Source: an uncultured Gemmatimonadales bacterium
GTDB lineage: Bacteria > Gemmatimonadota > Gemmatimonadetes > Gemmatimonadales > GWC2-71-9
Assembly: GCA_963789925.1 (NCBI GenBank)
Contig: CAWBMQ010000003.1
Coordinates: 39,320 to 103,319, forward strand
Length of the DNA stretch: 64,000 bases
Direction: 5' to 3'
Part shown: in pieces, positions 1 to 64,000 of the stretch
Position numbering within the stretch: position 1 is the stretch's first letter
How the letters are laid out: each line of letters begins with the position of its first letter
Notes under the pieces: model-generated
Database searches by the model: none
What the model was told of the DNA's origin: nothing
What the model saw: only the letters and a program-made list of their open reading frames with translations
Translations under genes and position numbers: made by a program

Positions 1-861
1 CGCGCTTCCGCTTCGCCCTTCCGAGGTCGCCACGATCGTGACCGGTCCGCCCGGCGCCCGGCCCGTCACCAGTCCCGATGTGGTGACGGTGGCCCGTGCC
101 GGGTCGGAAGTGCTCCACAGCACAGCCCGTCCGTTGAGCACCGTCCCCTGGTCATCCCGCAGGACTGCGGCGAGCTGGACTGTGGACCCTACTGGAATGG
201 TCGAGCTGGGAGGTGAGACCGTAACGGTCGCGACCGCGGCGCTCACCACCGTAACCTCGGCCGTCCCCTGCTGGCCCTCGATCGTGGCCGTGATCGTCAC
301 CGGTCCGCCGATGGCGACGCCCGTGATGTCGCCTCCCGGTGAGACGCTGACGATGGCTGAATTGCTGCTGTTCCACGTCACCGGCCGCCCGGGCAGCTCC
401 CCGCCCTGGGCATCGAACGCTCTCGCCACCAGCGTACTGGTACGTCCCACGGCGACGCTCGCCGCTGCGGGTTCCACGCGCACCGACGCCACCGCCCGCG
501 GTGCCACGGTGATCCTTGCCGTACCCTGCTTTCCCTGGGTCGCCGCAGTCACCGTGACTGGTCCGCCCTGCTTCACGGCCACGGCCATGCCGCTTGCGCT
601 TACCGAGACGGTGGTTGCATCCCCGCTCTGCCATTCGAATGCTGGCGGCGCAAGCCGGGAACCCTCGCAGGAGTACGCGGCAGCGCTGAGTTGCACCGAT
701 TCCCCGTCCGCCAGTGTCACGGTGGAGGGCGTAATGTCGACCCGTGCTACCAGCGACGCCGCAATCGGGTCGCAATTGCTCGGGTCGTCACCGCCTCCAC
801 AGCCTGCCAGCATCGCAAGGCCAAGCAGCAATCCGCCGGTCAGCTTTCGCGCCACCATCAT
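1..861 (-). CDS. Bacterial Ig-like (Big_2) repeat lipoprotein; 3' end lies outside the window (partial)
   Basis: Absent from the ORF track because it runs off the window edge. The reverse complement of 781-870 reads AAGGAaccgATGATGGTG... = MMVARKLTGGLLLGLAMLAGCGGGDDPSNCDPIAASLVARVDITPST, with lipobox LAGC. This opening matches the paralog at 889-3143. The + strand ORF 38-895 is its antisense shadow. Confidence 0.7.
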   Translation of the reverse strand, partial: MMVARKLTGGLLLGLAMLAGCGGGDDPSNCDPIAASLVARVDITPSTVTLADGESVQLSAAAYSCEGSRLAPPAFEWQSGDATTVSVSASGMAVAVKQGGPVTVTAATQGKQGTARITVAPRAVASVRVEPAAASVAVGRTSTLVARAFDAQGGELPGRPVTWNSSNSAIVSVSPGGDITGVAIGGPVTITATIEGQQGTAEVTVVSAAVATVTVSPPSSTIPVGSTVQLAAVLRDDQGTVLNGRAVLWSTSDPARATVTTSGLVTGRAPGGPVTIVATSEGRSGSA

Positions 862-888
862 CGGTTCCTTCACGCAACTGGAGCATGT

Positions 889-3143
889 TCACTGATATCC
901 TGACTCCGCGTCAGGAATACCCCGATCCTCCCCGGTTGGACGCAGGAACGGCTGCGATGGTCGCCTGCACCTGCCTAGAATGGCACCGCTCACGACGAAC
1001 TGCTGGCTCAGCACATTCGAAAAGCCCGAGGACGAGGCGCGCAGCGTGAGCGTCCTCGTAGACGCGCACGCATTCACCGTCATCCCCGAGTAGGTCGCGG
1101 CCCCGTTGACCAGTTGCTGCTGTCCGCCGCCGCCGACAAGGACGTTCCGTCGGGTGGCCGCCGCCCGAGGCGCTCCGGAGCGTCACTGTCACCGTTCCGC
1201 CGGCAGTCGTCACCCGGTTGCCGAAGGCATCCTGTACCTCGACCACGACCTGCGGGTCGAAGGGATCACCTTCGTTGATGTTGGTCGGTTGTACGGCGAA
1301 CGCGATGCGGACCGCCGGACCTGCCGTCACCTGGAAGGCATTGCTGGTGGTGCGGCGGCAGGCCCGACGCGTCCGCGACCAGGGTGTAGTCGCTGCCAAT
1401 CCGATCGAGAGTCAGGTTCCCAAATGTTGCAACACCGCCACCGGTGCTCCTGGTGGTCGTGCCGCCCAGTGTGGCGCCGCCTGGATTGTTGCCGATCGAC
1501 ATGGTGACGCTCGTGGACGCATCCGTCACCAGATTTCCGAATGCATCGCGCACCGCAACCTGTACGGCGGGCGAGATCGCCTCGCCCGCAGCGGTGGTTC
1601 CTGGCTGCGTGACGAACGCGAGCGTGGCGGGTGAGCCTGCGGTTATGTCGAACGCCCTGCTGTTTGCGTCGGCAAGGCCGGCCGACTTCGCGACCAGCGT
1701 GTAGCCATTTGCTGCCCGGTTGAGACTCAACCCGGTAAAGGTTGCGACCCCGGCCACCGTACTGACCGAAGCATCGCCGTTGAGCGTGGCGTCACCAGGG
1801 TTGCTGCCCATCGAGAGCCCGACCTGCGCCGTGGAACTGATGGCGCGATTTCCCGAGCCATCGAGCAGCTCCACCGAAACCGGCCCGATGTCGTCGCCCG
1901 CTCTTGCGTCGCCCGGCTGGTCCACGAATCGGAGCGACACGGGCGCGCCCGCAGTCACGTTGAATGCGCTGCTGGTCGCCCCCGTCAGTCCGTTGGACGC
2001 GGCGGCGAGTCGGTAACCTTGGCCCGGCCGGTTGAGACGGAGGTTGCTGAAGGTCGCGACCCCGTTCACGGCGGCCACGCTCACGGTGCCGCTCAGCGTG
2101 GCCGAGCCTGGGTTGTCTGCGAGTGACAGCGTGACGGTTGCCGACGAATTCGTGACCCGTCCGCCCAGTGTGTTCTGGATCTCCACCTGCACAGGCGGCG
2201 TGATCAGCTCGCCCGTTGCCACCGTGGTGGGCTGCACGAGGAACGCGACCCTGGACGGCGGAGCCGGTGTCACCGTGACCTGCGCGCTCCCGCTCCGTCC
2301 CTCCGACGTGGCCAGGATCGACACCGGGCCTCCCGGCAGAAGGCCCGTCACCAGCCCGGTATTGGACACCGATGCGCGCGAACCGTCCGATGTGCTCCAG
2401 GTGACCGCCCGTCCCGTCAGCACGCTGCCCTGGTCGTCCCTGAGCACGGCGCTCAACTGCACCGTCGTCCCCGCGGCGATGCTCGAGGTCGGCGGCGACA
2501 CCGTGACCGTCGCTACCGCTGCCTGGACCACCGTCACCTGCGCGGCGCCTGACAGGCCCTCGATGGTCGCGCTGATCGTCACCGGCCCGCCCACCGTCAC
2601 TCCGGTGACGGCGCCCCCTGGCGACACACTGGCCACTGCCGCATTGCTGCTGTTCCATGTCGCGGACCTGCCCGGCAATTCATCGCCTTGTGCGTCGAAT
2701 GCCTTGGCCACCAGCGTGCTGGTGCGCCCCACCGCCACGTTCGCGGTGGCCGGTTCGACCCGCACCGACGCGACCGAGCGTGCCACCACCGAAATGGCGG
2801 CGCTGCCTTCCTTCCCCTGTGCCGACGCCTTCACCGTCACCGGCCCGCCGATTTTCACTCCGCTGACCAGGCCCTCCGCGCTTACCGAGACGGTGGTCGC
2901 ATCGCTGCTCAGCCACGTAAACGTCGCGGAAAGCTGGCCGCCGGAGCAGGAGAATGCCTTGGCGGAGAGTTGCGCTGACTCGCCGTCGGCGACCGCGGCG
3001 GTGGTTGGCGTCACCTCGATTCGCGACACCAGCGTTGCCGCAATTGGGTCGCAGTCGCCGCCACCGTCATCGCCACCGCCGCACCCGGCCAGCACCAGCA
3101 GGCCCAGGGCAGCAGCGAGGAAGGTTTGCACTGCAGACCGCAT
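889..3143 (-). pseudogene. Big_2 / Ig-like repeat surface lipoprotein, interrupted by two frame changes in the last third
   Basis: ORF 1266-3143 opens MRSAVQTFLAAALGLLVLAGCGGG (lipobox). It has four Big_2-like units, then roughly 100-aa repeats of the type (A)P..L.F..QP......I.P.V.V...D..GN.V......V.......G..TL.G....T..GVATF..L.L...G..Y.L.A. The same repeat continues in a second frame (ORF 911-1399: TSNAFQVTAGPAVRIAFAVQPTNINEGDPFDPQVVVEVQDAFGNRV) and then a third (ORF 889-1083 frame: LVGGGGQQQLVNGAATYSGMTVN..RTLTLRASSSGFSNVLSQQFVVSGA). Confidence 0.75.
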
Positions 3144-3156
3144 CGCGAGGTGATTC

Positions 3157-3714
3157 CTAGAAGAGTCCGACAGAAAGCCCCAGCCGCGTCAGGAAGTACC
3201 CCGCACTGCCCTGTCCCCCCGTGAAATCCGCGACGAAGTATTGCGCACCCACGTCGATGCCGACACGTGATGCCACCTGAAAGATCACGCCCAGCCCGCC
3301 GCCATAGATGAACGAATTGTCAGTCGATTGCACCAGGTCGCTGGATGAGCGCACAAGCAATCCGCCGTAACCGAACCGGGCCGCCACATATGGTGCCGCA
3401 ACGTTCCCAAACACGCCCAGCACGTATCGCGGCTCCACGAACCCCAGCGAGAGCGTCGCCGTGATGTCGCCGATTGCGGCATCCGACTTGAACACCTCAG
3501 TGTGCTGGTACCCGGCACCCACCGAGAAGCGGCCGAAGGTGAAGCGCGCCTGCGCCTCCCATCCGAGCGTCGTGCCCTTGTCGAGCACGCCGTAGTCCTC
3601 GGTGGGGAATACCAGTTCTCCCGACACCTGCACCGAGACGAGCTGCTTCGATTGCGCCGCCAGCGGCACTGTCAGCAGCCACAAGCCGAGCGTCAGCAGC
3701 GCCCTGCTCACCAT
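3157..3714 (-). CDS. Small outer-membrane beta-barrel protein (OmpW/opacity-porin-like, 185 aa)
   Basis: An internal ATG at 3714 gives MVSRALLTLGLWLLTVPLAAQ (signal peptide). The body has alternating hydrophobic beta-strand pattern, aromatic girdles, and a C-terminal ...RLGLSVGLF ending in Phe. In the sequence as given it is in frame with the upstream gene and no stop separates them. Confidence 0.7.
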   Translation of the reverse strand: MVSRALLTLGLWLLTVPLAAQSKQLVSVQVSGELVFPTEDYGVLDKGTTLGWEAQARFTFGRFSVGAGYQHTEVFKSDAAIGDITATLSLGFVEPRYVLGVFGNVAAPYVAARFGYGGLLVRSSSDLVQSTDNSFIYGGGLGVIFQVASRVGIDVGAQYFVADFTGGQGSAGYFLTRLGLSVGLF

Positions 3715-3740
3715 ACTCGACCTACCCGACTTACCCTTCG

Positions 3741-5629
3741 TCACGGTGCCCCCTCGAGAATTTTCCAGCTCAAGCAGTCGCCAGGTCTCCCCATCGCGTA
3801 CCACCGTCGCCGACGCCTTTACCCGCTTCGACGTAGAGGTGCCGAAATTGCTCTTCCACTTGAGTACCCACTCGGCCCGCGCCTCACCGGAGGCATCATC
3901 CACCTCGACGCTCGTCATCGTGGCATCCGAGATCCTGGGGCCGTTCTTGGCCACGAACTCCGCGAAACTCGACGGGCCCGCTGTCAGTACCGCCGAGCGC
4001 GCCTCACCGGCGGACACCGCCGCCACCAGGCGCGTGAGCCACCCGTCAAGCGCCGCGCGGCCAGATGCGAGGTGGGTCTCCTTCAACTGGTCCTGCTGCC
4101 GCCGACTCTCCTCGGCCTGTGCCGCCGCCCTCGCCTGTGCCTCGACCCTTGCCTGTGCCTCGGCCGAGTCCTGCCTGCGCTTCGTTGCCGACGCCACCGA
4201 GTCCCTCACCCGCTGCTCGGCCGCCCGTGTCGCCGCCGCCACTGCCAGTGCCACCGAGTCGCGCCGATCCTGCTCATCGGCGGCCATTCGTGCCTCGACC
4301 ATCGAGTCCCGAGCTTCCCTCAGCTTTGCCTCGGCTGCTTCACGCCTGAGCGCCTCGGCCGCGGCGATCGAGTCCGCGGTCGCTGGCGCCGGCACAGGCT
4401 TCGCCGCCGCTTGCGGCGGGACGGGGGACGGTTGCGGCGCGGCAGTGACGGCGCGATCCGAATCGCGGACAACTGCGACCGGCGCAGGCGCGGGCTCCGA
4501 CACCGGCACCTGTGCCACCGGATGGGGTGGCGCAGTGCTGACCCACGACGTATCGGCAGCTGGGTTGCGCTCCCCCGGCGCGGTGGCCACTTCTGCCGCC
4601 TTCGCCGCTTGCGTGTTCTTCGCCTTGTAGTCGTCCCAGAAGACAAAGCCCCCGAGAACTGCCAGCGAGAGCAGCAGCCCGGCCACGAGGCCGATCCGGT
4701 CCGGGAGCCATTGCCTCGGCACGGCGGCCTGGTATCTCGGCAGGATGTGTGCGGCGACGTCGCCGTACAGCCGCTCGGCGCGCTCGTCCGGCTCAGGAAG
4801 CCGGCTCGCCACCTTGCCCACCCGCGCCAGGCAGACGCTGATGTTGTCGTCACCCCCGCGGGCATTCGCCGCGGAAACAAGGCTGGCTGCAATCTCCTCG
4901 AGCGACCCTGACGCGTTCGAGCAGACGAGCGACCTCCTCGCCCTCCACCAGCTCATGCAGTCCGTCGCTGCACACCAGCACCACGTCGCCCGGTGCGATC
5001 TGCCGGAACAGCACGCCCGGTGTGGTGGTGTCGGTGACACCCAGCGCAGACGCCAGTCGCCCGCTGTCGTTGGCGGTGAGCATTTCTTCCCGCGGCGGCG
5101 TCAGCAGCGCGAGTGGCTCGCGCGCATGATCCTCGGTGAGCTGCTCCAGCTCGTTGCGTGACAGCCGGTACACCCGGCTGTTCCCCAGGTGGGCGGCGCA
5201 CAGCCAGTCCCCCGCGAGGACCGCCACCGTCAGCGTCGTTGCCGCCGGCTGGCCCTTCGCGTTCGGCTTCATCGCCCGGACCCTGGTGTTGGTCTCGGCG
5301 ATTGCGGTCTCGACGATCTCGGAAAGACCGTACTGCCAGCGGGGCCCGATGAGGAGCGAACCCACGAGCCCGCTCAGGGCGTCGCCGAACGCCTCCACCG
5401 CCACCACGCTCGTTGCGCTGCCGCGCGCATGCTCACCCAGGCCATCGGCCACCGCGAGCACGACGATGTCGAGGTCGTCCTGCGGCAGGCTCAGCGCGAA
5501 GACGGCGACGGCATCCTCATTTCGCCGCAGTCGTCGGCCCAGGTCGGACGCCGACGCGACCTCGTGCACCGACGAGGGGCGCGGGGGAGCGAGGATGGGG
5601 AAACGGACCTGGTGTGGCGACTCCGGCAA
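3741..5629 (-). pseudogene. PP2C-family Ser/Thr phosphatase fused to a TM helix, Pro/Ala-rich linker, coiled coil and a small C-terminal alpha+beta domain; one frameshift near 4920
   Basis: ORF 4850-5629 has PP2C motifs (NEDAV, VADGLGEHARGSA, LVCSDGLHELV). The PP2C C-terminus (SLEEIAASLVSAANARGGDDNISVCLARV) continues in the frame of ORF 3157-5040. After it come a TM helix (IGLVAGLLLSLAVLGGFVFW), a PA-rich stretch and an E/R/A coiled coil. The natural stop is probably the TGA at 3741-3743, which comes into frame if the C5 run at 3749-3753 is really C4. Confidence 0.7.
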
Positions 5630-5650
5630 TCCTGCGCTCCAGCGTGACAG

Positions 5651-7093
5651 TTACCTCACACCCCCGACGACCTGCTTCGCCAGCTGACCCGCCCGCAACG
5701 TCGAACTGGCCCCATCGACACCGTTGATGGCCGCGAGCTGTGCCAGGGGGATCGATGACGGAAACTGCCGGTTGAACTGCTCCAGGGTCATCTCCTTCGG
5801 CACCTTGACCGTGTTGAGCCGCGCCGCCTGCACGTTGAGGTATGCCGGGTCCGTGAGCGGCTTGAAGGTGCGCGCCACCTGCCGGATCGCCTGCAGGTTC
5901 TGCGTGCGGTCGGGCAGCGTGTAGCCCATGATCATGTACGTGTACTCGCCGTACTCGATGAACGCCGCGCTGCCCTGGATCACGCTGCCGTCATCAACCT
6001 GGGCCCTGAAGTCGCCGGAGCTCGCCGTCAAGCCGTTGATCGGCGCGTTGCTCGTGTTACCGGCGGTGATCCCCGCCCGCGTAAAGAACGAATTCGCGGC
6101 CGTGGCGGCGGACGTACCCTTGCCGGCAAGGCGAAGCTGCACGCCGCCATCCTGCTGTGGCGCAAGCGCCATCACGCCCTCGGGCTTGTTCTGCGTCGGC
6201 CAGCCCGCCGGGAACGTGACCTCGAACTTCAGGTCGGGATGGTAGAACACCCCGTTCTTGAAGTAGCCCTGCTTGGGATCGGGGCCGAAGACGAACCCGT
6301 CGAGCAGCTTCATGTACGATTCGCGTCCCAGCGTCGCGCCACTCATGCTGCGACCCGCCTGCTGCACCGAGTCGGCGCGCTGCTCGGCGCGCTTCACCCG
6401 GTTGTCGGGATCCGGGTGCGTCGATTGCCACTCCGGCAACCGCTGCGCCGCACCGCCACTGATCCGCCCCAGCGTCCGGAACATGTCGCCCGCAGCGCGT
6501 ACGTCGTAGCCATCCTTCATCATGTAGCGGAAGCCGAGCATGTCCGCCTCGGTTTCATCGTCACGACCGAACTTGAGGAAGAGCAGCTGCATTCCCTGTT
6601 GCAGCTGTGCGCCCATGTCCCGCACCGTCGGCGATGCGATCATCCCGGCGACCAGGCCCACCTGCGCCAGCTCCGCCTTGCTCATCTGGCTCACCGAATG
6701 CTTCGCGGTCACGTGCCCGATCTCGTGCCCGATCACCGACGCCAGCTCTGCCTCGTCGTTCATGTACGTCATGATGCCGCGGGTGATGAAGATGAATCCC
6801 CCCGGCAGCGCGAAGGCGTTCACGGTCTCGTCATCCAGCAGGTAGAACGCCCAAGGCAGGTTGGGGCGCTCCGACTCGGCCGCCATGCGCATCCCGATCT
6901 GCTTGACCAGTGCCTGGGCCGCAGGGTTCTGGTATTCCCCCATGGACTGGAGGACTTTCTGCGCCTCCTGCTGGCCGATGGAGATCTCCTGCGACTCCGA
7001 CACCAGGGACAGTTCGGATTTCCCCGAGACCGGATTGGTGGCACAGGCCACCGTCGCGACAGCGAGGAACATCGCAGTGATGCGCCTTGACAT
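5651..7093 (-). CDS. M48-family zinc metallopeptidase, lipoprotein (BepA/YfgC-like)
   Basis: HEIGH zinc motif in VIGHEIGHVTAKHSV. Lipoprotein signal MSRRITAMFLAVATVAC. The internal ATG at 7093 is preceded by AAGAGG. Confidence 0.85.
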   Translation of the reverse strand: MSRRITAMFLAVATVACATNPVSGKSELSLVSESQEISIGQQEAQKVLQSMGEYQNPAAQALVKQIGMRMAAESERPNLPWAFYLLDDETVNAFALPGGFIFITRGIMTYMNDEAELASVIGHEIGHVTAKHSVSQMSKAELAQVGLVAGMIASPTVRDMGAQLQQGMQLLFLKFGRDDETEADMLGFRYMMKDGYDVRAAGDMFRTLGRISGGAAQRLPEWQSTHPDPDNRVKRAEQRADSVQQAGRSMSGATLGRESYMKLLDGFVFGPDPKQGYFKNGVFYHPDLKFEVTFPAGWPTQNKPEGVMALAPQQDGGVQLRLAGKGTSAATAANSFFTRAGITAGNTSNAPINGLTASSGDFRAQVDDGSVIQGSAAFIEYGEYTYMIMGYTLPDRTQNLQAIRQVARTFKPLTDPAYLNVQAARLNTVKVPKEMTLEQFNRQFPSSIPLAQLAAINGVDGASSTLRAGQLAKQVVGGVR

Positions 7094-7241
7094 GCGTAAA
7101 CCTCTTAATTCACAATGAGTTAGGAGGACACACCCATCGGGCGACACCGGCCTGCTGGCAAAGTTGCTGTCACCCAAGATACCTCCCGATCGAACGCTCC
7201 GCTTGACGCCCGGAACCGGTTCAGGCTATTTCCCGCCCCCT

Positions 7242-9332
7242 ATGAATACCCCGTCCACGATGCCCGCTTCAGCCCAGGATGCCCCGGCCGGGCCCACCCC
7301 GCCGAAGGCCCCCCTGCGCACCCATATGACGACGGTGCATGGCGATACGCGGGTGGACCCGTACTTCTGGCTGCGCGACCGGGAGGATCCGGCGACACTG
7401 GCGTACCTGAGTGCCGAGAACGCCTGGACCGATGAAGTCATGGCCCCCACGCGTGAGTTGCAGGAGACGCTCTACCAGGAGCTGCTTGGACGGATTCAGG
7501 AGACGGACCTGAGCGTGCCCGAGCTGGAAGGTGGGTGGCTGTACTACATCCGTACCGAGGCCGGGCAGCAGTACCCGATCCTGTGCCGGCGGCGTGACGC
7601 CGAGGGGGCACGAGAGGAAGTCCTGCTCGACCAGAACAAGCGAGCCGCCGGCCTGGGCTACTACCGAGCCGCCGGCCTGACGGTGAGCCCCGACCAGCGT
7701 CGCCTGGCGTGGGGTGAGGACATTTCCGGTTCCGAGGAGTTCATCGCCCACGTGATGGACCTCGAGACCGGCGCCATCCTTTCCGATGCACTGCCCGGCA
7801 CCAGTGGCAACCTCGCCTGGGCTGCGGACAGCGAGACACTTTTCTATGTCACGCTCGATGCGGCGCATCGCCCCAACCGTGTGTGGCGCCATCAGGTGGG
7901 TGCCGCGGCGCCCGATGCCCTGGTGTACGAGGAACCTGACGAGGCGTTCTGGGTCGGTGTCGAGCTCACGAAGAGCCGCGCGTTTCTCTTCATCGAGTCG
8001 GCGAGCCACGCCACCTCGGAAACGCGATTCACACCCGCCGGTTCCCCGGGGACGCCCTTCCGCGTCGTGCGGCCGCGCATGCCGGGCATCGAGTATGACG
8101 TGACCCACCGGGGTGACCGCTTCTACCTCGTCACCAACAAGGGCGCGCGCAACTTCCAGCTGGTGAGCGTACCGACAAGCGATCCCGCCACCGCGTGGCA
8201 GGTCGTCATACCCGGCACCGAGTCGGTCAAGCTCGACGCGGTCGAGGCGTTTGCCGGACACCTGGTCGTGTATGAGCGCGAGGGCGGGCTTCCGCAGGTG
8301 CGGATCATCGACATCGACGCCGGCATGAGCCATCGGGTGGCCTTCCCGGAGCCGGCCTACCATGTGCGGCGCCACAGCAACCCGGAGTGGAACTCCCGGA
8401 TCCTGCGCTTCACCTACGCCTCGCTGGTCACGCCGGCATCCGTTATCGACTATGACATGGACGCGCGGACCTGGACGCTTCGCAAGGAACAGGTCATTCC
8501 GAGCGGCTACGACCGTACGCTCTATCGCTCGGCCCGCCTGCAGGCTACGGCATCCGATGGTGTTCAGGTGCCGATCTCGCTGGTGTGGAAGGAACCGCTG
8601 GTGCGGAACGGCCAGCGCCCGATGTACCTCCAGGCGTACGGCTCGTACGGGATCAACTTCGACCCGTCATTCTCGTCACACTACCTGAGCCTGCTGGACC
8701 GGGGATTCATCGTTGGCATCGCGCACGTGCGCGGCGGCGAGGAGATGGGCCGTCGCTGGTACGACGACGGGAAGCAGAAGCGGAAGCGGAACACCTTCAC
8801 CGACTTCATTGCCTGCGCCGAGTACCTGGTGGCACAGGGATATGTCACGAGCGACCGGCTCGCTATCAGCGGCGGGAGCGCCGGCGGATTGCTCATGGGC
8901 GCCGTCACCAACCTTCGCCCCGATCTGTTTGCCACCGTGGTGGCCGACGTCCCCTTCGTGGACGTGGTCAACACCATGCTCGATCCGACTCTGCCGCTCA
9001 CCGTCATCGAGTACGACGAGTGGGGCAATCCCACCGCCGACGAGTCGGCCTACCGGTACATCCTGTCGTACTCTCCGTACGACAACGTCTCTGCGAAGGC
9101 TTATCCCAACCTGCTGGTCACGGCGGGTCTCAACGACCCGCGGGTCGCCTACTGGGAACCGGCCAAGTGGACAGCGAAGCTGCGGGAGCTGAAGACCGAC
9201 ACGAACCGGCTGCTGCTGCGGACGAACATGGGTGCGGGCCATGCAGGCGCGAGCGGACGCTACGACTACCTGCGCGAAGTAGCCTTCCGCTACGCCTTTG
9301 TCCTGGACACGACTAAAAACAGCGAACCGTAA
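7242..9332 (+). CDS. ptrB: Oligopeptidase B (protease II), S9A prolyl-oligopeptidase family
   Basis: An N-terminal beta-propeller region is followed by the catalytic triad context GGSAGGLLMG (Ser), GLNDPRV (Asp) and MGAGHAGASGRYD (His). The ORF opens at 7164; I prefer the start at the MNTPST methionine. Confidence 0.9.
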   Translation: MNTPSTMPASAQDAPAGPTPPKAPLRTHMTTVHGDTRVDPYFWLRDREDPATLAYLSAENAWTDEVMAPTRELQETLYQELLGRIQETDLSVPELEGGWLYYIRTEAGQQYPILCRRRDAEGAREEVLLDQNKRAAGLGYYRAAGLTVSPDQRRLAWGEDISGSEEFIAHVMDLETGAILSDALPGTSGNLAWAADSETLFYVTLDAAHRPNRVWRHQVGAAAPDALVYEEPDEAFWVGVELTKSRAFLFIESASHATSETRFTPAGSPGTPFRVVRPRMPGIEYDVTHRGDRFYLVTNKGARNFQLVSVPTSDPATAWQVVIPGTESVKLDAVEAFAGHLVVYEREGGLPQVRIIDIDAGMSHRVAFPEPAYHVRRHSNPEWNSRILRFTYASLVTPASVIDYDMDARTWTLRKEQVIPSGYDRTLYRSARLQATASDGVQVPISLVWKEPLVRNGQRPMYLQAYGSYGINFDPSFSSHYLSLLDRGFIVGIAHVRGGEEMGRRWYDDGKQKRKRNTFTDFIACAEYLVAQGYVTSDRLAISGGSAGGLLMGAVTNLRPDLFATVVADVPFVDVVNTMLDPTLPLTVIEYDEWGNPTADESAYRYILSYSPYDNVSAKAYPNLLVTAGLNDPRVAYWEPAKWTAKLRELKTDTNRLLLRTNMGAGHAGASGRYDYLREVAFRYAFVLDTTKNSEP

Positions 9333-9334
9333 AC

Positions 9335-9382
9335 AGTGAACGGCAAACGGCTGCTCTGTTCCCCTACGGTTTACCGTTCACT
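9335..9382. terminator. Hairpin between convergent ptrB and the HI0933-like gene
   Basis: AGTGAACGG (9335-9343) pairs perfectly with CCGTTCACT (9374-9382). The stem extends inward with two mismatches. The right arm lies in the last codons of the minus-strand gene. Confidence 0.4.
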
Positions 9383-10653
9383 TTCCGTTCAGCGGCTCCG
9401 AGCCCCGCAGCTCTCCCTGTGGCCCAGGCCCACAGGAAGTTGTATCCCCCGATCGGCCCGAATGCGTCCAGCATCTCGCCGCACATGAACAATCCGGGCG
9501 ACCGCCGACTCTCCATCGTTCGCGGGTCGACCTCACTCAGCGCCACACCACCGCCCGTGACCTCGGCCTTCTTGTAGCCTTCGTCGCCCGTCCACGGCAA
9601 CGGCATGTCCGCCAGGGCCGCCACCAGGCGAATCCGCTCCTCCCGCTTGAGCTGCGACGCCGGCGTCGAGCCGCTCACGGAGGCCCACTGGAGCAGCATT
9701 TCTGCGAGACGGTCCGGCAGCTCGCGCCGCACCAGGGTTCCCACGTGCACCGTCCCACCGGCGCGCAGCCGCGCTTCCCATGCCGCCGCATCGAGTTCAG
9801 TCCACTGCACCGTGATCTCCTGCCGGGCCCCACCCGCCAGCCGCGCCCGCACCGCCAGGTGCGACAGGTCCAGCACCGACGGCCCACTGTATCCCTTGTG
9901 CGTGAAGAGGAATCCGCCTGTCGCACTCCGGCGCTTCCCGTCCGTGCGTGCACTGAGCGTCACCGTGAGCGAGATGCCGGACAGCGCCGCATGCGCCGGC
10001 GCATTCGCCGTGAGTGGCGTGAGGGCGGGATACGTCGCGTGCATCTCGTGACCCAGCGCCGCAGCCACCCTGAGTCCGGTTCCATCGCTTCCGGTGCTGG
10101 GCACCGAGAGTCCACCGGTCGCCAGTACCACCGAACTCGCGGCAAGCCGTTCGCCGCCAGCCAGAATCACCTGCCAGTCATCACCCTCGACGGCAGGCGA
10201 TGCCAGGTTCTCCACCGTCGCCCCGAAGCGCGTCACCGCGCCCAGCTCGCGCGCGAGCGAAAGCAGCCCGTCCCGCACGTCACGCGCCTTGTTCGAGCGG
10301 GGAAAGAGCTTGCCGCTCTCCTCCTCGAGCGTCAGGTCGAGCCCGAGCCGATCGTTGAAGAAGCGGACCTGCTGCGGGAGCGGCCAGCTCCTGAGGATGT
10401 TGCGCATGCTGTTGGGGGATGAATCGGTGACGAAGCGTGTCAGGTCCGCCGATGACGGCAGGATGTTGCAGCGTCCGCCCCCGCTGATGAGGATCTTCCG
10501 TCCGCCATCCTGCGTGCGTTCGAGGAGCATCACTTCGGTCCCCGGTGAACGCGCCGCTGCCGACTCCGCGGCGAAGATGGCCGCCATCGTGCCTGCGGCA
10601 CCGGCACCAATGATGACGACGCGTCCGGATCGCGAAGTACGCATGGCAGTCAC
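9364..10653 (-). CDS. HI0933/YhiN-family NAD(FAD)-utilising flavoprotein
   Basis: Dinucleotide-binding fold VVIIGAGAAGTMAAIFAAE, the family motif GGRKILISGGGRCN, and a C-terminal GEMLDAFGPIGGYNF. An alternative ATG start lies at 10644. Confidence 0.85.
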   Translation of the reverse strand: MTAMRTSRSGRVVIIGAGAAGTMAAIFAAESAAARSPGTEVMLLERTQDGGRKILISGGGRCNILPSSADLTRFVTDSSPNSMRNILRSWPLPQQVRFFNDRLGLDLTLEEESGKLFPRSNKARDVRDGLLSLARELGAVTRFGATVENLASPAVEGDDWQVILAGGERLAASSVVLATGGLSVPSTGSDGTGLRVAAALGHEMHATYPALTPLTANAPAHAALSGISLTVTLSARTDGKRRSATGGFLFTHKGYSGPSVLDLSHLAVRARLAGGARQEITVQWTELDAAAWEARLRAGGTVHVGTLVRRELPDRLAEMLLQWASVSGSTPASQLKREERIRLVAALADMPLPWTGDEGYKKAEVTGGGVALSEVDPRTMESRRSPGLFMCGEMLDAFGPIGGYNFLWAWATGRAAGLGAAERKVNGKP

Positions 10654-10700
10654 GCGCGTAACCTAACGCGCTGTCCCTTCACCCCGTTTATCTTCGGCGC

Positions 10701-11921
10701 GTGCAGACGCCAGCACCGCTTTCTCCCTATGCCGTCGAGTTCGTGCTCCGCATGGGACGCGCGCTCCATCGCGCCGGGTTTTCTGCCAGCCGCCTCGAGC
10801 GGGCCATGGCCCGGCTTGCAGAGAAGCTGGGACTGCCATTGCCCCAGATCTTCTCGACGCCCACGGCCATCTACGCGGCATTCGGCTCCCTCAGGGACCA
10901 GAAGACCCATCTTCTTCGCGTCGAGCCCGGTTCCATCAGCCTCAGCCACCTCACCAGGCTGGACCAGGTCGTTACCGACGTCGTTGCCGGGACCGTGTCA
11001 CCCGAGGCAGGCCTGGCGCGTATCGACGAGATCGAGGCGGCGCCACCGGCGTATGGGAACGTGCTCATGGTCACGGCGTTCGCGCTCACGTCCGGCGCGG
11101 TCGCTCGCTTCCTCGGTGGCGGGATCAACGAGATCAGTGTCGGGGTCGTGATCGGCATCGTCACCGGCCTGCTCGCTGTCCTGGCCTCGAAGTGGCCGCC
11201 GCTGCTCGAGATCTACGAACCCGTCGCCGCATCCGCCGCGGCCTTCATTGCCGGCGTGCTGAGCGTCGCCTGGATGCCGTTCAACACCTCGACGGCGACC
11301 CTATCCGGGCTCATTGTGCTCATTCCCGGGTTCATGCTCACCATCGCCATCCGGGAACTCTCCACCCGTCACCTCGCTTCGGGCACCGCCCGGCTCGCCG
11401 GCGCCGGGATCATCTTCCTCGGCATCATCTTCGGTGTGGCACTGGGCAATCGCCTCGCGCTCGCGGCCGTCGGTCCAGTGCAACTTGCCCCGATCCAGCC
11501 GCTTCCGGAGTGGACCTTCTTCCTGAGCGCGCTGCTCGCCGGCCTCGCGTTCACCGTAATCCTCAAGGCCGAGCTCAAGGATGCGCCCTGGGTCGTGCTC
11601 TCGGGCCTGGTTGCCGTCGTTGCCGGCCGGGTGGGAGCGCAGGTCCTCGGACTGGAGCTTGGCGGTTTCGTCGGGGCCGCCGTGGTCGGCGTCGCCAGCA
11701 ACCTCTTCAGTCGCCTCCGCGACCGTCCGTCGATGGTGATGCTCGTCCCCGGGACGCTCATGCTCGTACCCGGCACCATCGGCTTCAGCAGCCTGTCGTC
11801 GCTGCTCGATGCCCAGGTCGTCCCGGCGGTGCAGACGGCATTCCGCATGGTGCTCACCGCGATCGCGCTGGTGGCCGGACTCCTGTTCGCCGACATCGTC
11901 TCACCGGAGCGCGACGTCTAG
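10701..11921 (+). CDS. Threonine/serine exporter ThrE-family membrane protein (DUF1212 and DUF3815 halves fused)
   Basis: GTG start. The N-terminal half has the YjjP-like opening (FVLRMGRALHRAGFSASRLERAM). About 10 TM segments follow. Confidence 0.8.
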   Translation: MQTPAPLSPYAVEFVLRMGRALHRAGFSASRLERAMARLAEKLGLPLPQIFSTPTAIYAAFGSLRDQKTHLLRVEPGSISLSHLTRLDQVVTDVVAGTVSPEAGLARIDEIEAAPPAYGNVLMVTAFALTSGAVARFLGGGINEISVGVVIGIVTGLLAVLASKWPPLLEIYEPVAASAAAFIAGVLSVAWMPFNTSTATLSGLIVLIPGFMLTIAIRELSTRHLASGTARLAGAGIIFLGIIFGVALGNRLALAAVGPVQLAPIQPLPEWTFFLSALLAGLAFTVILKAELKDAPWVVLSGLVAVVAGRVGAQVLGLELGGFVGAAVVGVASNLFSRLRDRPSMVMLVPGTLMLVPGTIGFSSLSSLLDAQVVPAVQTAFRMVLTAIALVAGLLFADIVSPERDV

Positions 11922-12055
11922 CCCAACCGCGCCTGGTTCCTCCCGGATTTTTCCCTCCGCTGTTGGCTCGTTGCTGCGGGTGCCTTCACGACCGGCCTGT
12001 GCACGATTCCCAGCCTTCCTCATCCCCCTCCGTCCATCACAACGGAGTGCCTGCA

Positions 12056-13967
12056 ATGTCCTTCACCCTTCTCCGGCGCCTCCTGCGCCAGTCCCGGTCC
12101 GTGGCGCTGGCCTGTGCGCTCGTTCCCGCGGTTCCCCTCGCGTACAATCCGGCGGCCACCGGGCGCATCGAGGGCACCGTCCGCGACATCAATGGCGCCG
12201 TCATCGCGGGCGTCGCAATCACCGTCGACGGCACCCGTCTCGGTACCTCCAGCGATCGCCTCGGCCGGTATGCCCTGCGCACAGGTTCCCGTGGGCACCG
12301 TCACCCTTCGCGCCACCCAGCCAGGGTGGAAGCCCGCCGTGCTGACTGGCATCGTGGTGCGCGCCGGACAGGTGACCGCGGTCGACGTGCGCCTGGTGGC
12401 GGCGCGGCCCGACGAGAAGGAGATGTCCTCGCGCGATGAGGTGGCCAAGATGGCCGCACCATCCAGCCTCCGCAGCAATGGCTACGTGTTGCCCCCGTCA
12501 GCGGCGCCGCAGTACCAGCGCGCACAGCCGTTCAACACCGAGGACTACCACAACTTCAAGGACAACGGCTTCCAGCGTCCGGCGACGAGCCCCCTGTCCA
12601 CCTTCGCGATCGACGTGGATGCTGCGTCCTACTCCAACGTGCGCCGCTTCCTCACCCAGGGTCAGCGACCGCCAGCCGATGCCGTGCGCGTAGAAGAGCT
12701 CATCAACTATTTCCCCTACGACTATCCCGATCCTACCGGCGGCGACCCGTTCTCCGTGACCACGGCGCAGATGCCGGCCCCCTGGGCCAACGATCATCGT
12801 CTGGTGCTGATCGGCCTGCAGGGCCGCCGCATCGACGCCCGTGAGTTGCCCCCGAGCAACCTCGTCTTTCTGCTGGACGTCTCGGGTTCCATGGCATCGC
12901 CCGACAAGCTTCCCCTGGTGCAGCGCGCCTTCCGCCTCCTGGTCGAGCAGCTCCGACCCCAGGACCGCGTGGCCATCGTCGTGTACGCGGGCGCCGCGGG
13001 ACTTGTCCTGCCGTCCACCCCTGGATCCGACAAGCGCACCATTCTCGCCGCGCTCGACGAACTGCAGGCCGGCGGCTCGACTGCCGGAGGCGAGGGCATC
13101 AAGCTCGCCTACCAGGTGGCGCAGCAGAACCACATCGCCAACGGCAACAATCGCGTGATCCTGGCCACGGACGGTGACTTCAACGTCGGCGTGTCCAGCG
13201 AGGGCGAACTGGTGCGGCTCATCGAGTCGAAGAAGCAGCAGGGCACGTACCTCACCGTGCTCGGCTTCGGTACCGGCAACCTCAAGGACAGCCGGATGGA
13301 AGCCCTCGCCGACAAGGGTAACGGCCACTACGCCTATGTCGACGACATCATGGAAGCACGGAAGGTCTTCGTGCAGGAGATGGGTGCCACGCTGGTGACC
13401 ATCGCGAAGGACGCGAAGGTCCAGGTCGAGTTCAACCCGGCGCAGGTCGCGGAGTACCGGCTCATCGGCTACGAGAATCGGCTCATGGCCGCCGAGGACT
13501 TCAACGATGATGCAAAGGATGGCGGGGAGCTTGGTGCCGGTCATGCCGTTACGGCGATCTACGAGATCGTCCTCGTCGGCAGGGGTGGCACTGGCACCAG
13601 CGTTGATCCGCTCAAGTACCAGGCTCCCCGCACCACGGGCGAGTCGTCAGACGAACTCTTCACTGTCAAGCTGCGCTACCAGCAGCCGACCGGAACCGGC
13701 GCCAGCAGGCTGGTCTCCCGCACGGTCCGTCGCGACGATGGCGCACGCGGCAACGAGAACCTGCGCTTCGCCGCCGCGGTGGCCGAGTACGGCATGCTGC
13801 TCCGCGACTCGGAGTACAAGGCACAATCGAACTGGGAGAACGTCCTTGTGCTTGCGCGGCAGAACCTTGGCAGCGATCCCGGCGGCTACCGCGCCGAGTT
13901 CCTGCGCCTCGCCGAGGTGGCGCGGGGAATGAGTGGTGGAGGGGACGATGAGGTGGGCGTCAAATAG
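12056..13967 (+). pseudogene. Secreted von Willebrand factor A (YfbK-like) protein with an N-terminal carboxypeptidase-regulatory-like domain; one frameshift near 12275
   Basis: The ATG at 12056 gives MSFTLLRRLLRQSRSVALACALVPAVPLA..GRIEGTVRDINGAVIAGVAITVDG..GRYALR in the frame of ORF 11192-12439. The text continues QVPVGTVTLRATQPGWKPAV... in the frame of ORF 12114-13967. The vWA MIDAS motif is LLDVSGSM, and the YfbK-type tail is present. Confidence 0.8.
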
Positions 13968-13992
13968 GGCGCCCGCCCTTATTATTCCCCGG

Positions 13993-14876
13993 GTGACCTC
14001 GACCACCCTCAGGACGCTCCTCCACTCACTGGTCGACTACGCCGGGCTTTTTCCCCGGCTGCGCTCGACATGCACCGGGCAGTCCACGAGTACGCGCTCC
14101 ACCGCGCGGGTGAGCACGCGTGGATGCTCGGTCATTTCATCCTGCCGGTCAGCCGTCTGGAGGAGTTTGCGATCTCGCACGCGGCACTTGGCCCTTCACC
14201 CGTCGGCGACGTCTGGCGGCTGAGTGTCCTGCCTGGTCCTGATCTCGGCGTCGCGCTCGCGGCCATTGCCGCCTTCAACAAGAGCACGACTGCCGTGGTC
14301 GACACCGTCGAGCTCAAGCTCGACGCGTTGCCCGACCTCGCCTCTGCTCTGGCGGGGGTCCCTCCGACGCTCACCACCTGGGTCGAGCTTCCCATCGACG
14401 ATGACCTCGCGGCGCGCCTCGCCGTGCTCTCCGCGGCCGGTGCCCGCGCCAAGGTTCGCACCGGGGGCGTCACGGAAGCCGCCTTCCCCGCCAGCCATGC
14501 CCTCGCGCGCTTCATCCAGGCATGCGCCGATGCCGGCGTGCCCTTCAAGGCCACGGCAGGACTTCACCACCCGCTCCGCGGCGAGTACCGGCTCACGTAC
14601 GAGACCGGCAGCCCGCACGGGATGATGTTCGGCTTCCTCAACGTCTTCCTGGCCGCCGCCTTTGCCCGGACCGGACTCACCCTGAAGGAACTGGCGCTCC
14701 TGCTCGAGGAAAAGGACGCGGACGCGTTTCAGTTCACCGAAACCACCGCCAGTTGGCGCGGTAAGACGGTATCACGCACCGAAATTTCGGCCGTTCGGCA
14801 CCACGTGGCCCTCAGCTTCGGTTCCTGTTCCTTCCAGGAGCCCGTGGATGACCTTCGTTCCCTCGGACTCCTGTGA
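13993..14876 (+). pseudogene. Conserved hypothetical protein, first gene of the fahA-selO operon; one frameshift at the C4 run 14053-14056
   Basis: The frame of ORF 13933-14223 reads ...LRTLLHSLVDYAGLFP. The frame of ORF 14070-14876 reads (PAALD)MHRAVHEYA.... One extra C in TTTTTCCCC joins them seamlessly. GTG at 13993 is a possible start. The stop overlaps the fahA start (GTGA). Confidence 0.55.
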
Positions 14877-16177
14877 CGCGCTTCCCGGTAGACGAAACCC
14901 ACGACGCGGCCCTCAGCAGCTGGGTCCCCTCGGCCAATGCGCGCGGCACCGACTTCCCCGTGCAGAACCTGCCGCTCGGCATCTTCCGCCGGCGCGGCAC
15001 GCACGACCGGCCGCGCATCGGCGTGGCCATCGGCGATGCCATCTTCGATCTCTATCACGCGGCCCAGGAGAACCTCGTCACCGGGGCCGATACGCTGCGC
15101 GAAGCCTGTGAGGCGACGACACTCAATGCCCTGATGTCGCTGCCGCATGCCCACCGGCTCCAGTTCCGGCACACCTTGAGCAGCCTGCTTCGCTACGGTG
15201 CGGATGCGTCCCGCACCCAGCTCGTGTCGCAGGAGGACGCCGAGATGCTGCTCCCTGCAGCCATCGGGGACTACACCGACTTCTACGCGTCCATCCATCA
15301 TGCAACCAACGTCGGGAAGATGTTCCGCCCCGACAACCCGCTCCTGCCCAACTACAAGTACGTGCCGATCGGCTACCACGGCCGCACGTCTTCCATCGTC
15401 GTGAGTGGCACCCCGGTGTCACGCCCCAGCGGGCAGACCCGCGACGACGCAGACCATCCGCCGGTGTTCGGCCCGACGCGCCGCCTCGACTATGAGCTCG
15501 AGGTGGGCTTCTTCGTGGGACGCAGCAACGCGCAGGGCGAGGCAGTGCCCATCGAGCACGCCGGCGCGCGCCTTTTCGGGCTGTGCCTCCTCAATGACTG
15601 GTCGGCCCGCGACATCCAGACCTGGGAATACCAGCCGCTCGGACCCTTCCTCGCCAAGAACTTCGCGAGCACCATCTCGCCATGGGTCGTGACGATGGAG
15701 GCACTTGCCCCGTTCCGCATGCCGGCCTTTGCGCGACCTGCGGGCGACCCCGAGCCGCTGCCGTACCTTGTCGATGAGGCCGACCAGGCCGGCGGCGGCA
15801 TCGACGTGAAGCTCGAGGTGCTCCTCTCCAGTGCCCGCATGCGCACCGAAGGAATGGCCCCGGTGGGCATCAGCCACTCCACGCTCGCCGATCTCTATTG
15901 GACGCCGGCCCAGCTCCTCGCGCATCACACGTCAAACGGCTGCAACATGCAGCCCGGCGACTTGCTCGGCAGTGGCACGGTTTCGGGTGAGGCGAAGGAC
16001 GCCCGGGGCTGCCTGCTCGAGCTCACCTGGCGCGGTGCCGATCCCATCCAGCTGCCGTCGGGCGAGAGTCGCCGGTTCCTCGAGGATGGTGACGAGGTGA
16101 TCATGCGCGGTGCCTGTGCGCGGGAGGGGTTTGTGCACATCGGCTTCGGGGAGTGCCGGGGTATCATTCGTGGATGA
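14873..16177 (+). CDS. fahA: Fumarylacetoacetase (fumarylacetoacetate hydrolase)
   Basis: N-terminal FAH domain text SWVPSANARGTDFPVQNLPLGIF. The C-terminal FAA-hydrolase fold shows DYELEVGFFVG, NDWSARDIQ.WEY.PLGPF and GDLLGSGTVSG. Confidence 0.9.
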   Translation: MTRFPVDETHDAALSSWVPSANARGTDFPVQNLPLGIFRRRGTHDRPRIGVAIGDAIFDLYHAAQENLVTGADTLREACEATTLNALMSLPHAHRLQFRHTLSSLLRYGADASRTQLVSQEDAEMLLPAAIGDYTDFYASIHHATNVGKMFRPDNPLLPNYKYVPIGYHGRTSSIVVSGTPVSRPSGQTRDDADHPPVFGPTRRLDYELEVGFFVGRSNAQGEAVPIEHAGARLFGLCLLNDWSARDIQTWEYQPLGPFLAKNFASTISPWVVTMEALAPFRMPAFARPAGDPEPLPYLVDEADQAGGGIDVKLEVLLSSARMRTEGMAPVGISHSTLADLYWTPAQLLAHHTSNGCNMQPGDLLGSGTVSGEAKDARGCLLELTWRGADPIQLPSGESRRFLEDGDEVIMRGACAREGFVHIGFGECRGIIRG

Positions 16178-17658
16178 GCGCAGCCGCCACGACCCTCCGT
16201 CCCATCGCGGGGCTCGACTTCGATAACAGCTATGCGCGGCTCGGCGAGCCCTTCGGAATTCGGGTCTCGCCGACGCCGCTGCCTGATCCCGTCCTGGTGC
16301 ACTTCAACACCGACGCAGCCGCGCTCATCGACCTCGACCCGGCCGAGGCGGCGCGTCCCGAGTTCCTGCGCCATGCCTCCGGTGCCGAGCCCATTCCCGG
16401 CAGTGATCCCGTCGCAATGCTCTACGCCGGGCACCAGTTCGGGGCTTTCGTGCCGCAGCTGGGGGACGGGCGTGCCATCCTGCTGGGCGAGGTGGTGAAC
16501 GCACGCGGCGAGCGCTGGGATCTCCACCTCAAGGGGAGTGGCCCGACACCTTTTTCCCGTGGGTTCGATGGCCGATCGGTACTCCGGTCCGCCATCCGGG
16601 AGTACCTGTGCGGCGAGGCACTTCACGCGCTCGGCATCCCCACCACGCGGGCGCTTTGCGTCGTGGGCAGCACGGAGCCGGTGCGCCGCGAGACCGTGGA
16701 GACGGCCGCGAGCATCATACGCATGGCACCGACCCACGTGCGCATCGGCAGCTTCGAGGTCTTTGCCTCGCGGGGACAGAAGGATGTCCTGCGCACGCTC
16801 GCCGATTACACGATCGAGCTCCACTTCCCGGAACTCATTGGACTCGAGGATCGCTACGCCCTCATGCTGGAGACGGTATCGCGGCGCACCGCGTCGCTGA
16901 TGGCGCGCTGGCAGGCCGTGGGGTTCACCCATGGGGTGATGAACACCGACAACTTCTCCATCACCGGCCTCACGATCGACTACGGTCCCTACGCGTTCAT
17001 GGAGGCGTTCGAGGGCAACTTCATTCCCAATCATTCCGACCCCGAGGGTCGCTACGCCTATAGCCAGCAGCCTGCCATCGGGCAGTGGAATGTGAGCGCG
17101 CTGGCGCAGGCGCTCCTGCCGCTCATGCCTCGCGAGCAAGCGGTGGCGGCGTTCGATACCTACGTACCGGCATGGGAAGAAGCCTACGGGGAGACCATGC
17201 GCAACAAGCTGGGCCTGGAGACGGCCCGGCCGGGCGACGACCAGCTCCTCGATGACCTGTTCATCCTGATGCATGCCGCGCGGGCCGATTGGACGATCAC
17301 CTGGCGTACGCTGGGTGGCATCACCGTCGACGACGGCGACAGCCGCGCCTTCACCTCCCAGTTCGCCGACCGCGCCGGGTGTGACGCCTGGCTCGCGCGC
17401 TACCGCCTGCGCCTGCGCGCCGAGGGGAGCGACGACAGTCGTCGCCGAGTCCGCATGGATGCCGTGAATCCCCGGTATGTGCTCCGCACCTGGATGGCAC
17501 ACGAGGCCATCACCGCGGCGCAGCGGAGCGACTTCAGCATCATCGACCGGTTGCTGCAGCTCCTGCGGCGTCCCTTCGACGAGCAGCCCGGCAACGACTC
17601 CTGGGCCACGACTCCTCCGACATGGGCGGGGTCTATCGAGCTCAGTTGCTCGTCATGA
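16174..17658 (+). CDS. selO: Protein adenylyltransferase SelO (YdiU family pseudokinase-fold AMPylase)
   Basis: Family text YAGHQFG.F.PQLGDGRAILLGEV, LHLKGSGPTPFSR..DGR.VLRS.IREYL..EA...LGIPTTRAL and HGVMNTDN.SI.GLTIDYGPY.FM. The ATG at 16174 overlaps the fahA TGA (ATGA). Confidence 0.9.
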   Translation: MSAAATTLRPIAGLDFDNSYARLGEPFGIRVSPTPLPDPVLVHFNTDAAALIDLDPAEAARPEFLRHASGAEPIPGSDPVAMLYAGHQFGAFVPQLGDGRAILLGEVVNARGERWDLHLKGSGPTPFSRGFDGRSVLRSAIREYLCGEALHALGIPTTRALCVVGSTEPVRRETVETAASIIRMAPTHVRIGSFEVFASRGQKDVLRTLADYTIELHFPELIGLEDRYALMLETVSRRTASLMARWQAVGFTHGVMNTDNFSITGLTIDYGPYAFMEAFEGNFIPNHSDPEGRYAYSQQPAIGQWNVSALAQALLPLMPREQAVAAFDTYVPAWEEAYGETMRNKLGLETARPGDDQLLDDLFILMHAARADWTITWRTLGGITVDDGDSRAFTSQFADRAGCDAWLARYRLRLRAEGSDDSRRRVRMDAVNPRYVLRTWMAHEAITAAQRSDFSIIDRLLQLLRRPFDEQPGNDSWATTPPTWAGSIELSCSS

Positions 17659-18263
17659 CTCAGCGCCGGGCGCGCTGGAAGGCCCTGTGGCGGCGGCTCG
17701 GCGGTACGCCCCCGGACGACGTCCTTACTTCGCTCGAGCGACAGTACTCGGCGGCTGGCCGGTACTATCATACGCTCGTCCATCTCGACGCGGTGCTCGC
17801 GAGCTTCGATCAGCTGCGCCACCTGGCGCCGAATCCGGACGTTGTCGAGCTGGCCCTCTGGCTCCACGATGTCGTCTGGGAGCCGATGAGAGATGATTGT
17901 GAGGCCCGGAGCGTGGAATGGGCAATCGACCACCTGCCCGCCCTGCCAGCCTCAGCCACCTTACCCGCCTTGATACTCGAAACCCGTCATCTCGCCGCGC
18001 CGTCCGTTGATCCCGACGCGGCCGTGGTCCGTGATGCCGATCTCTCTATCCTGGCGGCCGACGAACCCACCTTCGATGCCTACGAGCGCGCCATTCGCGC
18101 CGAGTACGCCATGCTCCCGACCGCGCAGTTCAACGCCGGGCGCACCAGGATCCTGGCCGACTTCGCCGGTCGAAGGCCGCTCTACTTCACGGCGACGGGG
18201 CGGTCCTGGGAGCCCCGGGCCCGCGCCAACCTGGCTCGCTCCCTGGTCCGCCTGAAGGCCTGA
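17655..18263 (+). CDS. HD-superfamily metal-dependent phosphohydrolase (COG4339-like)
   Basis: H...HD...D pattern: RYYHTLVHLDAVL, ELALWLHDVVWEP, RDADLSILAAD. The ATG at 17655 overlaps the selO TGA (ATGA). Confidence 0.75.
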   Translation: MTQRRARWKALWRRLGGTPPDDVLTSLERQYSAAGRYYHTLVHLDAVLASFDQLRHLAPNPDVVELALWLHDVVWEPMRDDCEARSVEWAIDHLPALPASATLPALILETRHLAAPSVDPDAAVVRDADLSILAADEPTFDAYERAIRAEYAMLPTAQFNAGRTRILADFAGRRPLYFTATGRSWEPRARANLARSLVRLKA

Positions 18264-18376
18264 TATCCTGCTGGCTCATGGCCTTGCGTCGGCGAAGTGC
18301 CTACTTTTCTCTCACTCCATGAGAGGGCCGCTGCTGATACATTTTGCCGCCCGTCCGTCGTCCCGGTGAACTAGCC

Positions 18377-19156
18377 GTGTACTACGTCCGGCTGTCATCG
18401 GGAGATGAGAAGACGTACCGGACCATCGAAGAGATGGTCTGGGACGTCGAGCTTGGCGTGATCAATCGCGAGGCGATGATCTTTCATCCTGCGACCAAGG
18501 CCTGGGTTCAGGTCACCCGTCACCCGCAGCTCGGATCCCGATTCATCACCGAGGAGGGCTCGGCCGAGGACATCGGGCTGGACTTCGATCTCCTCAGCGA
18601 CGCCGAGATCAAGGGCATGGAGCCGAAGGTGCCCGAGCCGCTCGCGCCGGAGCCGCTCGCACCTCCAATGGCGGACCTCGTCATCAACATGGACATCGCC
18701 ATTGACGCCGCGGAGCAGATGGCGGCCACACCCGAGGTCAAGCCGGCGGAGGGCCTCACGATTGCCGGTGAGTTCCTGACCCTCAAGGAACCGATCCCGT
18801 CGCTCCTGACCGACGGGCCGGTTACACCACCGAAACCACCGGTCCCGCCGGCACAGCCCACCCCAGCCGCCCCGACCGCCGGGCGTACACCGATTCCTTC
18901 TCCTCCCTCGTATCTCCCGGAACCCCTCCCCATCGACGGGGAGCTCGCCCCGCTCGCCGAGGACGGACTCGATTCGTCGGAATACAAGCCGCTCGAGTGG
19001 AAGCCCGAGCCGCGCTTCCGCGGACTGGCCTTGATCGGTGGAGCGGTTGCGCTGGTGCTGCTGGTGGCGACGGGCGCGTGGTTCGGCTGGCAGCGGTGGT
19101 CCAGCCGCTCCGCTTCGACGCTGCACACCGCCGAAGCCAGACACGACGCCGGGTGA
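18377..19156 (+). CDS. Hypothetical membrane protein: GYF_2-like N-terminal domain, Pro-rich linker, one TM helix
   Basis: (V)YYVRLSSGDEKTYRTIEEMVWDVELGVINREAMIFHPATKAWVQV resembles GYF_2/DUF4339 openings. A PEPLAPEPLAPP-type linker follows, then TM helix LALIGGAVALVLLVATGAWFGW. The ORF opens at 18344 (TTG); GTG at 18377 is preferred. It probably continues into the next ORF after a frame change near 19135. Confidence 0.55.
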   Translation: MYYVRLSSGDEKTYRTIEEMVWDVELGVINREAMIFHPATKAWVQVTRHPQLGSRFITEEGSAEDIGLDFDLLSDAEIKGMEPKVPEPLAPEPLAPPMADLVINMDIAIDAAEQMAATPEVKPAEGLTIAGEFLTLKEPIPSLLTDGPVTPPKPPVPPAQPTPAAPTAGRTPIPSPPSYLPEPLPIDGELAPLAEDGLDSSEYKPLEWKPEPRFRGLALIGGAVALVLLVATGAWFGWQRWSSRSASTLHTAEARHDAG

Positions 19157-19925
19157 CACCGCCGTGGCGCGCCAGGCGATTGATTCCGTGTCCGACCGCG
19201 ACCTCGCCGCGGCCATCGCTACACTGGCCGCAGCCGAGACGGCCGGCACCGGCGTCCGTCCCCCGTCCCGTCCGGGTCGACTGATCGGTGGCGGCGCCCA
19301 GCCGAGGGCCGTCGAGGGGCTCCGTCCCATGACGCCGATCGAACTGCGGCGCAGCTACGCCGCGGCATACGCCAATGCTCGCTCGGCGGTCGACTCCGAC
19401 CTGGCGCTCGGGGGCGTGTCGCGCCTCTTCTCCAATGCACGACTCACCAGCCGGGACAGCCTCCGTGCCGGCCGGCGCCTCATCACCTCGGCCCGCAACA
19501 TCGTGCGCGTGTATCACTCTGACGAGGTCCAGATCGAGCGCGCCTACCGGGATACCGTCACCTTCCAGGTGAACCGGATGGGCTGGACCAAGAGCCAGCA
19601 GGCCGACTGGAAGGCACGCGCCACGCTCAAGGAGAGCTACGAGGGCTCCCAGCTCACCGACTCGGTGCTCACCTATACCGACGATCTCTACACTCTGCTG
19701 CTCGGGCACTGGGGTGAGTATGAGATCAGCGGCAGCAGCATCAGCTTCGATGACCCGGCGGTCGCCAATGAGTACCAGGTGCTCGCGGCCTGGCTGCAGT
19801 CGCATATTGCGCAACTCGAAAACGAAGCCGACAACAGTTCGTCGTCGCCGACGTCGCGCCGCATCGCGCGCGCCCTCGGCGGCACCCGACCTCCTACCCT
19901 CCGGCGCAGCCGCGTCCCAGACTGA
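19038..19925 (+). CDS. Hypothetical protein, likely the extracytoplasmic C-terminal part of the preceding gene
   Basis: The meaningful text starts about ...PDTTPGDTAVARQAIDSVSD, immediately after the upstream ORF stops. No convincing start or RBS of its own is visible. It ends 19 nt before rho. Confidence 0.5.
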   Translation: MERLRWCCWWRRARGSAGSGGPAAPLRRCTPPKPDTTPGDTAVARQAIDSVSDRDLAAAIATLAAAETAGTGVRPPSRPGRLIGGGAQPRAVEGLRPMTPIELRRSYAAAYANARSAVDSDLALGGVSRLFSNARLTSRDSLRAGRRLITSARNIVRVYHSDEVQIERAYRDTVTFQVNRMGWTKSQQADWKARATLKESYEGSQLTDSVLTYTDDLYTLLLGHWGEYEISGSSISFDDPAVANEYQVLAAWLQSHIAQLENEADNSSSSPTSRRIARALGGTRPPTLRRSRVPD

Positions 19926-19944
19926 AAACTGAGCCCCTGAGCAT

Positions 19945-21090
19945 ATGACAACACCCGAAAGCCTCGGCGTCCTCGAACTCGACGGGCGCCAGGGTTCCCT
20001 GCGCCGGCAAAGCATGGCGTGGGACCCGCAGCGCGACGATGTGCGCGTGGACGAGCGCACCGTCCGTGAGTTCGGCCTGCGATCCGGCGACGAACTTTCG
20101 GGCGAGGTGCTGGCGGCCAGTCGCGGCAAGCCGCCCCTGCTCCGGAAGCTCACCGCGGTCAACGGGCGTGCCCCCGAGGAGGCCCGGCGCCGACCCGACT
20201 TCAACCGGCTCCCCGCGGTGCATCCGAGCCGGGTGCTCAAGCTCGAAGGCGCCGAGGCACCGGGTCGCAAGGGCGACATGACAGGTCGCCTGATCGACCT
20301 CATCGCACCGCTGGGCTTCGGCCAGCGCGCGCTGGTCGTCGCCCCCGCCAAGGCCGGCAAGACCACCGTGCTGCAGACCATTGCCGCCGGTATCGCGCAC
20401 AACCACCCGGACGCCCAGCTCTTCATCCTGCTGGTGGACGAACGGCCCGAGGAAGTGAGCGAGATGGAGATGGCGGGGGTGGGCGAGGTCATCTCCTCCA
20501 GCTTCGACCATCCCGCCGAGCGCCATGTGGCCCTCGCGGAGCTCACGGTGGAGCGCGCACGCCGCCGGGTCGAGGAGGGTCGCGATGCGGTCATCATCCT
20601 CGATTCCATCACCCGGCTGGCCCGGGCCTTCAACACCACCGAGCGCGGCACAGGACGCACTCTGTCCGGCGGACTCGACGCGCAGTCGCTCGAGACACCG
20701 AAGCGCCTTCTGGGCAGCGCGCGCCAGGTCGACCCGCGGGGTGGCTCCGGCTCGCTCACGATCATCGCCACGGCGCTGATCGACACCGGAAGCAAAATGG
20801 ACCAGGTGATCTTCGAGGAGTTCAAGGGTACCGGCAACAGCGAACTGGTGCTGAGCCGCGAGATGGCCGAGCGGCGCATCTATCCCGCCATCGACCTCAG
20901 GGCGAGCGGCACCCGGCGCGAGGAGCTGCTCATGTCGCCCGATCTCCTGGAAGCAGTGCGGCAGGTACGAGCGGGCTTTGCCGCGCTCGCACCTGCCGAT
21001 GTCATGCAGCGCCTCGTCAACGAGCTGAAGCGCTACCCCACCAACGCCGAGTTCGTCGCGTCGTTTGCGAAGGCTGGAGCGCGGGCCTAG
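19945..21090 (+). CDS. rho: Transcription termination factor Rho, short form (381 aa)
   Basis: Walker A VVAPAKAGKTTVLQ, LLVDERPEEV, DSITRLARAFN, and TIIATALIDTGSKMDQVIFEEFKGTGNSELVLSREMAERRIYPAIDL. An in-frame TGA at 19930-19932 blocks any N-terminal extension. Confidence 0.9.
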   Translation: MTTPESLGVLELDGRQGSLRRQSMAWDPQRDDVRVDERTVREFGLRSGDELSGEVLAASRGKPPLLRKLTAVNGRAPEEARRRPDFNRLPAVHPSRVLKLEGAEAPGRKGDMTGRLIDLIAPLGFGQRALVVAPAKAGKTTVLQTIAAGIAHNHPDAQLFILLVDERPEEVSEMEMAGVGEVISSSFDHPAERHVALAELTVERARRRVEEGRDAVIILDSITRLARAFNTTERGTGRTLSGGLDAQSLETPKRLLGSARQVDPRGGSGSLTIIATALIDTGSKMDQVIFEEFKGTGNSELVLSREMAERRIYPAIDLRASGTRREELLMSPDLLEAVRQVRAGFAALAPADVMQRLVNELKRYPTNAEFVASFAKAGARA

Positions 21091-21105
21091 GCCCTCCGAT
21101 CCTTC

Positions 21106-22167
21106 GTGAGGACCCTGGTGTTCTTCGTATCGCTGGCGGCCACGACGCTCCTGTGTCGCCCGCTGGCCGGCCAACAGCTGGTCGTGCGGGTGGTAGGCGA
21201 GGATGGCGCCCCCATCGCGAGTTCGGTCGTCGAGCTCTGGGCCCGCACCAAGCGGGTGGTCACCCTCAGCACGGGGGAGAACGGCCTCGCGAGCGTCCAG
21301 CGCCGGAAGCTCCCGTCACTCACGTCGGTTTCCGCGCGGGCAATCGGCTATCAGGCTTCCTCGGTCCCGCTGGGCCGGACGGACGCGCTCGAGATACGGC
21401 TCACGCGAGTCGTCCCCCGGATTCCGGACCTCGTCGTCGAGGCTCTGCCCCGGTACGAATGTCGGGAGGACGATCCTGTTGCGCGCGGCGTCTGGCAGGC
21501 TGCGACCACGCACTACAACCTCCTTCCGACTGAGCGCCGCTACTGGGCCGTCGGGCGCGGTATGGAGGAGACGGCGATCCTCTCGAAAGTCTCGTCACCC
21601 GACAGTTGGGGCACGACGCGCTGGGGAGTGAGCGGCCAGGCGCGGGCGCAAACCTCCCAATTCATCCGCGACTCGGGCTACGCCGTCCGCAAGAGGCCGG
21701 GACAATCGGTCGGCCTCATCGCCTCGACCGGCGGCGGCCCCTGGTGGTACCCGAAGCTCCACACCTGGAACGCCGATCACTTCGCCCGGCCCGAGTTCGG
21801 CCAGCTCAATGTGCTGTACATCGTGTCGTCGGGCCCGACCGGATGGACCATCGGGTTCTGCACGAAGGGCCCCAAGACACGCCCGGGCATTGCGGGCAGG
21901 CTGCGCATCGACAGCACCTATGCCTTCGCGCGGGCGGAATGGCAGTTCCTGACGCCCAAGCCGAAGGAGGATGCGGGAGGGGAGATCGTCTTCCTGACGG
22001 GGACTACGTCGGCACTGCTGCCATTGGTGAGCTACTTCTGGAAGCTGGCGGGTGGGTCGGAGGGCGATGATCCGCTCTATTACCGCGAATCGTTCCTGGC
22101 AGACGAGTGGACCATCAACCTCGACGATCCCGAGCGCGCCAGTTCCCCAGCGGAACCGGCGCGCTGA
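21106..22167 (+). CDS. Secreted hypothetical protein with a carboxypeptidase-regulatory-like N-terminal domain
   Basis: GTG start. Signal peptide MRTLVFFVSLAATTLLCRPLAGQ. Then QLVVRVVGEDGAPIASSVVELW....TGENGLASV. Confidence 0.6.
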   Translation: MRTLVFFVSLAATTLLCRPLAGQQLVVRVVGEDGAPIASSVVELWARTKRVVTLSTGENGLASVQRRKLPSLTSVSARAIGYQASSVPLGRTDALEIRLTRVVPRIPDLVVEALPRYECREDDPVARGVWQAATTHYNLLPTERRYWAVGRGMEETAILSKVSSPDSWGTTRWGVSGQARAQTSQFIRDSGYAVRKRPGQSVGLIASTGGGPWWYPKLHTWNADHFARPEFGQLNVLYIVSSGPTGWTIGFCTKGPKTRPGIAGRLRIDSTYAFARAEWQFLTPKPKEDAGGEIVFLTGTTSALLPLVSYFWKLAGGSEGDDPLYYRESFLADEWTINLDDPERASSPAEPAR

Positions 22168-22180
22168 CGACGACGCCAGC

Positions 22181-23276
22181 TCAGCCGTTGGCGCGCTCGA
22201 ATTTCTTCATGAACTCGACCAGCGCCTTCACCGCCGCCGCCGGCATCGCATTGTAGATGCTGGCGCGAATGCCGCCGGCCGACGCGATGGCCCTTGAGTC
22301 CCTCGAAGCCCGCCTTGGTCGCCTCAGTCACGAACTTGCTCTCCAGCTCATCGCTCGCGGTGCAGAAGCACACGTTCATCAGGGACCGGCTGCCCGGCAT
22401 GCGCCCGCGCCTTGAACATCCGCTCTGGTCGAGGTAGTCGTAGAGCAGCTTGGCCTTCGCCTCGTTGTGCTCCGCCATCGCCTTGAGCCCGCCCTCGGCC
22501 TTGATCCACTTGAACACCTCGCCCATCACGTAGATGCCGAACGTGTTGGGGGTGTTGTACATCGAGTTCTCCTTGGCATGACGTGCGGTATTGCAGCATC
22601 GTCGGCAGGTCCTTGCTGCCCAGTTCCACCAGGTCGTTCCGGATGATCACCAGCACCACGCCCGACGGCCCGAGATTCTTCTGGGCGCCGGCGTAGATCA
22701 GTCCGTACTTCCGAACGTCGAGCGGGCGGCTGAACATGTCGCTCGAGGTGTCGGCGATGAGCGGCACGCCCGCCGGCACCGGCGGCTCGCGTCATCCACT
22801 GGGTGCCGTAGATCGTGTTGTTCGTCGTGAGGTGCACGTACGCCGGATTGGCCGAATACTGTGATATCCGCGACCGGCGGGATGCGGTCGAACTTGGTGG
22901 CTCGCGGCACTCACAGCTTCATGCACGCTCCCTACCCGCTTGGCCTCCTTGACCGCCTTCTGCGACCAGACTCCCGTGACCAGGTAGTCGGCGGTACGGC
23001 CGGCCGGAAGGAGGTTCATCGGCACCATGGAGAACTGCAGCGACGCGCCGCCCTGGAGGAAGAGCACCGCGGTAACTGTCGTCGATTCCCGCCAGGTCGC
23101 GGCACGCCTGTCTCCGCTTCCTTGATGATCTTGTCGAACACCTTGCCGCGATGACTGTGCTCGCCGATACCGAGCCCGCTGCCGGCCACGTTCCAGATGT
23201 CCTGCTGCGCCTTCTTGAGCACGGGCTCGGGAAGGACCGCGGGGCCGGCGCCGAAGTTCCAGATGCGGTCGGTCAC
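22181..23276 (-). pseudogene. serC: Phosphoserine aminotransferase SerC, broken by about 9 frame changes
   Basis: Readable only by hopping across ORFs 23016-23393, 22792-23067, 22698-22910, 22526-22837, 22348-22779 and 22080-22562. The pieces read [17 protein letters not shown] / [13 protein letters not shown] / [20 protein letters not shown] / [11 protein letters not shown] / [15 protein letters not shown] / [34 protein letters not shown] / [12 protein letters not shown] / SRSLMNVCF / (S)VGGIRASIYNAMP..FMKKFERANG*. The GTG start at 23276 overlaps the serA TGA. Confidence 0.85.
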
Positions 23277-24490
23277 TTTTCGATCTCCGTCAGGTCGAGC
23301 GAGATGATGTGCGGATTGCCGCTGCGGATCGCCTGGAGCTGCTCCGGTGCCGGGCGTCCGTCGAGATGGATCCGCGCCAGTGTGGCCTGGCACCGTGGTA
23401 GATGATGTTCTCTACTTCCTCGACGTTGATGGCGCCGTCGGACAGGACCTCGAACACGTGCGCCAGCACGCCGGGACGATTGTGGTGCCGGACCGAGAGC
23501 ACGTGCGTCGCCGAGCTTCGCGCCAGGCGGTTGACGCAGTTGGGCACCATCCCCGCATCGCAGGAACTGCTGCACGATATGGATGGTCTCGTGCGCGATC
23601 GCCACCTGCGCCTGGTCGGTGGAGGCGCCGACGTGGTGGGTGCCGTAGACGCCCGGCAGCTTGACCACCTCGGGCGCAAATGTCCGCCGTGGCACCGCGC
23701 CGGCTCGCCCTCGTACACGTCGAGTCCTGCCCGGAGTCCGCTGCGTCTCGCACCGCCTCGGCCAGCGCCGCCTCGTCCACCACCGACCCGCGCGAAGTGT
23801 TGATGAGGTAGGCGCCCGGCCTCATGGCGCGCCAGGAATTCGGCGTTGACCAGGTGCTTGGTCTCGCCGTTGGCCGCGACGTTGATGGTCACCGCATCGG
23901 CGCGGCGCGCCACCTCGATCGGGGTCTCGGCGTAGGCGATCGCCCAGCCGGTTTGCCTCCTCATGCGTCAGGTTCCGCGACCAGGCGACGACTCGCATCC
24001 CGAACGCCTGCGCCCGCGCCGCGATCTCGCGCCCGATCTGGCCCAGTCCGACGATGCCGAGCGTGCGGCCATGGAGGCCGCGCGCCTTGGAGTACTCGCC
24101 CTTGTTCCACGGCCCCGCCCGGAGCTCGGCGGCCTGGTCCGGGATCCGCCGGTCGCAGGCGAGCAGCAGGCCCATGACCAGTTCCGCCACCGCGATGGAG
24201 TTCTTGCCCGGACAGTTGGCGACGAAGATGCCGAGGCTCGAGGCTGCCGGCACATCGATGGTATCGATCCCGGCACCGGCCCGGATCACCAGGCTCAGAC
24301 TCGCTCCCGCCTTGAGCGCCGCGGCGGTAACCGCTTGCCGCGGACGATGAGGATTTGGGGATCGACCGCGCTCCAGCGCCCCGGGCAGCGTGTCCGCGCC
24401 AAGGTCCGGCTGTGACTCGACCTCGCAGCCCAGCTCCTTGAGGCCGTCGATGCCGACCTTCTCGAATTTGTCAGCGATGAGGACGCTGCA
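23273..24490 (-). pseudogene. serA: D-3-phosphoglycerate dehydrogenase SerA (with C-terminal ACT domain), broken by about 9 frame changes
   Basis: Fragments across three frames read VLIADKFEKVGIDGLKELG / VDPQILIVRGKR / VTAAALKAGASLSLVIRAGAGIDTIDV...GRTLGIVGLGQIGREIA / GWAIAYAETPIEVARRADAVTINVA..ETKHLVNAEFLA / MRPGAYLINTSRGSVVDEAALAEAV / GLRAGLDVYEGEPA / FAPEVVKLPGVYGTHHVGAST / ACT-like THVLSVRHHNRPGVLAHVFEVL / [15 protein letters not shown]. The ATG at 24490 is itself out of frame with VLIADKF. Confidence 0.85.
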
Positions 24491-24504
24491 TGACGATTCC
24501 AGTC

Positions 24505-25740
24505 TTCAGCTCAGTTCGTGAACAAACAATCCGCTCCGCAGCTTGGGCTCGAACCAGGTGCTCTTGGGCGGCATGATCTCCCCCGCGTCCGACACCGCCA
24601 TGCAGCTGGTCCAGCGTCGTCGGGATACAGGGAGATGCCGAGCGCCATCTCGCCGCGCGTCACCCGGCGCTCGAGCTCCGCGGTGCCGCGGATCCCGCCC
24701 ACGAAATCGATCCGCTTGTCGGTGCGCGGGTCGCCGATGCCGAGGATCGGCCCCAGCACCCGGTCCTGCAGCAGGGACACGTCCAGCGAGCCGATCGGAT
24801 CGCCCCGGTCGATGCGTCGCCTGGTCCAGCTCCAGGCGCTACCACGCCGCCCTCGAGGAAGAACGCGAACGACCCGGGCCGCGCGGGGCGTGGGTCCTCG
24901 ACCCGCTCGAGGCGCCCCAGCGCCGCCAGTCTCGCGCGGAATTCCTCGGGCGTGAGTCCGTCCAGGTCTCGCACGACCCGGTTGTACGGAAGGATCGCCA
25001 GCTGCGTCCGACGGGAACAGCACCGCCAGGAACCAGTTGTACTCCTCGTCGCCGGTGTGGCGGCGGGTTCGCCGCGCGCCGCTCCTGGCCCGCCCGCCAG
25101 GCGCTCGCCGAGCGATGGTGCCCGTCGGCCACGTAGGCCAGGGGCACCTCGGCGAAGTGGCGCAGCAGCGGAGCCGGATCGGTCACCCGCCAGACCATGT
25201 GCCGCACCCCGTCGGGCGCCAGGAAGTCGTACAGCGGCGCGGCGCCTTCACCGCCGCAGCCACGTCGGCATTGATGGCTGTGCTCGGCCGATATGCCAGG
25301 AACACCGGCTCCGCGTTCGCGTCGAGCGTCAGCACGTGCCGGGTCCGGTCGTCTTCCTTGTCCTTCCGGGTCTTCTCGTGCTTCCGGATGACGTTGTGTT
25401 CGTAGTCATCCACGTGCACCGACGCCACCACACCCGTCTGGCCCCGTCCATCCATTTCCTGCCGATAGAGGTACACCGTGCGGTCGGCATCACGCAGCAG
25501 CGTCCCGTCCCGCAGGAAGCCCTCGAGGGCCGCCCGTCCCTGGGCATACACGCGAGCATCATAGGGATCGGTGCCGGCAGGCAGGTCGATGTCGGGGCGG
25601 CCGACGTGCAGGAAGCTTCGGGGGTTTCCGGCAGCCAGCGACGCCGCCTCCTCGCGATTGACCACGTCATACGGCACGCACGCCACCTGGGCGGCGAATT
25701 GCGGTGGCGGACGCAGGGCGCGGAACGGGTTGAGTCGCAT
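24505..25740 (-). pseudogene. DUF1015-family protein, broken by at least 5 frame changes
   Basis: MRLNPFRALRPPPQFAAQVACVPYDVV...VIRKHEKTRKDKEDDRTRH (ORF 25183-25848), then APLYDFLAPDG-VRHMVWRV..AYVADGHHRSASA (ORF 24839-25207). Next come VRDLDGLTPEEF (24660-24974), DPIGSLDVSLLQDRVLGPILGI..RIDFVGG (24511-25023) and the tail EIMPPKSTWFEPKLRSGLFVHELS* in another frame. It ends 14 nt upstream of serA. Confidence 0.8.
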
Positions 25741-25801
25741 TGGCGGGGGGATGCTAGGGGTAAGAGGAGGGAGCGTCAAGCGGCTAGATTTCAGCCCTAC
25801 C

Positions 25802-26287
25802 ATGAGCCCGGAGGTCGCAGTGCGCAAGCTGTACGTCGGCGCCATCATGCTGGCCCTCGTCTCCTGCCGGAAGGGCGACTCTTCCGCCCAGGTCTCAGGG
25901 TCCCCGGAAACCCTTACCTACGCGAAGGAGCTGGACGTGCACCTCGACCACATGACGAAAAAGCCCAGCGGCCTCTACGTCCTCGACGTGAAGGAGGGCA
26001 GCGGACCAGCGGTGGGCGCCGGCCAGACGGCCCAGGTGCACTACACTGGCTGGCTCGTCAACGGGGAGCAATTCGATTCCAGCATTGGCGGGACGCCCCT
26101 CGAATTCCCCGTTGGCCAGGCCAAGGTCATTGAAGGATGGGATGAAGGCGTGGCAGGCATGAAGGTGGGTGGCAAGCGCCGCCTGGTCATCCCGCCCGAG
26201 CTCGGCTACGGCGCCGCGGGTGCGGCCCCCGTCATTCCTCCGGGAGCCACGCTCGTCTTCGACGTGGAACTGGTGGGCATCCGATAG
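25802..26287 (+). CDS. FKBP-type peptidyl-prolyl cis-trans isomerase, lipoprotein
   Basis: Lipobox IMLALVSC. FKBP text V.YTGWL.NGE.FDSS......EFPVGQAKVIEGWDEGVAGMKVGGKRRLVIPPELGYG. The ORF opens earlier (25571) but overlaps the divergent DUF1015 gene there. Confidence 0.85.
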   Translation: MSPEVAVRKLYVGAIMLALVSCRKGDSSAQVSGSPETLTYAKELDVHLDHMTKKPSGLYVLDVKEGSGPAVGAGQTAQVHYTGWLVNGEQFDSSIGGTPLEFPVGQAKVIEGWDEGVAGMKVGGKRRLVIPPELGYGAAGAAPVIPPGATLVFDVELVGIR

Positions 26288-26376
26288 CGGCGCTACCGAA
26301 AGCGGCACGCGTTGTGGAGGGAACCTGATGGGCGTACATTGTCCTCCGTCACATCGTTCCAGTGAGGGGGAAGACG

Positions 26377-27807
26377 ATGCGTGCAGGTGAGTACGCCGGC
26401 CCCAGCTGGTGGCCAATCAAGTTGCTCCGCGAAACAAGTCATGCAGGTGTACGCCGCCTTGGGCTCGCCTGGCTCACGGTCAGCGCCGCTGCAATCGTAC
26501 TCGCGATTCTCGAGGCGCGCCTCAACTGGAGCGGTATCCCGATCCAGCTGGGTGAGGCAACCGTCGGCCTCACTGTCTACCCTCCGCTGTTCCTCGCCCT
26601 GCTGCTCGCGATCTGGTTCGGCCCGATGTGGGGCATTATTCCCGGGTACGCCGCCGGCCTCATCAGTGGGCTCATTGGCGGCCTCACGGTTCCGCAGTCG
26701 CTCATCTTCGCCTGTGCCACGCCGGTCGAGGTGCTCATCGTCTGGGGCACCATGGTGCTGCTCCAGATTCACCCCGACCTGCCGCGCAACCGCGATCTCG
26801 CCCTCTTTGCCGGGATCGGCTTCGTGGCCGCTGCCGCATCCTCGCTTGGAGGCCTGATCTGGATCGAGGTTCACCGGCTCGACGTGCTTTCGGGCGCGCG
26901 CATCTGGCAGGGCTGGCTGGTGGGCGACTTCCTGGAGATCGTGGTACTCGCTCCCATCGTGCTGCGGCTCTTCGGGCCGAGGGTGCGCAAGTGGGTGGAC
27001 GAGCAGGTGCCAGCGCCACCCCGCCTCACAGTGAGCTACACCCGGGCCACCGCGCTCGTCACCGGCATCATCGTGCTCCTCGCGATCATGGTGGCCCGCG
27101 GCGTCGCCCTCATGCTCCACAGCCTCACTGACAACGCGCTCTGGGCCTCCCCCGAGGCGCAGGCAATCATGTCGCGCCTGCGCGAGGGGCTCGTCTTCAT
27201 GGGGCTGCTGCTTCTCGTCGCCGTGGCGCTCGCCATGGCCTTCGCGATGGCGCTGGCCCGGCTCGGCGAGCGCGATCACTCCAGGGCGCAGCGCGATGCC
27301 CTCACCGGCTGCCTGAATCGACGCGCCTTCGGGGCGCTCTACCGCCGCGAAGGCGACCGCAGTCGCCGCCTCACCCGCCCCGTGTCACTCCTTTTCTTCG
27401 ACATTGACCGATTCAAGCAGCTGAACGACCGCTTCGGACACGAAGTGGGCGACGAAGCGCTGCACCTGCTGTGTCGGAGGGTGTCAGGAGCCCTGCGCGA
27501 GCACGATGTGCTCTTCCGCTGGGGTGGTGAGGAATTCGTGGTGCTGCTGCCGCACACCAGGGCACCCGAGGCCGCAGCCGCGGCCGAGCGCATTCGCCGC
27601 GCCGTCACGGACGAGCCACTGGGACAGGACCCGAACCGCGATCCGATCGAACTCACGGTGAGCATCGGCTGCGCCACCGCCGAGCCCGCACCCGAACTGC
27701 CGGACGACCTGCTGCACCGCGCCGATGCTGCCTGCTATCGCGCCAAGGCCCTCGGCCGTAACCGCGTCGAATCGGCCCGGGCCGACCTGATCGTCATCTC
27801 CGCCTAG
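26377..27807 (+). CDS. Membrane-anchored diguanylate cyclase (GGDEF domain, GGEEF active site, RxxD I-site)
   Basis: About 300 aa of polytopic membrane domain. Then RDALTGCLNRRAF, FFDIDRFKQLNDRFGHEVGDEAL, and REHDVLFRWGGEEFVVLL, with the RxxD five residues before GGEEF. GAGGGGGAAG precedes the ATG at 26377. Confidence 0.85.
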   Translation: MRAGEYAGPSWWPIKLLRETSHAGVRRLGLAWLTVSAAAIVLAILEARLNWSGIPIQLGEATVGLTVYPPLFLALLLAIWFGPMWGIIPGYAAGLISGLIGGLTVPQSLIFACATPVEVLIVWGTMVLLQIHPDLPRNRDLALFAGIGFVAAAASSLGGLIWIEVHRLDVLSGARIWQGWLVGDFLEIVVLAPIVLRLFGPRVRKWVDEQVPAPPRLTVSYTRATALVTGIIVLLAIMVARGVALMLHSLTDNALWASPEAQAIMSRLREGLVFMGLLLLVAVALAMAFAMALARLGERDHSRAQRDALTGCLNRRAFGALYRREGDRSRRLTRPVSLLFFDIDRFKQLNDRFGHEVGDEALHLLCRRVSGALREHDVLFRWGGEEFVVLLPHTRAPEAAAAAERIRRAVTDEPLGQDPNRDPIELTVSIGCATAEPAPELPDDLLHRADAACYRAKALGRNRVESARADLIVISA

Positions 27808-29651
27808 AGCGCGCCGGGCTTCACCACCACCTGCTCCGCCTCCGGCTCCGGCGTGAAATCCTCGCCCGGATTGATGAACCGGTCCGTCTCAAGTCCATAC
27901 TGCTTGTCGTAGAGTTGCCGGTACCGCCCGCCCAGCGCGAGCAGTTCCGGCTGGGTGCCCCGCTCCACGATGCGCCCATGCTCCAGCACCAGGATCTGGT
28001 CCGCGCTCGCGATGGTCGAGAGCCGGTGCGCGATCACGAAGGTCGTGCGCCCCGTGCGAAGGCGCCGCAGGCCGTCGCGAATGAGCTCCTCGCTCTCGCT
28101 GTCGAGGCTCGATGTCGCCTCGTCCAGGATGAGGATCCGCGGATTGGCCAGGATGGCCCGTGCAATCGCCACCCGTTGCCGCTGCCCGCCGGAGAGCTTC
28201 ACGCCCCGCTCGCCCACCACCGTGTCGTACCCCTCGGTGAAGCGCTCCACGAACTCGTCGCAGTGCGCCAGGCCCGCCGCCGACAGGATCTCGGTGCGCG
28301 TCGCGCCCGGCTTGGAGAAGGCGATGTTCTCCGCGATCGTGCCGTCGAACAGGAAGTTGTCCTGCAGTACCACGCCCAGCTGGCTCCGGTAGTCGCGCAG
28401 GCGGAGCGTGGTGAGGTCCATGCCGTCCACCAGCACGCGTCCAAGGTCGGGGCGGTTGAACGCGAGGATGAGGCTCAGCATCGTGCTCTTTCCGGACCCG
28501 CTCGACCCCACCAGTGCCGTCGTCGTTCCCGCCGGCGCATGGAAGCTGATCTCCTGCAGCACGGGCACCTCGGGCACGTAGCTGAAGCTCACGTCGTCGA
28601 ACAGCACATCGCCTTCGATCTCCGGCACTTCGCGCCGGCCCTCGTCGCCCGCATCCTCCGTTGCCAGGCCGCGCACTTCACGGATCCGGTCGAGCCCGGC
28701 GAACGCCTCGCTCACCTGGGTGCCGATCGACGCGATCTGCACCAGTGGCGCCGCCACCAGCCCGATGAAGAAGACGTACATGATGAAGTCGCCCAGCGTC
28801 ATCTGCCCGCTCAGGATCGCGCGCCCACCCATGGTGATGAGCAGCATGCCCACGATGCCGATGATGACGGTGGTCACCGCTGACACCCACGAGATCGCCG
28901 TGATCGTCGCCGCCACGTTGCGAAAGAGCTTGTGCACGCCCTTGCCGAACACCTGCCGCTCCCGCCGTTCCGCCGTGTACGTCTTCACGAGGCGAATGCC
29001 CCCCACCGTCTCCGCGAGTCGCCCGCTCACCTCGGCATTGATGGCACCCCGCTGCCGGAAAATCGGCCGGAGCCGGTTGAACGCCGCCGCCATGACCCCG
29101 CCGAACGCCAGCAGGACCACCAGCGTGATCGCCGTCATCCGCCAGTTGAGCCAGAACAGGACGCCGAGCGCGATCGTCGCGGTCATGAGGCCGCCCAGGA
29201 GCTGCACGATGCCGGTGCCGACCAGGTTCCGGATCCCTTCGGCATCGGTCATGACCCGTGAGATCAGGACGCCGGTCTTGGTTGAGTCGAAGTAGCTCAC
29301 GGGCAGTCGCAGGAGGTGCTCCTGGACCGCCTTCCGCAAGTCGGTGATGGCCCGCTGCGCCGCGATGCTCATCACCTGCGACAGCCCGAAGGAGGTCGCC
29401 GCCTGCACCAGCGTCGCGAGGCCCACGGCGAGCGCGAGCTCGCCCAGCAGGTCCACGCGGTGCTGAGGCAGGACGCGGTCGATGAGGAATTTCGAGCTGG
29501 TGGGAAGGACGAGGCCGGCCAGACGGTTGACCACCATCAGCAGCATGCCGACTACGAGCTTGCTGCGGTGCGCCCATACCAGTTCGCGGGCCTCCCGCCA
29601 GACCACCTCGGTCGAGACCCGCTTCTTCTTGTCCTTGTCGGGTGATGCCAC
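27804..29651 (-). CDS. ABC exporter, fused permease and ATPase (MsbA/multidrug type)
   Basis: Six-TM ABC_membrane domain. Walker A GSSGSGKST, signature LSGGQRQR, Walker B ILILDEATSSLD. Confidence 0.9.
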   Translation of the reverse strand: MASPDKDKKKRVSTEVVWREARELVWAHRSKLVVGMLLMVVNRLAGLVLPTSSKFLIDRVLPQHRVDLLGELALAVGLATLVQAATSFGLSQVMSIAAQRAITDLRKAVQEHLLRLPVSYFDSTKTGVLISRVMTDAEGIRNLVGTGIVQLLGGLMTATIALGVLFWLNWRMTAITLVVLLAFGGVMAAAFNRLRPIFRQRGAINAEVSGRLAETVGGIRLVKTYTAERRERQVFGKGVHKLFRNVAATITAISWVSAVTTVIIGIVGMLLITMGGRAILSGQMTLGDFIMYVFFIGLVAAPLVQIASIGTQVSEAFAGLDRIREVRGLATEDAGDEGRREVPEIEGDVLFDDVSFSYVPEVPVLQEISFHAPAGTTTALVGSSGSGKSTMLSLILAFNRPDLGRVLVDGMDLTTLRLRDYRSQLGVVLQDNFLFDGTIAENIAFSKPGATRTEILSAAGLAHCDEFVERFTEGYDTVVGERGVKLSGGQRQRVAIARAILANPRILILDEATSSLDSESEELIRDGLRRLRTGRTTFVIAHRLSTIASADQILVLEHGRIVERGTQPELLALGGRYRQLYDKQYGLETDRFINPGEDFTPEPEAEQVVVKPGAL

Positions 29652-29701
29652 GGAGTACCTTTGTACCTTTCGGCCAACGAAAACCTGAGACCAGACTGGA
29701 C

Positions 29702-31090
29702 ATGAGAAATGTAGTCGCCCGAGCCCTCCCCACCGGAGAGGAGAGCCGGGCCCTCTTGCGCCTCGCCCTCCCCGTGGTGGTGGTGCAGGTCGGCATCATG
29801 GCGATGGGCGTGGTGGACACCGTCATGGTGGGTCACCTCTCCGCCACGGCGCTCGCCGCCGTAGCGCTCGGCAACCTCTACTTCTTCGGCTGCGCGATCC
29901 TTGGTATGGGCGCATTGATGGGCCTCGATCCGGTCGTGGCCCAGGCCGTCGGTGCCGGCGACCATCCGGCCGTCGCCCGTGGCGTACAGCGCGGCCTCAT
30001 CCTCGCCGCCATCATCTCAGTGCCGGCGGCGATCGTCCTGTTCTATGCAGAACCGGTGCTCCGCGCGCTGGGACAGCCCGCGGAGGTGGTCCCGTACGCC
30101 GGCGCGTACGCCCGCTGGACGGCGCCGAGCGTGCTGCCGCTCTACCTCTTCGTGGTGCTACGGCAAAGCCTGCAGGCGCTGCGGGCCATGCGCCCCATCC
30201 TCATCTGCATACTCGCCGGCAACATCATCAACGGCTTCTTCAACTGGGTGCTGATCTACGGCCATCTCGGGGCGCCGGCGCTTGGCGTCACCGGCTCGGC
30301 GGTGTCCACGACCATCGGCCGCTGGGCCCTGCCTTTCATGCTGCTCGCGCTGGCATGGCGGCAACTCGCGCCAGCACTGCGTCCCTTCCGGCACGAGGCG
30401 CTCGAACTGGCACCCCTTGGCCGGATGTTCCGTCTCGGCCTGCCGATCGGGATCCAGACCGCGCTCGAGTTCACGGCGTTCGGCGCGGTGGGCCTGATGA
30501 TGGGACGGCTCGGCACCGTTCCCGTGGCGGCGCACCAGGTCGCGATCAACATGGCATCGCTCACCTTCATGGTGCCGCTCGGCATGGGTCAGGCAGCCGC
30601 GGTGCTGGTGGGCCACGCCATCGGCGCCGCCGACCAGTTCAGCGCGCGCCGATCCGCGCGCGCCGCGGTGTTCTACGGGGTGGGGTTCATGGCGATCACC
30701 AGCATCGTCTTCCTGATCATTCCCACACCGCTCGCGCGGCTCTATACCACCGACGTTGCGACCATTGCGCTCGCGGCGACGCTGCTGCCCGTGGCTGGAG
30801 TATTCCAGCTCTTCGACGGTGCCCAGGCCGTCACCGCCGGCATCCTCCGGGGGGCGGGGGATACCCGCGTGCCCATGCTGATCAACCTGGGCGGCTTCTG
30901 GCTCTGCGGCATCCCCTTGAGCCTGCTGCTCGGCTTTGGCACGTCCATGGGGCCCGTAGGCCTGTGGTGGGGCCTTGCCCTGGCCCTTGCCGTCGTGGCC
31001 GCCATCCTCGCGATGCGGGTGTACACCCTGCTCCATCGCCCCATCACCCGGGTCATGATCGACCAGGTGCCGGCGGATTTGAGGGCGTAG
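29702..31090 (+). CDS. MATE-family efflux transporter
   Basis: Twelve-TM protein with a typical MATE opening LLRLALPVVVVQVGIMAMGVVDTVMVGHL and an internal repeat. Divergent from the ABC gene. The ORF opens at 29642; the ATG at 29702 is preferred. Confidence 0.9.
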   Translation: MRNVVARALPTGEESRALLRLALPVVVVQVGIMAMGVVDTVMVGHLSATALAAVALGNLYFFGCAILGMGALMGLDPVVAQAVGAGDHPAVARGVQRGLILAAIISVPAAIVLFYAEPVLRALGQPAEVVPYAGAYARWTAPSVLPLYLFVVLRQSLQALRAMRPILICILAGNIINGFFNWVLIYGHLGAPALGVTGSAVSTTIGRWALPFMLLALAWRQLAPALRPFRHEALELAPLGRMFRLGLPIGIQTALEFTAFGAVGLMMGRLGTVPVAAHQVAINMASLTFMVPLGMGQAAAVLVGHAIGAADQFSARRSARAAVFYGVGFMAITSIVFLIIPTPLARLYTTDVATIALAATLLPVAGVFQLFDGAQAVTAGILRGAGDTRVPMLINLGGFWLCGIPLSLLLGFGTSMGPVGLWWGLALALAVVAAILAMRVYTLLHRPITRVMIDQVPADLRA

Positions 31091-31100
31091 AAAACGAGAA

Positions 31101-31122
31101 GGGCGGACCTTTCGGCCCGCCC
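31101..31122 (-). terminator. Hairpin downstream of the G8-domain gene
   Basis: GGGCGGACC-tttc-GGCCCGCCC with one mismatch. On the minus strand it is followed by cttctcgttttc. Confidence 0.4.
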
Positions 31123-31169
31123 CCCTTCCTGTTCCCTCTTCCCTCTTCCCGCTGTTGCAGTGCCAGCCG

Positions 31170-33569
31170 CTACAGCGGCTCGATAAACATCGCCGCATAG
31201 TCCCGGTTCGCGTTCGTCACCAGCTTCAGGTGCACCATCCCCGTGCCGGCCTCATAGTACCAGGCCGCACCAGTTGCATTGTCCACCTCCGACACGCTGC
31301 CTGCCTGCACCAGCGGTGACCCAGAGTTGTAGTCGCGTATCACCCGGATGTTGCCCGTCGGGTAGGGCACTGTGATCCGCGCCCACTCACCCACCTGCGT
31401 GCGGTTGAGGAAGAAGCGCGGCTTGGGCGGCACTGCGCCGCCCCACGCCACCGTATAGCTCCGTCCCGGCACCGCCGTCGTGGTACCGGTCGTCAGCGTG
31501 CTCGGCACGCCCACCAGCGTCAGTGCGGCACCGTCGTCACGCGTCACGGTAAAGGGTCCTGCCGCCTCGGTGCCGTTGTTGTTGACCCGCAGGTTCACCC
31601 GCCGGCTGGTGCACACCCACGCGTTCCACGCCACGCGCTGCGTACAGGTGCCATCGAGCATGAACGGCACGTTCGCCACGACGAAGGCTCCCGCCGCGCC
31701 CGAGACCGAGCCGGTCGAGTCAAAGAATGCCGCTGCCTTGTCGCCATCGCGATCGGCATGCGGGTCCTCGAAGTACACCTCATTCGAGTTGATGAACGTG
31801 AGGTCGCGCGCAAAGTTGCCGGTGCTGATCGGGAATGAGTTGTTCCGGTTCTGGCCCAGGGCGCTCGACGGGATCGTTCCCAGCTTGGTGAAGTTGATGA
31901 ACTTCACGTTGTCGGCACCCACCCGACCGTCGTAGAACTCGTAACCGCGGTAGAAACCCAGCCCCGTACCCACGTTCTCACTCTCGCCGATGAAAGTGGA
32001 GTTCTGCACGAACGTCTCGTTTGCCGCGAAGGTGGCGCCGATGCCGTTGTCGGCGAGCACCGCGTTGGTGATGCGCTGGTTGCTGCCCCGGAGCCAGACA
32101 CCCCGACCCTGATTCTTCCACGCCCGCAACCCGGTGAAGTCGGCAATCACCGGTGGCGATTCGGCCGCCGGATCCTGCCGAGGCGAATAGTTCGTCACTT
32201 CCGTCGTGCCGTCCATCGTCGGGCCGTCGTCCACGTTGAGCCCCACCGACCGGTTCGAGTGCGCCACGTTGTCCCGGAACTCCCGGAGCGGCGTGCGCCG
32301 CGGCAGATCGGGTGCTCCAACCGAGAGACCGGTGGGTGATGCCGGGAACGCGCACCAGAAGCCGACGCCACGCGAGCCGGCCGCGACGTTCCCGCGATAG
32401 GTGTTGTCCGGGTTCGTGATCCAGTAGCTCGCCGGACGCGTGTCCGACGGCAGTACCGCCTCCCCGGAAGCCGGTGCACGCGCCGTCATGGCCAGGTTGT
32501 TGGTGAAGGTATTGCCCGACTCCGCGCCGTCCTCCAGGAAGAACCCATGGCCCAGGTGATCGTGGCATACGTTGCCGTCGGCGACCGCGTTGTCGGTGCC
32601 GTGTACCGTCAGGCAGCGATTGAAGCTCTTCCATACGGAGTTGTTGCGGAAATACTGTCCGTCCACCGCGCCCGCGAGGTGCCAGTGCATCGGATAGCGC
32701 GCCAGGCGCGACTTCTGGCCCATGCGCAGGAACGTGACGCCCTCCACGTGGGCCGTGGCGCCCTGCTCCACCTTCACGTGACCGCCGATTCCGGTCGCCA
32801 GTGATGCGCTGTCACCCTGGATCGTCACCACCCGTGTCAGCAGACCCACCTCGCCCCGTTCATCCAGTTGCACCCCGCCTACGGTCTGCATGACGCCCCA
32901 GTGTGCGTAGCGCAGCGGCGTGTCGATGCTCACCGACGTGCCGCTGATGGCGGTGATGGTGGCCTCCTCCGCCTGAAAGGGATCGAAGTCGGTCGAGGCC
33001 AGGACGATCCGGTCACCCACACGCCAGTTGGGCTGCTGCAACAGCGTGATCTGCGTCGCGCCCACCGCCGCCGTCGCCGCGAGCTTGGTCCACGCGAGCC
33101 TGGATTCGCCGTGCAGCTCCAGGCGCCCGCCCGGCAACACCCCGATCATCTTGTCACCGAAATTCAGGATCTCGCCGCTGCCGTCGCCAGTCAGCGTGAT
33201 CGTCGCCTTCCGCGAACGCTTCGCCAGCTCGGTGCCCACCTGGAGCGTCCCCGATACGACGACGTATCGTGTGGTGAGCGCGACGTCCATCGTCGGCGAG
33301 AAGGTGAGGGAACCATTGATCGTCAGGCCGCCGAGCGCCGGTGTGTCCATGTCGAGGAGCACGTCCTTGCCCGCCGGAATGACCACATCGGCACCCGCCA
33401 CGGGCACGGTGCCGCCCCACGTTGCCGGGTCCGACCATTTCGCATTGGCTGCGGGCGGCGGCGGATTGCCGTTGTCGCCGGGGTCCGGTTCCGACATGGA
33501 CGTACAGGCAGCAAGCGAAAGAAGCATGACGCCGGGAACTGCAGCGTAGAATGCACGGAACGATTGCAT
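31170..33569 (-). CDS. Secreted G8-domain / right-handed beta-helix protein (CEMIP/TMEM2-like)
   Basis: Lipobox LSLAAC. G8-type opening KWSDPATWGGTVPVAGADVVIPAGKDVLLD..LGGLTINGSLTF. Core text RLARYPMHWHLAGAVDGQYFRNNSVWKSFNRCLTVHGT.N..V..NV..D..GHGFFLEDG.E..N....NL. PbH1-like repeats follow. Confidence 0.8.
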   Translation of the reverse strand: MQSFRAFYAAVPGVMLLSLAACTSMSEPDPGDNGNPPPPAANAKWSDPATWGGTVPVAGADVVIPAGKDVLLDMDTPALGGLTINGSLTFSPTMDVALTTRYVVVSGTLQVGTELAKRSRKATITLTGDGSGEILNFGDKMIGVLPGGRLELHGESRLAWTKLAATAAVGATQITLLQQPNWRVGDRIVLASTDFDPFQAEEATITAISGTSVSIDTPLRYAHWGVMQTVGGVQLDERGEVGLLTRVVTIQGDSASLATGIGGHVKVEQGATAHVEGVTFLRMGQKSRLARYPMHWHLAGAVDGQYFRNNSVWKSFNRCLTVHGTDNAVADGNVCHDHLGHGFFLEDGAESGNTFTNNLAMTARAPASGEAVLPSDTRPASYWITNPDNTYRGNVAAGSRGVGFWCAFPASPTGLSVGAPDLPRRTPLREFRDNVAHSNRSVGLNVDDGPTMDGTTEVTNYSPRQDPAAESPPVIADFTGLRAWKNQGRGVWLRGSNQRITNAVLADNGIGATFAANETFVQNSTFIGESENVGTGLGFYRGYEFYDGRVGADNVKFINFTKLGTIPSSALGQNRNNSFPISTGNFARDLTFINSNEVYFEDPHADRDGDKAAAFFDSTGSVSGAAGAFVVANVPFMLDGTCTQRVAWNAWVCTSRRVNLRVNNNGTEAAGPFTVTRDDGAALTLVGVPSTLTTGTTTAVPGRSYTVAWGGAVPPKPRFFLNRTQVGEWARITVPYPTGNIRVIRDYNSGSPLVQAGSVSEVDNATGAAWYYEAGTGMVHLKLVTNANRDYAAMFIEPL

Positions 33570-33736
33570 ACTGACCTCGAGATGCGGGGTCGGTCTGTCC
33601 AAGACGCTGTGGCTGTATGACTTGGGAAACGCGACTGATCAGGAGGGCAAGATCGATGCTATCGCAGGCAGACTGCGGGATGATGCGAATGGTTTCAACA
33701 CTTTGACATACTGCAGATTTCGGCAGTGACTCGCGG

Positions 33737-34231
33737 TCAGTAGAGCCGCAGCCCCGTCGGTTGAACCTGTACTCCCTTGACCCATGCTCCCACCGGCACC
33801 GGCACCACGTTGTCGTTTCTCTTGGTGGCCTTCCGCACCTGGGGACCCCAGATCGATTCCGCGAGCGGCACGCCCGAGACCTCGATCGTACGGATTCGCC
33901 AACCCACGATGCCGGGCTGGACGAGGCTGACCGGCCCCACACCGGTCATCCTGGCGAACCCGAGCGCTGCCATCATCTCCATCCCCGGCACAGCCGACAA
34001 TCGCACATCGGCATCCATGCGAAGCTCGGTGCCCTGCGCGGAGAAGGCGACGTTCTTGACGTTCTCCTTCTGCGCCGGCGGCATCAGGGCGGCAATGACG
34101 GTGTTCACGCTGTCGTACGTGAGCGTCGTGGGCTTGCTGGGCGCGGTCTGCGCCGCCAGTGGCGACGCGAACACGGTCAATGCCGCGGCAAGCATGGTGA
34201 AGCCCGCCCTGCGCAACGTGACGTCCTTCAT
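33737..34231 (-). CDS. Secreted hypothetical protein (164 aa), last gene of the PQQ-dehydrogenase operon
   Basis: Signal peptide MKDVTLRRAGFTMLAAALTVFASPLAAQ. The ATG overlaps the upstream stop (ATGA at 34228-34231). Confidence 0.5.
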   Translation of the reverse strand: MKDVTLRRAGFTMLAAALTVFASPLAAQTAPSKPTTLTYDSVNTVIAALMPPAQKENVKNVAFSAQGTELRMDADVRLSAVPGMEMMAALGFARMTGVGPVSLVQPGIVGWRIRTIEVSGVPLAESIWGPQVRKATKRNDNVVPVPVGAWVKGVQVQPTGLRLY

Positions 34232-34620
34232 CGCTTCAACTCCATGTTCACGTCCAGCATCGCTCGCCAGAGCGGGTGTGGACGATGGTTTTCCCAGTAG
34301 TAGTAGTCTCCCAGCCGGGAGACATACAATGAAGGGGCGAATGGAAACACCAGCCCCTTCTCACGGCGCAACCTGGTCAGCTCCCTGGCAAACAGCAGCG
34401 TGTCGCCCGTCGCCGAATCGGGCAGCTGCCCCACGGCGCGGCCAGCGAGAAATCCCTGGGTCCACGCCACCCGCTGCGGCGCTTCCATCGTACCCCAGTC
34501 CTGGCCATCGAGATCGAACCACGACCGGTCCTGCCGTGCCCCCATGAATCCAGCCGTGAGCAGGGATCCGGCCATCACGCCCAGCGATGCAGCCACCCAG
34601 CCGCGTCGCACAAACGTCAC
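34228..34620 (-). CDS. Hypothetical membrane-anchored protein (about 130 aa)
   Basis: The GTG at 34620 overlaps the TGA of the cupredoxin gene (GTGA). N-terminal hydrophobic segment WVAASLGVMAGSLLTAGFMG. The ORF track shows a longer 34228-34719 version. Confidence 0.5.
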   Translation of the reverse strand: MTFVRRGWVAASLGVMAGSLLTAGFMGARQDRSWFDLDGQDWGTMEAPQRVAWTQGFLAGRAVGQLPDSATGDTLLFARELTRLRREKGLVFPFAPSLYVSRLGDYYYWENHRPHPLWRAMLDVNMELKR

Positions 34621-35159
34621 TTGAGCGTCGAGGTGAGCACTATCGCCGGCTCCTTCGCGGCCGGGTCGACCTTCATGTCGATGTACATGCCCGCCGGGGC
34701 ATGACCGGGTACGCCGCACATGATTCGGAAGGTTGCGTTCGGGGCGGCGGTGAAGCGCATGGTGTCCTTGCCACCCTGCGGCAGGCCCTCGAGCAGGTTG
34801 ATGGTGTATGCCCGAGGAATCGCGACCTGACCACCCATGTTCGGGATCGGTCCGGTGCCCGAGGCCACCTCGGCGCTGTGCGGCACGCCATCCTCGTTGA
34901 CGAACGGCATCACCACCGTTGCGCCGGCCGGTACCACCAGGGTCAGCTTGCCCTCAGTGAAGCCGTTGAAATTGAACGGACTCGCCGACGCGGGAACGCC
35001 GGCGATGAGCTGGAACGTCACCGTCTTGGTATCGGCGTTCCACTTGAGCCACGCTGGATCCGGAGTCTTCGTCGTCGCCTGTCCCTGGGAGTGGACCATG
35101 CCAGGGACAGTGACGAACACGAGAGCAGCAGCGGCGAGCGAGCGGTAAGTCATTGCCAA
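34617..35159 (-). CDS. Sulfocyanin-like blue (type 1) copper protein, secreted
   Basis: Signal peptide. Upstream His in NEDGVPHSAEV. C-terminal ligand loop IMCGVPGHAPAGMYI (Cys-x4-His-x4-Met), as in sulfocyanin-type cupredoxins. Confidence 0.75.
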   Translation of the reverse strand: MAMTYRSLAAAALVFVTVPGMVHSQGQATTKTPDPAWLKWNADTKTVTFQLIAGVPASASPFNFNGFTEGKLTLVVPAGATVVMPFVNEDGVPHSAEVASGTGPIPNMGGQVAIPRAYTINLLEGLPQGGKDTMRFTAAPNATFRIMCGVPGHAPAGMYIDMKVDPAAKEPAIVLTSTLK

Positions 35160-35242
35160 TCCTCATCATGTCGGTAAAACTCGTGAGCGGGAGCGCCTCG
35201 AGAGGCACTCCCGCCCACCAGCAGAGCAAGCGACCTGCCGAT

Positions 35243-35266
35243 ATTTACTTCTTCATTTACTTCTTC
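35243..35266. repeat. Perfect 12-nt tandem duplication spanning the PQQ-dehydrogenase stop codon
   Basis: The plus strand reads ATTTACTTCTTC twice (35243-35254 and 35255-35266). On the gene strand this is ...CCG AAG AAG TAA ATG AAG AAG TAA. Confidence 0.95.
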
Positions 35267-36915
35267 GGAAGCCCGAAGAACACGATCGTGTTGCCGAGCG
35301 GGTAATTGAGCTGATAGTTGCCGCCGCAGGCGACGCCGATCATCTGCTCACCCTTGTGCTTGAAGCTCATCGGGGCACTGTTGCAGCCGGCGCCCGCATT
35401 GAACGTCCAGAGCAGGTTGCCCGTCTTCGAGTCATAGGCGTTGAAGTTGCCGTTGCCCTCGCCGGTGAACGTCAGGCCACCAGCGGTCGAGAGCGCGCCA
35501 CCCATCATCGGCTGCGGCACCTTCTTCTGCCACGCAATCTTGCCGGTGGCGAGGTTCACGGCCGAGAAGAGGCCGTACTGCTCCTCGGTCGGGATCGCCA
35601 CGAAGGCGGAACCCAGCCAGAGGCGACCCTTCTCCCACGGCGCGTAGTTCGTGCGGTACCACATCGGCTGGTGCAGTGCGGCGACGTAGGCATAGCCCAG
35701 CGTCGGGTCGATCGAGATCGGCGACCACTCCGAGCCACCGTTGGCGCCGGGAAGCATCCGCGTGCCCTCGCCACCAGTCGGCAGCGCGAACATGTTCTCC
35801 TGCGGAACGAATGCATCCGACCGGCGCACCAGCTTGCCCGTCGCGGCATCGAGGACATAGACCCAGCCCGTCTTGCCGGCGTGGACAACGACCTTCTTGC
35901 CACCGACCGTCGCCACGACCGGCGGCGACACGGCATCGAGGTCCCACACGTCGTGCGGAACCGTCTGGTAGTACCACTTCGTCTTGCCGGTGGTGGCATC
36001 GATCGCCACGATGGCATCGGTGTAGAGGTTGTCGCCCGGGCGGATGCCGCCATCGAGGTCCGGGGACGGGTTGCCCACCGCGACGTAGATGGTCTTGCTC
36101 TCCGGGTCATACGCCGGCGTCATCCAGACACCGCCGCCGCCACGCGTCCAGGCATCGGCATTCTTCGCGCTGTCGCCCTTTTCCTTGGCGACGTCGCGAT
36201 GCAGGTCGGCGCCATCCGGCGTCTTGGCCGCCCAGGTGCCCCACCAGCCGTTCGGCGCCTTGTCGTCGAACGTCGGGTCGCCCTTCGGGGCCGGGATCGA
36301 GTACCAGCGCCACACCTGCTTGCCGGTCACGGCATCATACGCCGTCACATGGCCTCGGATGCCGTACTCGCCACCCGACACGCCGACGATGACGTTGTTG
36401 TCGATCACCAGCGGCGCGTGCGTGATGCTGTAGCCGTACGTCGGATCGGCCACCTCGATATCCCATACGACTTCGCCCGTCGCGCCATTCAAGGCGACCA
36501 GACGGGCGTCGAGGGTTCCCATGTACACGTGCGGGCCGTGCACACCGACGCCGCGATTGTTCGGGCCGCAGCAGTAGATCGTGGTGCCGAGCTTGTGCTC
36601 GTAGCGCCAGAGCTGCTTGCCGGTGGCGAGGTCGTACGCGATGGCCGTGTTGAACGGCGTCGTAACGAAGGCCTTGCCGCCCATGATGACCGGCGTGTTC
36701 TCGAACGAACCGAGCTTCGCGATGCCGGTCTGCAGCATGCCGCGCGGCACCAGTTTGGCGACATTGCTGGCATTGATTTCATTCAGACCGGAGTAACGCT
36801 GGTTCCACTGGTCTCCGCCATACGTGGTCCAGTCGTCTCCCGTCGGCTTCTGCGCGGCCGCGGTACCCGTAATCAGGCACAGCGCCGGCAACCAGCTGAA
36901 TCGACGAAAATTCAT
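35257..36915 (-). CDS. PQQ-dependent dehydrogenase, methanol/ethanol family (periplasmic quinoprotein)
   Basis: Signal peptide MNFRRFSWLPALCLITGTAAAQ. Opening DWTTYGGDQWNQRYSGLNEINASNVAKL. Vicinal disulfide YCCGPNNRG. GEYGIRGHVTAYD. PGDNLYTDAIVAIDATTGKTKWYYQTVPHDVWDLDA. The ORF opens at 37008; the ATG at 36915 gives the signal peptide. Confidence 0.9.
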   Translation of the reverse strand: MNFRRFSWLPALCLITGTAAAQKPTGDDWTTYGGDQWNQRYSGLNEINASNVAKLVPRGMLQTGIAKLGSFENTPVIMGGKAFVTTPFNTAIAYDLATGKQLWRYEHKLGTTIYCCGPNNRGVGVHGPHVYMGTLDARLVALNGATGEVVWDIEVADPTYGYSITHAPLVIDNNVIVGVSGGEYGIRGHVTAYDAVTGKQVWRWYSIPAPKGDPTFDDKAPNGWWGTWAAKTPDGADLHRDVAKEKGDSAKNADAWTRGGGGVWMTPAYDPESKTIYVAVGNPSPDLDGGIRPGDNLYTDAIVAIDATTGKTKWYYQTVPHDVWDLDAVSPPVVATVGGKKVVVHAGKTGWVYVLDAATGKLVRRSDAFVPQENMFALPTGGEGTRMLPGANGGSEWSPISIDPTLGYAYVAALHQPMWYRTNYAPWEKGRLWLGSAFVAIPTEEQYGLFSAVNLATGKIAWQKKVPQPMMGGALSTAGGLTFTGEGNGNFNAYDSKTGNLLWTFNAGAGCNSAPMSFKHKGEQMIGVACGGNYQLNYPLGNTIVFFGLPKK

Positions 36916-37092
36916 CTGTGGTGCACTCCCGTGATGTGGTGATGTTCGCCTGCGTAAGGATCGAACCCACGCCCGGCCCCGCTCCCCAACGGTTCCGGTT
37001 CCCTGCATTTTTTCTGATGATTGTGGTATTCAGGTGTACTTAAGATCCGGCTAGAACGCCCCGTGTCAAGATGCAGCATACTCCGGAGTCAC

Positions 37093-37626
37093 ATGCCTAA
37101 GGTTTTGTATCGCATACGATTCGGTCTCCCCCTGGTCGCCCTCATGGCCCTCGCCGTGTCTTCCCTCGGGGCCCAGGATGCCGGACTTCCGGCCTGGATC
37201 CATCCCGACCCCGCCGGAAAGTCAGTGTTGCTGGATCTCACGGTCACTCGCCCGGCCGGGGCCCCGAGCGCCGTGATCAGCGGGGAGCATGATGGGAGTA
37301 TCCAGGTCATCGTGCCGCGCGGCTGGACCATCAAGTGGCATTGGGTCAACCAGGACTCGACTGCCAGCCATAGCCTGGTGGTGGTTGCCGAGCGCGAGAA
37401 GCTGCCCCAGCAGGGAGGACAGGCGGTCTTCACCAACGCGATGACCCGGGCGGTGTTGCCCGGGCTGGCGGTGGGACGCACCGATGACACGTCCTTCGAG
37501 GCCGAGGACGGCGGATGGTTCTGGGTGATCTGCGGCGTGCCCGGGCATGCCATCGCGGGCGAGTGGATCAGCCTGAGGGTCGATCCGGCCGCAACAGAGG
37601 TCAGTGCGAAAAAGAAGGGCGCCTAG
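37093..37626 (+). CDS. Sulfocyanin-like cupredoxin paralog with Glu in place of the axial Met
   Basis: Signal peptide MPKVLYRIRFGLPLVALMALAVSSLGAQ. Upstream His in STASHSLVV. Ligand loop VICGVPGHAIAGEWI. Divergent from the PQQ dehydrogenase gene across a 177-nt spacer. Confidence 0.7.
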   Translation: MPKVLYRIRFGLPLVALMALAVSSLGAQDAGLPAWIHPDPAGKSVLLDLTVTRPAGAPSAVISGEHDGSIQVIVPRGWTIKWHWVNQDSTASHSLVVVAEREKLPQQGGQAVFTNAMTRAVLPGLAVGRTDDTSFEAEDGGWFWVICGVPGHAIAGEWISLRVDPAATEVSAKKKGA

Positions 37627-37690
37627 CGGACAGTGACACATCGAGGGCCACGGCGAGGTCGCCATGGCCCTCGACGTCAGAAATGACGCG

Positions 37691-38806
37691 CTAGGCCACC
37701 GGGTCGAGGCCGAGCTGGAGCCGGCCGGTGAACTCCTGCTGCTTCCGCTCCGGCAACGGGTGGAACTGTGACGCATAGGCGTCACGCAGCAGGCGCTCGA
37801 TACCGGCGGCGCGCAGGTATCCCGCTCCTCCCGCCACTTCGAGGGCCTTCGCCGCCGTGGCAATGACCGCGTTGGATGCCAGGGTCTTCCGCACCAGCAT
37901 CGCGCTGCTGAGTTCATTCGACGGCTCGAACTCCAGGTCGGCAGCGAGTTCGGTCATGCTGTCGACCGCGAGCTGCGCCGCCGTCAGGGCGTTCTCCAGT
38001 TCACCCAGCAGCTGCGGCATGACGCCGCGCTTCCGCGCGAGGGCTCGCGCGCGTTCGGCGGCGGTCTCCGCGACACCGACGTACACCGACATGATGAGGG
38101 GCAGGGCGCAGCCCATGATGACGTTGTAGACGGCGTGATACCGAGCCCGCGGCCGCCTGAGCGACACCGCCCCCTCGGCGACGAACGCGTCCTTCAGCAC
38201 CACCGTCCCAGATCCCGTCCCCCGCATACCCATCGCCTGCCAGTCGTTGTTGACCGTGACGCCCTCCGTGCTGATCGGAAGCGGGAAGTGGAGGACCTGC
38301 CATCCTTCCGCCGGATCCTCGTAGGGCGCGGACGTTACGAGCATGTCTCCCGACGGGGAGCCGCTGGCGAAAGGCTTGCTGGCGTTCACGCGGTAGCCTC
38401 CCTCGACCTTCACGGCCTCACCACTCGACGCGAGCCAGTCGTTAGCGCCGGTGCTGATCAGGACCAGTTCCCGCGCCCCGACCGCCTCGAGGAGCTTCTG
38501 ACCCGGCCGTCCATGCCGATGATTGAAGAGAGCCGCCGCCACGAGGTGCTGGTGCATCGAAAGCGCGAGGGCGGTGGACGGGCAGAAGTGCGCGAGTTCG
38601 CGCAGCAGTGCGCAGACGTCCCGGTGGCTGGCGCCACCTCCCCCGAACTCCACCGGCACAAGGGCGGAGAACACCTTGTTTTCCTTGAGTACGACGTAGT
38701 TGTCGGCGACGAAGGCGTCGTTCTCGTCATGGTCGGCGGCGCGTTCCGCAAAGCCGGGCCCGATTTCGCGGGCGAGCTCGGTCCACTGCACGGTCTGGGT
38801 CAGCAT
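37691..38806 (-). CDS. Acyl-CoA dehydrogenase-family flavoprotein
   Basis: Three-domain ACAD layout. The middle beta domain reads W.AMGMRGTGSGTVVL.DAFV. The C-terminal helical domain reads AAKALEVAGGAGY......ERLLRDA.A..FHP. Confidence 0.8.
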   Translation of the reverse strand: MLTQTVQWTELAREIGPGFAERAADHDENDAFVADNYVVLKENKVFSALVPVEFGGGGASHRDVCALLRELAHFCPSTALALSMHQHLVAAALFNHRHGRPGQKLLEAVGARELVLISTGANDWLASSGEAVKVEGGYRVNASKPFASGSPSGDMLVTSAPYEDPAEGWQVLHFPLPISTEGVTVNNDWQAMGMRGTGSGTVVLKDAFVAEGAVSLRRPRARYHAVYNVIMGCALPLIMSVYVGVAETAAERARALARKRGVMPQLLGELENALTAAQLAVDSMTELAADLEFEPSNELSSAMLVRKTLASNAVIATAAKALEVAGGAGYLRAAGIERLLRDAYASQFHPLPERKQQEFTGRLQLGLDPVA

Positions 38807-38893
38807 GAGTTCCCTCCGGTTGTGCTGGTCCCGTACGTCCTATGATGCGTCGAAATCCGGACGGGAGCGACACCCCCTACGGTAACAGCGAAA

Positions 38894-38917
38894 GGGGAGG
38901 CGGAACCCCGCCTCCCC
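38894..38917 (-). terminator. Perfect 10-bp GC hairpin downstream of the DUF4342 gene
   Basis: GGGGAGGCGG-aacc-CCGCCTCCCC. On the minus strand it is followed by tttcgctgtt. Confidence 0.5.
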
Positions 38918-38945
38918 CTCACTCGACCGCCACAGCAACGAACGG

Positions 38946-39242
38946 TTACTCGTCGGTCTTCTCGACCTCGATCGTGTACTGCGCCGCGAGCGCCGCAATC
39001 GCACCCAGCGCCACCCACACCGGGAGGAGGACCGCGCCCACCACCCCGATCGTGAGCGGGATCTCCAGCAGGGTCTTCCCCTCGTCGTTCTTCACGATCA
39101 CCCGGCGGATGTTCCCCTGGCGCACCAGCTCCTTGATACGCTCCACCAGGCGATCGCCAGCCACCTTGTGCTCTTCGGTGTGGACCTGCTCCGTCGTGGA
39201 CATGATCTCTCCCTTGGATACCGTAGTAAGCTCGTTCGACAT
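38946..39242 (-). CDS. DUF4342-family small protein (98 aa)
   Basis: Text VAGDRLVERIKELVRQGNIRRVIVKNDEGKTLLEIPLTIGVVGAVLLPVWVALGAIAAL is typical of this family. Confidence 0.7.
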   Translation of the reverse strand: MSNELTTVSKGEIMSTTEQVHTEEHKVAGDRLVERIKELVRQGNIRRVIVKNDEGKTLLEIPLTIGVVGAVLLPVWVALGAIAALAAQYTIEVEKTDE

Positions 39243-39484
39243 CGTTTATCTCCGCTCAAGCGGTTGGTCGTGCGAGTGATATACGTCGTCCTGCCCGGCG
39301 AGTTTCAGGATGAACCGTGGTCCTCCCGAGCTGACCTTGGGCCGCTCTGACCGCGGCGATCCGGGGCATCAGGACATAGGCCCGACCCGCCCTACCAGCC
39401 CCACCCGCCCTGCCCTATTTTGTGGCTCACTGAATCGGCGCACCAGCGCGCCGGGGACACCTGGTACAGAGGGCGGAGCAGACA

Positions 39485-40042
39485 ATGAAGGCAAATGACA
39501 TCCGGAAGGGCATTGTGGTCATGTACGAAGGACAGCCCTGCCGGGTGATGGACTTCCAGCACCGCACTCCCGGGAACCTCCGGGCGTTCGTCCAGGTGCG
39601 CATGCGCAACTTGTCCAATGGCAACAGCTTCGAAACCCGCTTCAGTTCGACCGAAGACCTCGAGACGGCCCGGCTGGACACCAAGGAAATGCAGGTGATG
39701 TACGACGACGGCACCGACGTGCACGTCATGGACTCCCACACCTACGAGCAGTTCACCTTCGACTCCGAAGTCGTTGGGGACCTGCGTCCATGGATGCAGC
39801 CGGAGATGGTCTTCCAGGCCGAGTGGCTCAACGGCCGCCCGATTTCGATCAAGCTTCCGGCGACGCTGGAGATTGAAATCTCCGACACCGCCCCGGTCAT
39901 GAAGACGGCCACCAAGACCGCCAGCAGCAAGCCGGCAACGCTGGTGAATGGCGCGACGATCCAGGTTCCCGAGTTTGTCGGCAGCGGTGAAAAAGTGAGG
40001 GTCAATCCCACCACCGGCGAGTATCTGGAGCGCGTGAAGTAG
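39485..40042 (+). CDS. efp: Translation elongation factor P
   Basis: 185 aa. KANDIRKG.V......PC.V.DFQH..PG...AFV.V.MRNL..G, a three-domain length, and a C-terminal VPEFV..GEKV.VNT.TGEY..R. Confidence 0.95.
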   Translation: MKANDIRKGIVVMYEGQPCRVMDFQHRTPGNLRAFVQVRMRNLSNGNSFETRFSSTEDLETARLDTKEMQVMYDDGTDVHVMDSHTYEQFTFDSEVVGDLRPWMQPEMVFQAEWLNGRPISIKLPATLEIEISDTAPVMKTATKTASSKPATLVNGATIQVPEFVGSGEKVRVNPTTGEYLERVK

Positions 40043-40072
40043 GCCGACACTGTCTGGCCACCGCAACGACAT

Positions 40073-40109
40073 GGGGTACTGCAAGAATTTGCAGTACCCC
40101 ATTTTATTT
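40073..40109 (+). terminator. Rho-independent terminator of efp
   Basis: GGGGTACTGCA (40073-40083), loop agaatt, TGCAGTACCCC (40090-40100), then ATTTTATTT. Confidence 0.8.
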
Positions 40110-40213
40110 GCAGTAAACTCTTAGTACACAATAACTTAGCAACTAACCAAGCTCCCGCATCTTGCGGCGCGCTATATGCGATCCTCTCTCCCAGTTACCG
40201 AGACGAGGGTCAT

Positions 40214-40597
40214 GTGTCCAGCGGCGCCAGTCACAACTACCGGATCACGCACTATGGGGCCGACGGGCACGTCTACCTCAAGGATGTGCGCTTGCTCTGG
40301 AACTGGAATTGGCGCTACGGTCGCGATCCGGTTTTCGAGTGCCGCACTGCCGCTGAGAAGTCCGAAAGCCTCATGGACCGCGCGCGCCGGATCTCCGCCG
40401 AGATGAACGCGGCCATCGCCACGGGCTGTGCCCGCCCAAGCGACCGCCGCACGCTGCTTCGCCGGAGCGACGCCATCGATCCCGCCGCCCGGCACGCCAT
40501 CTGGCAGGATCTCATCACCGTCCAGATCACCATGGCGACCCTCTCCGCCCTCGCGGTGAAAGCCTCCATCGAGGCGATGCAGAAGCGCGAACGCTAG
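40214..40597 (+). CDS. Orphan hypothetical protein (127 aa)
   Basis: GTG start four nt after GAGGG. The text begins SSGASHNYRITHYGADGHVYLKDVRLLWNWNWRYGRDP. I recognise no family. It sits just after the AT-rich stretch. Confidence 0.4.
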   Translation: MSSGASHNYRITHYGADGHVYLKDVRLLWNWNWRYGRDPVFECRTAAEKSESLMDRARRISAEMNAAIATGCARPSDRRTLLRRSDAIDPAARHAIWQDLITVQITMATLSALAVKASIEAMQKRER

Positions 40598-40680
40598 CGC
40601 ACGTTCAATTCGTTGACCCCAGAACTCGTCCGTTCTAATTTGGGCGTCGGGCCATGGCGTCCCTTGGTTCCTACCCCCTA

Positions 40681-40734
40681 ACACGTTGAGGGCCGCGATG
40701 AGTGGCAACACGTTGAGGGCCGCGATGAGTGGCA
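40681..40734. repeat. Perfect 27-bp tandem duplication (2 copies) at the 5' end of the cupin gene
   Basis: ACACGTTGAGGGCCGCGATGAGTGGCA occurs at 40681-40707 and again at 40708-40734. Each copy carries GAGGG-n5-ATG. Confidence 0.95.
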
Positions 40735-41678
40735 ACGAGCATGGTCAGACGGGCGGCGCGAGCGACTCGCAGCCGACCTATCGAGTCTGGTGCGCGGAGG
40801 GAGCCGAGTATCACCCGCGGCGAACGATCCGCATACGGCACTCATTGTCGAGCCATCCTCTCCTCACAGTCCCTGCGTTGCATCGGCTCGGTGAGAAGTT
40901 TCGAGCCCAAGGGAAGAATCAGGTCAAGTTCGTTCGCAAGGGCACAACCAGCGCTGATCGGCTAAACCCTCTCCCCGAAGATGAGAGCGGACGATCACTG
41001 GCCGAAGTGTTTTCGAGCATTGAGGAACCCGGGTCCTGGGTCTCGCTCTATCACGTTCAGACTGACCCGGAGTATGCGGAGATGCTGCGCACGATCTCGA
41101 CCACCGTGGCGCCCTGGCAGGAAGCGCTCGACCCGGGCGCATTCGACTGGGCCGGATTCATTTTTGTGTCCTCGCCGCCGTCGGCCACTCCGTTTCACAT
41201 TGACCGCGAGAACAACTTCTTCCTGCAGATCCACGGGAAAAAGCGCATGAGTGTCTGGGACCCCGCGGACCGGAACGTTGTGCCGGAAAGCGCCATCGAG
41301 GATAGAATGGCACATGGCGCCAATAGCAACGTTTCCTTCGACACATCGTTTTATCAGCGTGCGATAATCAACGACGAACTTGGCCCGGGCGAGGGCGTAT
41401 ATATGCCCAGTACCTCCGGTCACACCACCAATACTGAGGCAAAGCCGACGGGCCCGGACGACACGTATTCCGTGTCAATCGGCGTCAATTTCTACACGAA
41501 AGCTACGCGGCGCGCCGGTAACAACTATGCCCTCAACTACTATCTGAGGCGCCTTGGAATGAATCCACGCTCGCCGTACGAATCGCCGGCGCTGGATAAG
41601 CTGAAATACCCGGTCGCAAGGTCGCTGGTACTGGCAAAGAAATATTTCCGCGGATTCGAGATTCCACCGGGCATGTAG
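40699..41678 (+). CDS. JmjC/cupin_8-like Fe(II)/2-oxoglutarate-type oxygenase
   Basis: HxD in SATPFHIDRENNFFLQIHGKKRMSVWDP, with Lys on the following strand. The distal His is in GEGVYMPSTSGHTT. The start is ambiguous: TTG 40686, ATG 40699 or ATG 40726, the last two being the duplicated ATG. The 3' half has lower G+C; three hand-counted 60-nt lines gave 53%, 62% and 55%. Confidence 0.7.
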
Positions 41679-41714
41679 TCCGAATCGGCAGCACCTTGAC
41701 CAGCATGGGCAGGA

Positions 41715-42905
41715 ATGACGAAGATGCCCCGGGTGACCGAGCGCCTCTACTACACCGACGCCTACCTCGCCTCGTTCTCGGCCGCCGTCAGCGAAATCGC
41801 TGACGGCGGTCGTCGCATCTACCTCGACCGCTCCGCCTTCTACCCCGCCTCGGGTGGCCAGCCGCACGATCTCGGCACGATCGACGGCATTCCGGTGCTC
41901 GAGGTGGTTGACGACGGCGAGCGGGTGGCCCATCTCCTCGCCGCACCGCTCGCGGCGTCCACCGTCCAGGGTGTGGTCGACTGGCCCCGCCGCTTCGATC
42001 ATATGCAGCAGCATACCGGCCAGCATCTCCTCTCCGCGGTCTTCATCGAGCTGCTGAACGCCGAGACTGTGAGCGTGCACTTCGGCGCCGACAACTCCAC
42101 CCTCGACCTGGACGTGGGCGAGGTGTCCCCCGGCGAAATTGCCGACGTGCAGGATCGCGCCAATGCCGTCACCGCCGAGAACCGCCCCGTCACCGTCTCC
42201 TTCGAGGACGCCGCCACCGTGTCCGGGCTCCGGAAGCCGAGTGATCGCGCCGGCGTACTGCGCCTCGTCACCATCGCCGACCTGGACAAGAGCGCGTGCG
42301 GTGGCACGCACGTGCGGCACACCGGGGAGATCGGCGCGATCCTCATTCGGCGCGTGGAGCGGGTCAAGAAGCGCGTGCGGGTCGATTTTCTCTGCGGGCT
42401 TCGCGCCGCTCACCGCGCCCGGGCCGACTACCTGGCGCTGTCGCACGTCGCCGCCGGGTTTTCTGCGGCGCTCGACGACACACCCATGCTCGTCGATCGG
42501 CAGCGCCAGGAACTGCGCGACTCGCATGGTGCGCGTGATGGCCTCCTTCAGGACCTCGCCACCTTCCAGGCCCGCGATCGTGTCATGGCGGCGGTACGGA
42601 GTGCGTCCGGACACCGCATCATCGTCGAGCACCTGCCGGGTGGATCGCTGGAGGCACTGCGTCCCCTCGCAAACGCCGTTGCGGCGCATGAAGGCGCGAT
42701 CTTCATCGGTGTGAGTGATGAGCCCGCCGCCATCCTCCTCGCCACCTCACCCTCGAGCGGCGTCGAGGCCGGCTCGATGCTGAAGGGCGTGCTCGACGCC
42801 GCCGGTGGCCGGGGCGGCGGATCACCCCGTCTTGCCCAGGGCAGCCTCCCATCCACCGAGGCACTGCAAACGGCCCTCGCGACGCTGCAAGCGGCAATTC
42901 CATAG
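41715..42905 (+). CDS. alaX: AlaX-L type alanyl-tRNA editing protein (AlaRS editing domain plus DHHA1-like C-terminus)
   Basis: TERLYYTDAYL, zinc motifs HTGQHLL and CGGTHV, and C-terminal GGRGGGSPRLAQG. Confidence 0.85.
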   Translation: MTKMPRVTERLYYTDAYLASFSAAVSEIADGGRRIYLDRSAFYPASGGQPHDLGTIDGIPVLEVVDDGERVAHLLAAPLAASTVQGVVDWPRRFDHMQQHTGQHLLSAVFIELLNAETVSVHFGADNSTLDLDVGEVSPGEIADVQDRANAVTAENRPVTVSFEDAATVSGLRKPSDRAGVLRLVTIADLDKSACGGTHVRHTGEIGAILIRRVERVKKRVRVDFLCGLRAAHRARADYLALSHVAAGFSAALDDTPMLVDRQRQELRDSHGARDGLLQDLATFQARDRVMAAVRSASGHRIIVEHLPGGSLEALRPLANAVAAHEGAIFIGVSDEPAAILLATSPSSGVEAGSMLKGVLDAAGGRGGGSPRLAQGSLPSTEALQTALATLQAAIP

Positions 42906-42913
42906 GAGTTCAT

Positions 42914-43336
42914 ATGCAGGATTACGCAACGCACCGCCGCCTCAACCCGCTGTATCACTTCATCGCGTTTCCCATTTTCACGGCAAACCTGGTGGTGACG
43001 GGAATCCACCTTTTTCGCGCGCCCAGCCCATCGACGGGATGGGCATTCGTCGTCGCGTTCGGCATGATCGCCATGCTCGGCGTCGGACGGCTCCAGGCCC
43101 TCATGGTGCAGGATCGTATCATTCGCCTCGAGGAGCGCCTGCGACTCCAGGCACTCGCGCCGGCGTTTGCCGGACAGATCGACAGGCTGAACAAGCGCCA
43201 GGTCGCCGCACTGCGATTCGCCAGCGACGCCGAGTTTCCCGACCTCGCTCGCCGCGTGTTCGCGGGCGAGTTCGCGACCGGCGGCGCGATCAAGCGCGCC
43301 GTCAGCCAGTGGCGCGCCGACCACATGCGCGTCTGA
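42914..43336 (+). CDS. Small membrane protein (2 TM, DUF6526-like)
   Basis: NPLYHFIAFPIFTANLVVTGIHLF and WAFVVAFGMIAMLGV, followed by an amphipathic tail. The family assignment is from memory only. Confidence 0.6.
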   Translation: MQDYATHRRLNPLYHFIAFPIFTANLVVTGIHLFRAPSPSTGWAFVVAFGMIAMLGVGRLQALMVQDRIIRLEERLRLQALAPAFAGQIDRLNKRQVAALRFASDAEFPDLARRVFAGEFATGGAIKRAVSQWRADHMRV

Positions 43337-43361
43337 CCCATGACTCACGGTTGATGACCCA

Positions 43362-44042
43362 ATGAACGACGATCCGCGCGATGCGATGCCCGAGAAGCTT
43401 CACGTATACCTTGGCAAGAGCATCGACGTCACGTACCACAAGGCGCGCTGCATCCATGTCGGTGCCTGCATCCGTGGACTTCCGCGCGTCTTCGATCCCG
43501 GCAGCCGGCCCTGGGTGATCTGCGACAACAGCACCGCGGACAAGGTCGCCACCGTGGTCGAGCAGTGTCCCTCAGGCGCACTGCAGTACATGCGGAAGGA
43601 CGGCGGGCCCGAGGAAGTACCCGATGAGCAGAACGCGCTGCTTGTCTCCCGCAACGGCCCGCTCTTCATTCGCGGCGAGCTCGAGCTGGTGATGACTGAT
43701 GGCAGTCTGTCGAAGGAGACTCGACTTGCGCTCTGTCGCTGCGGCGCGTCGACGCATAAACCGTATTGCGACAATTCGCATCTGCGCGTGCGCTTCGAAG
43801 ATTCGTCGACACGCATTCCGGCCGGTGAGCTTGGCGCCGACCGCTCCGATGTCGACGGTCCGCTCCGCATCGAGCCCCAGCGCGATGGCCCCCTCCAATT
43901 CAGCGGCAACCTGCGCATCCTCGACGCGGCAGGTGTGGCGGCCGGCTGTTCCACGGAGGCGACATTCTGCCGCTGCGGCCACTCCGGCAACAAGCCGTTT
44001 TGCGACGGAAGCCATGTAACGGCAAGGTTTTCCAGTGCCTGA
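43362..44042 (+). CDS. Iron-sulfur protein: divergent 4Fe-4S mono-cluster domain fused to two CDGSH-type 2Fe-2S domains
   Basis: N-terminal ARCIHVGACIRGLP...EQCPSGAL. Then CRCGASTHKPYCDNSH and CRCGHSGNKPFCDGSH. Confidence 0.8.
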   Translation: MNDDPRDAMPEKLHVYLGKSIDVTYHKARCIHVGACIRGLPRVFDPGSRPWVICDNSTADKVATVVEQCPSGALQYMRKDGGPEEVPDEQNALLVSRNGPLFIRGELELVMTDGSLSKETRLALCRCGASTHKPYCDNSHLRVRFEDSSTRIPAGELGADRSDVDGPLRIEPQRDGPLQFSGNLRILDAAGVAAGCSTEATFCRCGHSGNKPFCDGSHVTARFSSA

Positions 44043-44134
44043 CGTTCACCCGAAGGGAACGCTGTATTATCCTTGCGAATAACCTCCTGGAGAGGCACGT
44101 TACGACAGTGAATTCCGCCCAGGAAACCGTCCGG

Positions 44135-45904
44135 ATGGCCACCCCCGTGGACGCCGCCAACACCGAAGAACTCGAGCTCCTCCGCGCGACTACGCTGGGC
44201 GAGTACGAGATACTCGGCGAGCTTGGCCGCGGGGGTATGGCAACCGTCTACGCCGCGCATGATATTGCACTCGACCGGCGGGTGGCCATCAAGGTCATTT
44301 CCCCGTCGCTCGGTGCCAGCCCGCCCCTGGTGGAGCGATTCCGGCGGGAGGCCCGCACGGCCGCCTCCCTGAGCCATCCCAACATCATCCCGATCTATTC
44401 CGTCCGGCACGCCGACCGACTGCTGTACTTCGTCATGAAGCACGTCGACGGCCGGCCGCTGGACAGCATTCTCCGGGAAACCGGGGCGCTGCCCGTGCCC
44501 ACCGTGCAGGCCATCCTGGGCCAGGTAGCCGGGGCCGTAGGCTACGCCCACCGGCACGGTGTGGTGCATCGCGACATCAAGCCCGGCAACATCCTCATCG
44601 ACGACGAGGGCTGGTGCGTCGTCACCGACTTCGGTATCGCGAAGGTCGCGGAGTCGGAGGGGCTCACCACGTCCGGGATGATGGTCGGTACGCCTGCCTA
44701 CATGAGCCCGGAGCAGTGCCTGTCCAACGACATCAGCGGCGCCACCGACCAGTACGCGCTCGGCGTGGTCGCGTATGAGATGCTCACGGGACGGCTGCCG
44801 TTCCCCGGCACCTCGATGATGTCGGTGATGTACGCGCACGTGCACGTGCCGGTACCCGCCATCGAGGAGTTGCGCGCGGAATGCCCGCCCGAGCTGGCGG
44901 GAGCGGTCATGCGCATGCTCGCGAAGGAGCCGGCGGATCGCTGGCCCTCGATCGAGGAAGCGGTCGCGGCCCTGGGACATGTCACGGCGTCGCAGGACGA
45001 GCCGACTCGCAATCAGCTGATCACCCTCGCCACCACCGGGTCGCAGCCGCTCACCGTGCGCTACGCCACGCCGCGCAGCCCTATGCCGTTTTCGCGCTCC
45101 AGTTTCGGAATGTCCGAGGCGAAGACGCTCCAGATTGGTGCGCTCAAGAGCCGTAAGGGTTTGGTGACCACGGTGGCAGGTGCAGGCCTCCTCGTCGCCG
45201 CCGCGGTCTACTTCGCTCCATGGCGTCGACCTGCCCCTGAAACGCCGGCGCCTGCCACCGTCAGCGCCGCGCCGGCATCGCCGACTGACGGCGCGGCTCA
45301 ACCGGCCGGCAACGCTGGCGCGGCGCCGGCCAAACCTCCCGAGACGATCGCCAGTTCGGCAGGGGCGAAGCGGGGGCCCAAGGCGGCGCCGGGCACCGCA
45401 GCGGCCGAGGTGACCTCTCCGGCTGCGCAACCGGTCCAGACTGTTGCCACAGTCCCGGTCGTGGCCATATCGGTGGTGGACATGGAGGAGCCGGCTGAGG
45501 TCGGCGCTGCCAAGCGCGACATCTCGGGCAGCGACGCTATGCTCGGACGTGTCGCCGCGTCAGGTGAGGTGTCCGCGGAAACCCGCGCCTCGATCGAGCG
45601 GGTACTCAAGGGTTATGGCCAGGCACTCACACTGGGCGAGATGGCCGAGGCGCTGCGCCGCTACCCGGGCATGCCGGGCGCGCGGCAGGAACAGCTCGGC
45701 GGATTCTTCGCGACTGGCGGTCGCTACAGCGTCCGCTGGAAGGTCACGGGACTTCAGGTCACCGGCAATCGGGCGCAGGCGCAGTTGAGCGGTTCGACCA
45801 CCGAAATCCATGGCGGTGCGTTCGGCAGCACCCGCGTGGTCAACGAGCAGGTGCAACTCGAACATCGCGCCAATAACTGGGAAATCACCCAGATCGCACA
45901 GTAG
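44135..45904 (+). CDS. Hanks-type Ser/Thr protein kinase with a TM helix and extracytoplasmic C-terminal domain
   Basis: GELGRGGMATVY, AIKV, HRDIKPGNILI, DFGIA, GTPAYMSPEQ. TM helix LVTTVAGAGLLVAAAVYFA, a PA-rich linker, and a roughly 130-aa C-terminal domain. The ORF opens at 44000; the ATG at 44135 is preferred. Confidence 0.9.
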   Translation: MATPVDAANTEELELLRATTLGEYEILGELGRGGMATVYAAHDIALDRRVAIKVISPSLGASPPLVERFRREARTAASLSHPNIIPIYSVRHADRLLYFVMKHVDGRPLDSILRETGALPVPTVQAILGQVAGAVGYAHRHGVVHRDIKPGNILIDDEGWCVVTDFGIAKVAESEGLTTSGMMVGTPAYMSPEQCLSNDISGATDQYALGVVAYEMLTGRLPFPGTSMMSVMYAHVHVPVPAIEELRAECPPELAGAVMRMLAKEPADRWPSIEEAVAALGHVTASQDEPTRNQLITLATTGSQPLTVRYATPRSPMPFSRSSFGMSEAKTLQIGALKSRKGLVTTVAGAGLLVAAAVYFAPWRRPAPETPAPATVSAAPASPTDGAAQPAGNAGAAPAKPPETIASSAGAKRGPKAAPGTAAAEVTSPAAQPVQTVATVPVVAISVVDMEEPAEVGAAKRDISGSDAMLGRVAASGEVSAETRASIERVLKGYGQALTLGEMAEALRRYPGMPGARQEQLGGFFATGGRYSVRWKVTGLQVTGNRAQAQLSGSTTEIHGGAFGSTRVVNEQVQLEHRANNWEITQIAQ

Positions 45905-45969
45905 GGCCTAAACCGCGAGGAGTCGGGCGCTCCGAAACCGCCCCGGTGTACCCAACACTGCAGTTGTAC

Positions 45970-45999
45970 ATGCCGCCCGCCCGGGCGGCATTCGTTTTT
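45970..45999 (+). terminator. Rho-independent terminator of the kinase gene
   Basis: ATGCCGCCCG-cc-CGGGCGGCAT followed by TCGTTTTT. Confidence 0.7.
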
Positions 46000-46158
46000 G
46001 CGGCAACTTCAATCGTCGCAAGACCTTGATCGACTGAATCGAATCGCGTCACCGTCCACGCTTTGGACAACTCGAAAACGCTGCGGATGGCACCGCCGTT
46101 GCCCCTCTGTGCCAAATGCCCGGGGTCCTCGGGCATACCTACGAGAGGAGCGTTTGCC

Positions 46159-47265
46159 ATGCCCACGTTCGCACCCCGACTCGCGGTGGTCCTCGTCGCG
46201 TTGAGCGCGATCTGCACCGCTGCGCCGATCGCCGCCCAGGGTACGCCGGCGATGGCGACCATCTACCTCAAGGAAGGTGGGACCATTCAGGGCCAGATCC
46301 TGAACGAGAACGATCCCAACGGGGTCCGCGTCAGGAGCGCCAAGTCCGGTACCAATTTCGTCCTCAAGACGATCTGGATCGACAGCATCGTGAAGGCGCC
46401 GACCGCGCCGTCCTCAGCACCCGCGCTGGCCTCGGCACCGTCATCGGCTCCGGCACCAGCTGCCCGGCTTCTGTTGCGCTATCGGCTCCGGCCATGTCCG
46501 CTCCGCCTGTGTGGGCCCGAGCCACAGCCGCTCCAGCAGCGTCCGCTCCGGGTGCGGCTCGGCCGTAGCCGCTCCAGCCGTAACCGCTCCAGCCGCGCCT
46601 ATCAGAGCGCACGGTCCGGTTGCGCCGGCTCCGGCAATGCCGGCTCCGGCTGTAACCGCACCTTCGGCGACCAGTGCCCCCGTGCAATCCGAACCGCTGC
46701 CCGCGAGGCCGGTGGTTTCGGCTCCGGTGGTGGACGCACTCGATCCACCGCCCGCTGCAGCCCCGGCGGCACCGGCGGCCAAGCGAGCAAGAGCAGCGCG
46801 GAGAAGAAGCCCGCGAAGTTCTCGCACTGGTATGTGGGTGGCGGCGCTTCGGCCCCGATGGGTGACATGAGCAGCGGGACCGATCTCGGATACACCGGCA
46901 TGCTGGCGTACTCTGCCGGCGTCGGCAAAATGGCTCAGGTGCGCGTGGGCGGCGCAGGCAACTACTGGTCGGCAAGCACCGGCGACGCCAACGCCTACGA
47001 CATGACTGCGACATTCGACGTGCTGTTCGGCAAGCGCATCCCCGGCTTCATCGCCCCGTATGCGCTGCTCGGTGGCGTGGGTGGTGTGCGCAACACGTCA
47101 CCTCCGCCTGGCTTCGCCGGATATGCGCGTAACCCGCTCTTCGGCGGACGCGTGGGTGCCGGGCTCAACTCGCGTCGCATCTTCATCGAGGCGAGTTATC
47201 AGAAGGTCTGGGTCGATGGGGCATCGATGGGTTTCGTACCCATCGTCCTCGGGTTCCGGTTCTAG
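46159..47265 (+). pseudogene. Secreted protein with an N-terminal domain, PA-rich linker and C-terminal outer-membrane beta-barrel-like domain; the linker is apparently mis-framed
   Basis: GAGAGGAG precedes the ATG at 46159. Signal peptide MPTFAPRLAVVLVALSAICTAAPIAAQ. The C-terminus ...SYQKVWVDGASMGFVPIVLGFRF ends in Phe. The middle of the open frame is Arg/Cys-rich nonsense, while the other two frames read PA-rich linker text. Confidence 0.65.
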
Positions 47266-47306
47266 ACTCAAGGGGAAGAGTGACAAAGAAAGAGGGAAGG
47301 GGGAAG

Positions 47307-47330
47307 AGGGAAGAGTCGTCCCTCTTCCCT
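47307..47330. terminator. Hairpin between convergent genes inside a polypurine tract
   Basis: AGGGAAGAG (47307-47315), loop tcgtcc, CTCTTCCCT (47322-47330). It is flanked by pyrimidine- or T-rich runs on both strands. Confidence 0.45.
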
Positions 47331-47357
47331 TCTTCTTCCTCTCATTCCCTCACATCC

Positions 47358-48422
47358 TCACGCCTTGTTCAGCGCTGCAATCGCCCCTTCGATCCGCCGC
47401 TTCTGTACCGGGTCCCCGACCATGCCCAGCGCCTTCTGATAGTTCGCGATCGCGAGCTTCTTGTTCCCCATGTTGCCGTAGCATTCGGCCAGGCTGTCCC
47501 AGGTGTTCCATGACTGCGGGTAGGTCTTGGTGTTCTTGATGAATACCGCCAGCGCCTCGTCCTTCTTGCCCTGCTGCATCAACTGGTAGCCGTACACGTT
47601 CATGTCCGCTTCGGTGGCAACGGACAATGCGCGCGTCTTGAGGGAGTCAGCCCCGGCCTGGTTTCCCTCCTTGGCCAGGATGCGCGACTTGAGCATCAGG
47701 TTCTGGTAGTTGGCACCGAGCCCGATGGCCGTGTCGGCCCAGGCGCTCGCGGTGGCGAGCTGGTCGTGGTTGAAGGCCCATGCAGAGGCCTGCCTCCAGG
47801 CGTCGGGGAAGAACTTGGGAAGGCCGCGCAGTTGCTGCTGCAGGCTGTCCATGACCACCTGTGTGCTGTTGACCGAGATGGTGAACGGCAGTGCCAGCTT
47901 CTCCCACCGCAGCGTAACCGTCACGGCATCCGCCTTCGGGTCATCGAAGGTGTACTCCAGCCGTTCCGTCATCTCCCCGGCACCCGGTGTCGCAGTGAAC
48001 CGCAGGACGTCCTCGGCCTGGTTGTAGCTGAAGTGCCCCCACGCGTTCGCTTCCTTGCTGATGATCACCGTCCATTGCTGGGGCGTCGGGAGCATGAAGA
48101 GGCCATAGCGGCCGGCGGGCAACTGCTTCCCGTTGATGGTCACTGGCGACGTGAAGGCCAGCACCGTGTTCACGTTGGCCCCTGCCCGCCACACCGAGTC
48201 GTACGGCACCAGTCCACCCCAGATCTTCCGTCCGTCCACACCGGGGCGGTCGTACGTCACCGAGATGTTGGTGAGACCGATCGTCTGCGTCACCGAGGCG
48301 CGCTGGCTCCCGAATGGAACGGTCAGATAAAAGGCTTGTGCGGCAACGGGAGAGGTCTGTGCGATGAGGGCGAGCAGGATGGACAGGCTGACGGAAAAAC
48401 CGGCAACACGGTTGCTGCGCAT
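47358..48422 (-). CDS. Secreted DUF2911-domain protein with C-terminal TPR repeats
   Basis: Signal peptide MRSNRVAGFSVSLSILLALIAQTSPVAAQ. DUF2911 text ISVTYDRPGVDGRKIWGGLVPYD.VWR.GAN..T...F...V.I.GK.LPAG.Y.LF. The tail has TPR-like helices. The ORF opens at 48548. Confidence 0.8.
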   Translation of the reverse strand: MRSNRVAGFSVSLSILLALIAQTSPVAAQAFYLTVPFGSQRASVTQTIGLTNISVTYDRPGVDGRKIWGGLVPYDSVWRAGANVNTVLAFTSPVTINGKQLPAGRYGLFMLPTPQQWTVIISKEANAWGHFSYNQAEDVLRFTATPGAGEMTERLEYTFDDPKADAVTVTLRWEKLALPFTISVNSTQVVMDSLQQQLRGLPKFFPDAWRQASAWAFNHDQLATASAWADTAIGLGANYQNLMLKSRILAKEGNQAGADSLKTRALSVATEADMNVYGYQLMQQGKKDEALAVFIKNTKTYPQSWNTWDSLAECYGNMGNKKLAIANYQKALGMVGDPVQKRRIEGAIAALNKA

Positions 48423-48517
48423 CGGGCCTCCGGGTGGACTGACAGGGATGTCAACCCTACGGGGCCTGTCCGGGGAAGGTTCCGGCCGGCTTGACTCCCA
48501 CTTGATCCCTCGGCCCG

Positions 48518-49033
48518 ATGGTTCTCCCGACCTCAATCGGGAGTGCACGCGTGCATCACCTCATCGTGTGGCGCCGTACCGTGGCCGTCCTGCACCTGAC
48601 CAGCTACACCATCACGGCTACCGGCTGCACTGGCTGGAAGAACCGGGGCGGTGACGCCGCGGCCGTCATTACGCCAACACCTGCACCAGTGACCGATATC
48701 GCTTCCAGCGAGTCGAGCGGCGTTCCGTGGTACGCCACACCGCTGCCGGTCCACGCGGACACGCCCGACACCGTGCGGCGCATCCGGATCACGACGACAC
48801 AGGGCACCGTCGAGCTGCACAACCCGCGCGTGGCAAACGACTCGCTCTACGGCCAGCAAACCAAGAATGGGCCCGAGACCGCCTTCGCACTCGGTGAAGT
48901 CACGAAAGTCGAGACGCACGGGCTCAAGGCTGTGAATACGGGGCTGCTGGTAGTCGGTCTGATGGCCGCGTCGCTCGTAGTCGTGGTCGGAGGCTTTGTG
49001 GTGACCGGTTGTGACCCGGTCTACGGCTGCTGA
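48518..49033 (+). CDS. Hypothetical lipoprotein with a C-terminal TM segment
   Basis: Possible lipobox ITATGC. C-terminal hydrophobic segment LLVVGLMAASLVVVVGGFVV. The start is uncertain. Confidence 0.45.
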   Translation: MVLPTSIGSARVHHLIVWRRTVAVLHLTSYTITATGCTGWKNRGGDAAAVITPTPAPVTDIASSESSGVPWYATPLPVHADTPDTVRRIRITTTQGTVELHNPRVANDSLYGQQTKNGPETAFALGEVTKVETHGLKAVNTGLLVVGLMAASLVVVVGGFVVTGCDPVYGC

Positions 49034-49039
49034 GCGGCG

Positions 49040-50062
49040 CTAGGGCGTGGTTAGCGGTCCCATCTTCACGACCTCGAAGTCGCTGCCGTGCACCTGGCGG
49101 AACGCGTCGAAGATGGCCGGATCCCACCGCGTATCGGAGACGCCGCTCACATACCAGTTGGACCCGTTGTCGGCCACGATCATCCCGTAGGTCTTCATCG
49201 CCTGCAGCACCACCTGCGCGTGCGCCGGGAAGCTGCTGAGGTCGAATCCCTGCTTCAGGCGGACGCGCATTCCCATTGGCGGGAGGTCCGTGCTCGCATT
49301 GCTGCTGGCCCAGTGCCGGGCCGGGGCCACGTAGGCCCGGCGGCTGTTCCGGACGGTGAACCGGAGCGCGTGACGGATCTGTCCCGCCGCCGCTTCGTCG
49401 TAGCGCGCGAGGCCTGGAAAGATCGGCAGCCCCGCCGCATCGGCTGAGGTCCAACCCGCAGGCCGGAGCGCATTCGAGTTGAGGTCGTAGATGGCACCCG
49501 AACCGGCGGTCCACGGCTGCCCCGACGACGCCGGGGGATATGCCGCGTAGAGCTCGTACAGGATCCAGCTGTCCCGGTCGATCATCAGGATGTGCCGGTC
49601 GCCGCTGCTTCCGCTGCCGCCCTCGATCGGGGGGCTGGGCGGGATCGGATAGGGGCCGGGATCACTTTCGTCGGCATAGTCGAAGGTGACGTTCGCCCTG
49701 GGGGTGCTCCCATCCACCACCACGTACGGAATCCCGTACTCCGTTTCCGTGGTGCCCCAGTCAGGATGGAGGGCGGTGGTCAGACCGATGCTGGCGATCA
49801 GCGCGTCGGAGTTGGGGTCCACTTGCGCCGTGTCGATCCGGACGTTCCAGGCGTTGTCGCCTGGGAACGGGATCTTCCCGTTGAGGCTGGCATTGGTGCC
49901 AAGCTCGGGAGTGCCCGGTGGATTCGCCGGTGGCAGCACCGGCGGGTTGGCAGGCGGATTCCCGACCGGCGGCGGTTCGTTGCCGGCGGCCTCCGATCCA
50001 CCGCACCCGGCGAGCAGGATCAGGCAGCTCGCTATCGTCGCACTCTGCAGAACTCGGCGCAT
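49040..50062 (-). CDS. Conserved secreted lipoprotein of unknown function
   Basis: Lipobox LLAGC and a Pro-rich linker. Conserved-looking blocks GDRHILMIDRD..ILYELY, GWTSADAAGLPIFPGLARYDE, IRHALRFTV and YGMIVADNGSNWYVSG. The ORF opens at 50161. Confidence 0.65.
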   Translation of the reverse strand: MRRVLQSATIASCLILLAGCGGSEAAGNEPPPVGNPPANPPVLPPANPPGTPELGTNASLNGKIPFPGDNAWNVRIDTAQVDPNSDALIASIGLTTALHPDWGTTETEYGIPYVVVDGSTPRANVTFDYADESDPGPYPIPPSPPIEGGSGSSGDRHILMIDRDSWILYELYAAYPPASSGQPWTAGSGAIYDLNSNALRPAGWTSADAAGLPIFPGLARYDEAAAGQIRHALRFTVRNSRRAYVAPARHWASSNASTDLPPMGMRVRLKQGFDLSSFPAHAQVVLQAMKTYGMIVADNGSNWYVSGVSDTRWDPAIFDAFRQVHGSDFEVVKMGPLTTP

Positions 50063-50323
50063 CGCACGGCCCCCGTGACGTCGTTGCCCGTCCCTCCCGC
50101 CCTGCCGAGTGTGCCTGCCTGCCGTTTCCATGCCGTGCCGTGATGCAGAAACCCGCAGCAACCCCCTCTTTCAGCGTCCGCGAACCGCCATTTCTTCCGA
50201 CTGTAAAAAACGTCGCCGCTGTCGTCATCGAGGCAGTGCAAGAGGCACGTGCATTGCGACATAGATAGACATCCGCCGTTCTATCCGCCGCAGAGCAGGG
50301 CGTTCACGTCGAAGGAGCTCGTC

Positions 50324-52663
50324 ATGACTTTCCTCAAGGGCCTCAAGCGCCAGGAAACCGGTCCGACCCCCGGTGAGATCCGCACGGTGCTTTCAGCCAT
50401 CCAGCGTGAGCGCAGCAGCCTGGAATCGCTGGTCGTTCGCGCCGAGGCGGCTGCGGGCGAGCTGCAGGCGGCCCAGTCGGGTGACAGCGCTGCCATGGCT
50501 GCCGTCCTGGGCGAGCGGGTCGCCACCCTGGAACAGCAGCTCCGCGCCATCGACGCGCTCTCGCCCACCCTCGAGCGGGCCATGATGCGGCTCACCGCCT
50601 TCGATGAGTCGTGGACCAGTGCCGAGGCGAAGATCGCCGCCATCGAGGAGCGGACCAGCACCGCCACGGGCATCGTGGGCGCAATGAAGGAGCAGAGCGA
50701 ACGCCTGCCGGAGGTGCAGCACCAGATCGGCGTCCTCCGCGCGCTCGCCGAGCAGACCACCCAGAAGCTTGCCGCCCTGGAACAGCAGCGTGACCTGATC
50801 GACCGCACCAGCGGCCAGGTGACCCACCTCTTCGGCATGCTGCCGCAGCTCGAGTCCGGCTTCCGCCGCCAGGACGAGCTGCTCCGCCTCCTCCGCGAGC
50901 TCGAGGTCCGCGTCAATGCCGCGGACGAGACCCAGCGACGGGTTTCGCACGAGACCGAGTCCCTCGGCTCGCGGCAGACAGGCCTCAACGCCGAGGAGAA
51001 CACTCTTCGCGAGGCACTGAACGCTCTGCGCGCCGACATGGAGCGGAGTGTGTCGCTGGTGGAGCAGGAGCGCCGCGGCATGGACTCCCTTGCCGAGCGC
51101 ATCGCCGAGATCCGCGCCGAAGTGCGGGAGTACGAATCGAAGCTCCAGGTGCTGAACGAATCGGGCCGTCACATCGTCGGCCTCCACGGCCAGACCCAGC
51201 ATCTCTACGCCCAGGTCTCCGGGCTCACCACGGAGTTCAAGGCGCTCGGGGAGAAGGCGGAGCGCGCGCGAATCCTCCAGGCGGAGGCCGCCCGGCTCGA
51301 GCAGTTGCTCGCCGGCCTCGGCCTCCGGGTCCAGAAGATCGAGGACGCCCGCCCCGCGGTTGAGACCGCCATGCGCGATCTCAGCGTTCTCCGTGGATCG
51401 GAGGACGCCGTGCGTGATGCCCTGGAGGAGGTCGGCCGCGCGCAGCAGGAACTGGCGCGCCTGCGCGAGGCCCAGGGTGACACCGAGAATTGGCTGGCGC
51501 GGAGCGACGAGTCCACCCGGACTCTCAAGGGCCAGGTGACCGAACTGCTCGCCCTCGAGCCGCTGGTGGAGCGCGTGCGCAAGGATGTCGATCGCGTCAG
51601 CACGTCGCTCGACCTGGCCGACACTCGCTGCGCCCAGCTCGACGACCTCAGCCAGCGCGTCGCCAACATGCACGCGCTCGGCTATGAACTGAACGAGCGC
51701 ACCGCGGCGCTCATCGCGCGGATGGATGGGGCCGACCAGCGCTTCAGCAGCATCGCGAGCCGGGCTGATGAGGCCGACAGTGTCGCCGACCGGTTTGGCG
51801 AGGTGGCAAACTGGATCGGCGACGCCGACCGGCGCATGTCATCGCTGTCCGAGGCGCTGGATGGCCTGAACGGCAAGGCGCGCATGGCCGATGAGCTCAA
51901 GGAGCGGCTGCGCCACCTGGAAGACGAGCTCTCCCGCCGTGAGGGCGGACTCGAGCGCGCCCTGGAGCAGCTTGGTCGCGCTGCCGAACTCCGCCGCGAG
52001 GGCGCGGACAGCGCCGAGCGACTGGAGGAAGTGGTGCGGACGCTCACCGCGTCGCTCGCAACGGCGGAAGAGCGGTCGCGCGAGCTGGACCGGAGCACGA
52101 CCGACCTGGGCGAGCGCAGCATCGCGCTCAACCTGGTACAGGACCAGTTGCGCCAGTTCGAGGAGCACTTGTCACGCTGGCAGGTCGCCGAGCGCGAGAT
52201 GAGCCGCGCCACCGAGGCGGTGCTGAGCCGGCAGGAAGCGGTGGACACGCTGCAGAAGGAAGTGCGGCAGGTGCACGCGGAAGCGTCCCAGACGCTCGCA
52301 GCGGCGCGGTCGATCAGCGAAGCGCGGCGTGAGGTGGAGGAAACCACCCGGGTCGTGCTCGAGACCCAGGCCCAGCTGCGCCAGGCCACTGGCGCCGTGG
52401 AAGCGCTCGAACTCCGTCGCCAGCAGGTGGAGCGGGCCGAAGCCCGTCTGTCACGCGCCGAGGCGATGACCCTGGATCTTCGTGCGAGCCTCGAATCACT
52501 TCATGGTCAGCGGGCCGTGCTCGACCAGGCGCTGGAAAAGGCCGGCAGCCTCTCGCTGCACATGAAGCAGGCCGAGTCGGTCATCGAGCAGCTGCGGGAG
52601 GAGCGGACGCTGGCGGATCGCGTCCGCGCGGCAGTGGTGGCGCTGCGGCAGGAGGACGAGTAG
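50324..52663 (+). CDS. 779-aa all-helical coiled-coil protein of unknown function
   Basis: GAAGGAG precedes the ATG at 50324. Uninterrupted E/R/A/L/Q heptad-like text runs to the end. No TM helix, Walker motif or CxxC was seen. Confidence 0.7.
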   Translation: MTFLKGLKRQETGPTPGEIRTVLSAIQRERSSLESLVVRAEAAAGELQAAQSGDSAAMAAVLGERVATLEQQLRAIDALSPTLERAMMRLTAFDESWTSAEAKIAAIEERTSTATGIVGAMKEQSERLPEVQHQIGVLRALAEQTTQKLAALEQQRDLIDRTSGQVTHLFGMLPQLESGFRRQDELLRLLRELEVRVNAADETQRRVSHETESLGSRQTGLNAEENTLREALNALRADMERSVSLVEQERRGMDSLAERIAEIRAEVREYESKLQVLNESGRHIVGLHGQTQHLYAQVSGLTTEFKALGEKAERARILQAEAARLEQLLAGLGLRVQKIEDARPAVETAMRDLSVLRGSEDAVRDALEEVGRAQQELARLREAQGDTENWLARSDESTRTLKGQVTELLALEPLVERVRKDVDRVSTSLDLADTRCAQLDDLSQRVANMHALGYELNERTAALIARMDGADQRFSSIASRADEADSVADRFGEVANWIGDADRRMSSLSEALDGLNGKARMADELKERLRHLEDELSRREGGLERALEQLGRAAELRREGADSAERLEEVVRTLTASLATAEERSRELDRSTTDLGERSIALNLVQDQLRQFEEHLSRWQVAEREMSRATEAVLSRQEAVDTLQKEVRQVHAEASQTLAAARSISEARREVEETTRVVLETQAQLRQATGAVEALELRRQQVERAEARLSRAEAMTLDLRASLESLHGQRAVLDQALEKAGSLSLHMKQAESVIEQLREERTLADRVRAAVVALRQEDE

Positions 52664-52671
52664 CAGGCTCG

Positions 52672-55266
52672 CTAGCCTTGTAGCCGCGAGATCGCGGCTA
52701 CAAGGTCGGGCACTTCAGTCAGCACCGGCAGCATCGGGTCGTGCTTCAGCTTCCCAAGCCGGGCCTCCATGTTCGAGATCGTAAACTCCCGAGGGTCCAG
52801 CGTCGGCGTCACCTCGCTCCACTCGAGTGGCGCCGACACCGGAGCGCCCGGCAACGGGCGCACACTGTAGGGCGCCACGATCGTCTTGCCTCGCCCGTTC
52901 TGCAGGTAGTCCACATACACCTTCCCCGACCGACGCTCCACCTGTCGCATGATCGTGGAGATATCGGGCAGCTCCGCCACGACGCAGGCGCGCCAGGAGC
53001 TCCCCGAATGACCGGCACTGGTCATAGGTGAGCTGCTGTCCCAGCGGGATCATCACGTGCAGGCCGCTCGACCCCGTGGTCTTGATGTAGTGCGGCAGGC
53101 CGACGTCACCACAGCGTGCGTGGATCAAGTGCGCCACTTTCACCACGTCGGTGAACGGAGCCTCCTTCGGGTCCAGGTCGAGGATGCACCAGTCGGGTCT
53201 CTCCAGCGACGCCACCCGGCTGCCCCACATGTGCAGGGGGATCGACCCCAGGTTCACGACGTACAGCAGCGACTCCATATCCTCGCACACGATGTAGTCG
53301 ATCTCGCGATGCGGGTCCTCGCTCCATTGCCTCACCGTGCGCACCCATTCCGGCACGAAGTCGGGCGCATCCTTCTGGAAGAACGACTTGCCCTCGATAC
53401 CGTCGGGGTAGCGGGTAAGGACAAGTGGTCGATCGCGCAGATAGGGAAGAAGCCAGGGGGCGACCATTCTGTAATAGTCGATAAGTTGGCCCTTGGTGTA
53501 TCCATCCTTCGGCCAGTAGACCTTCTTGAGGTTGGAGAACGGAACTTCCCGCTTCAGTTCCTCCCCACCCTCCCCGGTCTTCCCGCCATTCGTGCCCGGC
53601 GCGCCATTCCCGGCCTCCCCGTCTTCAGCGGCCCTCCGGACACACTCCTCCGGTTTCTTGTCGTCCCGGAATCGCAGGAACACCGGATGACGCAACACCC
53701 CTTCGTTGGTCCACTCGGTGAACCGGACCTCGGCCACGAGATTCGGTTCCACCCACGTCGTGGACTCGAAATCGGCGACCGTCATCCCGTAGTCGCCCGC
53801 GGTGGGCGCCTTCGCCCTGGCACCCTTCTTCGACGCCGCCACCGGTTCGGCCCGCGGATCGCGCGGGGGCAGGCATGGTGGCGTCTTCCGGGTCATTCCC
53901 TCCAGTTCCTTGCGGACGTCACCCAGTTGCTGGTCGTCAAAACCGCTGCCCGCGCGTCCGGCGTACACCAGCTGCTTCCCGATGAATTGTGCGAGGTGCA
54001 GTGCGCCGAAGCCGGCGCGACTGCCCCTGGGCGCGGTGAATCCCACCACCACGAACTCGTCGCTTCGCGCCGCCTTGATCTTGAGCCACACCGGTGACCG
54101 TCCCCCTTTGTAGGGGCTGTCACCCTTCTTCGCGATGATTCCCTCGAGGCCCATGCGCTCCACCTGAGAGAAGAACGCTTCGCCCTGCTTCTCGATGTGG
54201 TCGAGGTAGCGGAGCGGGCCGGCCGGCGGCACCACTCGTGCGAGGACGGCCTTTCGCTCCACCAGCGGCAGGGTTCGCAGGTCGTAGCCCTCGAGGGAGG
54301 GGAGGTCGAAGGCATAGAGCGTGGCCGGCGATTCGACCGCGGCGCGGCGAATGTCGAGCGGTCGCCGCAGTCGCGCACGTTGCTGAAGGCGCTGGAAGTT
54401 CGGGTGTCCCTTGTCGTCGAGGGTCACCACTTCCCCATCAATGATCACGTTGGTCATGGGCAGGGCGCGCAGCGACCGCACCACCTCGGGAAACGATGCG
54501 GAGAGGTCGTTCCCGTTGCGCGAAAGCAGTCTCGCCTCGGTTCCCCGCCGTTCAGCGAGCACCCGCCACCCATCGAGCTTGAGCTCGAACACCCAGCCTG
54601 CCTTGCTGAATGGCTCGTCGCCATTCTCGCACAGCATCAGCTTGATGTCGTCGCCCTTGAGGTCGGCCTTCCGCGAGCTTCTGCCGCTCGAGCTCGGCGG
54701 TCACCGACGTCACCACTTCCGCGCTGTCGCGCAGGCGCTCCACCGACAGCCCCGACAGCACCGACTCCGGCGGGAACGTGCCGCCCTTTTCGACGTATCC
54801 GTCGCGCTCCTTGATCAGGAGCCACTCCTTCTCGCCCTTCTTGAGCTTCACCAGGGTCCACATGCCCTTGAGCTTGTAGCCCTTGAGCTCGAAAAGGAGC
54901 TTCCCCTTCGCCAGTCCCTCCCGCGTGTCCCCGTGCGGGATCCACTTCCCCTTGTCCCAGACGATCATCGACCCCGCGCCGTAGTTGCCGGCGGGAATCA
55001 CTCCCTCGAAGTCGGCGTACTCGATCGGATGATCCTCGGTCTGGACGGCGAGACGCTTGTCGGCAGGATCGGGAGAGGGGCCCTTGGGGACGGCGAACGA
55101 GAGAAGGACCCCGTCGAGTTCCAGGCGGAGGTCCCAGTGAAGGTTGCGGGCCGCATGCTGGTGCACCACGAACAGCCCCGCCCAGCTCCGGGGAGACGAC
55201 TCCCGCCGGTTCCGGGGTACTATCGGCAGTCCGTTTGGCCCGGTATTTCTCTAGGTCACGAGGCAT
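52672..55266 (-). pseudogene. ligD: Multidomain NHEJ DNA ligase LigD (phosphoesterase-ligase-polymerase), at least 3 frame changes
   Basis: MPRDLEKYRAKR (ATG 55266), then the PE domain FVVHQHAARNLHWDLRLE (ORF 54552-55169). ORF 52715-54637 carries the ligase KxDG motif (FELKLDGWR) and the Prim-Pol domain (YWPKDGYTKGQLIDYY...LYVVNLGSIPLHMW). The Pol C-terminus VVAELPDISTIMRQVERRSGKVYVDYLQN is in ORF 52672-53025. Frame breaks lie near 55185, 54655 and 52990. Confidence 0.85.
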
Positions 55267-55323
55267 GCAATATTTCCCGTGTCCGCCTTGCGGCATCACC
55301 GTTCAACGGTTGGCCTGATCCCT

Positions 55324-56166
55324 ATGCCTGCACGTTCCATCGGCTCCGCCACGATTTCCTTCGGACTGGTCTCGGTCCCGGTCAGCCTGTTCTCCACCGC
55401 CGAGTCCTCCGCCAGCGTTTCATTCAACATGCTGGACAAGAAGACTGGCACCCGGCTCAAGCAGCAGTACGTCGTGCCCACCGACAGTAATCGCGTCGTC
55501 GAGAAGGACGAGATCGCCAAGGGCTACGAGTTCTCCAAGGGGCAGTATGTCGTCTTCAGCCCCGAGGAACTCAAGGCCCTCGACGAGAAGGCCACCAACT
55601 CCATTGATATCGCCGAGTTCGTGCCGCTCGACAAGATCGATCGCGTCTACCTCGACAAGGCCTACTTCCTCGGGCCGGACAAGGGCGGCGAGCGCGCGTA
55701 TCACCTGCTGGCCAAGGCACTGGTGGAGACCGGACGCGCGGCACTCGGACAATATGCTGCGCGGGGCAAGCAGAACCTGGTGCTCGTGCGGCCCACCGCG
55801 GACGGTGTGCTGGTCATGGAACAGTTGCACTACGCCGATGAGCTCAAGAAGGCGTCGGATGTGCCGATCCCGGAGACCACGGTGAAGGACACCGAGCTCA
55901 AGCTCGCCAAGCAGCTGATCGAGCAGACCGCCACCGACGAGTTCCAGCCGGAGAAGTATCACGACCAGGTTCGCGACCGGGTGCTGCAGGCCATCCAGGC
56001 CAAGGTGGACGGGCAGGAAATTACCTCGGAGCCCGAGGAAAAGGCGCCCACCAAGATCATCGACCTGATGGAAGCGTTGAAGGCGAGCCTGGCGAAGGGA
56101 GGCGGCGAGTCGGCGAAGGCCACGACCGCCAAGCCGGCAAGGAAGAAGGCGCGGAAAGCGTCGTAG
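55324..56166 (+). CDS. ku: Ku protein (bacterial NHEJ DNA-end binding)
   Basis: MPARSIGSATISFGLVSVPVSLFSA-type opening, YVVFSPEELKAL, DRVYLDKAYFLGPD, and a Lys-rich tail AKPARKKARKAS. Divergent from ligD across a 57-nt spacer. Confidence 0.9.
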   Translation: MPARSIGSATISFGLVSVPVSLFSTAESSASVSFNMLDKKTGTRLKQQYVVPTDSNRVVEKDEIAKGYEFSKGQYVVFSPEELKALDEKATNSIDIAEFVPLDKIDRVYLDKAYFLGPDKGGERAYHLLAKALVETGRAALGQYAARGKQNLVLVRPTADGVLVMEQLHYADELKKASDVPIPETTVKDTELKLAKQLIEQTATDEFQPEKYHDQVRDRVLQAIQAKVDGQEITSEPEEKAPTKIIDLMEALKASLAKGGGESAKATTAKPARKKARKAS

Positions 56167-56169
56167 CGC

Positions 56170-59055
56170 CTACAGGCCCAGTTCGTCGAGGAACTGTGCC
56201 CCGCCCGTTGGCACGCCGTGCCGTTCGCGTACGCGCGTGAGCACGAGGCGATCTTCCGCGCGCGTCATCCCCACGTAGAGCAGCCGTCGCGCCTCTTCCA
56301 TTTCGCCCTTCGGGATCTGCTTCCCCTGCCTGATCCCCGGCATCTCGGCATCCTCCACTCCCACGATGTAGACCCGCTTGAACTCGAGACCCTTCGTGGC
56401 ATGCAGCGTCAGCAGGTTGACACGATCATGATCGGTCTCGACCCCATCGGAACGTGACAGGGCCACGCGCTCGAGCAGTTCACGCAGCTGCACCTCCAGC
56501 GTCGTGCCGGTGAGGGCGTCGAGGATCCGTCCCAGCCGCTCCATCGCCGCCGGATAGCGATCGAGCGCCGTCTTCTCGGCGCGGATCTGCAGCATCTTCT
56601 CCCGCCCGCCGAGCCGCTCGATCACTTCATCGTGTGTAGGTGCCCCCGCCGCTCCGGGCCGTTCGCGCTCGACCGCGTATTCATCGAGGACATTGCTGTA
56701 GCGGCCCAGTGCCCACGCGCGGGTGAGCTTGACCAACAGGCCGGCCTCGTCAGAAAGCGTTGCCCAGTCGCCCAGTGCCAGGGCCAGACCGAGCCAGTCG
56801 AGCAGGTTGACCAGCGCCGTCTTCCGACCGCGCACGAGCTTGTCCTCCTCGAGGCGGAGGAACACCAGTGCCAGGGCACGGGCATCGTCCAGCGCGTGAT
56901 GCGCCGCGAGCAGCGGCACACCAAACGCAGCCGCCAGGTCGGACAGTCGCCGGCTTCCCGGATGAAGGTCGCGCGCCAGGGGCAGCGTGTCGTAGACCGG
57001 GATATCCATGGCACCGCCGTGCGGCGCCGCCATGCGGCGAAGGATCGGGAAGTCGAACCAGTGGCCATTGTGCGCCACCAGCAGGTCGTTCCCCACGAAC
57101 GCACGGAACGCCGGCCATACCTCCTCGAAGTACGGTGAGCCGCTCAGCGATTCCGCGGTGTAGCCGTGTACCTCCGTCGCCCTGGCCGCGACCGGTACCC
57201 GCGGCTTCACCAGCGACTGGAACTCGGCCACGATGGCGCCGTTCCGCACGCGCACGCCGGCGATCTCGACGATCTCGCACCCCTCGAGATTCTTGTCGGT
57301 CGTCTCCAGGTCGAACGCCACGAAATCACGGAATGCGTCCGGCATCTCCCGGCTGTGCGCCAGCTGCAGCGCCTTGAACGTCGTGAGCCCCGGGCCAAGG
57401 TGGCCCATCTGGTCCGGGTCCAGCACCAGGTCGCCCGATGCCACGTCGGCACCGGCGTCGAGCAGGCTCACGCTCGTCACGCCACCACCACGCAGCATGC
57501 CGGCGAGCGCGATCTCGACGCCGCCGAGCCGCTTAAGCCACACACGACGCCGACCGTGCATCGCGGTCGCGAGATCGGCGGCAAGGGCGCGTACCCCGTC
57601 ATCGGCTGCGGGATCACTCAGCTCCTCGTGACGCTCCTCGAGCAGGGTGCGGTACTCCCCAACCCGCTGGGCCAGCAGCTCGTCAACCAGCCCGTTGATG
57701 GTCGTGTGTTTCCGGCCCAGGGCGTGCAGGTTGTCGAGCGCCAGCTGGAAGCGCCGGAGTTTCTTGATCTCCGGATCCTCCTTCTGCCCGCGCCGCGCCG
57801 TCAGGCGGAGCCAATCGAGGAACTCGGCGTGGGCCGTCTCCGCCTCGGTGCGGATCCGCTGGTACAGGGTCTCCGGCAACACCACCCTGGCGAAGGATTC
57901 CTCGGGGACAGGATCGCCCGGCGCCGAGATGACCCGGAGCGCCGCCACCAGGTACTGCACCACCGGGTCGTCCTGCAGGGCACGACCCGCCGCGAGCCGG
58001 CAGGGCACGCCCGCCTGCAACAGCATTCCCTCGATGCGTGACCCCACCTCGTGCGTGCGATAGAGCACCCCGAATTCACCCCATGGCAGCATGGACTCGC
58101 CCCGGTCCCGGACGATGTCCTCCAGGATCCACGCCGACTCGGCATCGTCCTCATCGAAGGTTTTCACCTCGACGCCGTACGGCGACTCACGGGTGGCGCG
58201 CAGGGCTTTCCTGAACAAGGAGGGATTGTCGCGCAGCAGCCGTCGCGCCGTTTCGAAGATTCCCCGCGCATTGCGCCGGTTCTCCTCCAGGACGATGACC
58301 GACTTGATGTCGAAGTCTCCCGCCAATTTCTCCAGGACCCGGGGCACGGCACCGGTCCAGGAGAAGATCGATTGCTCATCATCGCCCACGGCAAAGAGGT
58401 TCCGATGGCCATCGGCGATGGCCTTGATCACCTCATACTGCACCGGATTGAGGTCCTGGCACTCATCGACGAGTACCGCATCCCACCGTCCCGCGACGGC
58501 CTCCTTCACGTCAGGGAGCTTCAGCAGCTCAGCGGCCCGCAAGACGAGGTCGTCGTAGTCGAGGAGGTTTCGCCGGGCGAGCCATGCCTTGTAGTCGGCC
58601 AGGAGTTGCACGCTGTTCGGGTGCAGTTCCGCCCCGGCCAGACGGTGTCGGCTGAAATCGTTCAGCCGCGTGGTGGCCCACTTGTACACGCCGAGTCGCC
58701 TCAGCAGCTGCACCTGGTAGCTCTCATCGGCGATCCCGAAGCCGCGAGGCACCCCGATCCGTTCACCGTGCTCCCGCAGCAGGATGACGCAGAGCGAATG
58801 AATCGTTCCGGCGGTCATGTCGCCGGCCCGATCGCCCAGGGCCTCCCTGAGCCGGCCCGAGATTTCTCCCGCTGCACGATTGGTGAAGGTGACAGCACAG
58901 ATGCGTGCTGGCGGGATCCCCTGGACATCCACGAAATGCCGGATGCGCTCGATGAGGCAGAAGGTCTTGCCCGCGCCCGGCCCGGCCAGCACGAGAACCG
59001 GCCCTGCGGGTGCATCGATGGCAGCGCGCTGGCTTGAACTGGGAGAGAAGGTCAC
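56170..59055 (-). CDS. UvrD/PcrA-family SF1 helicase with an embedded DEDDh (DnaQ-like) 3'-5' exonuclease domain
   Basis: Helicase motifs: LAGPGAGKT, VLVDECQD, FAVGDDEQSIFSWTGA, LEENRRN, and near the C-terminus TLHATKGLEF and LLYVGMTRAEDRLVL. Between them lies FVAFDLETTD ... LVAHNGHWFDFPIL ... HHALDDARAL (aa about 577-735). Confidence 0.9.
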   Translation of the reverse strand: MTFSPSSSQRAAIDAPAGPVLVLAGPGAGKTFCLIERIRHFVDVQGIPPARICAVTFTNRAAGEISGRLREALGDRAGDMTAGTIHSLCVILLREHGERIGVPRGFGIADESYQVQLLRRLGVYKWATTRLNDFSRHRLAGAELHPNSVQLLADYKAWLARRNLLDYDDLVLRAAELLKLPDVKEAVAGRWDAVLVDECQDLNPVQYEVIKAIADGHRNLFAVGDDEQSIFSWTGAVPRVLEKLAGDFDIKSVIVLEENRRNARGIFETARRLLRDNPSLFRKALRATRESPYGVEVKTFDEDDAESAWILEDIVRDRGESMLPWGEFGVLYRTHEVGSRIEGMLLQAGVPCRLAAGRALQDDPVVQYLVAALRVISAPGDPVPEESFARVVLPETLYQRIRTEAETAHAEFLDWLRLTARRGQKEDPEIKKLRRFQLALDNLHALGRKHTTINGLVDELLAQRVGEYRTLLEERHEELSDPAADDGVRALAADLATAMHGRRRVWLKRLGGVEIALAGMLRGGGVTSVSLLDAGADVASGDLVLDPDQMGHLGPGLTTFKALQLAHSREMPDAFRDFVAFDLETTDKNLEGCEIVEIAGVRVRNGAIVAEFQSLVKPRVPVAARATEVHGYTAESLSGSPYFEEVWPAFRAFVGNDLLVAHNGHWFDFPILRRMAAPHGGAMDIPVYDTLPLARDLHPGSRRLSDLAAAFGVPLLAAHHALDDARALALVFLRLEEDKLVRGRKTALVNLLDWLGLALALGDWATLSDEAGLLVKLTRAWALGRYSNVLDEYAVERERPGAAGAPTHDEVIERLGGREKMLQIRAEKTALDRYPAAMERLGRILDALTGTTLEVQLRELLERVALSRSDGVETDHDRVNLLTLHATKGLEFKRVYIVGVEDAEMPGIRQGKQIPKGEMEEARRLLYVGMTRAEDRLVLTRVRERHGVPTGGAQFLDELGL

Positions 59056-59738
59056 GCGGGAAAGTTAGCGCCCACCTGCGACATCCATTGGCGCATTGTA
59101 TCGCACAGCTCATCAAGGACCTGCACATCACTCCGCCCCGATCGCTTCAGCACGTGGAACGAATGATCCGCCCCTTCCACCTCGTGCAGCGTGGCGCTCG
59201 GCCCGAGATCGGCACAGATGCTCCGCATGCGACCCAGTTCCGCGAGGTCGTCACGCGTGCCCTGCAGAAACAGCATCGGGATCGGCACCTGGTACAGGTG
59301 GGTGGACCGCTTCACATCAGGCTTCTTCGGCGCATGCAGGGGAAACCCGAGGAAGGCAAGCCCGACCACTCCGGGGAGTGCTTCCCGGCTTGCGAGTTCG
59401 GACGTCATGCGGCCACCGAAGGACTTCCCCCCCGCAAAGAGCGGTGTGCCAGGCAGCTCGGTGCCGGCAACGCCGATGGCCGCACGCACCGTCGCCATGG
59501 CCACCGCGGGGGTGTCGGGCCTGCCGCGCCGCTGTTCCATGTAGGGGAACTGGTATCGCAGCGTCGCAATGCCGCGCGCCGCCAGCGCCCGTGCCGTCGC
59601 GTCGAGGAACGGGTGCCGCATCCCCGCCCCCGCGCCGTGGGCCATGACGTAGCATGCACCGGCGCCTTCGGGTAAGAGCAGGATGCCGGAGACGGGTCCG
59701 CCGTCCAGCGGAATCACGAGATCGCGCACGGAAGTCAT
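59052..59738 (-). CDS. Alpha/beta-fold hydrolase (COG3571/KANL3-like), co-transcribed with the helicase
   Basis: HGAGAGM, nucleophile elbow GGKSFGGR, LFLQGTRD, and GADHSF. Its stop overlaps the helicase start by 4 nt. Confidence 0.75.
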   Translation of the reverse strand: MTSVRDLVIPLDGGPVSGILLLPEGAGACYVMAHGAGAGMRHPFLDATARALAARGIATLRYQFPYMEQRRGRPDTPAVAMATVRAAIGVAGTELPGTPLFAGGKSFGGRMTSELASREALPGVVGLAFLGFPLHAPKKPDVKRSTHLYQVPIPMLFLQGTRDDLAELGRMRSICADLGPSATLHEVEGADHSFHVLKRSGRSDVQVLDELCDTMRQWMSQVGANFPA

Positions 59739-59772
59739 GCGGGAAAGCTACCGCGGCCCTTAGATTCTCTCC

Positions 59773-60467
59773 ATGCGCGTCCTTGTCGGCACCAGCGGCT
59801 ACTCCTTCCCCGAATGGAAGGGGTCCTTCTATCCCAAGTCGTTGCCGGCCGCCGGGATGCTAACGTTCTACGCCGCGCGCTTCCCCACCGTGGAGATCAA
59901 CAACACCTTCTACCGCCTGCCCAAGGAATCGGTAGTGATGGACTGGGCCACGGCGGCGCCCGATGGCTTCACCTTCAGCATCAAGGCGTCCCAGCGGATT
60001 ACCCACCACGCCCGGCTCAAGGACACCGAGGAACTCATGAGCTATCTCCTGCGGGTCTGTACCGCCCTGGGGGACAAGCGCGGGCCCACGCTGTTCCAGC
60101 TGCCGCCCAACATGAAGGTCGACCTCGCGCGCCTCGCCGCGTTCCTGCCGCTGATACCGCGTCGCTGGAAGGCCGCGATCGAGTTCCGGCATCCCACCTG
60201 GTTCAGCGAGGAGGTGTACGCCCTCCTGCGCCAGCACGAGGTGGCACTCGTCGCCGCGGAGAATGAGGATGCTGAGGCTGCAGTCGAGCCGACGGCGCCG
60301 TACGGCTATCTACGACTGCACAAGCCGGCATACACCCCGGGGAGCTCGACACCTGGGCGGCCACGATCAAGGCGCAGCCCTGGGAAGAGGCGTGGATCTA
60401 CTTCAAGCACGACAACGATACCGCGGGCCCCGAGCTCGCCGCCGCATTCGCCGCGCGTTTCGCCTGA
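59773..60467 (+). pseudogene. DUF72-family protein; one frameshift at the CCCCGGGG run (60335-60342)
   Basis: VGTSGYSFPEWKGSFYP, FPTVEINNTFY, FSIKASQRITH and TLFQLPPN. After ...LRLHKPAYTP the family text ELDTWAATIKAQPWEEAWIYFKHDNDTAGPELAAAFAARFA* continues in the -1 frame. One extra G restores it. Confidence 0.8.
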
Positions 60468-60473
60468 ACACCC

Positions 60474-60995
60474 GTGCCATCCGTTCGCCACGCCACTCCC
60501 GCTGATGCGGTGCTGCTCGCCAGCGTGGCGCGCCGCACCTTTCATGACGCCTACAGCGGCGACGACTCGAGTGCCGACCTGCAGGTCCACATGGACCGTC
60601 ACTTCGGCGTGCGCCAGCAGGCCGCGGAACTCGCCGACCCTGGCACCACGACGCTGATTCTCGAGGACGACGAGGGCAACGCGATCGGCTACGCGCTGCT
60701 CGGTGAGGACCCGGTCCCCGAGTGCGTCACCGGAGCGGCGCCGCTGCAGATCAGGCGCTTCTACGTCGACCAGGCCTGGAAGGGGAAGGGCGTCGCGCAG
60801 CAACTCATGGCGGCGGTCGATATCGAGGCGCGCCGCCGTGGGAGGGAAACGATCTGGCTGCTCGCGTGGTACCGGAACTTCCGGGCACACGCCTTCTATA
60901 AAAAGTGCGGCTTCGTTCAAGTGGGCATCGCGCCCTACCTCTTCGGCAACACCATGGAGCAGGACGTGGCCATGGCGAGACCTACCGCACCGTAA
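60474..60995 (+). CDS. GNAT-family N-acetyltransferase
   Basis: GTG start. Acetyl-CoA motif RRFYVDQAWKGKGVAQQLM. Tail AHAFYKKCGF. Confidence 0.85.
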   Translation: MPSVRHATPADAVLLASVARRTFHDAYSGDDSSADLQVHMDRHFGVRQQAAELADPGTTTLILEDDEGNAIGYALLGEDPVPECVTGAAPLQIRRFYVDQAWKGKGVAQQLMAAVDIEARRRGRETIWLLAWYRNFRAHAFYKKCGFVQVGIAPYLFGNTMEQDVAMARPTAP

Positions 60996-62847
60996 CCTCG
61001 GTCTTCGCCCGCACCGCCGTTCCCCTCACCTCGGCGGTGAGCACCTGTACGCCGCGCTTGCTGCCCAGCCGCCATTTCGCCGTCACCGAACCATCGGGCG
61101 CCGGCATTGCCCGCGCGGGGCTGAGTGAACCCGACGTTGCCGACAGGGTCACCTGCCGGTCGGTGACCCGGTTGCCGTGGACATCGGTGATCACGAGCCG
61201 TATCGGGCGCGGCAGCGGTTTCCCAGGCGTCCCGCTCGCGGGCGGTGACACGAACTCGATGTTGGCGGGTGATCCGGCTGACGCCTGCACTGTCGCCGTG
61301 AGGGGCGGGAGCGAGCCCGACTTCACGATCATCTGCTGCCGCCCCGCCTTGCTGCCAAGGGTCCAGCGGAACGAAGCCACTCCCATCGAGTCGGTGATCC
61401 TCATGCTGTCCGCCAGGGCGCCAGTGAGCACCGAAGCGGTGACCCGCGCCCCCTTCACAGGATTCCCCGCGTCGTCGCGCAACTCCACCGTGATCGGCTT
61501 CTTCAGCGCCTCACCCGCGATGCCCTTTTGTGCATTGCCATCGCCTCCCAGCAGCATCGCCGGGGGACCAGCCACTGCGGTGGCGATCACCGGCGCCACC
61601 GGCACGTTCCGGCCGTTCCCCACCCGTACACGCGCCCGCTGCATTCCCGCCCGCCGGGAGAGCAGCCACGTGGCGTGCGACTCCCCCAGGGAGTCGGTGC
61701 GCCCCTCGACCGTAGTGATGGTCCCGCTGTCGAGCGCCACCCAAGTGACCGGAACGCCCGGCAGGAGATGTCCCGCTGAATCGGTGAGTTGCACCGCCAC
61801 CTTGAGTGGCACCGGTGCGCCCGCGACACCACCCCACGGATAGCCGACCGGCGTCACCCGGGTGTTCGCCGCGACAGGCTCCGCGTCGGCCAGCAGCACC
61901 AACGAACTGTCGAGCTCGGGCACCGATGCGAGGAGGCGTTGCCGTCCGGGAAGTGGCCCGAGCGTCCACGCACTGGTCGCGATTCCGTCCAGATTGGTCG
62001 TCGCGTACGCCGGATCCGCAGTCCCGCCACGTTCCGGCACGAAATGCACGCTGACCCCGCTCATGGGACGTCCGCGGCGCGACTCGAGCATCACCCGCAC
62101 CGGGGTTCCTAGGCGGGTACCGGCATCGGCCGACTGCGCGTTACCGTCGAGTGGCAGGAGCCGCCCCGGCACGGACGAAACCATCGCGTGCACGGTGGCG
62201 AGGACACCGGCGTGCATCACCGTGACGTCGGCCTCACCGGCACCGATGCCCTTCACCACGCCCGAGTCGTTCACGACGATCACCGCGGTGTCCGACGACA
62301 TCCAGGTCACCGGCACGACGGGGGCCACATGCCCGCGCGCATCGAGCGCTTGCGACGTGATGCGGAAGGTGGAACCTTCGCCGACCGTCACCGTATTGTC
62401 TACAATCTCGAGGCGGGCCATACGAGGAGCCACCACAAGTCGCGCGCGCGCCGACTTCTCCCCGACATGTGCCACGATGAAGGTCGAACCCGGCGCCTGG
62501 GCCACCGCCACTCCTGAACTGTCCACCGTCGCCACCTGTGGGTTCTCGCTGGTCCACGTGAGCGACGTGCCCACGAGCGCCGTGCCCCGCTGGTCGGTGA
62601 TCGACGCCACGAGGCGCACGGTATCGCCGAGGGATTCGAGGGTGTCGATCGCAGGCGCCACGCCCACCCAGTGAACGCCGAAGTCGAGGACGGTGCGGCG
62701 CGACACCGAGGCGTCACCAATGAGGCCGCATGAATGCGCGGATGCGAGGATGGTGGCGAGGCCGGCGCCGAGCGACAGCGAGCCCGTGACCCAGCGGGTC
62801 GCATGAGCGGAGGAGGCCTGCAGCAGGTTGCGCGAGGCTGGGGGCAC
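60982..62847 (-). CDS. Membrane-anchored protein with tandem bacterial Ig-like (Big_2/Big_1-like) domains
   Basis: N-terminal anchor WVTGSLSLGAGLATILASA. Repeated units such as LTWTSENPQVATVDSSGVAVAQAPGSTFIVA and VTWMSSDTAVIVVNDSGVVKGIGAGEADVTV. The + strand ORFs here are antisense shadows. Confidence 0.75.
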   Translation of the reverse strand: MPPASRNLLQASSAHATRWVTGSLSLGAGLATILASAHSCGLIGDASVSRRTVLDFGVHWVGVAPAIDTLESLGDTVRLVASITDQRGTALVGTSLTWTSENPQVATVDSSGVAVAQAPGSTFIVAHVGEKSARARLVVAPRMARLEIVDNTVTVGEGSTFRITSQALDARGHVAPVVPVTWMSSDTAVIVVNDSGVVKGIGAGEADVTVMHAGVLATVHAMVSSVPGRLLPLDGNAQSADAGTRLGTPVRVMLESRRGRPMSGVSVHFVPERGGTADPAYATTNLDGIATSAWTLGPLPGRQRLLASVPELDSSLVLLADAEPVAANTRVTPVGYPWGGVAGAPVPLKVAVQLTDSAGHLLPGVPVTWVALDSGTITTVEGRTDSLGESHATWLLSRRAGMQRARVRVGNGRNVPVAPVIATAVAGPPAMLLGGDGNAQKGIAGEALKKPITVELRDDAGNPVKGARVTASVLTGALADSMRITDSMGVASFRWTLGSKAGRQQMIVKSGSLPPLTATVQASAGSPANIEFVSPPASGTPGKPLPRPIRLVITDVHGNRVTDRQVTLSATSGSLSPARAMPAPDGSVTAKWRLGSKRGVQVLTAEVRGTAVRAKTEVTVR

Positions 62848-63141
62848 GGGCGGTCTTGTTGGGGACTCAGACCGTACGCTGCACGAGATGAACCACGACG
62901 CGCACGAAATTCACCGTTCCAACCGATGACGCCGCAACGCATTCCCGCCCCGTTGGCCGCGAGCAATTATCTGCAGCGCGAATCGGGCGGCAGTTTGCCC
63001 ACGACTCTCGCGGGACGATGTGCGAAAGGCTGCACCATGGCCGCCGCGGTGATGCACCCGATCCCGACTACGGTGGGCAGTTCAGGCTCTTCTCGGGAGG
63101 GTCACCGGGGCCGCCCGGCCAGACGGCCCCGGCGCACTGCG

Positions 63142-63456
63142 CTAGTGCGCCCCAGCCACCTCGAGCGAGATCAGCAGTTCTCCCTCCAGCACCTCGGCCG
63201 GGCCCACCTGCATGGGCAACGGCGTCTTCCGTACGAACTCGGCGGCACGCCGGGTAGACTCGGCTCCTCCCGCGCGCGTCTCGAAGACGCTGACGGTGCA
63301 CAGGTCCTTGTCCGTGACGAAGACATGATAGGCGTGGAATCCCTCGATGTCCTTCACCATCGGAAGGAACCCATCGCTGATGAGGCGCTTGGTCTCTTCG
63401 ATCTGGTCCTTGGGCATGCTCGTTGTCGCGGTGTACCGGCGGATGGTCGCAAACAT
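63142..63456 (-). CDS. Small ABM/Dabb-fold (antibiotic biosynthesis monooxygenase-like) protein
   Basis: 104 aa. MFATIRRY........ISDGFLPMVKDIEGFHAYHVF........VSVFETRAGAE.S matches the ferredoxin-like ABM pattern. Confidence 0.55.
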   Translation of the reverse strand: MFATIRRYTATTSMPKDQIEETKRLISDGFLPMVKDIEGFHAYHVFVTDKDLCTVSVFETRAGGAESTRRAAEFVRKTPLPMQVGPAEVLEGELLISLEVAGAH

Positions 63457-63657
63457 GGCTTGACTCCTCGAGACGAGGTGCTCGGCCGGGTTCGCGATTG
63501 GCTCCGCCCGGCGCTTGGGCGACCATCGAAATGCGCGCCGGGGTTCTCAGCCTCCGAACCTGAGACTATGCCCCCCTCCTGCCGATCACGTCAATACCCG
63601 GCTTGCCACGAGGGGTACCACGTCGTAGCCTAGAGCCGCCCCCAGACAGGAACGCCC

Positions 63658-64000
63658 ATGGTCTCGCTCGCCTCCCTGTGGCTCCCGATCCTGCTTTCCG
63701 CCGTCCTCGTGTTCGTCGCGAGCACCCTGATCCACATGGTGCTCAAGTACCATGCGGCCGACTACCGGGCACTGCCGAATGAAGCGGCCTTCCGTGCCGC
63801 CTTCAGGGGCACGCACGTACCCCCGGCCCAGTACATCATTCCGCATATCTCCGACATGAAGCAGATGGGCAGCCCGGAGCACATCGCGAAACTGACGGAA
63901 GGGCCCGTCGCAGTGCTCAACGTGCGGCCGAATGGCGTGATCGGGAATGGGGAAGAGCGCTCGGCCAGTGGTTCCTGTTCTCGCTGGTCGTCTCCGCCTG
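63658..64000 (+). CDS. Hypothetical membrane protein, partial (runs off the window); probable frame change near 63945
   Basis: The ATG at 63658 gives MVSLASLWLPILLSAVLVFVASTLIHMVLKYH.ADY. Near the end the hydrophobic text GQWFLFSLVVSA appears only in another frame. Confidence 0.45.
   Translation, partial: MVSLASLWLPILLSAVLVFVASTLIHMVLKYHAADYRALPNEAAFRAAFRGTHVPPAQYIIPHISDMKQMGSPEHIAKLTEGPVAVLNVRPNGVIGNGEERSASGSCSRWSSPP

Follow-up and report, generated by a model that had tools for sequence, protein, structure and literature searches.

A frameshift-dense patch over the DUF1015-serA-serC operon of a soil Gemmatimonadales contig, very probably a consensus error of long-read metagenome assembly

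The 64-kb stretch of Gemmatimonadales DNA analyzed here (the window) carries on its minus strand a DUF1015 gene (24506-25740), a short spacer (24492-24505), a serA-like gene encoding an ACT-domain 2-hydroxyacid dehydrogenase (23273-24491) and the phosphoserine aminotransferase gene serC (22181-23276). As an earlier note on this DNA had stated, these three genes can be read only through many frame changes, which we found both by three-frame translation and with a codon-usage frame HMM. Their neighbors are intact, again as claimed. The plus-strand rho gene (19945-21090) encodes a protein identical to the Rho of L001, a collinear metagenome contig with 95.6% DNA identity that served as the reference for the indel counts and in which serC (362 aa) and serA (403 aa) are intact and DUF1015 is partial. 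The next plus-strand ORF (21106-22167; 353 aa, no family match) has the same length as its L001 counterpart, and the flanking FKBP and GGDEF genes are also uninterrupted.

Base-level alignment to L001, together with a multiple alignment that took in L001, L082, L083, L084, L085, L086, and L061, placed 29 window-private indels in an unstranded patch of 3,064 bp (22175-25238), namely 24 one-base insertions, two two-base insertions, and three one-base deletions. Insertions thus outnumber deletions by 26 to 3 (P = 1.5e-5), and none of the events exceeds 2 bp. The patch occupies 36% of the 8.47-kb alignment to L001 but holds 29 of its 31 indels (binomial P = 3e-11), the collinear flank having two in 5.4 kb, and indels are about 80 times as frequent in it as in the background of the window. 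The high density described in the earlier note therefore stands, although its figure of one indel per 150-200 nt was somewhat too low, the alignment giving one per 106 bp. The limits of the patch are sharp and ignore the genes. One indel lies just 3′ of serC (22175, 6 bp outside the gene), nine lie in serC, eleven in serA, one in the spacer (a 2-bp insertion at 24494-24495), and seven in DUF1015 between 24601 and 25238. There the patch stops, about 500 bp short of the start of the gene at 25740, and the 5′ 500 bp (25239-25740) are clean. Contrary to the earlier description, the dense zone and the operon have different limits, the zone starting 3′ of serC, in the spacer, and ending inside DUF1015. 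The frame change noticed right after the serA start codon is a T inserted at 24487, two bases past the ATG (24491-24489).

Removal of the indels restores three full-length proteins that are 93-95% identical to those of L001, the closest relative, although for DUF1015 a partial protein was compared and one TAG is left. The gene identities given earlier hold. As written, serC consists of fragments matching PF00266, and residues 1-362 of the L001 SerC map onto the locus in three frames (tblastn). After correction of its nine indels, SerC is a protein of 362 aa without a stop, 94.5% identical to L001, that scores above the curated cut-offs of NF003764 (500.6 bits versus 253) and TIGR01364 (476.8 versus 443.6). 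Fragments of the serA-like gene match PF02826 and PF00389. The corrected protein (403 aa, no stop, 93.3% identical to L001) has the domain set 2-Hacid_dh, 2-Hacid_dh_C, and ACT, and its best NCBIfam match is PGDH (TIGR01327), at 270.5 bits, below the equivalog cut-off of 454. Thousands of intact homologs of 401-410 aa exist, the best being 94% identical, and JGI names homologs D-3-phosphoglycerate dehydrogenase. The linkage to serC supports this role without proving it. PF06245 matches both the DUF1015 fragment of the window and its L001 ortholog, and the partial protein obtained after correction shares 92.7% identity with that of L001 and has a single TAG at a conserved tryptophan. This codon (TGG to TAG) lies in a garbled stretch at about 24817-24848 on the minus strand, between two insertions, where six private substitutions fall within 21 nt; the motif WWLLTMD is kept there in seven of seven relatives. 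The statement that all premature stops were created by the frame shifts is therefore contradicted by this one codon, which stays after the indels are removed.

For comparison, 160 loci centered on serA were fetched. Among these loci and the SerA homologs compared, none was a closer relative than L001 (95.6% at the nucleotide level) or the best SerA (94% at the amino acid level). None of the 29 indels recurs in the six to seven related Gemmatimonadales contigs compared, every one of which has intact genes, and the operon genes are also intact in every relative recovered from short reads. Differences from L001 in the operon fall at third codon positions in 53-70% of cases, much as in the flanking genes. 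This bias, together with the full-length corrected proteins at 93-95% identity, speaks against a long-standing pseudogene decay.

A very recent inactivation of the operon by many small insertions, leading to serine auxotrophy or a bypass, was the biological alternative raised in the earlier note. Genuine bacterial pseudogenes of genome reduction or auxotrophy do resemble the patch in being frameshifted conserved biosynthetic genes beside intact neighbors, and some observations fit this explanation: one nonsense codon is independent of any shift, no second copy of serA or serC was found in the 64-kb window, and there is a modest excess of private first- and second-position substitutions on the window branch. 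Indeed, private substitutions on this branch are more numerous in the operon than the flanks predict (93 versus 84 in the operon, 43 versus 72 in the flanks; P = 0.012). Only 47% of them lie at third positions, as opposed to 73% on the L001 branch (P = 0.0007). However, an excess of 26 insertions over three deletions, with no larger deletion, is the reverse of the deletion bias that Mira, Ochman and Moran reportedly described for bacterial pseudogenes in 2001. Furthermore, 29 indels against a few dozen extra substitutions make a ratio far too high for neutral decay, the boundaries of the patch are independent of the genes, and every short-read relative has kept the operon. We therefore consider it very unlikely that the indels are real.

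It is still less plausible that programmed ribosomal frameshifting, or an RNA editing that removes the extra bases, allows the genes to be expressed in spite of the shifts. The good conservation of the protein text between shifts is the sole point in favor of such recoding. At least 26 independent sites would have to be recoded, but their contexts share no common motif; moreover, three sites would need a base to be added rather than removed, and we know of no such system in bacteria. No shift site is conserved in any of the six to seven relatives, and this lack of conservation effectively refutes a recoding of the sequence as written, to which we give next to no credence.

The insertions themselves have a distinctive character. 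Of the 24 single-base insertions, just two lengthen a homopolymer by touching an identical base, where about 11-12 would be expected from random insertion. A homopolymer-type sequencing error is thereby ruled out. In 13 of the 24, the added base equals an allele of relatives in the adjoining column, GAC[G]CC at 22175 being an example of such doubling. An analytic null predicts 4.4-6.3 matches (P = 0.0002-0.004), and a simulation in which bases were inserted at random and realigned gave 3.9 on average and never more than 7 over 12 runs. On these allele-match and homopolymer statistics, the simulation included, we rejected random insertions, be they noise or mutation. The remaining 11 adjoin columns where none of seven relatives has the inserted base, so the doubling of alleles does not visibly explain every insertion in the alignments. 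On the plus strand, the inserted base is G or T 19 times and C or A five times (P = 0.007). The spread of the insertions over the three codon slots (14, 6, and 4) is marginal and depends on gap placement.

These numbers also bear on whether the patch could be raw or barely polished long-read sequence from one or very few reads, its indels being random noise instead of merged alleles. An indel density of about 1% is within the error range of a single read, and the strand asymmetry of the inserted bases, which is not predicted by a mixed-strain consensus, would be expected if one strand had been read. The garbled 21-nt stretch with its TAG fits as well, as do the excess of window-branch substitutions in the operon and their low share of third positions. 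Nevertheless, roughly one in two noise insertions should lengthen a homopolymer, and noise should not match the neighboring alleles of relatives. Raw Nanopore reads tend toward base loss, unlike the insertion excess of the patch. In addition, most of the 16 window-private amino acid changes in SerA are conservative (K/T, T/S, A/S, I/V, R/K) and look like ordinary divergence. Taken together, read noise is an unlikely source of the patch. The poor or low-coverage data suspected in the earlier note may well be part of the picture, but the insertions are not random, since they avoid homopolymers and double neighboring alleles.

The indels are thus private, insertion-biased, homopolymer-avoiding, allele-doubling, and bounded independently of genes, a pattern that supports the artifact alternative raised before. 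We propose that the 3.06-kb patch is a consensus or polishing error of a long-read metagenome assembly and not the DNA of the organism, a reading that we hold to be very probable on the strength of the alignments. In the bacterium, a soil member of the Gemmatimonadales, the DUF1015-serA-serC operon is most likely intact. Insertions that avoid homopolymers and place a second allele beside the first point to a consensus built from mixed strains, and strain mixing is accordingly the cause suggested by the pattern. Over the patch, where read depth was probably low, the consensus would have drawn on reads of at least two strains occurring together. Some of the polymorphic sites would then have been given both alleles in succession, and these tandem alleles would appear as one-base insertions that shift the frame without lengthening homopolymers. 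The inserted bases, as alleles of related strains at the adjoining site, resemble what collapsed-strain (microdiversity) consensus errors produce. Sharp limits are likewise expected of such errors wherever a second strain starts or ceases to contribute reads to the pile-up, and the patch has them. Two strains would then have been present in the source sample. A mutational process would have no reason to insert the next-base allele of other strains, which further argues against a real loss of the operon. If this soil population had nonetheless just lost the operon in a burst that put some 26 one-base insertions into 3 kb, which appears highly improbable, the loss would entail serine auxotrophy and a so far unknown local process that generates insertions by copying alleles of neighboring sites, possibly an aberrant recombination with a divergent strain.

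Outside the patch, the frame HMM and Pfam matches revealed about seven frameshifts in 61 kb, mostly +1, in agreement with the earlier estimate of one per several kb. Three of them interrupt Pfam domains, and comparison with L001 confirmed one. The confirmed case is a single G inserted at 19136 on the plus strand, by which a 514-aa gene that is one ORF in L001 becomes two ORFs; the added base is the one that L083 has in the following column and so fits allele doubling. A +1 frameshift at 12270-12290 (plus strand, frame HMM) splits the CarboxypepD_reg domain of a vWA/YfbK protein, with profile positions 2-42 before and 45-81 after the change of frame. Another +1 event, at 52975-52990 on the minus strand (frame HMM), splits the LigD primase-polymerase domain (PF21686, positions 1-170 in one frame and 175-253 in the next), and a second likely frameshift lies near 54669 on the same strand, between the LigD_N and ligase domains. 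Finally, a deletion-type frameshift at 60330-60345 (plus strand, frame HMM) interrupts a DUF72 gene, whose first frame covers profile positions 1-163 of 217 and whose C-terminal part is read in another. The assembly therefore seems to be indel-prone overall, with the genome-wide background of frameshifts that is known from Nanopore-only MAGs. In such MAGs, small assembly-private indels split conserved genes (seen as fragmented gene calls in the IDEEL test), as they do in the patch. However, the classic Nanopore error is a change of homopolymer length that is evenly spread, whereas the patch packs non-homopolymer insertions into 3 kb.

Nanopore-only MAGs were set against short-read contigs in a comparison that took in L070, L071, and L008. 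Two independent Nanopore-only MAGs of other species (L070 and L071) contain dense allele-doubling patches dominated by insertions, with clean flanks. L070 has about 16 frame changes at 9120-13775; in the part aligned to relatives (8651-12350), 13 columns are private insertions and none is a private deletion, and the inserted base matches an allele in seven of 11 single-base insertions. L071, aligned to L006, has 115 insertions and 22 deletions, dense up to about 15.5 kb and absent thereafter, with an allele match in 15 of 16. In contrast, short-read contigs of the same locus have zero to three frameshift-like sites per 21 kb. The recurrence of the patch signature in unrelated window genes (LigD, DUF72, vWA, and the 514-aa gene) and in two other long-read MAGs is again at odds with real pseudogenes. 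The comparison MAGs, from Microflora Danica, were built from Nanopore reads alone with metaFlye and one round of Medaka, and high microdiversity is reported for the soil samples of that project (PMC12313526). Nanopore bins below about 40-fold coverage are said to need short-read polishing against fragmented genes (PMC9262707), and more frameshift errors have been reported in the literature for soil ONT assemblies. In our literature search, frameshift errors, zero-coverage regions, and the need for polishing were treated in general terms, and no description of allele doubling, with both alleles in tandem, was found. The likeness of the patterns suggests that the window itself comes from a Nanopore-type long-read assembly.

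From a biological perspective, the patch is of little interest. Serine auxotrophy should not be inferred for this organism, the indels being private, insertions in 26 of 29 cases, and set against relatives with intact genes, and the three genes should be counted as intact in metabolic reconstructions. For quality control, it indicates that long-read metagenome assemblies can hold kilobase-sized patches at about 80 times the background indel rate. Patches of this kind can be mistaken for clusters of pseudogenes and would lead automated calls of pseudogenes or auxotrophy astray. Their signature can be tested from the assembled letters: private insertions, few of them in homopolymers, whose base is the allele of a relative at the adjoining site. 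In two of 12 other long-read loci, a patch also lies over the DUF1015-serA-serC operon, which may be due to chance, as the loci had been fetched centered on serA.

The protein text of SerC, SerA, and DUF1015 is good but is spread over all three minus-strand frames between about 22180 and 25740, as seen in the three-frame translation and the ORF list. A codon-usage hidden Markov model (the frame model), for which the long ORFs of the window served as the training set, placed 17 minus-strand frame changes in 22182-25242 and mostly tracked whole genes outside this interval. These three lines of evidence confirm the claim of an earlier note that the operon can be read only by frame hopping. An exact look-up with the window's Rho protein led to a JGI metagenome contig, L001 (8,443 bp), which aligns collinearly with window 17071-25542 (95.6% identity) and whose gene calls give an intact Aminotran_5 gene of 362 aa, a 403-aa 2-hydroxyacid dehydrogenase with an ACT domain, and an incomplete third gene, DUF1015 according to Pfam. 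Base-level alignment with L001 revealed 31 indels, 29 of which lie in a patch at 22175-25238 (clustering P = 3e-11): one in the spacer 3′ of serC, nine in serC, 11 in serA, one in the serA-DUF1015 spacer, and seven in DUF1015. There are none in the 500 bp of DUF1015 coding sequence at 25239-25740; the two others, in the 5.1 kb upstream of the patch, are an in-frame difference of 3 bp and a 1-bp insertion at 19136.

Sequence comparison makes a consensus or polishing artefact of long-read metagenome assembly the best explanation of the patch, and the operon is very probably intact in the organism itself. Most likely, reads of more than one strain would have been collapsed at modest depth, giving a faulty consensus that retains both alleles of a polymorphic site next to each other and hence one extra base. 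Using the L001 SerA as a query in genome and metagenome collections, we obtained further collinear relatives, L082 at 90% nucleotide identity and L083, L084, L085, L086, and L061 at 84-87%, and these scans placed the lineage in the Gemmatimonadales. No relative closer than 95.6% was found in the collections scanned. In the multiple alignment with these relatives, all 29 patch indels are private to the window. The search for a second serA or serC, which the earlier note had proposed to make elsewhere, was run on the 64-kb window and found neither there.

The key evidence on the origin of the patch is the indel spectrum. Insertions make up 26 of the 29 indels (P = 1.5e-5), and no indel is longer than 2 bp. 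Of the 24 single-base insertions, only 2 lengthen a homopolymer, against about 11-12 expected for randomly placed bases; homopolymer miscalling was rejected on this figure. In 13 of the 24, the inserted base equals the allele of at least one relative at the directly adjoining column; for example, GACGCCAG in the window corresponds to GACCCAG in L001 and GACGCAG in L082. An analytic null predicts 4.4-6.3 such matches (P = 0.0002-0.004), and 12 simulations, in which random bases were put into the corrected sequence and realigned, averaged 3.9 matches with at most 7; together with the homopolymer count, these comparisons exclude random noise. A consensus that keeps both alleles of a polymorphic site adjacent would have this look. 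Two features are not accounted for by such a consensus: 11 of the 24 insertions adjoin columns without the inserted base in any relative, and the inserted bases are strand-asymmetric (G or T 19 vs C or A 5, P = 0.007). The insertion excess and allele matching are not plausible for mutation; real recent decay of the operon, the indel-only inactivation with serine auxotrophy or a bypass that the earlier note had set beside an assembly fault, is very improbable, and recoding of the shifted frames is less credible still.

Removal of the private indels from the window sequence yields a SerC of 362 aa (94.5% identity to L001) and a SerA of 403 aa (93.3%), both with no in-frame stop, and a partial DUF1015 (342 aa compared, 92.7%) with one. 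The earlier statement that the shifts create all premature stops thus holds for serC and serA, but DUF1015 keeps a TAG. This stop replaces TGG within a 21-nt stretch carrying six private substitutions, where WWLLTMD is kept in 7/7 relatives. Against NCBIfam models, the corrected SerC clears the equivalog cut-offs; the SerA-like protein falls short of that for PGDH, and its homologues are named D-3-phosphoglycerate dehydrogenase by the sources. Differences between the window and L001 fall at third codon positions in 53-70% of cases, much like in the flanking genes. With L083 as the outgroup, private substitutions in the operon show a modest window excess (93 on the window branch vs 84, against 43 vs 72 in the flanks, P = 0.012), and those on the window branch are less often at third positions (47% vs 73%, P = 0.0007). 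Of the 16 amino-acid changes private to the window's SerA, most are conservative, and part of the substitution excess may therefore be ordinary divergence.

Similar patches occur in other assemblies. We applied the frame model to about 100 related high-GC loci; short-read contigs gave 0-3 frameshift-like sites per 21 kb, the background of the method, whereas several Microflora Danica MAG loci were far above it: L008 (14 sites, spread out), L070 (16, all in 9120-13775), and L071 (40, nearly all in 1950-15341). In L070, from a different species, DUF1015, serA, serC, and the convergent genes are shredded and the flanks are clean. Alignment of L071 with L006 (93.5% identity) gives 115 insertions against 22 deletions in L071; they lie densely as far as about 15.5 kb, with none beyond. 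In both loci, every private indel within the parts that align to relatives is an insertion (21:0 columns in L071, 13:0 in L070); these insertions match a neighbouring allele in 15/16 and 7/11 cases, respectively, and seldom extend a homopolymer. The Microflora Danica MAGs derive from high-microdiversity soils and were assembled from Nanopore reads only, with metaFlye and one Medaka round (PMC12313526); in earlier work by the same group, Nanopore bins below about 40-fold coverage needed short-read polishing against fragmented genes (PMC9262707). Faults of long-read metagenome assembly include frameshift errors and kilobase zero-coverage regions (PMC13087279). Among the 12 other long-read MAG loci, two have their own dense insertion patch over the same DUF1015-serA-serC locus (L070 8640-14090, L071 1950-15341). 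This coincidence may be due to chance, given that serA was the centre of every fetched locus, or may reflect cross-mapping, with conserved core genes drawing reads from related strains. L071 (CAWBZK010000004.1, MFD03066.bin.2.245) is labelled 'uncultured Acidobacteriota', yet its 93.5% identity to the Gemmatimonadales MAG L006 extends over 18.9 kb, which points to either a mis-binned contig or a wrong label on the MAG. Loci L039 ('Planctomycetaceae') and L045 ('Phycisphaerales') also encode SerA at Gemmatimonadales-like identity (68-69%).

Outside the patch, the frame model flags about seven more frameshifts over 61 kb of the window, and five or six of these are +1. This background of about 0.11 indels per kb, against 9.5 per kb in the patch (about 80 times higher), agrees with the much lower rate previously noted elsewhere. 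The frame model alone points to a probable +1 shift near 1357 (minus strand), in a large surface protein that is repetitive and Ig-like (1143-3157), and to a possible shift near 14060 (13961-14060, plus), where the gene following the vWA protein begins. Pfam bears out the domain splits: near 12280 (plus), CarboxypepD_reg is split at profile positions 42|45 at the N-terminus of the vWA/YfbK protein (12054-13960), and near 52983 (minus), LigD_Prim-Pol is split at 170|175. The latter lies in the DNA ligase D gene (52685-55173, minus; LigD_N, ligase, and primase-polymerase domains), which is read in three frames with another likely shift near 54669. The single G insertion at 19136 (plus) separates ORFs 18344-19156 and 19038-19925, one 514-aa ORF in L001; although outside the patch, it is also allele-doubling, the next column being G in L083. 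Of the shifts outside the patch, only the one near 60340 (plus), in a DUF72 gene (59765-60463), is of the deletion type. With these further frameshifts and confirmed domain splits, the assembly is thus indel-prone.

The gene order DUF1015-serA-serC was found in all Gemmatimonadales loci checked (window 19945-25740 and most of the related loci L002-L054). DUF1015 has no known function, and such constant association with genes of serine biosynthesis might point to one. In L001, the serC and serA reading frames share 4 bp; there and in the window, rho and a family-less 353-aa ORF lie convergent, downstream of serC. At the other end of the operon, the longest FKBP ORF (25571-26287, plus) would overlap the 5′ end of DUF1015 (24506-25740, minus) by about 170 bp; the true FKBP start is probably further downstream, because the frame model begins plus-strand coding there only at about 25785.

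Follow-up and report, generated by a model that had tools for sequence, protein, structure and literature searches.

Introduction

PedH- and ExaA-type ethanol dehydrogenases are soluble periplasmic PQQ enzymes without a haem domain, and their carrier gene encodes a cytochrome c550 (PedF/ExaB). In the tested XoxF, ExaF and PedH enzymes an extra Asp is required for lanthanide use. Amicyanin receives electrons directly from TTQ methylamine dehydrogenase, and sulfocyanin and rusticyanin are respiratory or iron-oxidation carriers in acidophiles. Gemmatimonadetes, the source of the present locus, make c-type cytochromes. Type II quinohaemoprotein alcohol dehydrogenase reduces azurin (PMC8348568). 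XoxF3 clusters occur in Gemmatimonadetes and Acidobacteria, and those of Gemmatimonadetes carry XoxG (PMC10875860). Genes annotated as 'sulfocyanin' in Gemmatimonadota have been interpreted as putative iron oxidases (PMC11316326).

The locus presented here lies in a 64 kb stretch of DNA, referred to below as the window, and encodes a periplasmic PQQ alcohol dehydrogenase with a lanthanide-type metal site from a soil Gemmatimonadales bacterium. Its gene has as conserved partners those of two small copper proteins (CupD and CupU) and not that of the usual cytochrome c. Because these cupredoxin partners are conserved and a copper domain is fused to relatives of the enzyme in other phyla, electrons most likely leave the enzyme through copper rather than haem. 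No published description of this arrangement was found in a literature search of incomplete coverage.

Results

Organization of the Locus

The features of the locus are collected in Table 1. The dehydrogenase, CupD, orfA and orfB genes form a run with one 97-nt gap, which separates the dehydrogenase from CupD downstream, and two 4-nt overlaps, and no terminator-like site was found between the four genes. On recheck, the gap lengths (97 and 177 nt) and the overlap sequences (GTGA, ATGA) given in the original prediction were exact. Translation of CupD starts at either a TTG (35159) or an ATG (35153), and hydrophobic export-type N-termini are present on all five products. In an alignment of the divergent intergenic regions, conservation of a TTGACA box and of a GTTGGGGAGCGG element was confined to the closest relatives, and a consensus promoter scan found nothing. 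The orfA product begins with a hydrophobic helix, and the small helical domain behind it contains the motif D-Y-Y-x-W-E/D-N, which is invariant. It had no match in Pfam or NCBIfam, AlphaFold was confident in only one of five models, and the model had no match among PDB folds. No Pfam match was obtained for orfB, which was found in 7 of 58 loci, all from the closest relatives.

Table 1. Features of the dehydrogenase-cupredoxin locus (positions in the window).
Feature	Coordinates	Strand	Description
PQQ-dependent dehydrogenase, methanol/ethanol family	35257..36915	-	552 aa; Sec signal peptide; WDLD lanthanide-type signature
CupD, secreted type-1 cupredoxin, SoxE/rusticyanin class	34617..35159	-	SoxE PF06525 E 9e-20; His, Cys-x4-His-x4-Met
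orfA, no assigned family	34228..34620	-	130 aa; GTG start overlaps CupD stop (GTGA)
orfB, secreted, no assigned family	33737..34231	-	164 aa; ATG overlaps orfA stop (ATGA)
CupU, secreted SoxE-class cupredoxin	37093..37626	+	SoxE E 1.3e-13; divergent from dehydrogenase
Divergent intergenic region, dehydrogenase/CupU	36916..37092	.	177 nt; presumed site of both promoters

The Dehydrogenase and Its Metal Site

The dehydrogenase matched PF01011 (Pfam, E 3.8e-82) and contains all of the quinoprotein hallmarks that had been claimed for it, namely the opening motif (GDDWTTYGGDQWNQRYS), the vicinal Cys-Cys pair (IYCCGPNNRG), the GDN segment (RPGDNLYTDAIVAIDATTGKTKWYYQ) and PHDVWDLDA, together with Glu/Asn/Asp/Asp metal ligands. 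Its score against TIGR03075 was 443 bits, under the cut-off of 480. The best solved relatives were the PedH structures 6zcv and 6zcw (1e-79), and XoxF structures scored lower (6dam, 234 bits; 6oc5, 225) than ethanol-type enzymes. In HMMER alignments the second Asp of WDLD occupied the WDFD column of the lanthanide enzyme PedH (6zcw), as predicted, whereas the same column was Thr (WDFT/WDYT) in the three calcium enzymes 1kv9, 8gy2 and 1kb0. Aligned with PedH, the enzyme keeps the vicinal cysteines, all four metal ligands (Glu, Asn, Asp, Asp) and the Trp region that stacks on PQQ. PHD[VLI]WDLD was present in 81 of 81 Gemmatimonadales orthologues, and D-x-D was near-universal among relatives irrespective of gene context. 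The lanthanide signature is a common trait in this part of the family, neither novel nor distinguishing.

Two Cupredoxins with Different Copper Sites

CupD has a classical His-Cys-His-Met copper site, unlike CupU. Its four ligands align with His85, Cys138, His143 and Met148 of rusticyanin, and C-x4-H-x4-M was kept in all 33 CupD orthologues. The ligand set of CupU is His93, Cys147, His152 and Glu157, with Glu replacing Met in the axial column; at this position mavicyanin has its axial Gln and rusticyanin its Met. All four ligand residues of CupU and its charged EREKLP loop were invariant across 41 diverse sequences. Conservation of the copper ligands held for CupU as well, in that C-x4-H-x4-E was found in 71 of 75 orthologues, but with Glu for Met, and the Cys ligand was lost in four. 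The AlphaFold model of CupU (pLDDT 79) had rusticyanin as its best fold match, and the closest loop match was to phytocyanins with an axial Gln. The axial Glu of CupU is a new point, and by their ligands the two cupredoxins are not equivalent. The pair had been described as sulfocyanin-like. Assignment to the SoxE/rusticyanin class stood, but sulfocyanin equivalog scores were 65.8 bits for CupD and 39.4 bits for CupU against a cut-off of 168.4; the term therefore denotes fold class only. Both were also far under the rusticyanin equivalog cut-off.

Conservation within Gemmatimonadales

Synteny was compared within one order, Gemmatimonadales, at a dehydrogenase identity of at least 74%, so part of the conservation may reflect inheritance and not selection. 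CupU was present as a divergent upstream gene in all 71 species loci whose upstream flank was 3 kb or longer, adjoining the dehydrogenase directly in 12 and separated from it by one MFS gene in 59. CupD was less constant, being found downstream in 30 of 65 loci and missing from 35, of which 27 have orfA after the dehydrogenase and eight have neither gene; in these 35 loci CupU is the sole adjacent cupredoxin. In one of them (L076) the CupU is among those without the Cys ligand, so this species has no intact adjacent cupredoxin. In total, orfA was found in 51 of the 65 loci. The usual neighbours across species are the cupredoxins, orfA and mostly also an MFS transporter and a porin, and in most loci CupU is convergent to a gene for a TlpA-like thiol-disulfide oxidoreductase. 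Outer neighbours vary (acyl-CoA dehydrogenase here, redoxin and DUF1684 elsewhere) and CupU stays. The cupredoxin neighbourhood is thus conserved with respect to CupU but only partly with respect to CupD.

Search for Cytochrome c and Other Partners

No plausible cytochrome c is present in any open frame of the 64 kb window; among open frames of 50 aa or longer CxxCH occurred twice, each time in a frame of non-coding composition. Pfam scans of 40 window proteins detected no cytochrome c, XoxJ/MxaJ-type binding protein, pqq gene or oxidase gene. No pedF/exaB-like gene was found in the 64 kb, and nearby genes for a SoxM-type oxidase, a Rieske protein or a cytochrome b were not found either. The flanks of the 81 orthologues had no adjoining cytochrome c, and all of their CxxCH matches were thioredoxin-fold WCPTCH redoxins. 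The original statement that no CxxCH cytochrome or xoxJ/mxaJ-like gene is adjacent holds in the window, and for cytochrome c it extends to these flanks.

Fusions and Slot Replacement in Other Lineages

Among the 150 nearest 50%-cluster representatives, ten are Pfam-verified fusions in which the dehydrogenase is extended at its C-terminus by a cupredoxin domain, and other members carry cytochrome c domains instead. All ten fusions have D-x-D, and a rough neighbour-joining tree places them on several branches; one has a Chloroflexota annotation and one belongs to a cluster with a Mycobacteriales member. No separate carrier gene adjoins the fused P0286 locus. An axial Met is present in all fused cupredoxin domains, and those of P0286, P0287 and P0353 are nearer CupD than CupU. 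Some fused relatives have an amicyanin-like loop (C-R/T-P-H-P-F-M), and P0294 matches the TIGR02657 amicyanin model, under its cut-off. Homologues in Paraburkholderia caribensis and Caballeronia (52% identity, PHDVWDLDAVSPP in common with the window enzyme) are followed by a dihaem cytochrome c gene in the slot of CupD, with a 4-nt overlap in L085. Fusions and slot replacement provide independent support for the blue-copper reading.

Discussion

These comparisons point to a small periplasmic oxidation module in which the PQQ dehydrogenase is, on balance, probably re-oxidised by a type-1 copper protein. In the eight-bladed methanol/ethanol-family enzyme, Glu, Asn and both WDLD aspartates most likely coordinate a lanthanide ion, and the enzyme would oxidise a putative alcohol-type substrate. 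Reduced PQQ would then pass electrons in one-electron steps to a type-1 copper protein, which would replace the c-type cytochrome, and the copper protein or proteins would in turn deliver them to a terminal oxidase encoded elsewhere as the likely final acceptor. CupD may be the counterpart of the fused cupredoxin domain and of the Burkholderiaceae dihaem cytochrome c, and CupU is the constant partner of the dehydrogenase gene in the Gemmatimonadales loci compared, one that would have to serve alone where CupD is missing. PQQ loading of the enzyme and the order of CupU and CupD are, like the transfer itself, points that we infer. The PQQ-to-blue-copper module proposed originally thus gains support from the synteny of CupU, the fusions and the cytochrome c in the CupD slot. 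Precedents are the transfer from TTQ methylamine dehydrogenase to amicyanin and from type II quinohaemoprotein alcohol dehydrogenase to azurin. The 35 loci without CupD, L076 above all, weigh against it.

A general carrier role for the two cupredoxins in respiration or iron oxidation, in which they merely lie beside the dehydrogenase and its electrons go to a distal cytochrome c, is quite unlikely. Both are of the SoxE/rusticyanin class, 'sulfocyanin' genes of Gemmatimonadota have been taken for putative iron oxidases (PMC11316326), and the synteny data come from one order. A distal cytochrome is conceivable because Gemmatimonadetes make such proteins and their XoxF3 systems employ XoxG (PMC10875860). 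Against this, CupU is kept in 71 of 71 loci despite shifting outer neighbours, neither cupredoxin comes near the equivalog cut-off for sulfocyanin or for rusticyanin, and nearby genes for a SoxM-type oxidase, a Rieske protein or a cytochrome b were not found; homologous dehydrogenases in other phyla have fused cupredoxin domains, and in Burkholderiaceae the CupD slot is held by a cytochrome c. A calcium enzyme, or a quinoprotein-like protein without cofactor in which D-x-D is merely a clade trait, is very unlikely. The score under the TIGR03075 cut-off, the appearance of the 'acido-empty-quinoprotein' model as a secondary match, the lack of pqq genes in the 64 kb and the near-universal D-x-D would fit such a protein, but the empty-quinoprotein score (330) is half of that model's cut-off (650), PQQ can be taken up from outside, and the extra Asp is an established lanthanide requirement in tested enzymes. 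The Cys-Cys pair, metal ligands and PQQ-stacking Trp region retained relative to PedH, and the motif invariant in 81 orthologues, also argue for a functional lanthanide-type site.

In a further reading, electrons would be accepted solely by the cupredoxin with Met, either CupD or its fused equivalent in relatives, and CupU would serve the module as a copper-delivery, copper-sensing or other non-redox protein. This is unlikely, though several features of CupU are consistent with it. An axial carboxylate is unusual in electron-transfer copper sites, and CupU could for this reason have another role; its EREKLP loop is invariant and charged, the Cys ligand is gone from four orthologues, the fused domains all have Met and are closer to CupD, and the convergent TlpA-like oxidoreductase belongs to a class known for copper-site maturation. 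However, CupU is the sole adjacent cupredoxin in 35 of 65 loci, its His, Cys and His do not vary among 41 diverse sequences, and the axial-Gln phytocyanins, its closest loop match, are genuine electron carriers.

The module has features in common with each of its closest known counterparts and differs from each in others. Like the PedH/ExaA-type enzymes, the window enzyme is an eight-bladed PQQ propeller with vicinal cysteines and Glu/Asn/Asp ligands, soluble, periplasmic and without a haem domain, and it has the extra Asp in common with PedH (WDFD versus WDLD), but the sequences are only about one-third identical, the window enzyme falls under the family's NCBIfam cut-off, and its carrier genes encode cupredoxins instead of cytochrome c550. 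XoxF-XoxG-XoxJ systems, which also occur in this phylum (PMC10875860), likewise have a periplasmic PQQ enzyme with D-x-D, but the window has neither the XoxG cytochrome nor XoxJ. CupD and CupU share Pfam family, fold class and a C-x4-H-x4-X copper loop with sulfocyanin (SoxE) and rusticyanin, but the SoxM oxidase or iron-oxidation gene context is missing in the window, and the axial Met of sulfocyanin and rusticyanin is Glu in CupU. In type II quinohaemoprotein alcohol dehydrogenases (ADH IIB/qhEDH) electrons end on the blue copper protein azurin (PMC8348568), as proposed here, and the C-terminal built-in carrier domain resembles the layout of the fused relatives; however, that domain is haem c, lying between PQQ and azurin, whereas in the fused relatives it is the cupredoxin itself and the window system is without haem, and the metal of those enzymes is Ca2+ (WDFT/WDYT). 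In the methylamine dehydrogenase-amicyanin-cytochrome c551i system a periplasmic quinoprotein reduces a co-encoded, dedicated cupredoxin directly; its cofactor (protein-derived TTQ) and fold differ from those of the window enzyme, and the likeness is mechanistic, not one of descent.

Gene Organization of the Module

The dehydrogenase, the two cupredoxins (CupD downstream, CupU upstream and divergent) and the two small genes which follow CupD (orfA and orfB) lie on a contig of 67% G+C, and all of the closest relatives of the region are uncultured Gemmatimonadales. Both intergenic distances and both gene overlaps given in the original prediction were checked on the sequence and are correct. Each of the five products has a hydrophobic, export-type N-terminus. 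No terminator-like site was located between the four co-directional genes by sequence scan, and promoter and terminator scanning gave no signal above shuffled expectation. Conservation in an alignment of the divergent intergenic region was confined to the five or six closest relatives and is thus uninformative on regulation.

Features of the window and of orthologous or homologous loci (L numbers)
Feature	Sequence	Coordinates	Strand	Remarks
PQQ dehydrogenase, 552 aa	window	35257-36915	-	
CupD, 180-aa cupredoxin	window	34617-35159	-	97 nt 3' of dehydrogenase
orfA, 130 aa	window	34228-34620	-	GTG start overlaps CupD stop codon
orfB, 164 aa	window	33737-34231	-	ATG overlaps orfA stop codon
CupU, second cupredoxin	window	37093-37626	+	divergent, 177 nt upstream of dehydrogenase
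Lipoprotein, 810 aa	window	31170-33602	-	directly 3' of orfB; G8 domain and CEMIP-type beta-helix
ORF, 804 aa	window	50249-52663	+	strong coding composition (GC3 0.87)
Non-homologous end-joining cluster	window	52672-56166		
LigD 3'-phosphoesterase domain	window	54552-55169	-	end-joining cluster
Ku	window	55279-56166	+	end-joining cluster; more LigD-like ORFs upstream
UvrD-family helicase, 961 aa	window	56170-59055	-	RNase T-type 3'-5' exonuclease domain inserted
MFS transporter	L001	8115-9821		between CupU and dehydrogenase
Secreted redoxin protein, 390-440 aa	L001	6252-7421		convergent to CupU, beside DUF1684 gene
Porin-like gene	L001	13142-14102		split into two ORFs, probably by frameshift
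CupU fragment, 63 aa	L006 / L084	9611-9802		90%-identical relative; matches in two frames
Secreted ankyrin-repeat protein	L085	8548-9870		after cytochrome
Secreted ankyrin-repeat protein	L086	8614-9859		after cytochrome

The product of orfA was considered as an MxaI-like small subunit, an XoxJ or a lanthanide binder, readings which found no support: no Pfam or NCBIfam model matched it. None of its homologues carries a name, and only one of five AlphaFold runs was confident, with HdeA as the top PDB match at E = 1.3. The lipoprotein gene 3' of orfB is found at the same position solely in the closest relatives (L002-L006); CEMIP is the family of an animal hyaluronan-depolymerising protein. Elsewhere in the window, the exonuclease insert of the UvrD-family helicase lies between the N- and C-terminal helicase domains, and the 804-aa ORF gave Pfam matches that are all sub-threshold and coiled-coil-like.

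A Dehydrogenase with the Lanthanide-Type Signature

The dehydrogenase matched PF01011 with an E-value of 3.8e-82 (277 bits, cut-off 26.7). Against TIGR03075, the NCBIfam methanol/ethanol subfamily, it scored 443.4 bits, under the cut-off of 480.05 which was passed by its Paraburkholderia homologue and by two relatives from the cluster-representative search, P0286 and P0294; the window protein thus belongs to the wider family as a divergent member, and no narrower NCBIfam model matched it. The top solved relatives were PedH (6zcv/6zcw, 1e-79), ADH IIB (1kv9) and ExaA (1flg), with somewhat lower scores for XoxF and MxaF structures. In HMMER alignments the Cys-Cys pair of IYCCGP, the Glu of GGEYG, the Asn of GNPSP and the catalytic Asp were in register with PedH and ADH IIB. 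As had been predicted, the second Asp falls in the metal-ligand column, where WDLD is in line with WDFD of PedH and the calcium enzymes 1kv9, 8gy2 and 1kb0 have Thr. The segment PHD[VLI]WDLD was present in 81/81 orthologues examined. This D-x-D arrangement, the catalytic Asp with a second Asp two residues on, also predominated among the 120 relatives in the tree, and a 2026 preprint describes 15 clades of eight-bladed enzymes with a lanthanide motif, Gemmatimonadota included, so that the lanthanide signature by itself is not new.

The Two Cupredoxins

Both flanking proteins are SoxE/rusticyanin-class cupredoxins with predicted copper sites, classical in CupD and with Glu in place of Met in CupU. 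They passed the Pfam SoxE cut-off of 21 (CupD 71.1 bits, CupU 51.1 bits), so far in keeping with the label "sulfocyanin-like" first attached to them, but their scores of only 65.8 and 39.4 bits were far below the cut-off of the sulfocyanin equivalog TIGR03094 (168.4), and the rusticyanin equivalog cut-off was also far above what either protein reached. Sulfocyanin proper is associated with a SoxM-type terminal oxidase, whereas no oxidase genes lie near CupD or CupU.

All four CupD ligands (His and Cys-x4-His-x4-Met) align with those of rusticyanin, and the pattern is kept in 33/33 orthologues. In CupU the predicted ligands are His93, Cys147 and His152, with Glu157 in the axial (Met) column, which mavicyanin fills with its axial Gln and both rusticyanin and CupD fill with Met. 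This Glu was found in 71/75 CupU orthologues and in 41/41 sequences of a diverse alignment, in which the EREKLP loop was invariant. An AlphaFold model of CupU (pLDDT 79) is a cupredoxin with rusticyanin as its nearest fold. Azurins engineered with an axial Glu exist, and we know of no natural type-1 family with a His-Cys-His-Glu ligand set; the literature searched held nothing relevant on natural axial-Glu cupredoxins, although their absence is not thereby proved. By its ligand residues, the CupU family would thus be an unusual group of His-Cys-His-Glu cupredoxins. The Cys ligand has been lost in four CupU orthologues (L011, L030, L073 and L076, with Asp or Gly instead), three of which retain the His-x4-Glu part, and one of the four loci, L076, is also without CupD. 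The fragmentary CupU call in L006/L084 stems either from a pseudogene or from a frameshift error in the long-read MAG.

Conservation of the Neighborhood in Gemmatimonadales

When one genome per GTDB species was scanned, 297 relatives were obtained; the best 80 were all from Gemmatimonadales, at 74-97% identity. CupU was divergently upstream in 71/71 loci whose upstream flank reached 3 kb or more, directly adjoining the dehydrogenase in 12 and separated from it by one MFS transporter gene in 59. Downstream, CupD was present in 30/65 loci, orfA in 51/65 and orfB in 7/58. On the question of whether the cupredoxin neighbors are conserved in orthologues, the answer is yes for CupU and in part for CupD. 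The commonest layout was DUF1684, TlpA-like redoxin, CupU (opposite strand), MFS, dehydrogenase, CupD (optional), orfA (optional) and a porin-like gene. In the lineage of the window the MFS, redoxin and DUF1684 genes are not in the 64 kb, and an acyl-CoA dehydrogenase gene abuts CupU. As CupU is retained while the flanking genes differ, the CupU-dehydrogenase pair has outlived rearrangements of all its surroundings.

Several accompanying genes were recorded in these loci. The MFS gene lies between CupU and the dehydrogenase in 65/81 loci and is missing from L002-L006, the window's own lineage, where the two directly abut. A secreted protein convergent to CupU (58/81 loci) has a C-terminal TlpA/AhpC-type redoxin domain (WCPTCH) behind an N-terminal stretch of about 230 aa without annotation. 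Since TlpA-type proteins act in copper-site maturation in other bacteria, this redoxin may service the cupredoxin beside it. A porin-like outer-membrane beta-barrel gene with a C-terminal GLMLFY signature lies 3' of the module in about 50 loci.

Search for a Cytochrome c

In the whole window, only two CxxCH strings fell in open frames of 50 aa or longer, both in frames of non-coding composition, and Pfam scans of 40 window proteins identified no cytochrome, oxidase, XoxJ-type or pqq gene. Screening of the orthologous flanks for CxxCH gave one ORF of 390-440 aa beside CupU, in 52 loci. This candidate cytochrome c was rejected, as its motif, FGTWCPTCHD, lies in an AhpC-TSA/Redoxin domain and represents a thioredoxin-type WCxxC followed by His; all CxxCH matches in the flanks came from this same redoxin. 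The claim that neither a cytochrome c nor a xoxJ-like gene is adjacent holds in the window and in the 81 orthologous flanks.

Carrier Fusions and Replacement Outside the Order

In a full HMMER search, 1.84 billion cluster representatives yielded 1,825 proteins at E <=1e-30, the nearest of them 44-48% identical to the window dehydrogenase. Among the best 150 of the 1,825 relatives, ten had a C-terminal cupredoxin domain confirmed by Pfam, and D-x-D was kept in all ten. Three fusions (P0286, P0287 and P0353) were of the SoxE type with C-x4-H-x4-M, closer to CupD than to CupU; five (P0294, P0364, P0408, P0348 and P0393) were of the plastocyanin/azurin type, four of them with an amicyanin-like C-x-P-H-P-x-M loop; and two (P0332 and P0365) were of the Cupredoxin_1 type. 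P0294 is annotated as Chloroflexota, and the P0408 cluster has one Mycobacteriales member. Many other relatives had a cytochrome c domain in place of the cupredoxin, at either the N- or the C-terminus, and four such cases were verified. The fusions were scattered in a rough neighbor-joining tree without support values, which can indicate but not establish that the SoxE-fused P0286 stands beside the Gemmatimonadales clade. No separate carrier gene was present beside P0286 at its locus. In another close relative, the metagenomic P0288 (1155 aa, 48% identity), the propeller is fused not to a carrier domain but to the rear of a polytopic membrane domain some 640 aa long.

A homologue of 52% identity is encoded in two cultured organisms, Paraburkholderia caribensis and Caballeronia sp. 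SBC2, and shares the PHDVWDLDAVSPP segment exactly. Downstream, the P. caribensis gene (L085) overlaps by 4 nt with that of a 211-aa dihaem cytochrome c, after which comes that of an ankyrin-repeat protein, and dihaem cytochrome c and ankyrin-repeat genes are likewise downstream in Caballeronia (L086). The cytochrome thus sits in the slot that CupD has in the window, and no homologue of it was found in the 81 Gemmatimonadales loci. The two ankyrin-repeat proteins are secreted and share 62% identity across the genera; companions of this kind are unusual for a periplasmic dehydrogenase.

The Putative Electron Route

A donor-acceptor pair is classically recognized in genomes by fusion of a carrier to an oxidoreductase and by exchange of carrier genes at one operon position. 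Taken together, the fusions, the slot replacement and the persistent linkage of CupU make a PQQ-to-copper route the best explanation, and the module proposed in the original prediction is to this extent supported by comparative genomics. On these grounds we consider it rather probable that this PQQ dehydrogenase with a lanthanide signature uses copper, not haem, as its electron outlet. Protein-bound PQQ/PQQH2 is near +90 mV, and amicyanin is reduced directly by TTQ dehydrogenases. Cupredoxin potentials span roughly +150 to +680 mV (PMC6315138), and azurin is reduced by a quinohaemoprotein ADH (PMC8348568). With fitting potentials and these precedents, the proposed route would be chemically ordinary.

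Which cupredoxin would accept electrons first can be argued in two directions. The fusions point to a Met-type cupredoxin, while the universal presence of CupU, together with 35 loci without CupD, points to CupU. An axial carboxylate is expected, from work on axial-ligand mutants, to lower the copper potential, and this would fit an order with CupU first and CupD second, in which reduced PQQ would pass electrons to CupU and CupU in turn to CupD. In its most extended form, which we offer as speculation and think unlikely to hold in full, CupU would be a natural type-1-derived copper protein with an axial Glu ligand, tuned low and serving a lanthanide/PQQ dehydrogenase as its dedicated first acceptor; CupU and the Met-type CupD would make up a two-step, fully haem-free periplasmic chain, and by the same logic single-chain "quino-cupro-protein" dehydrogenases would have arisen repeatedly in Chloroflexota, Actinomycetota-like and other lineages.

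Implications and Comparison with Known Systems

To our knowledge, all characterized eight-bladed PQQ alcohol and methanol dehydrogenases deliver their electrons to haem c, whether in cytochrome cL/XoxG, c550 or a fused or associated cytochrome. The arrangement had been put forward as undescribed, and in the literature searched no paper was found in which cupredoxins, whether as genes or as domains, are described as attached to a PQQ alcohol dehydrogenase. A copper-only exit, if confirmed, would be a new output mode for a textbook enzyme family, would provide lanthanide enzymology with a partner protein easily followed by spectroscopy, and would give a role to many "PQQ dehydrogenase" genes with no cytochrome nearby in abundant soil phyla. 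CupU would likewise offer a natural His-Cys-His-Glu family for the study of how axial ligands tune redox potential.

A link between PQQ enzymes and cupredoxins has been a matter of speculation for Thaumarchaea, which are without cytochrome c (PMC7300363). An earlier study took the "sulfocyanin" genes of marine Gemmatimonadota for putative iron oxidases (PMC11316326); our data suggest that at least the present subset has another role than iron oxidation, and if so, SoxE or "sulfocyanin" matches would have to be used with caution as markers of iron oxidation in Gemmatimonadota. XoxF systems have adjacent genes for the cytochrome cL XoxG and for XoxJ, whereas the window and the flanks of the 81 orthologues contain no CxxCH protein of this kind and no SBP-type protein. 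XoxF3 clusters with XoxG and XoxJ have been described in Gemmatimonadetes (PMC10875860), but these XoxF3 enzymes belong to another clade than the window enzyme. Type II quinohaemoprotein alcohol dehydrogenases have a C-terminal haem c domain, whereas the window protein contains no CxxCH and ends with its propeller; the cupredoxin fusions would be ready-made constructs for biosensors and bio-electrocatalysis, in the role now held by quinohaemoproteins.
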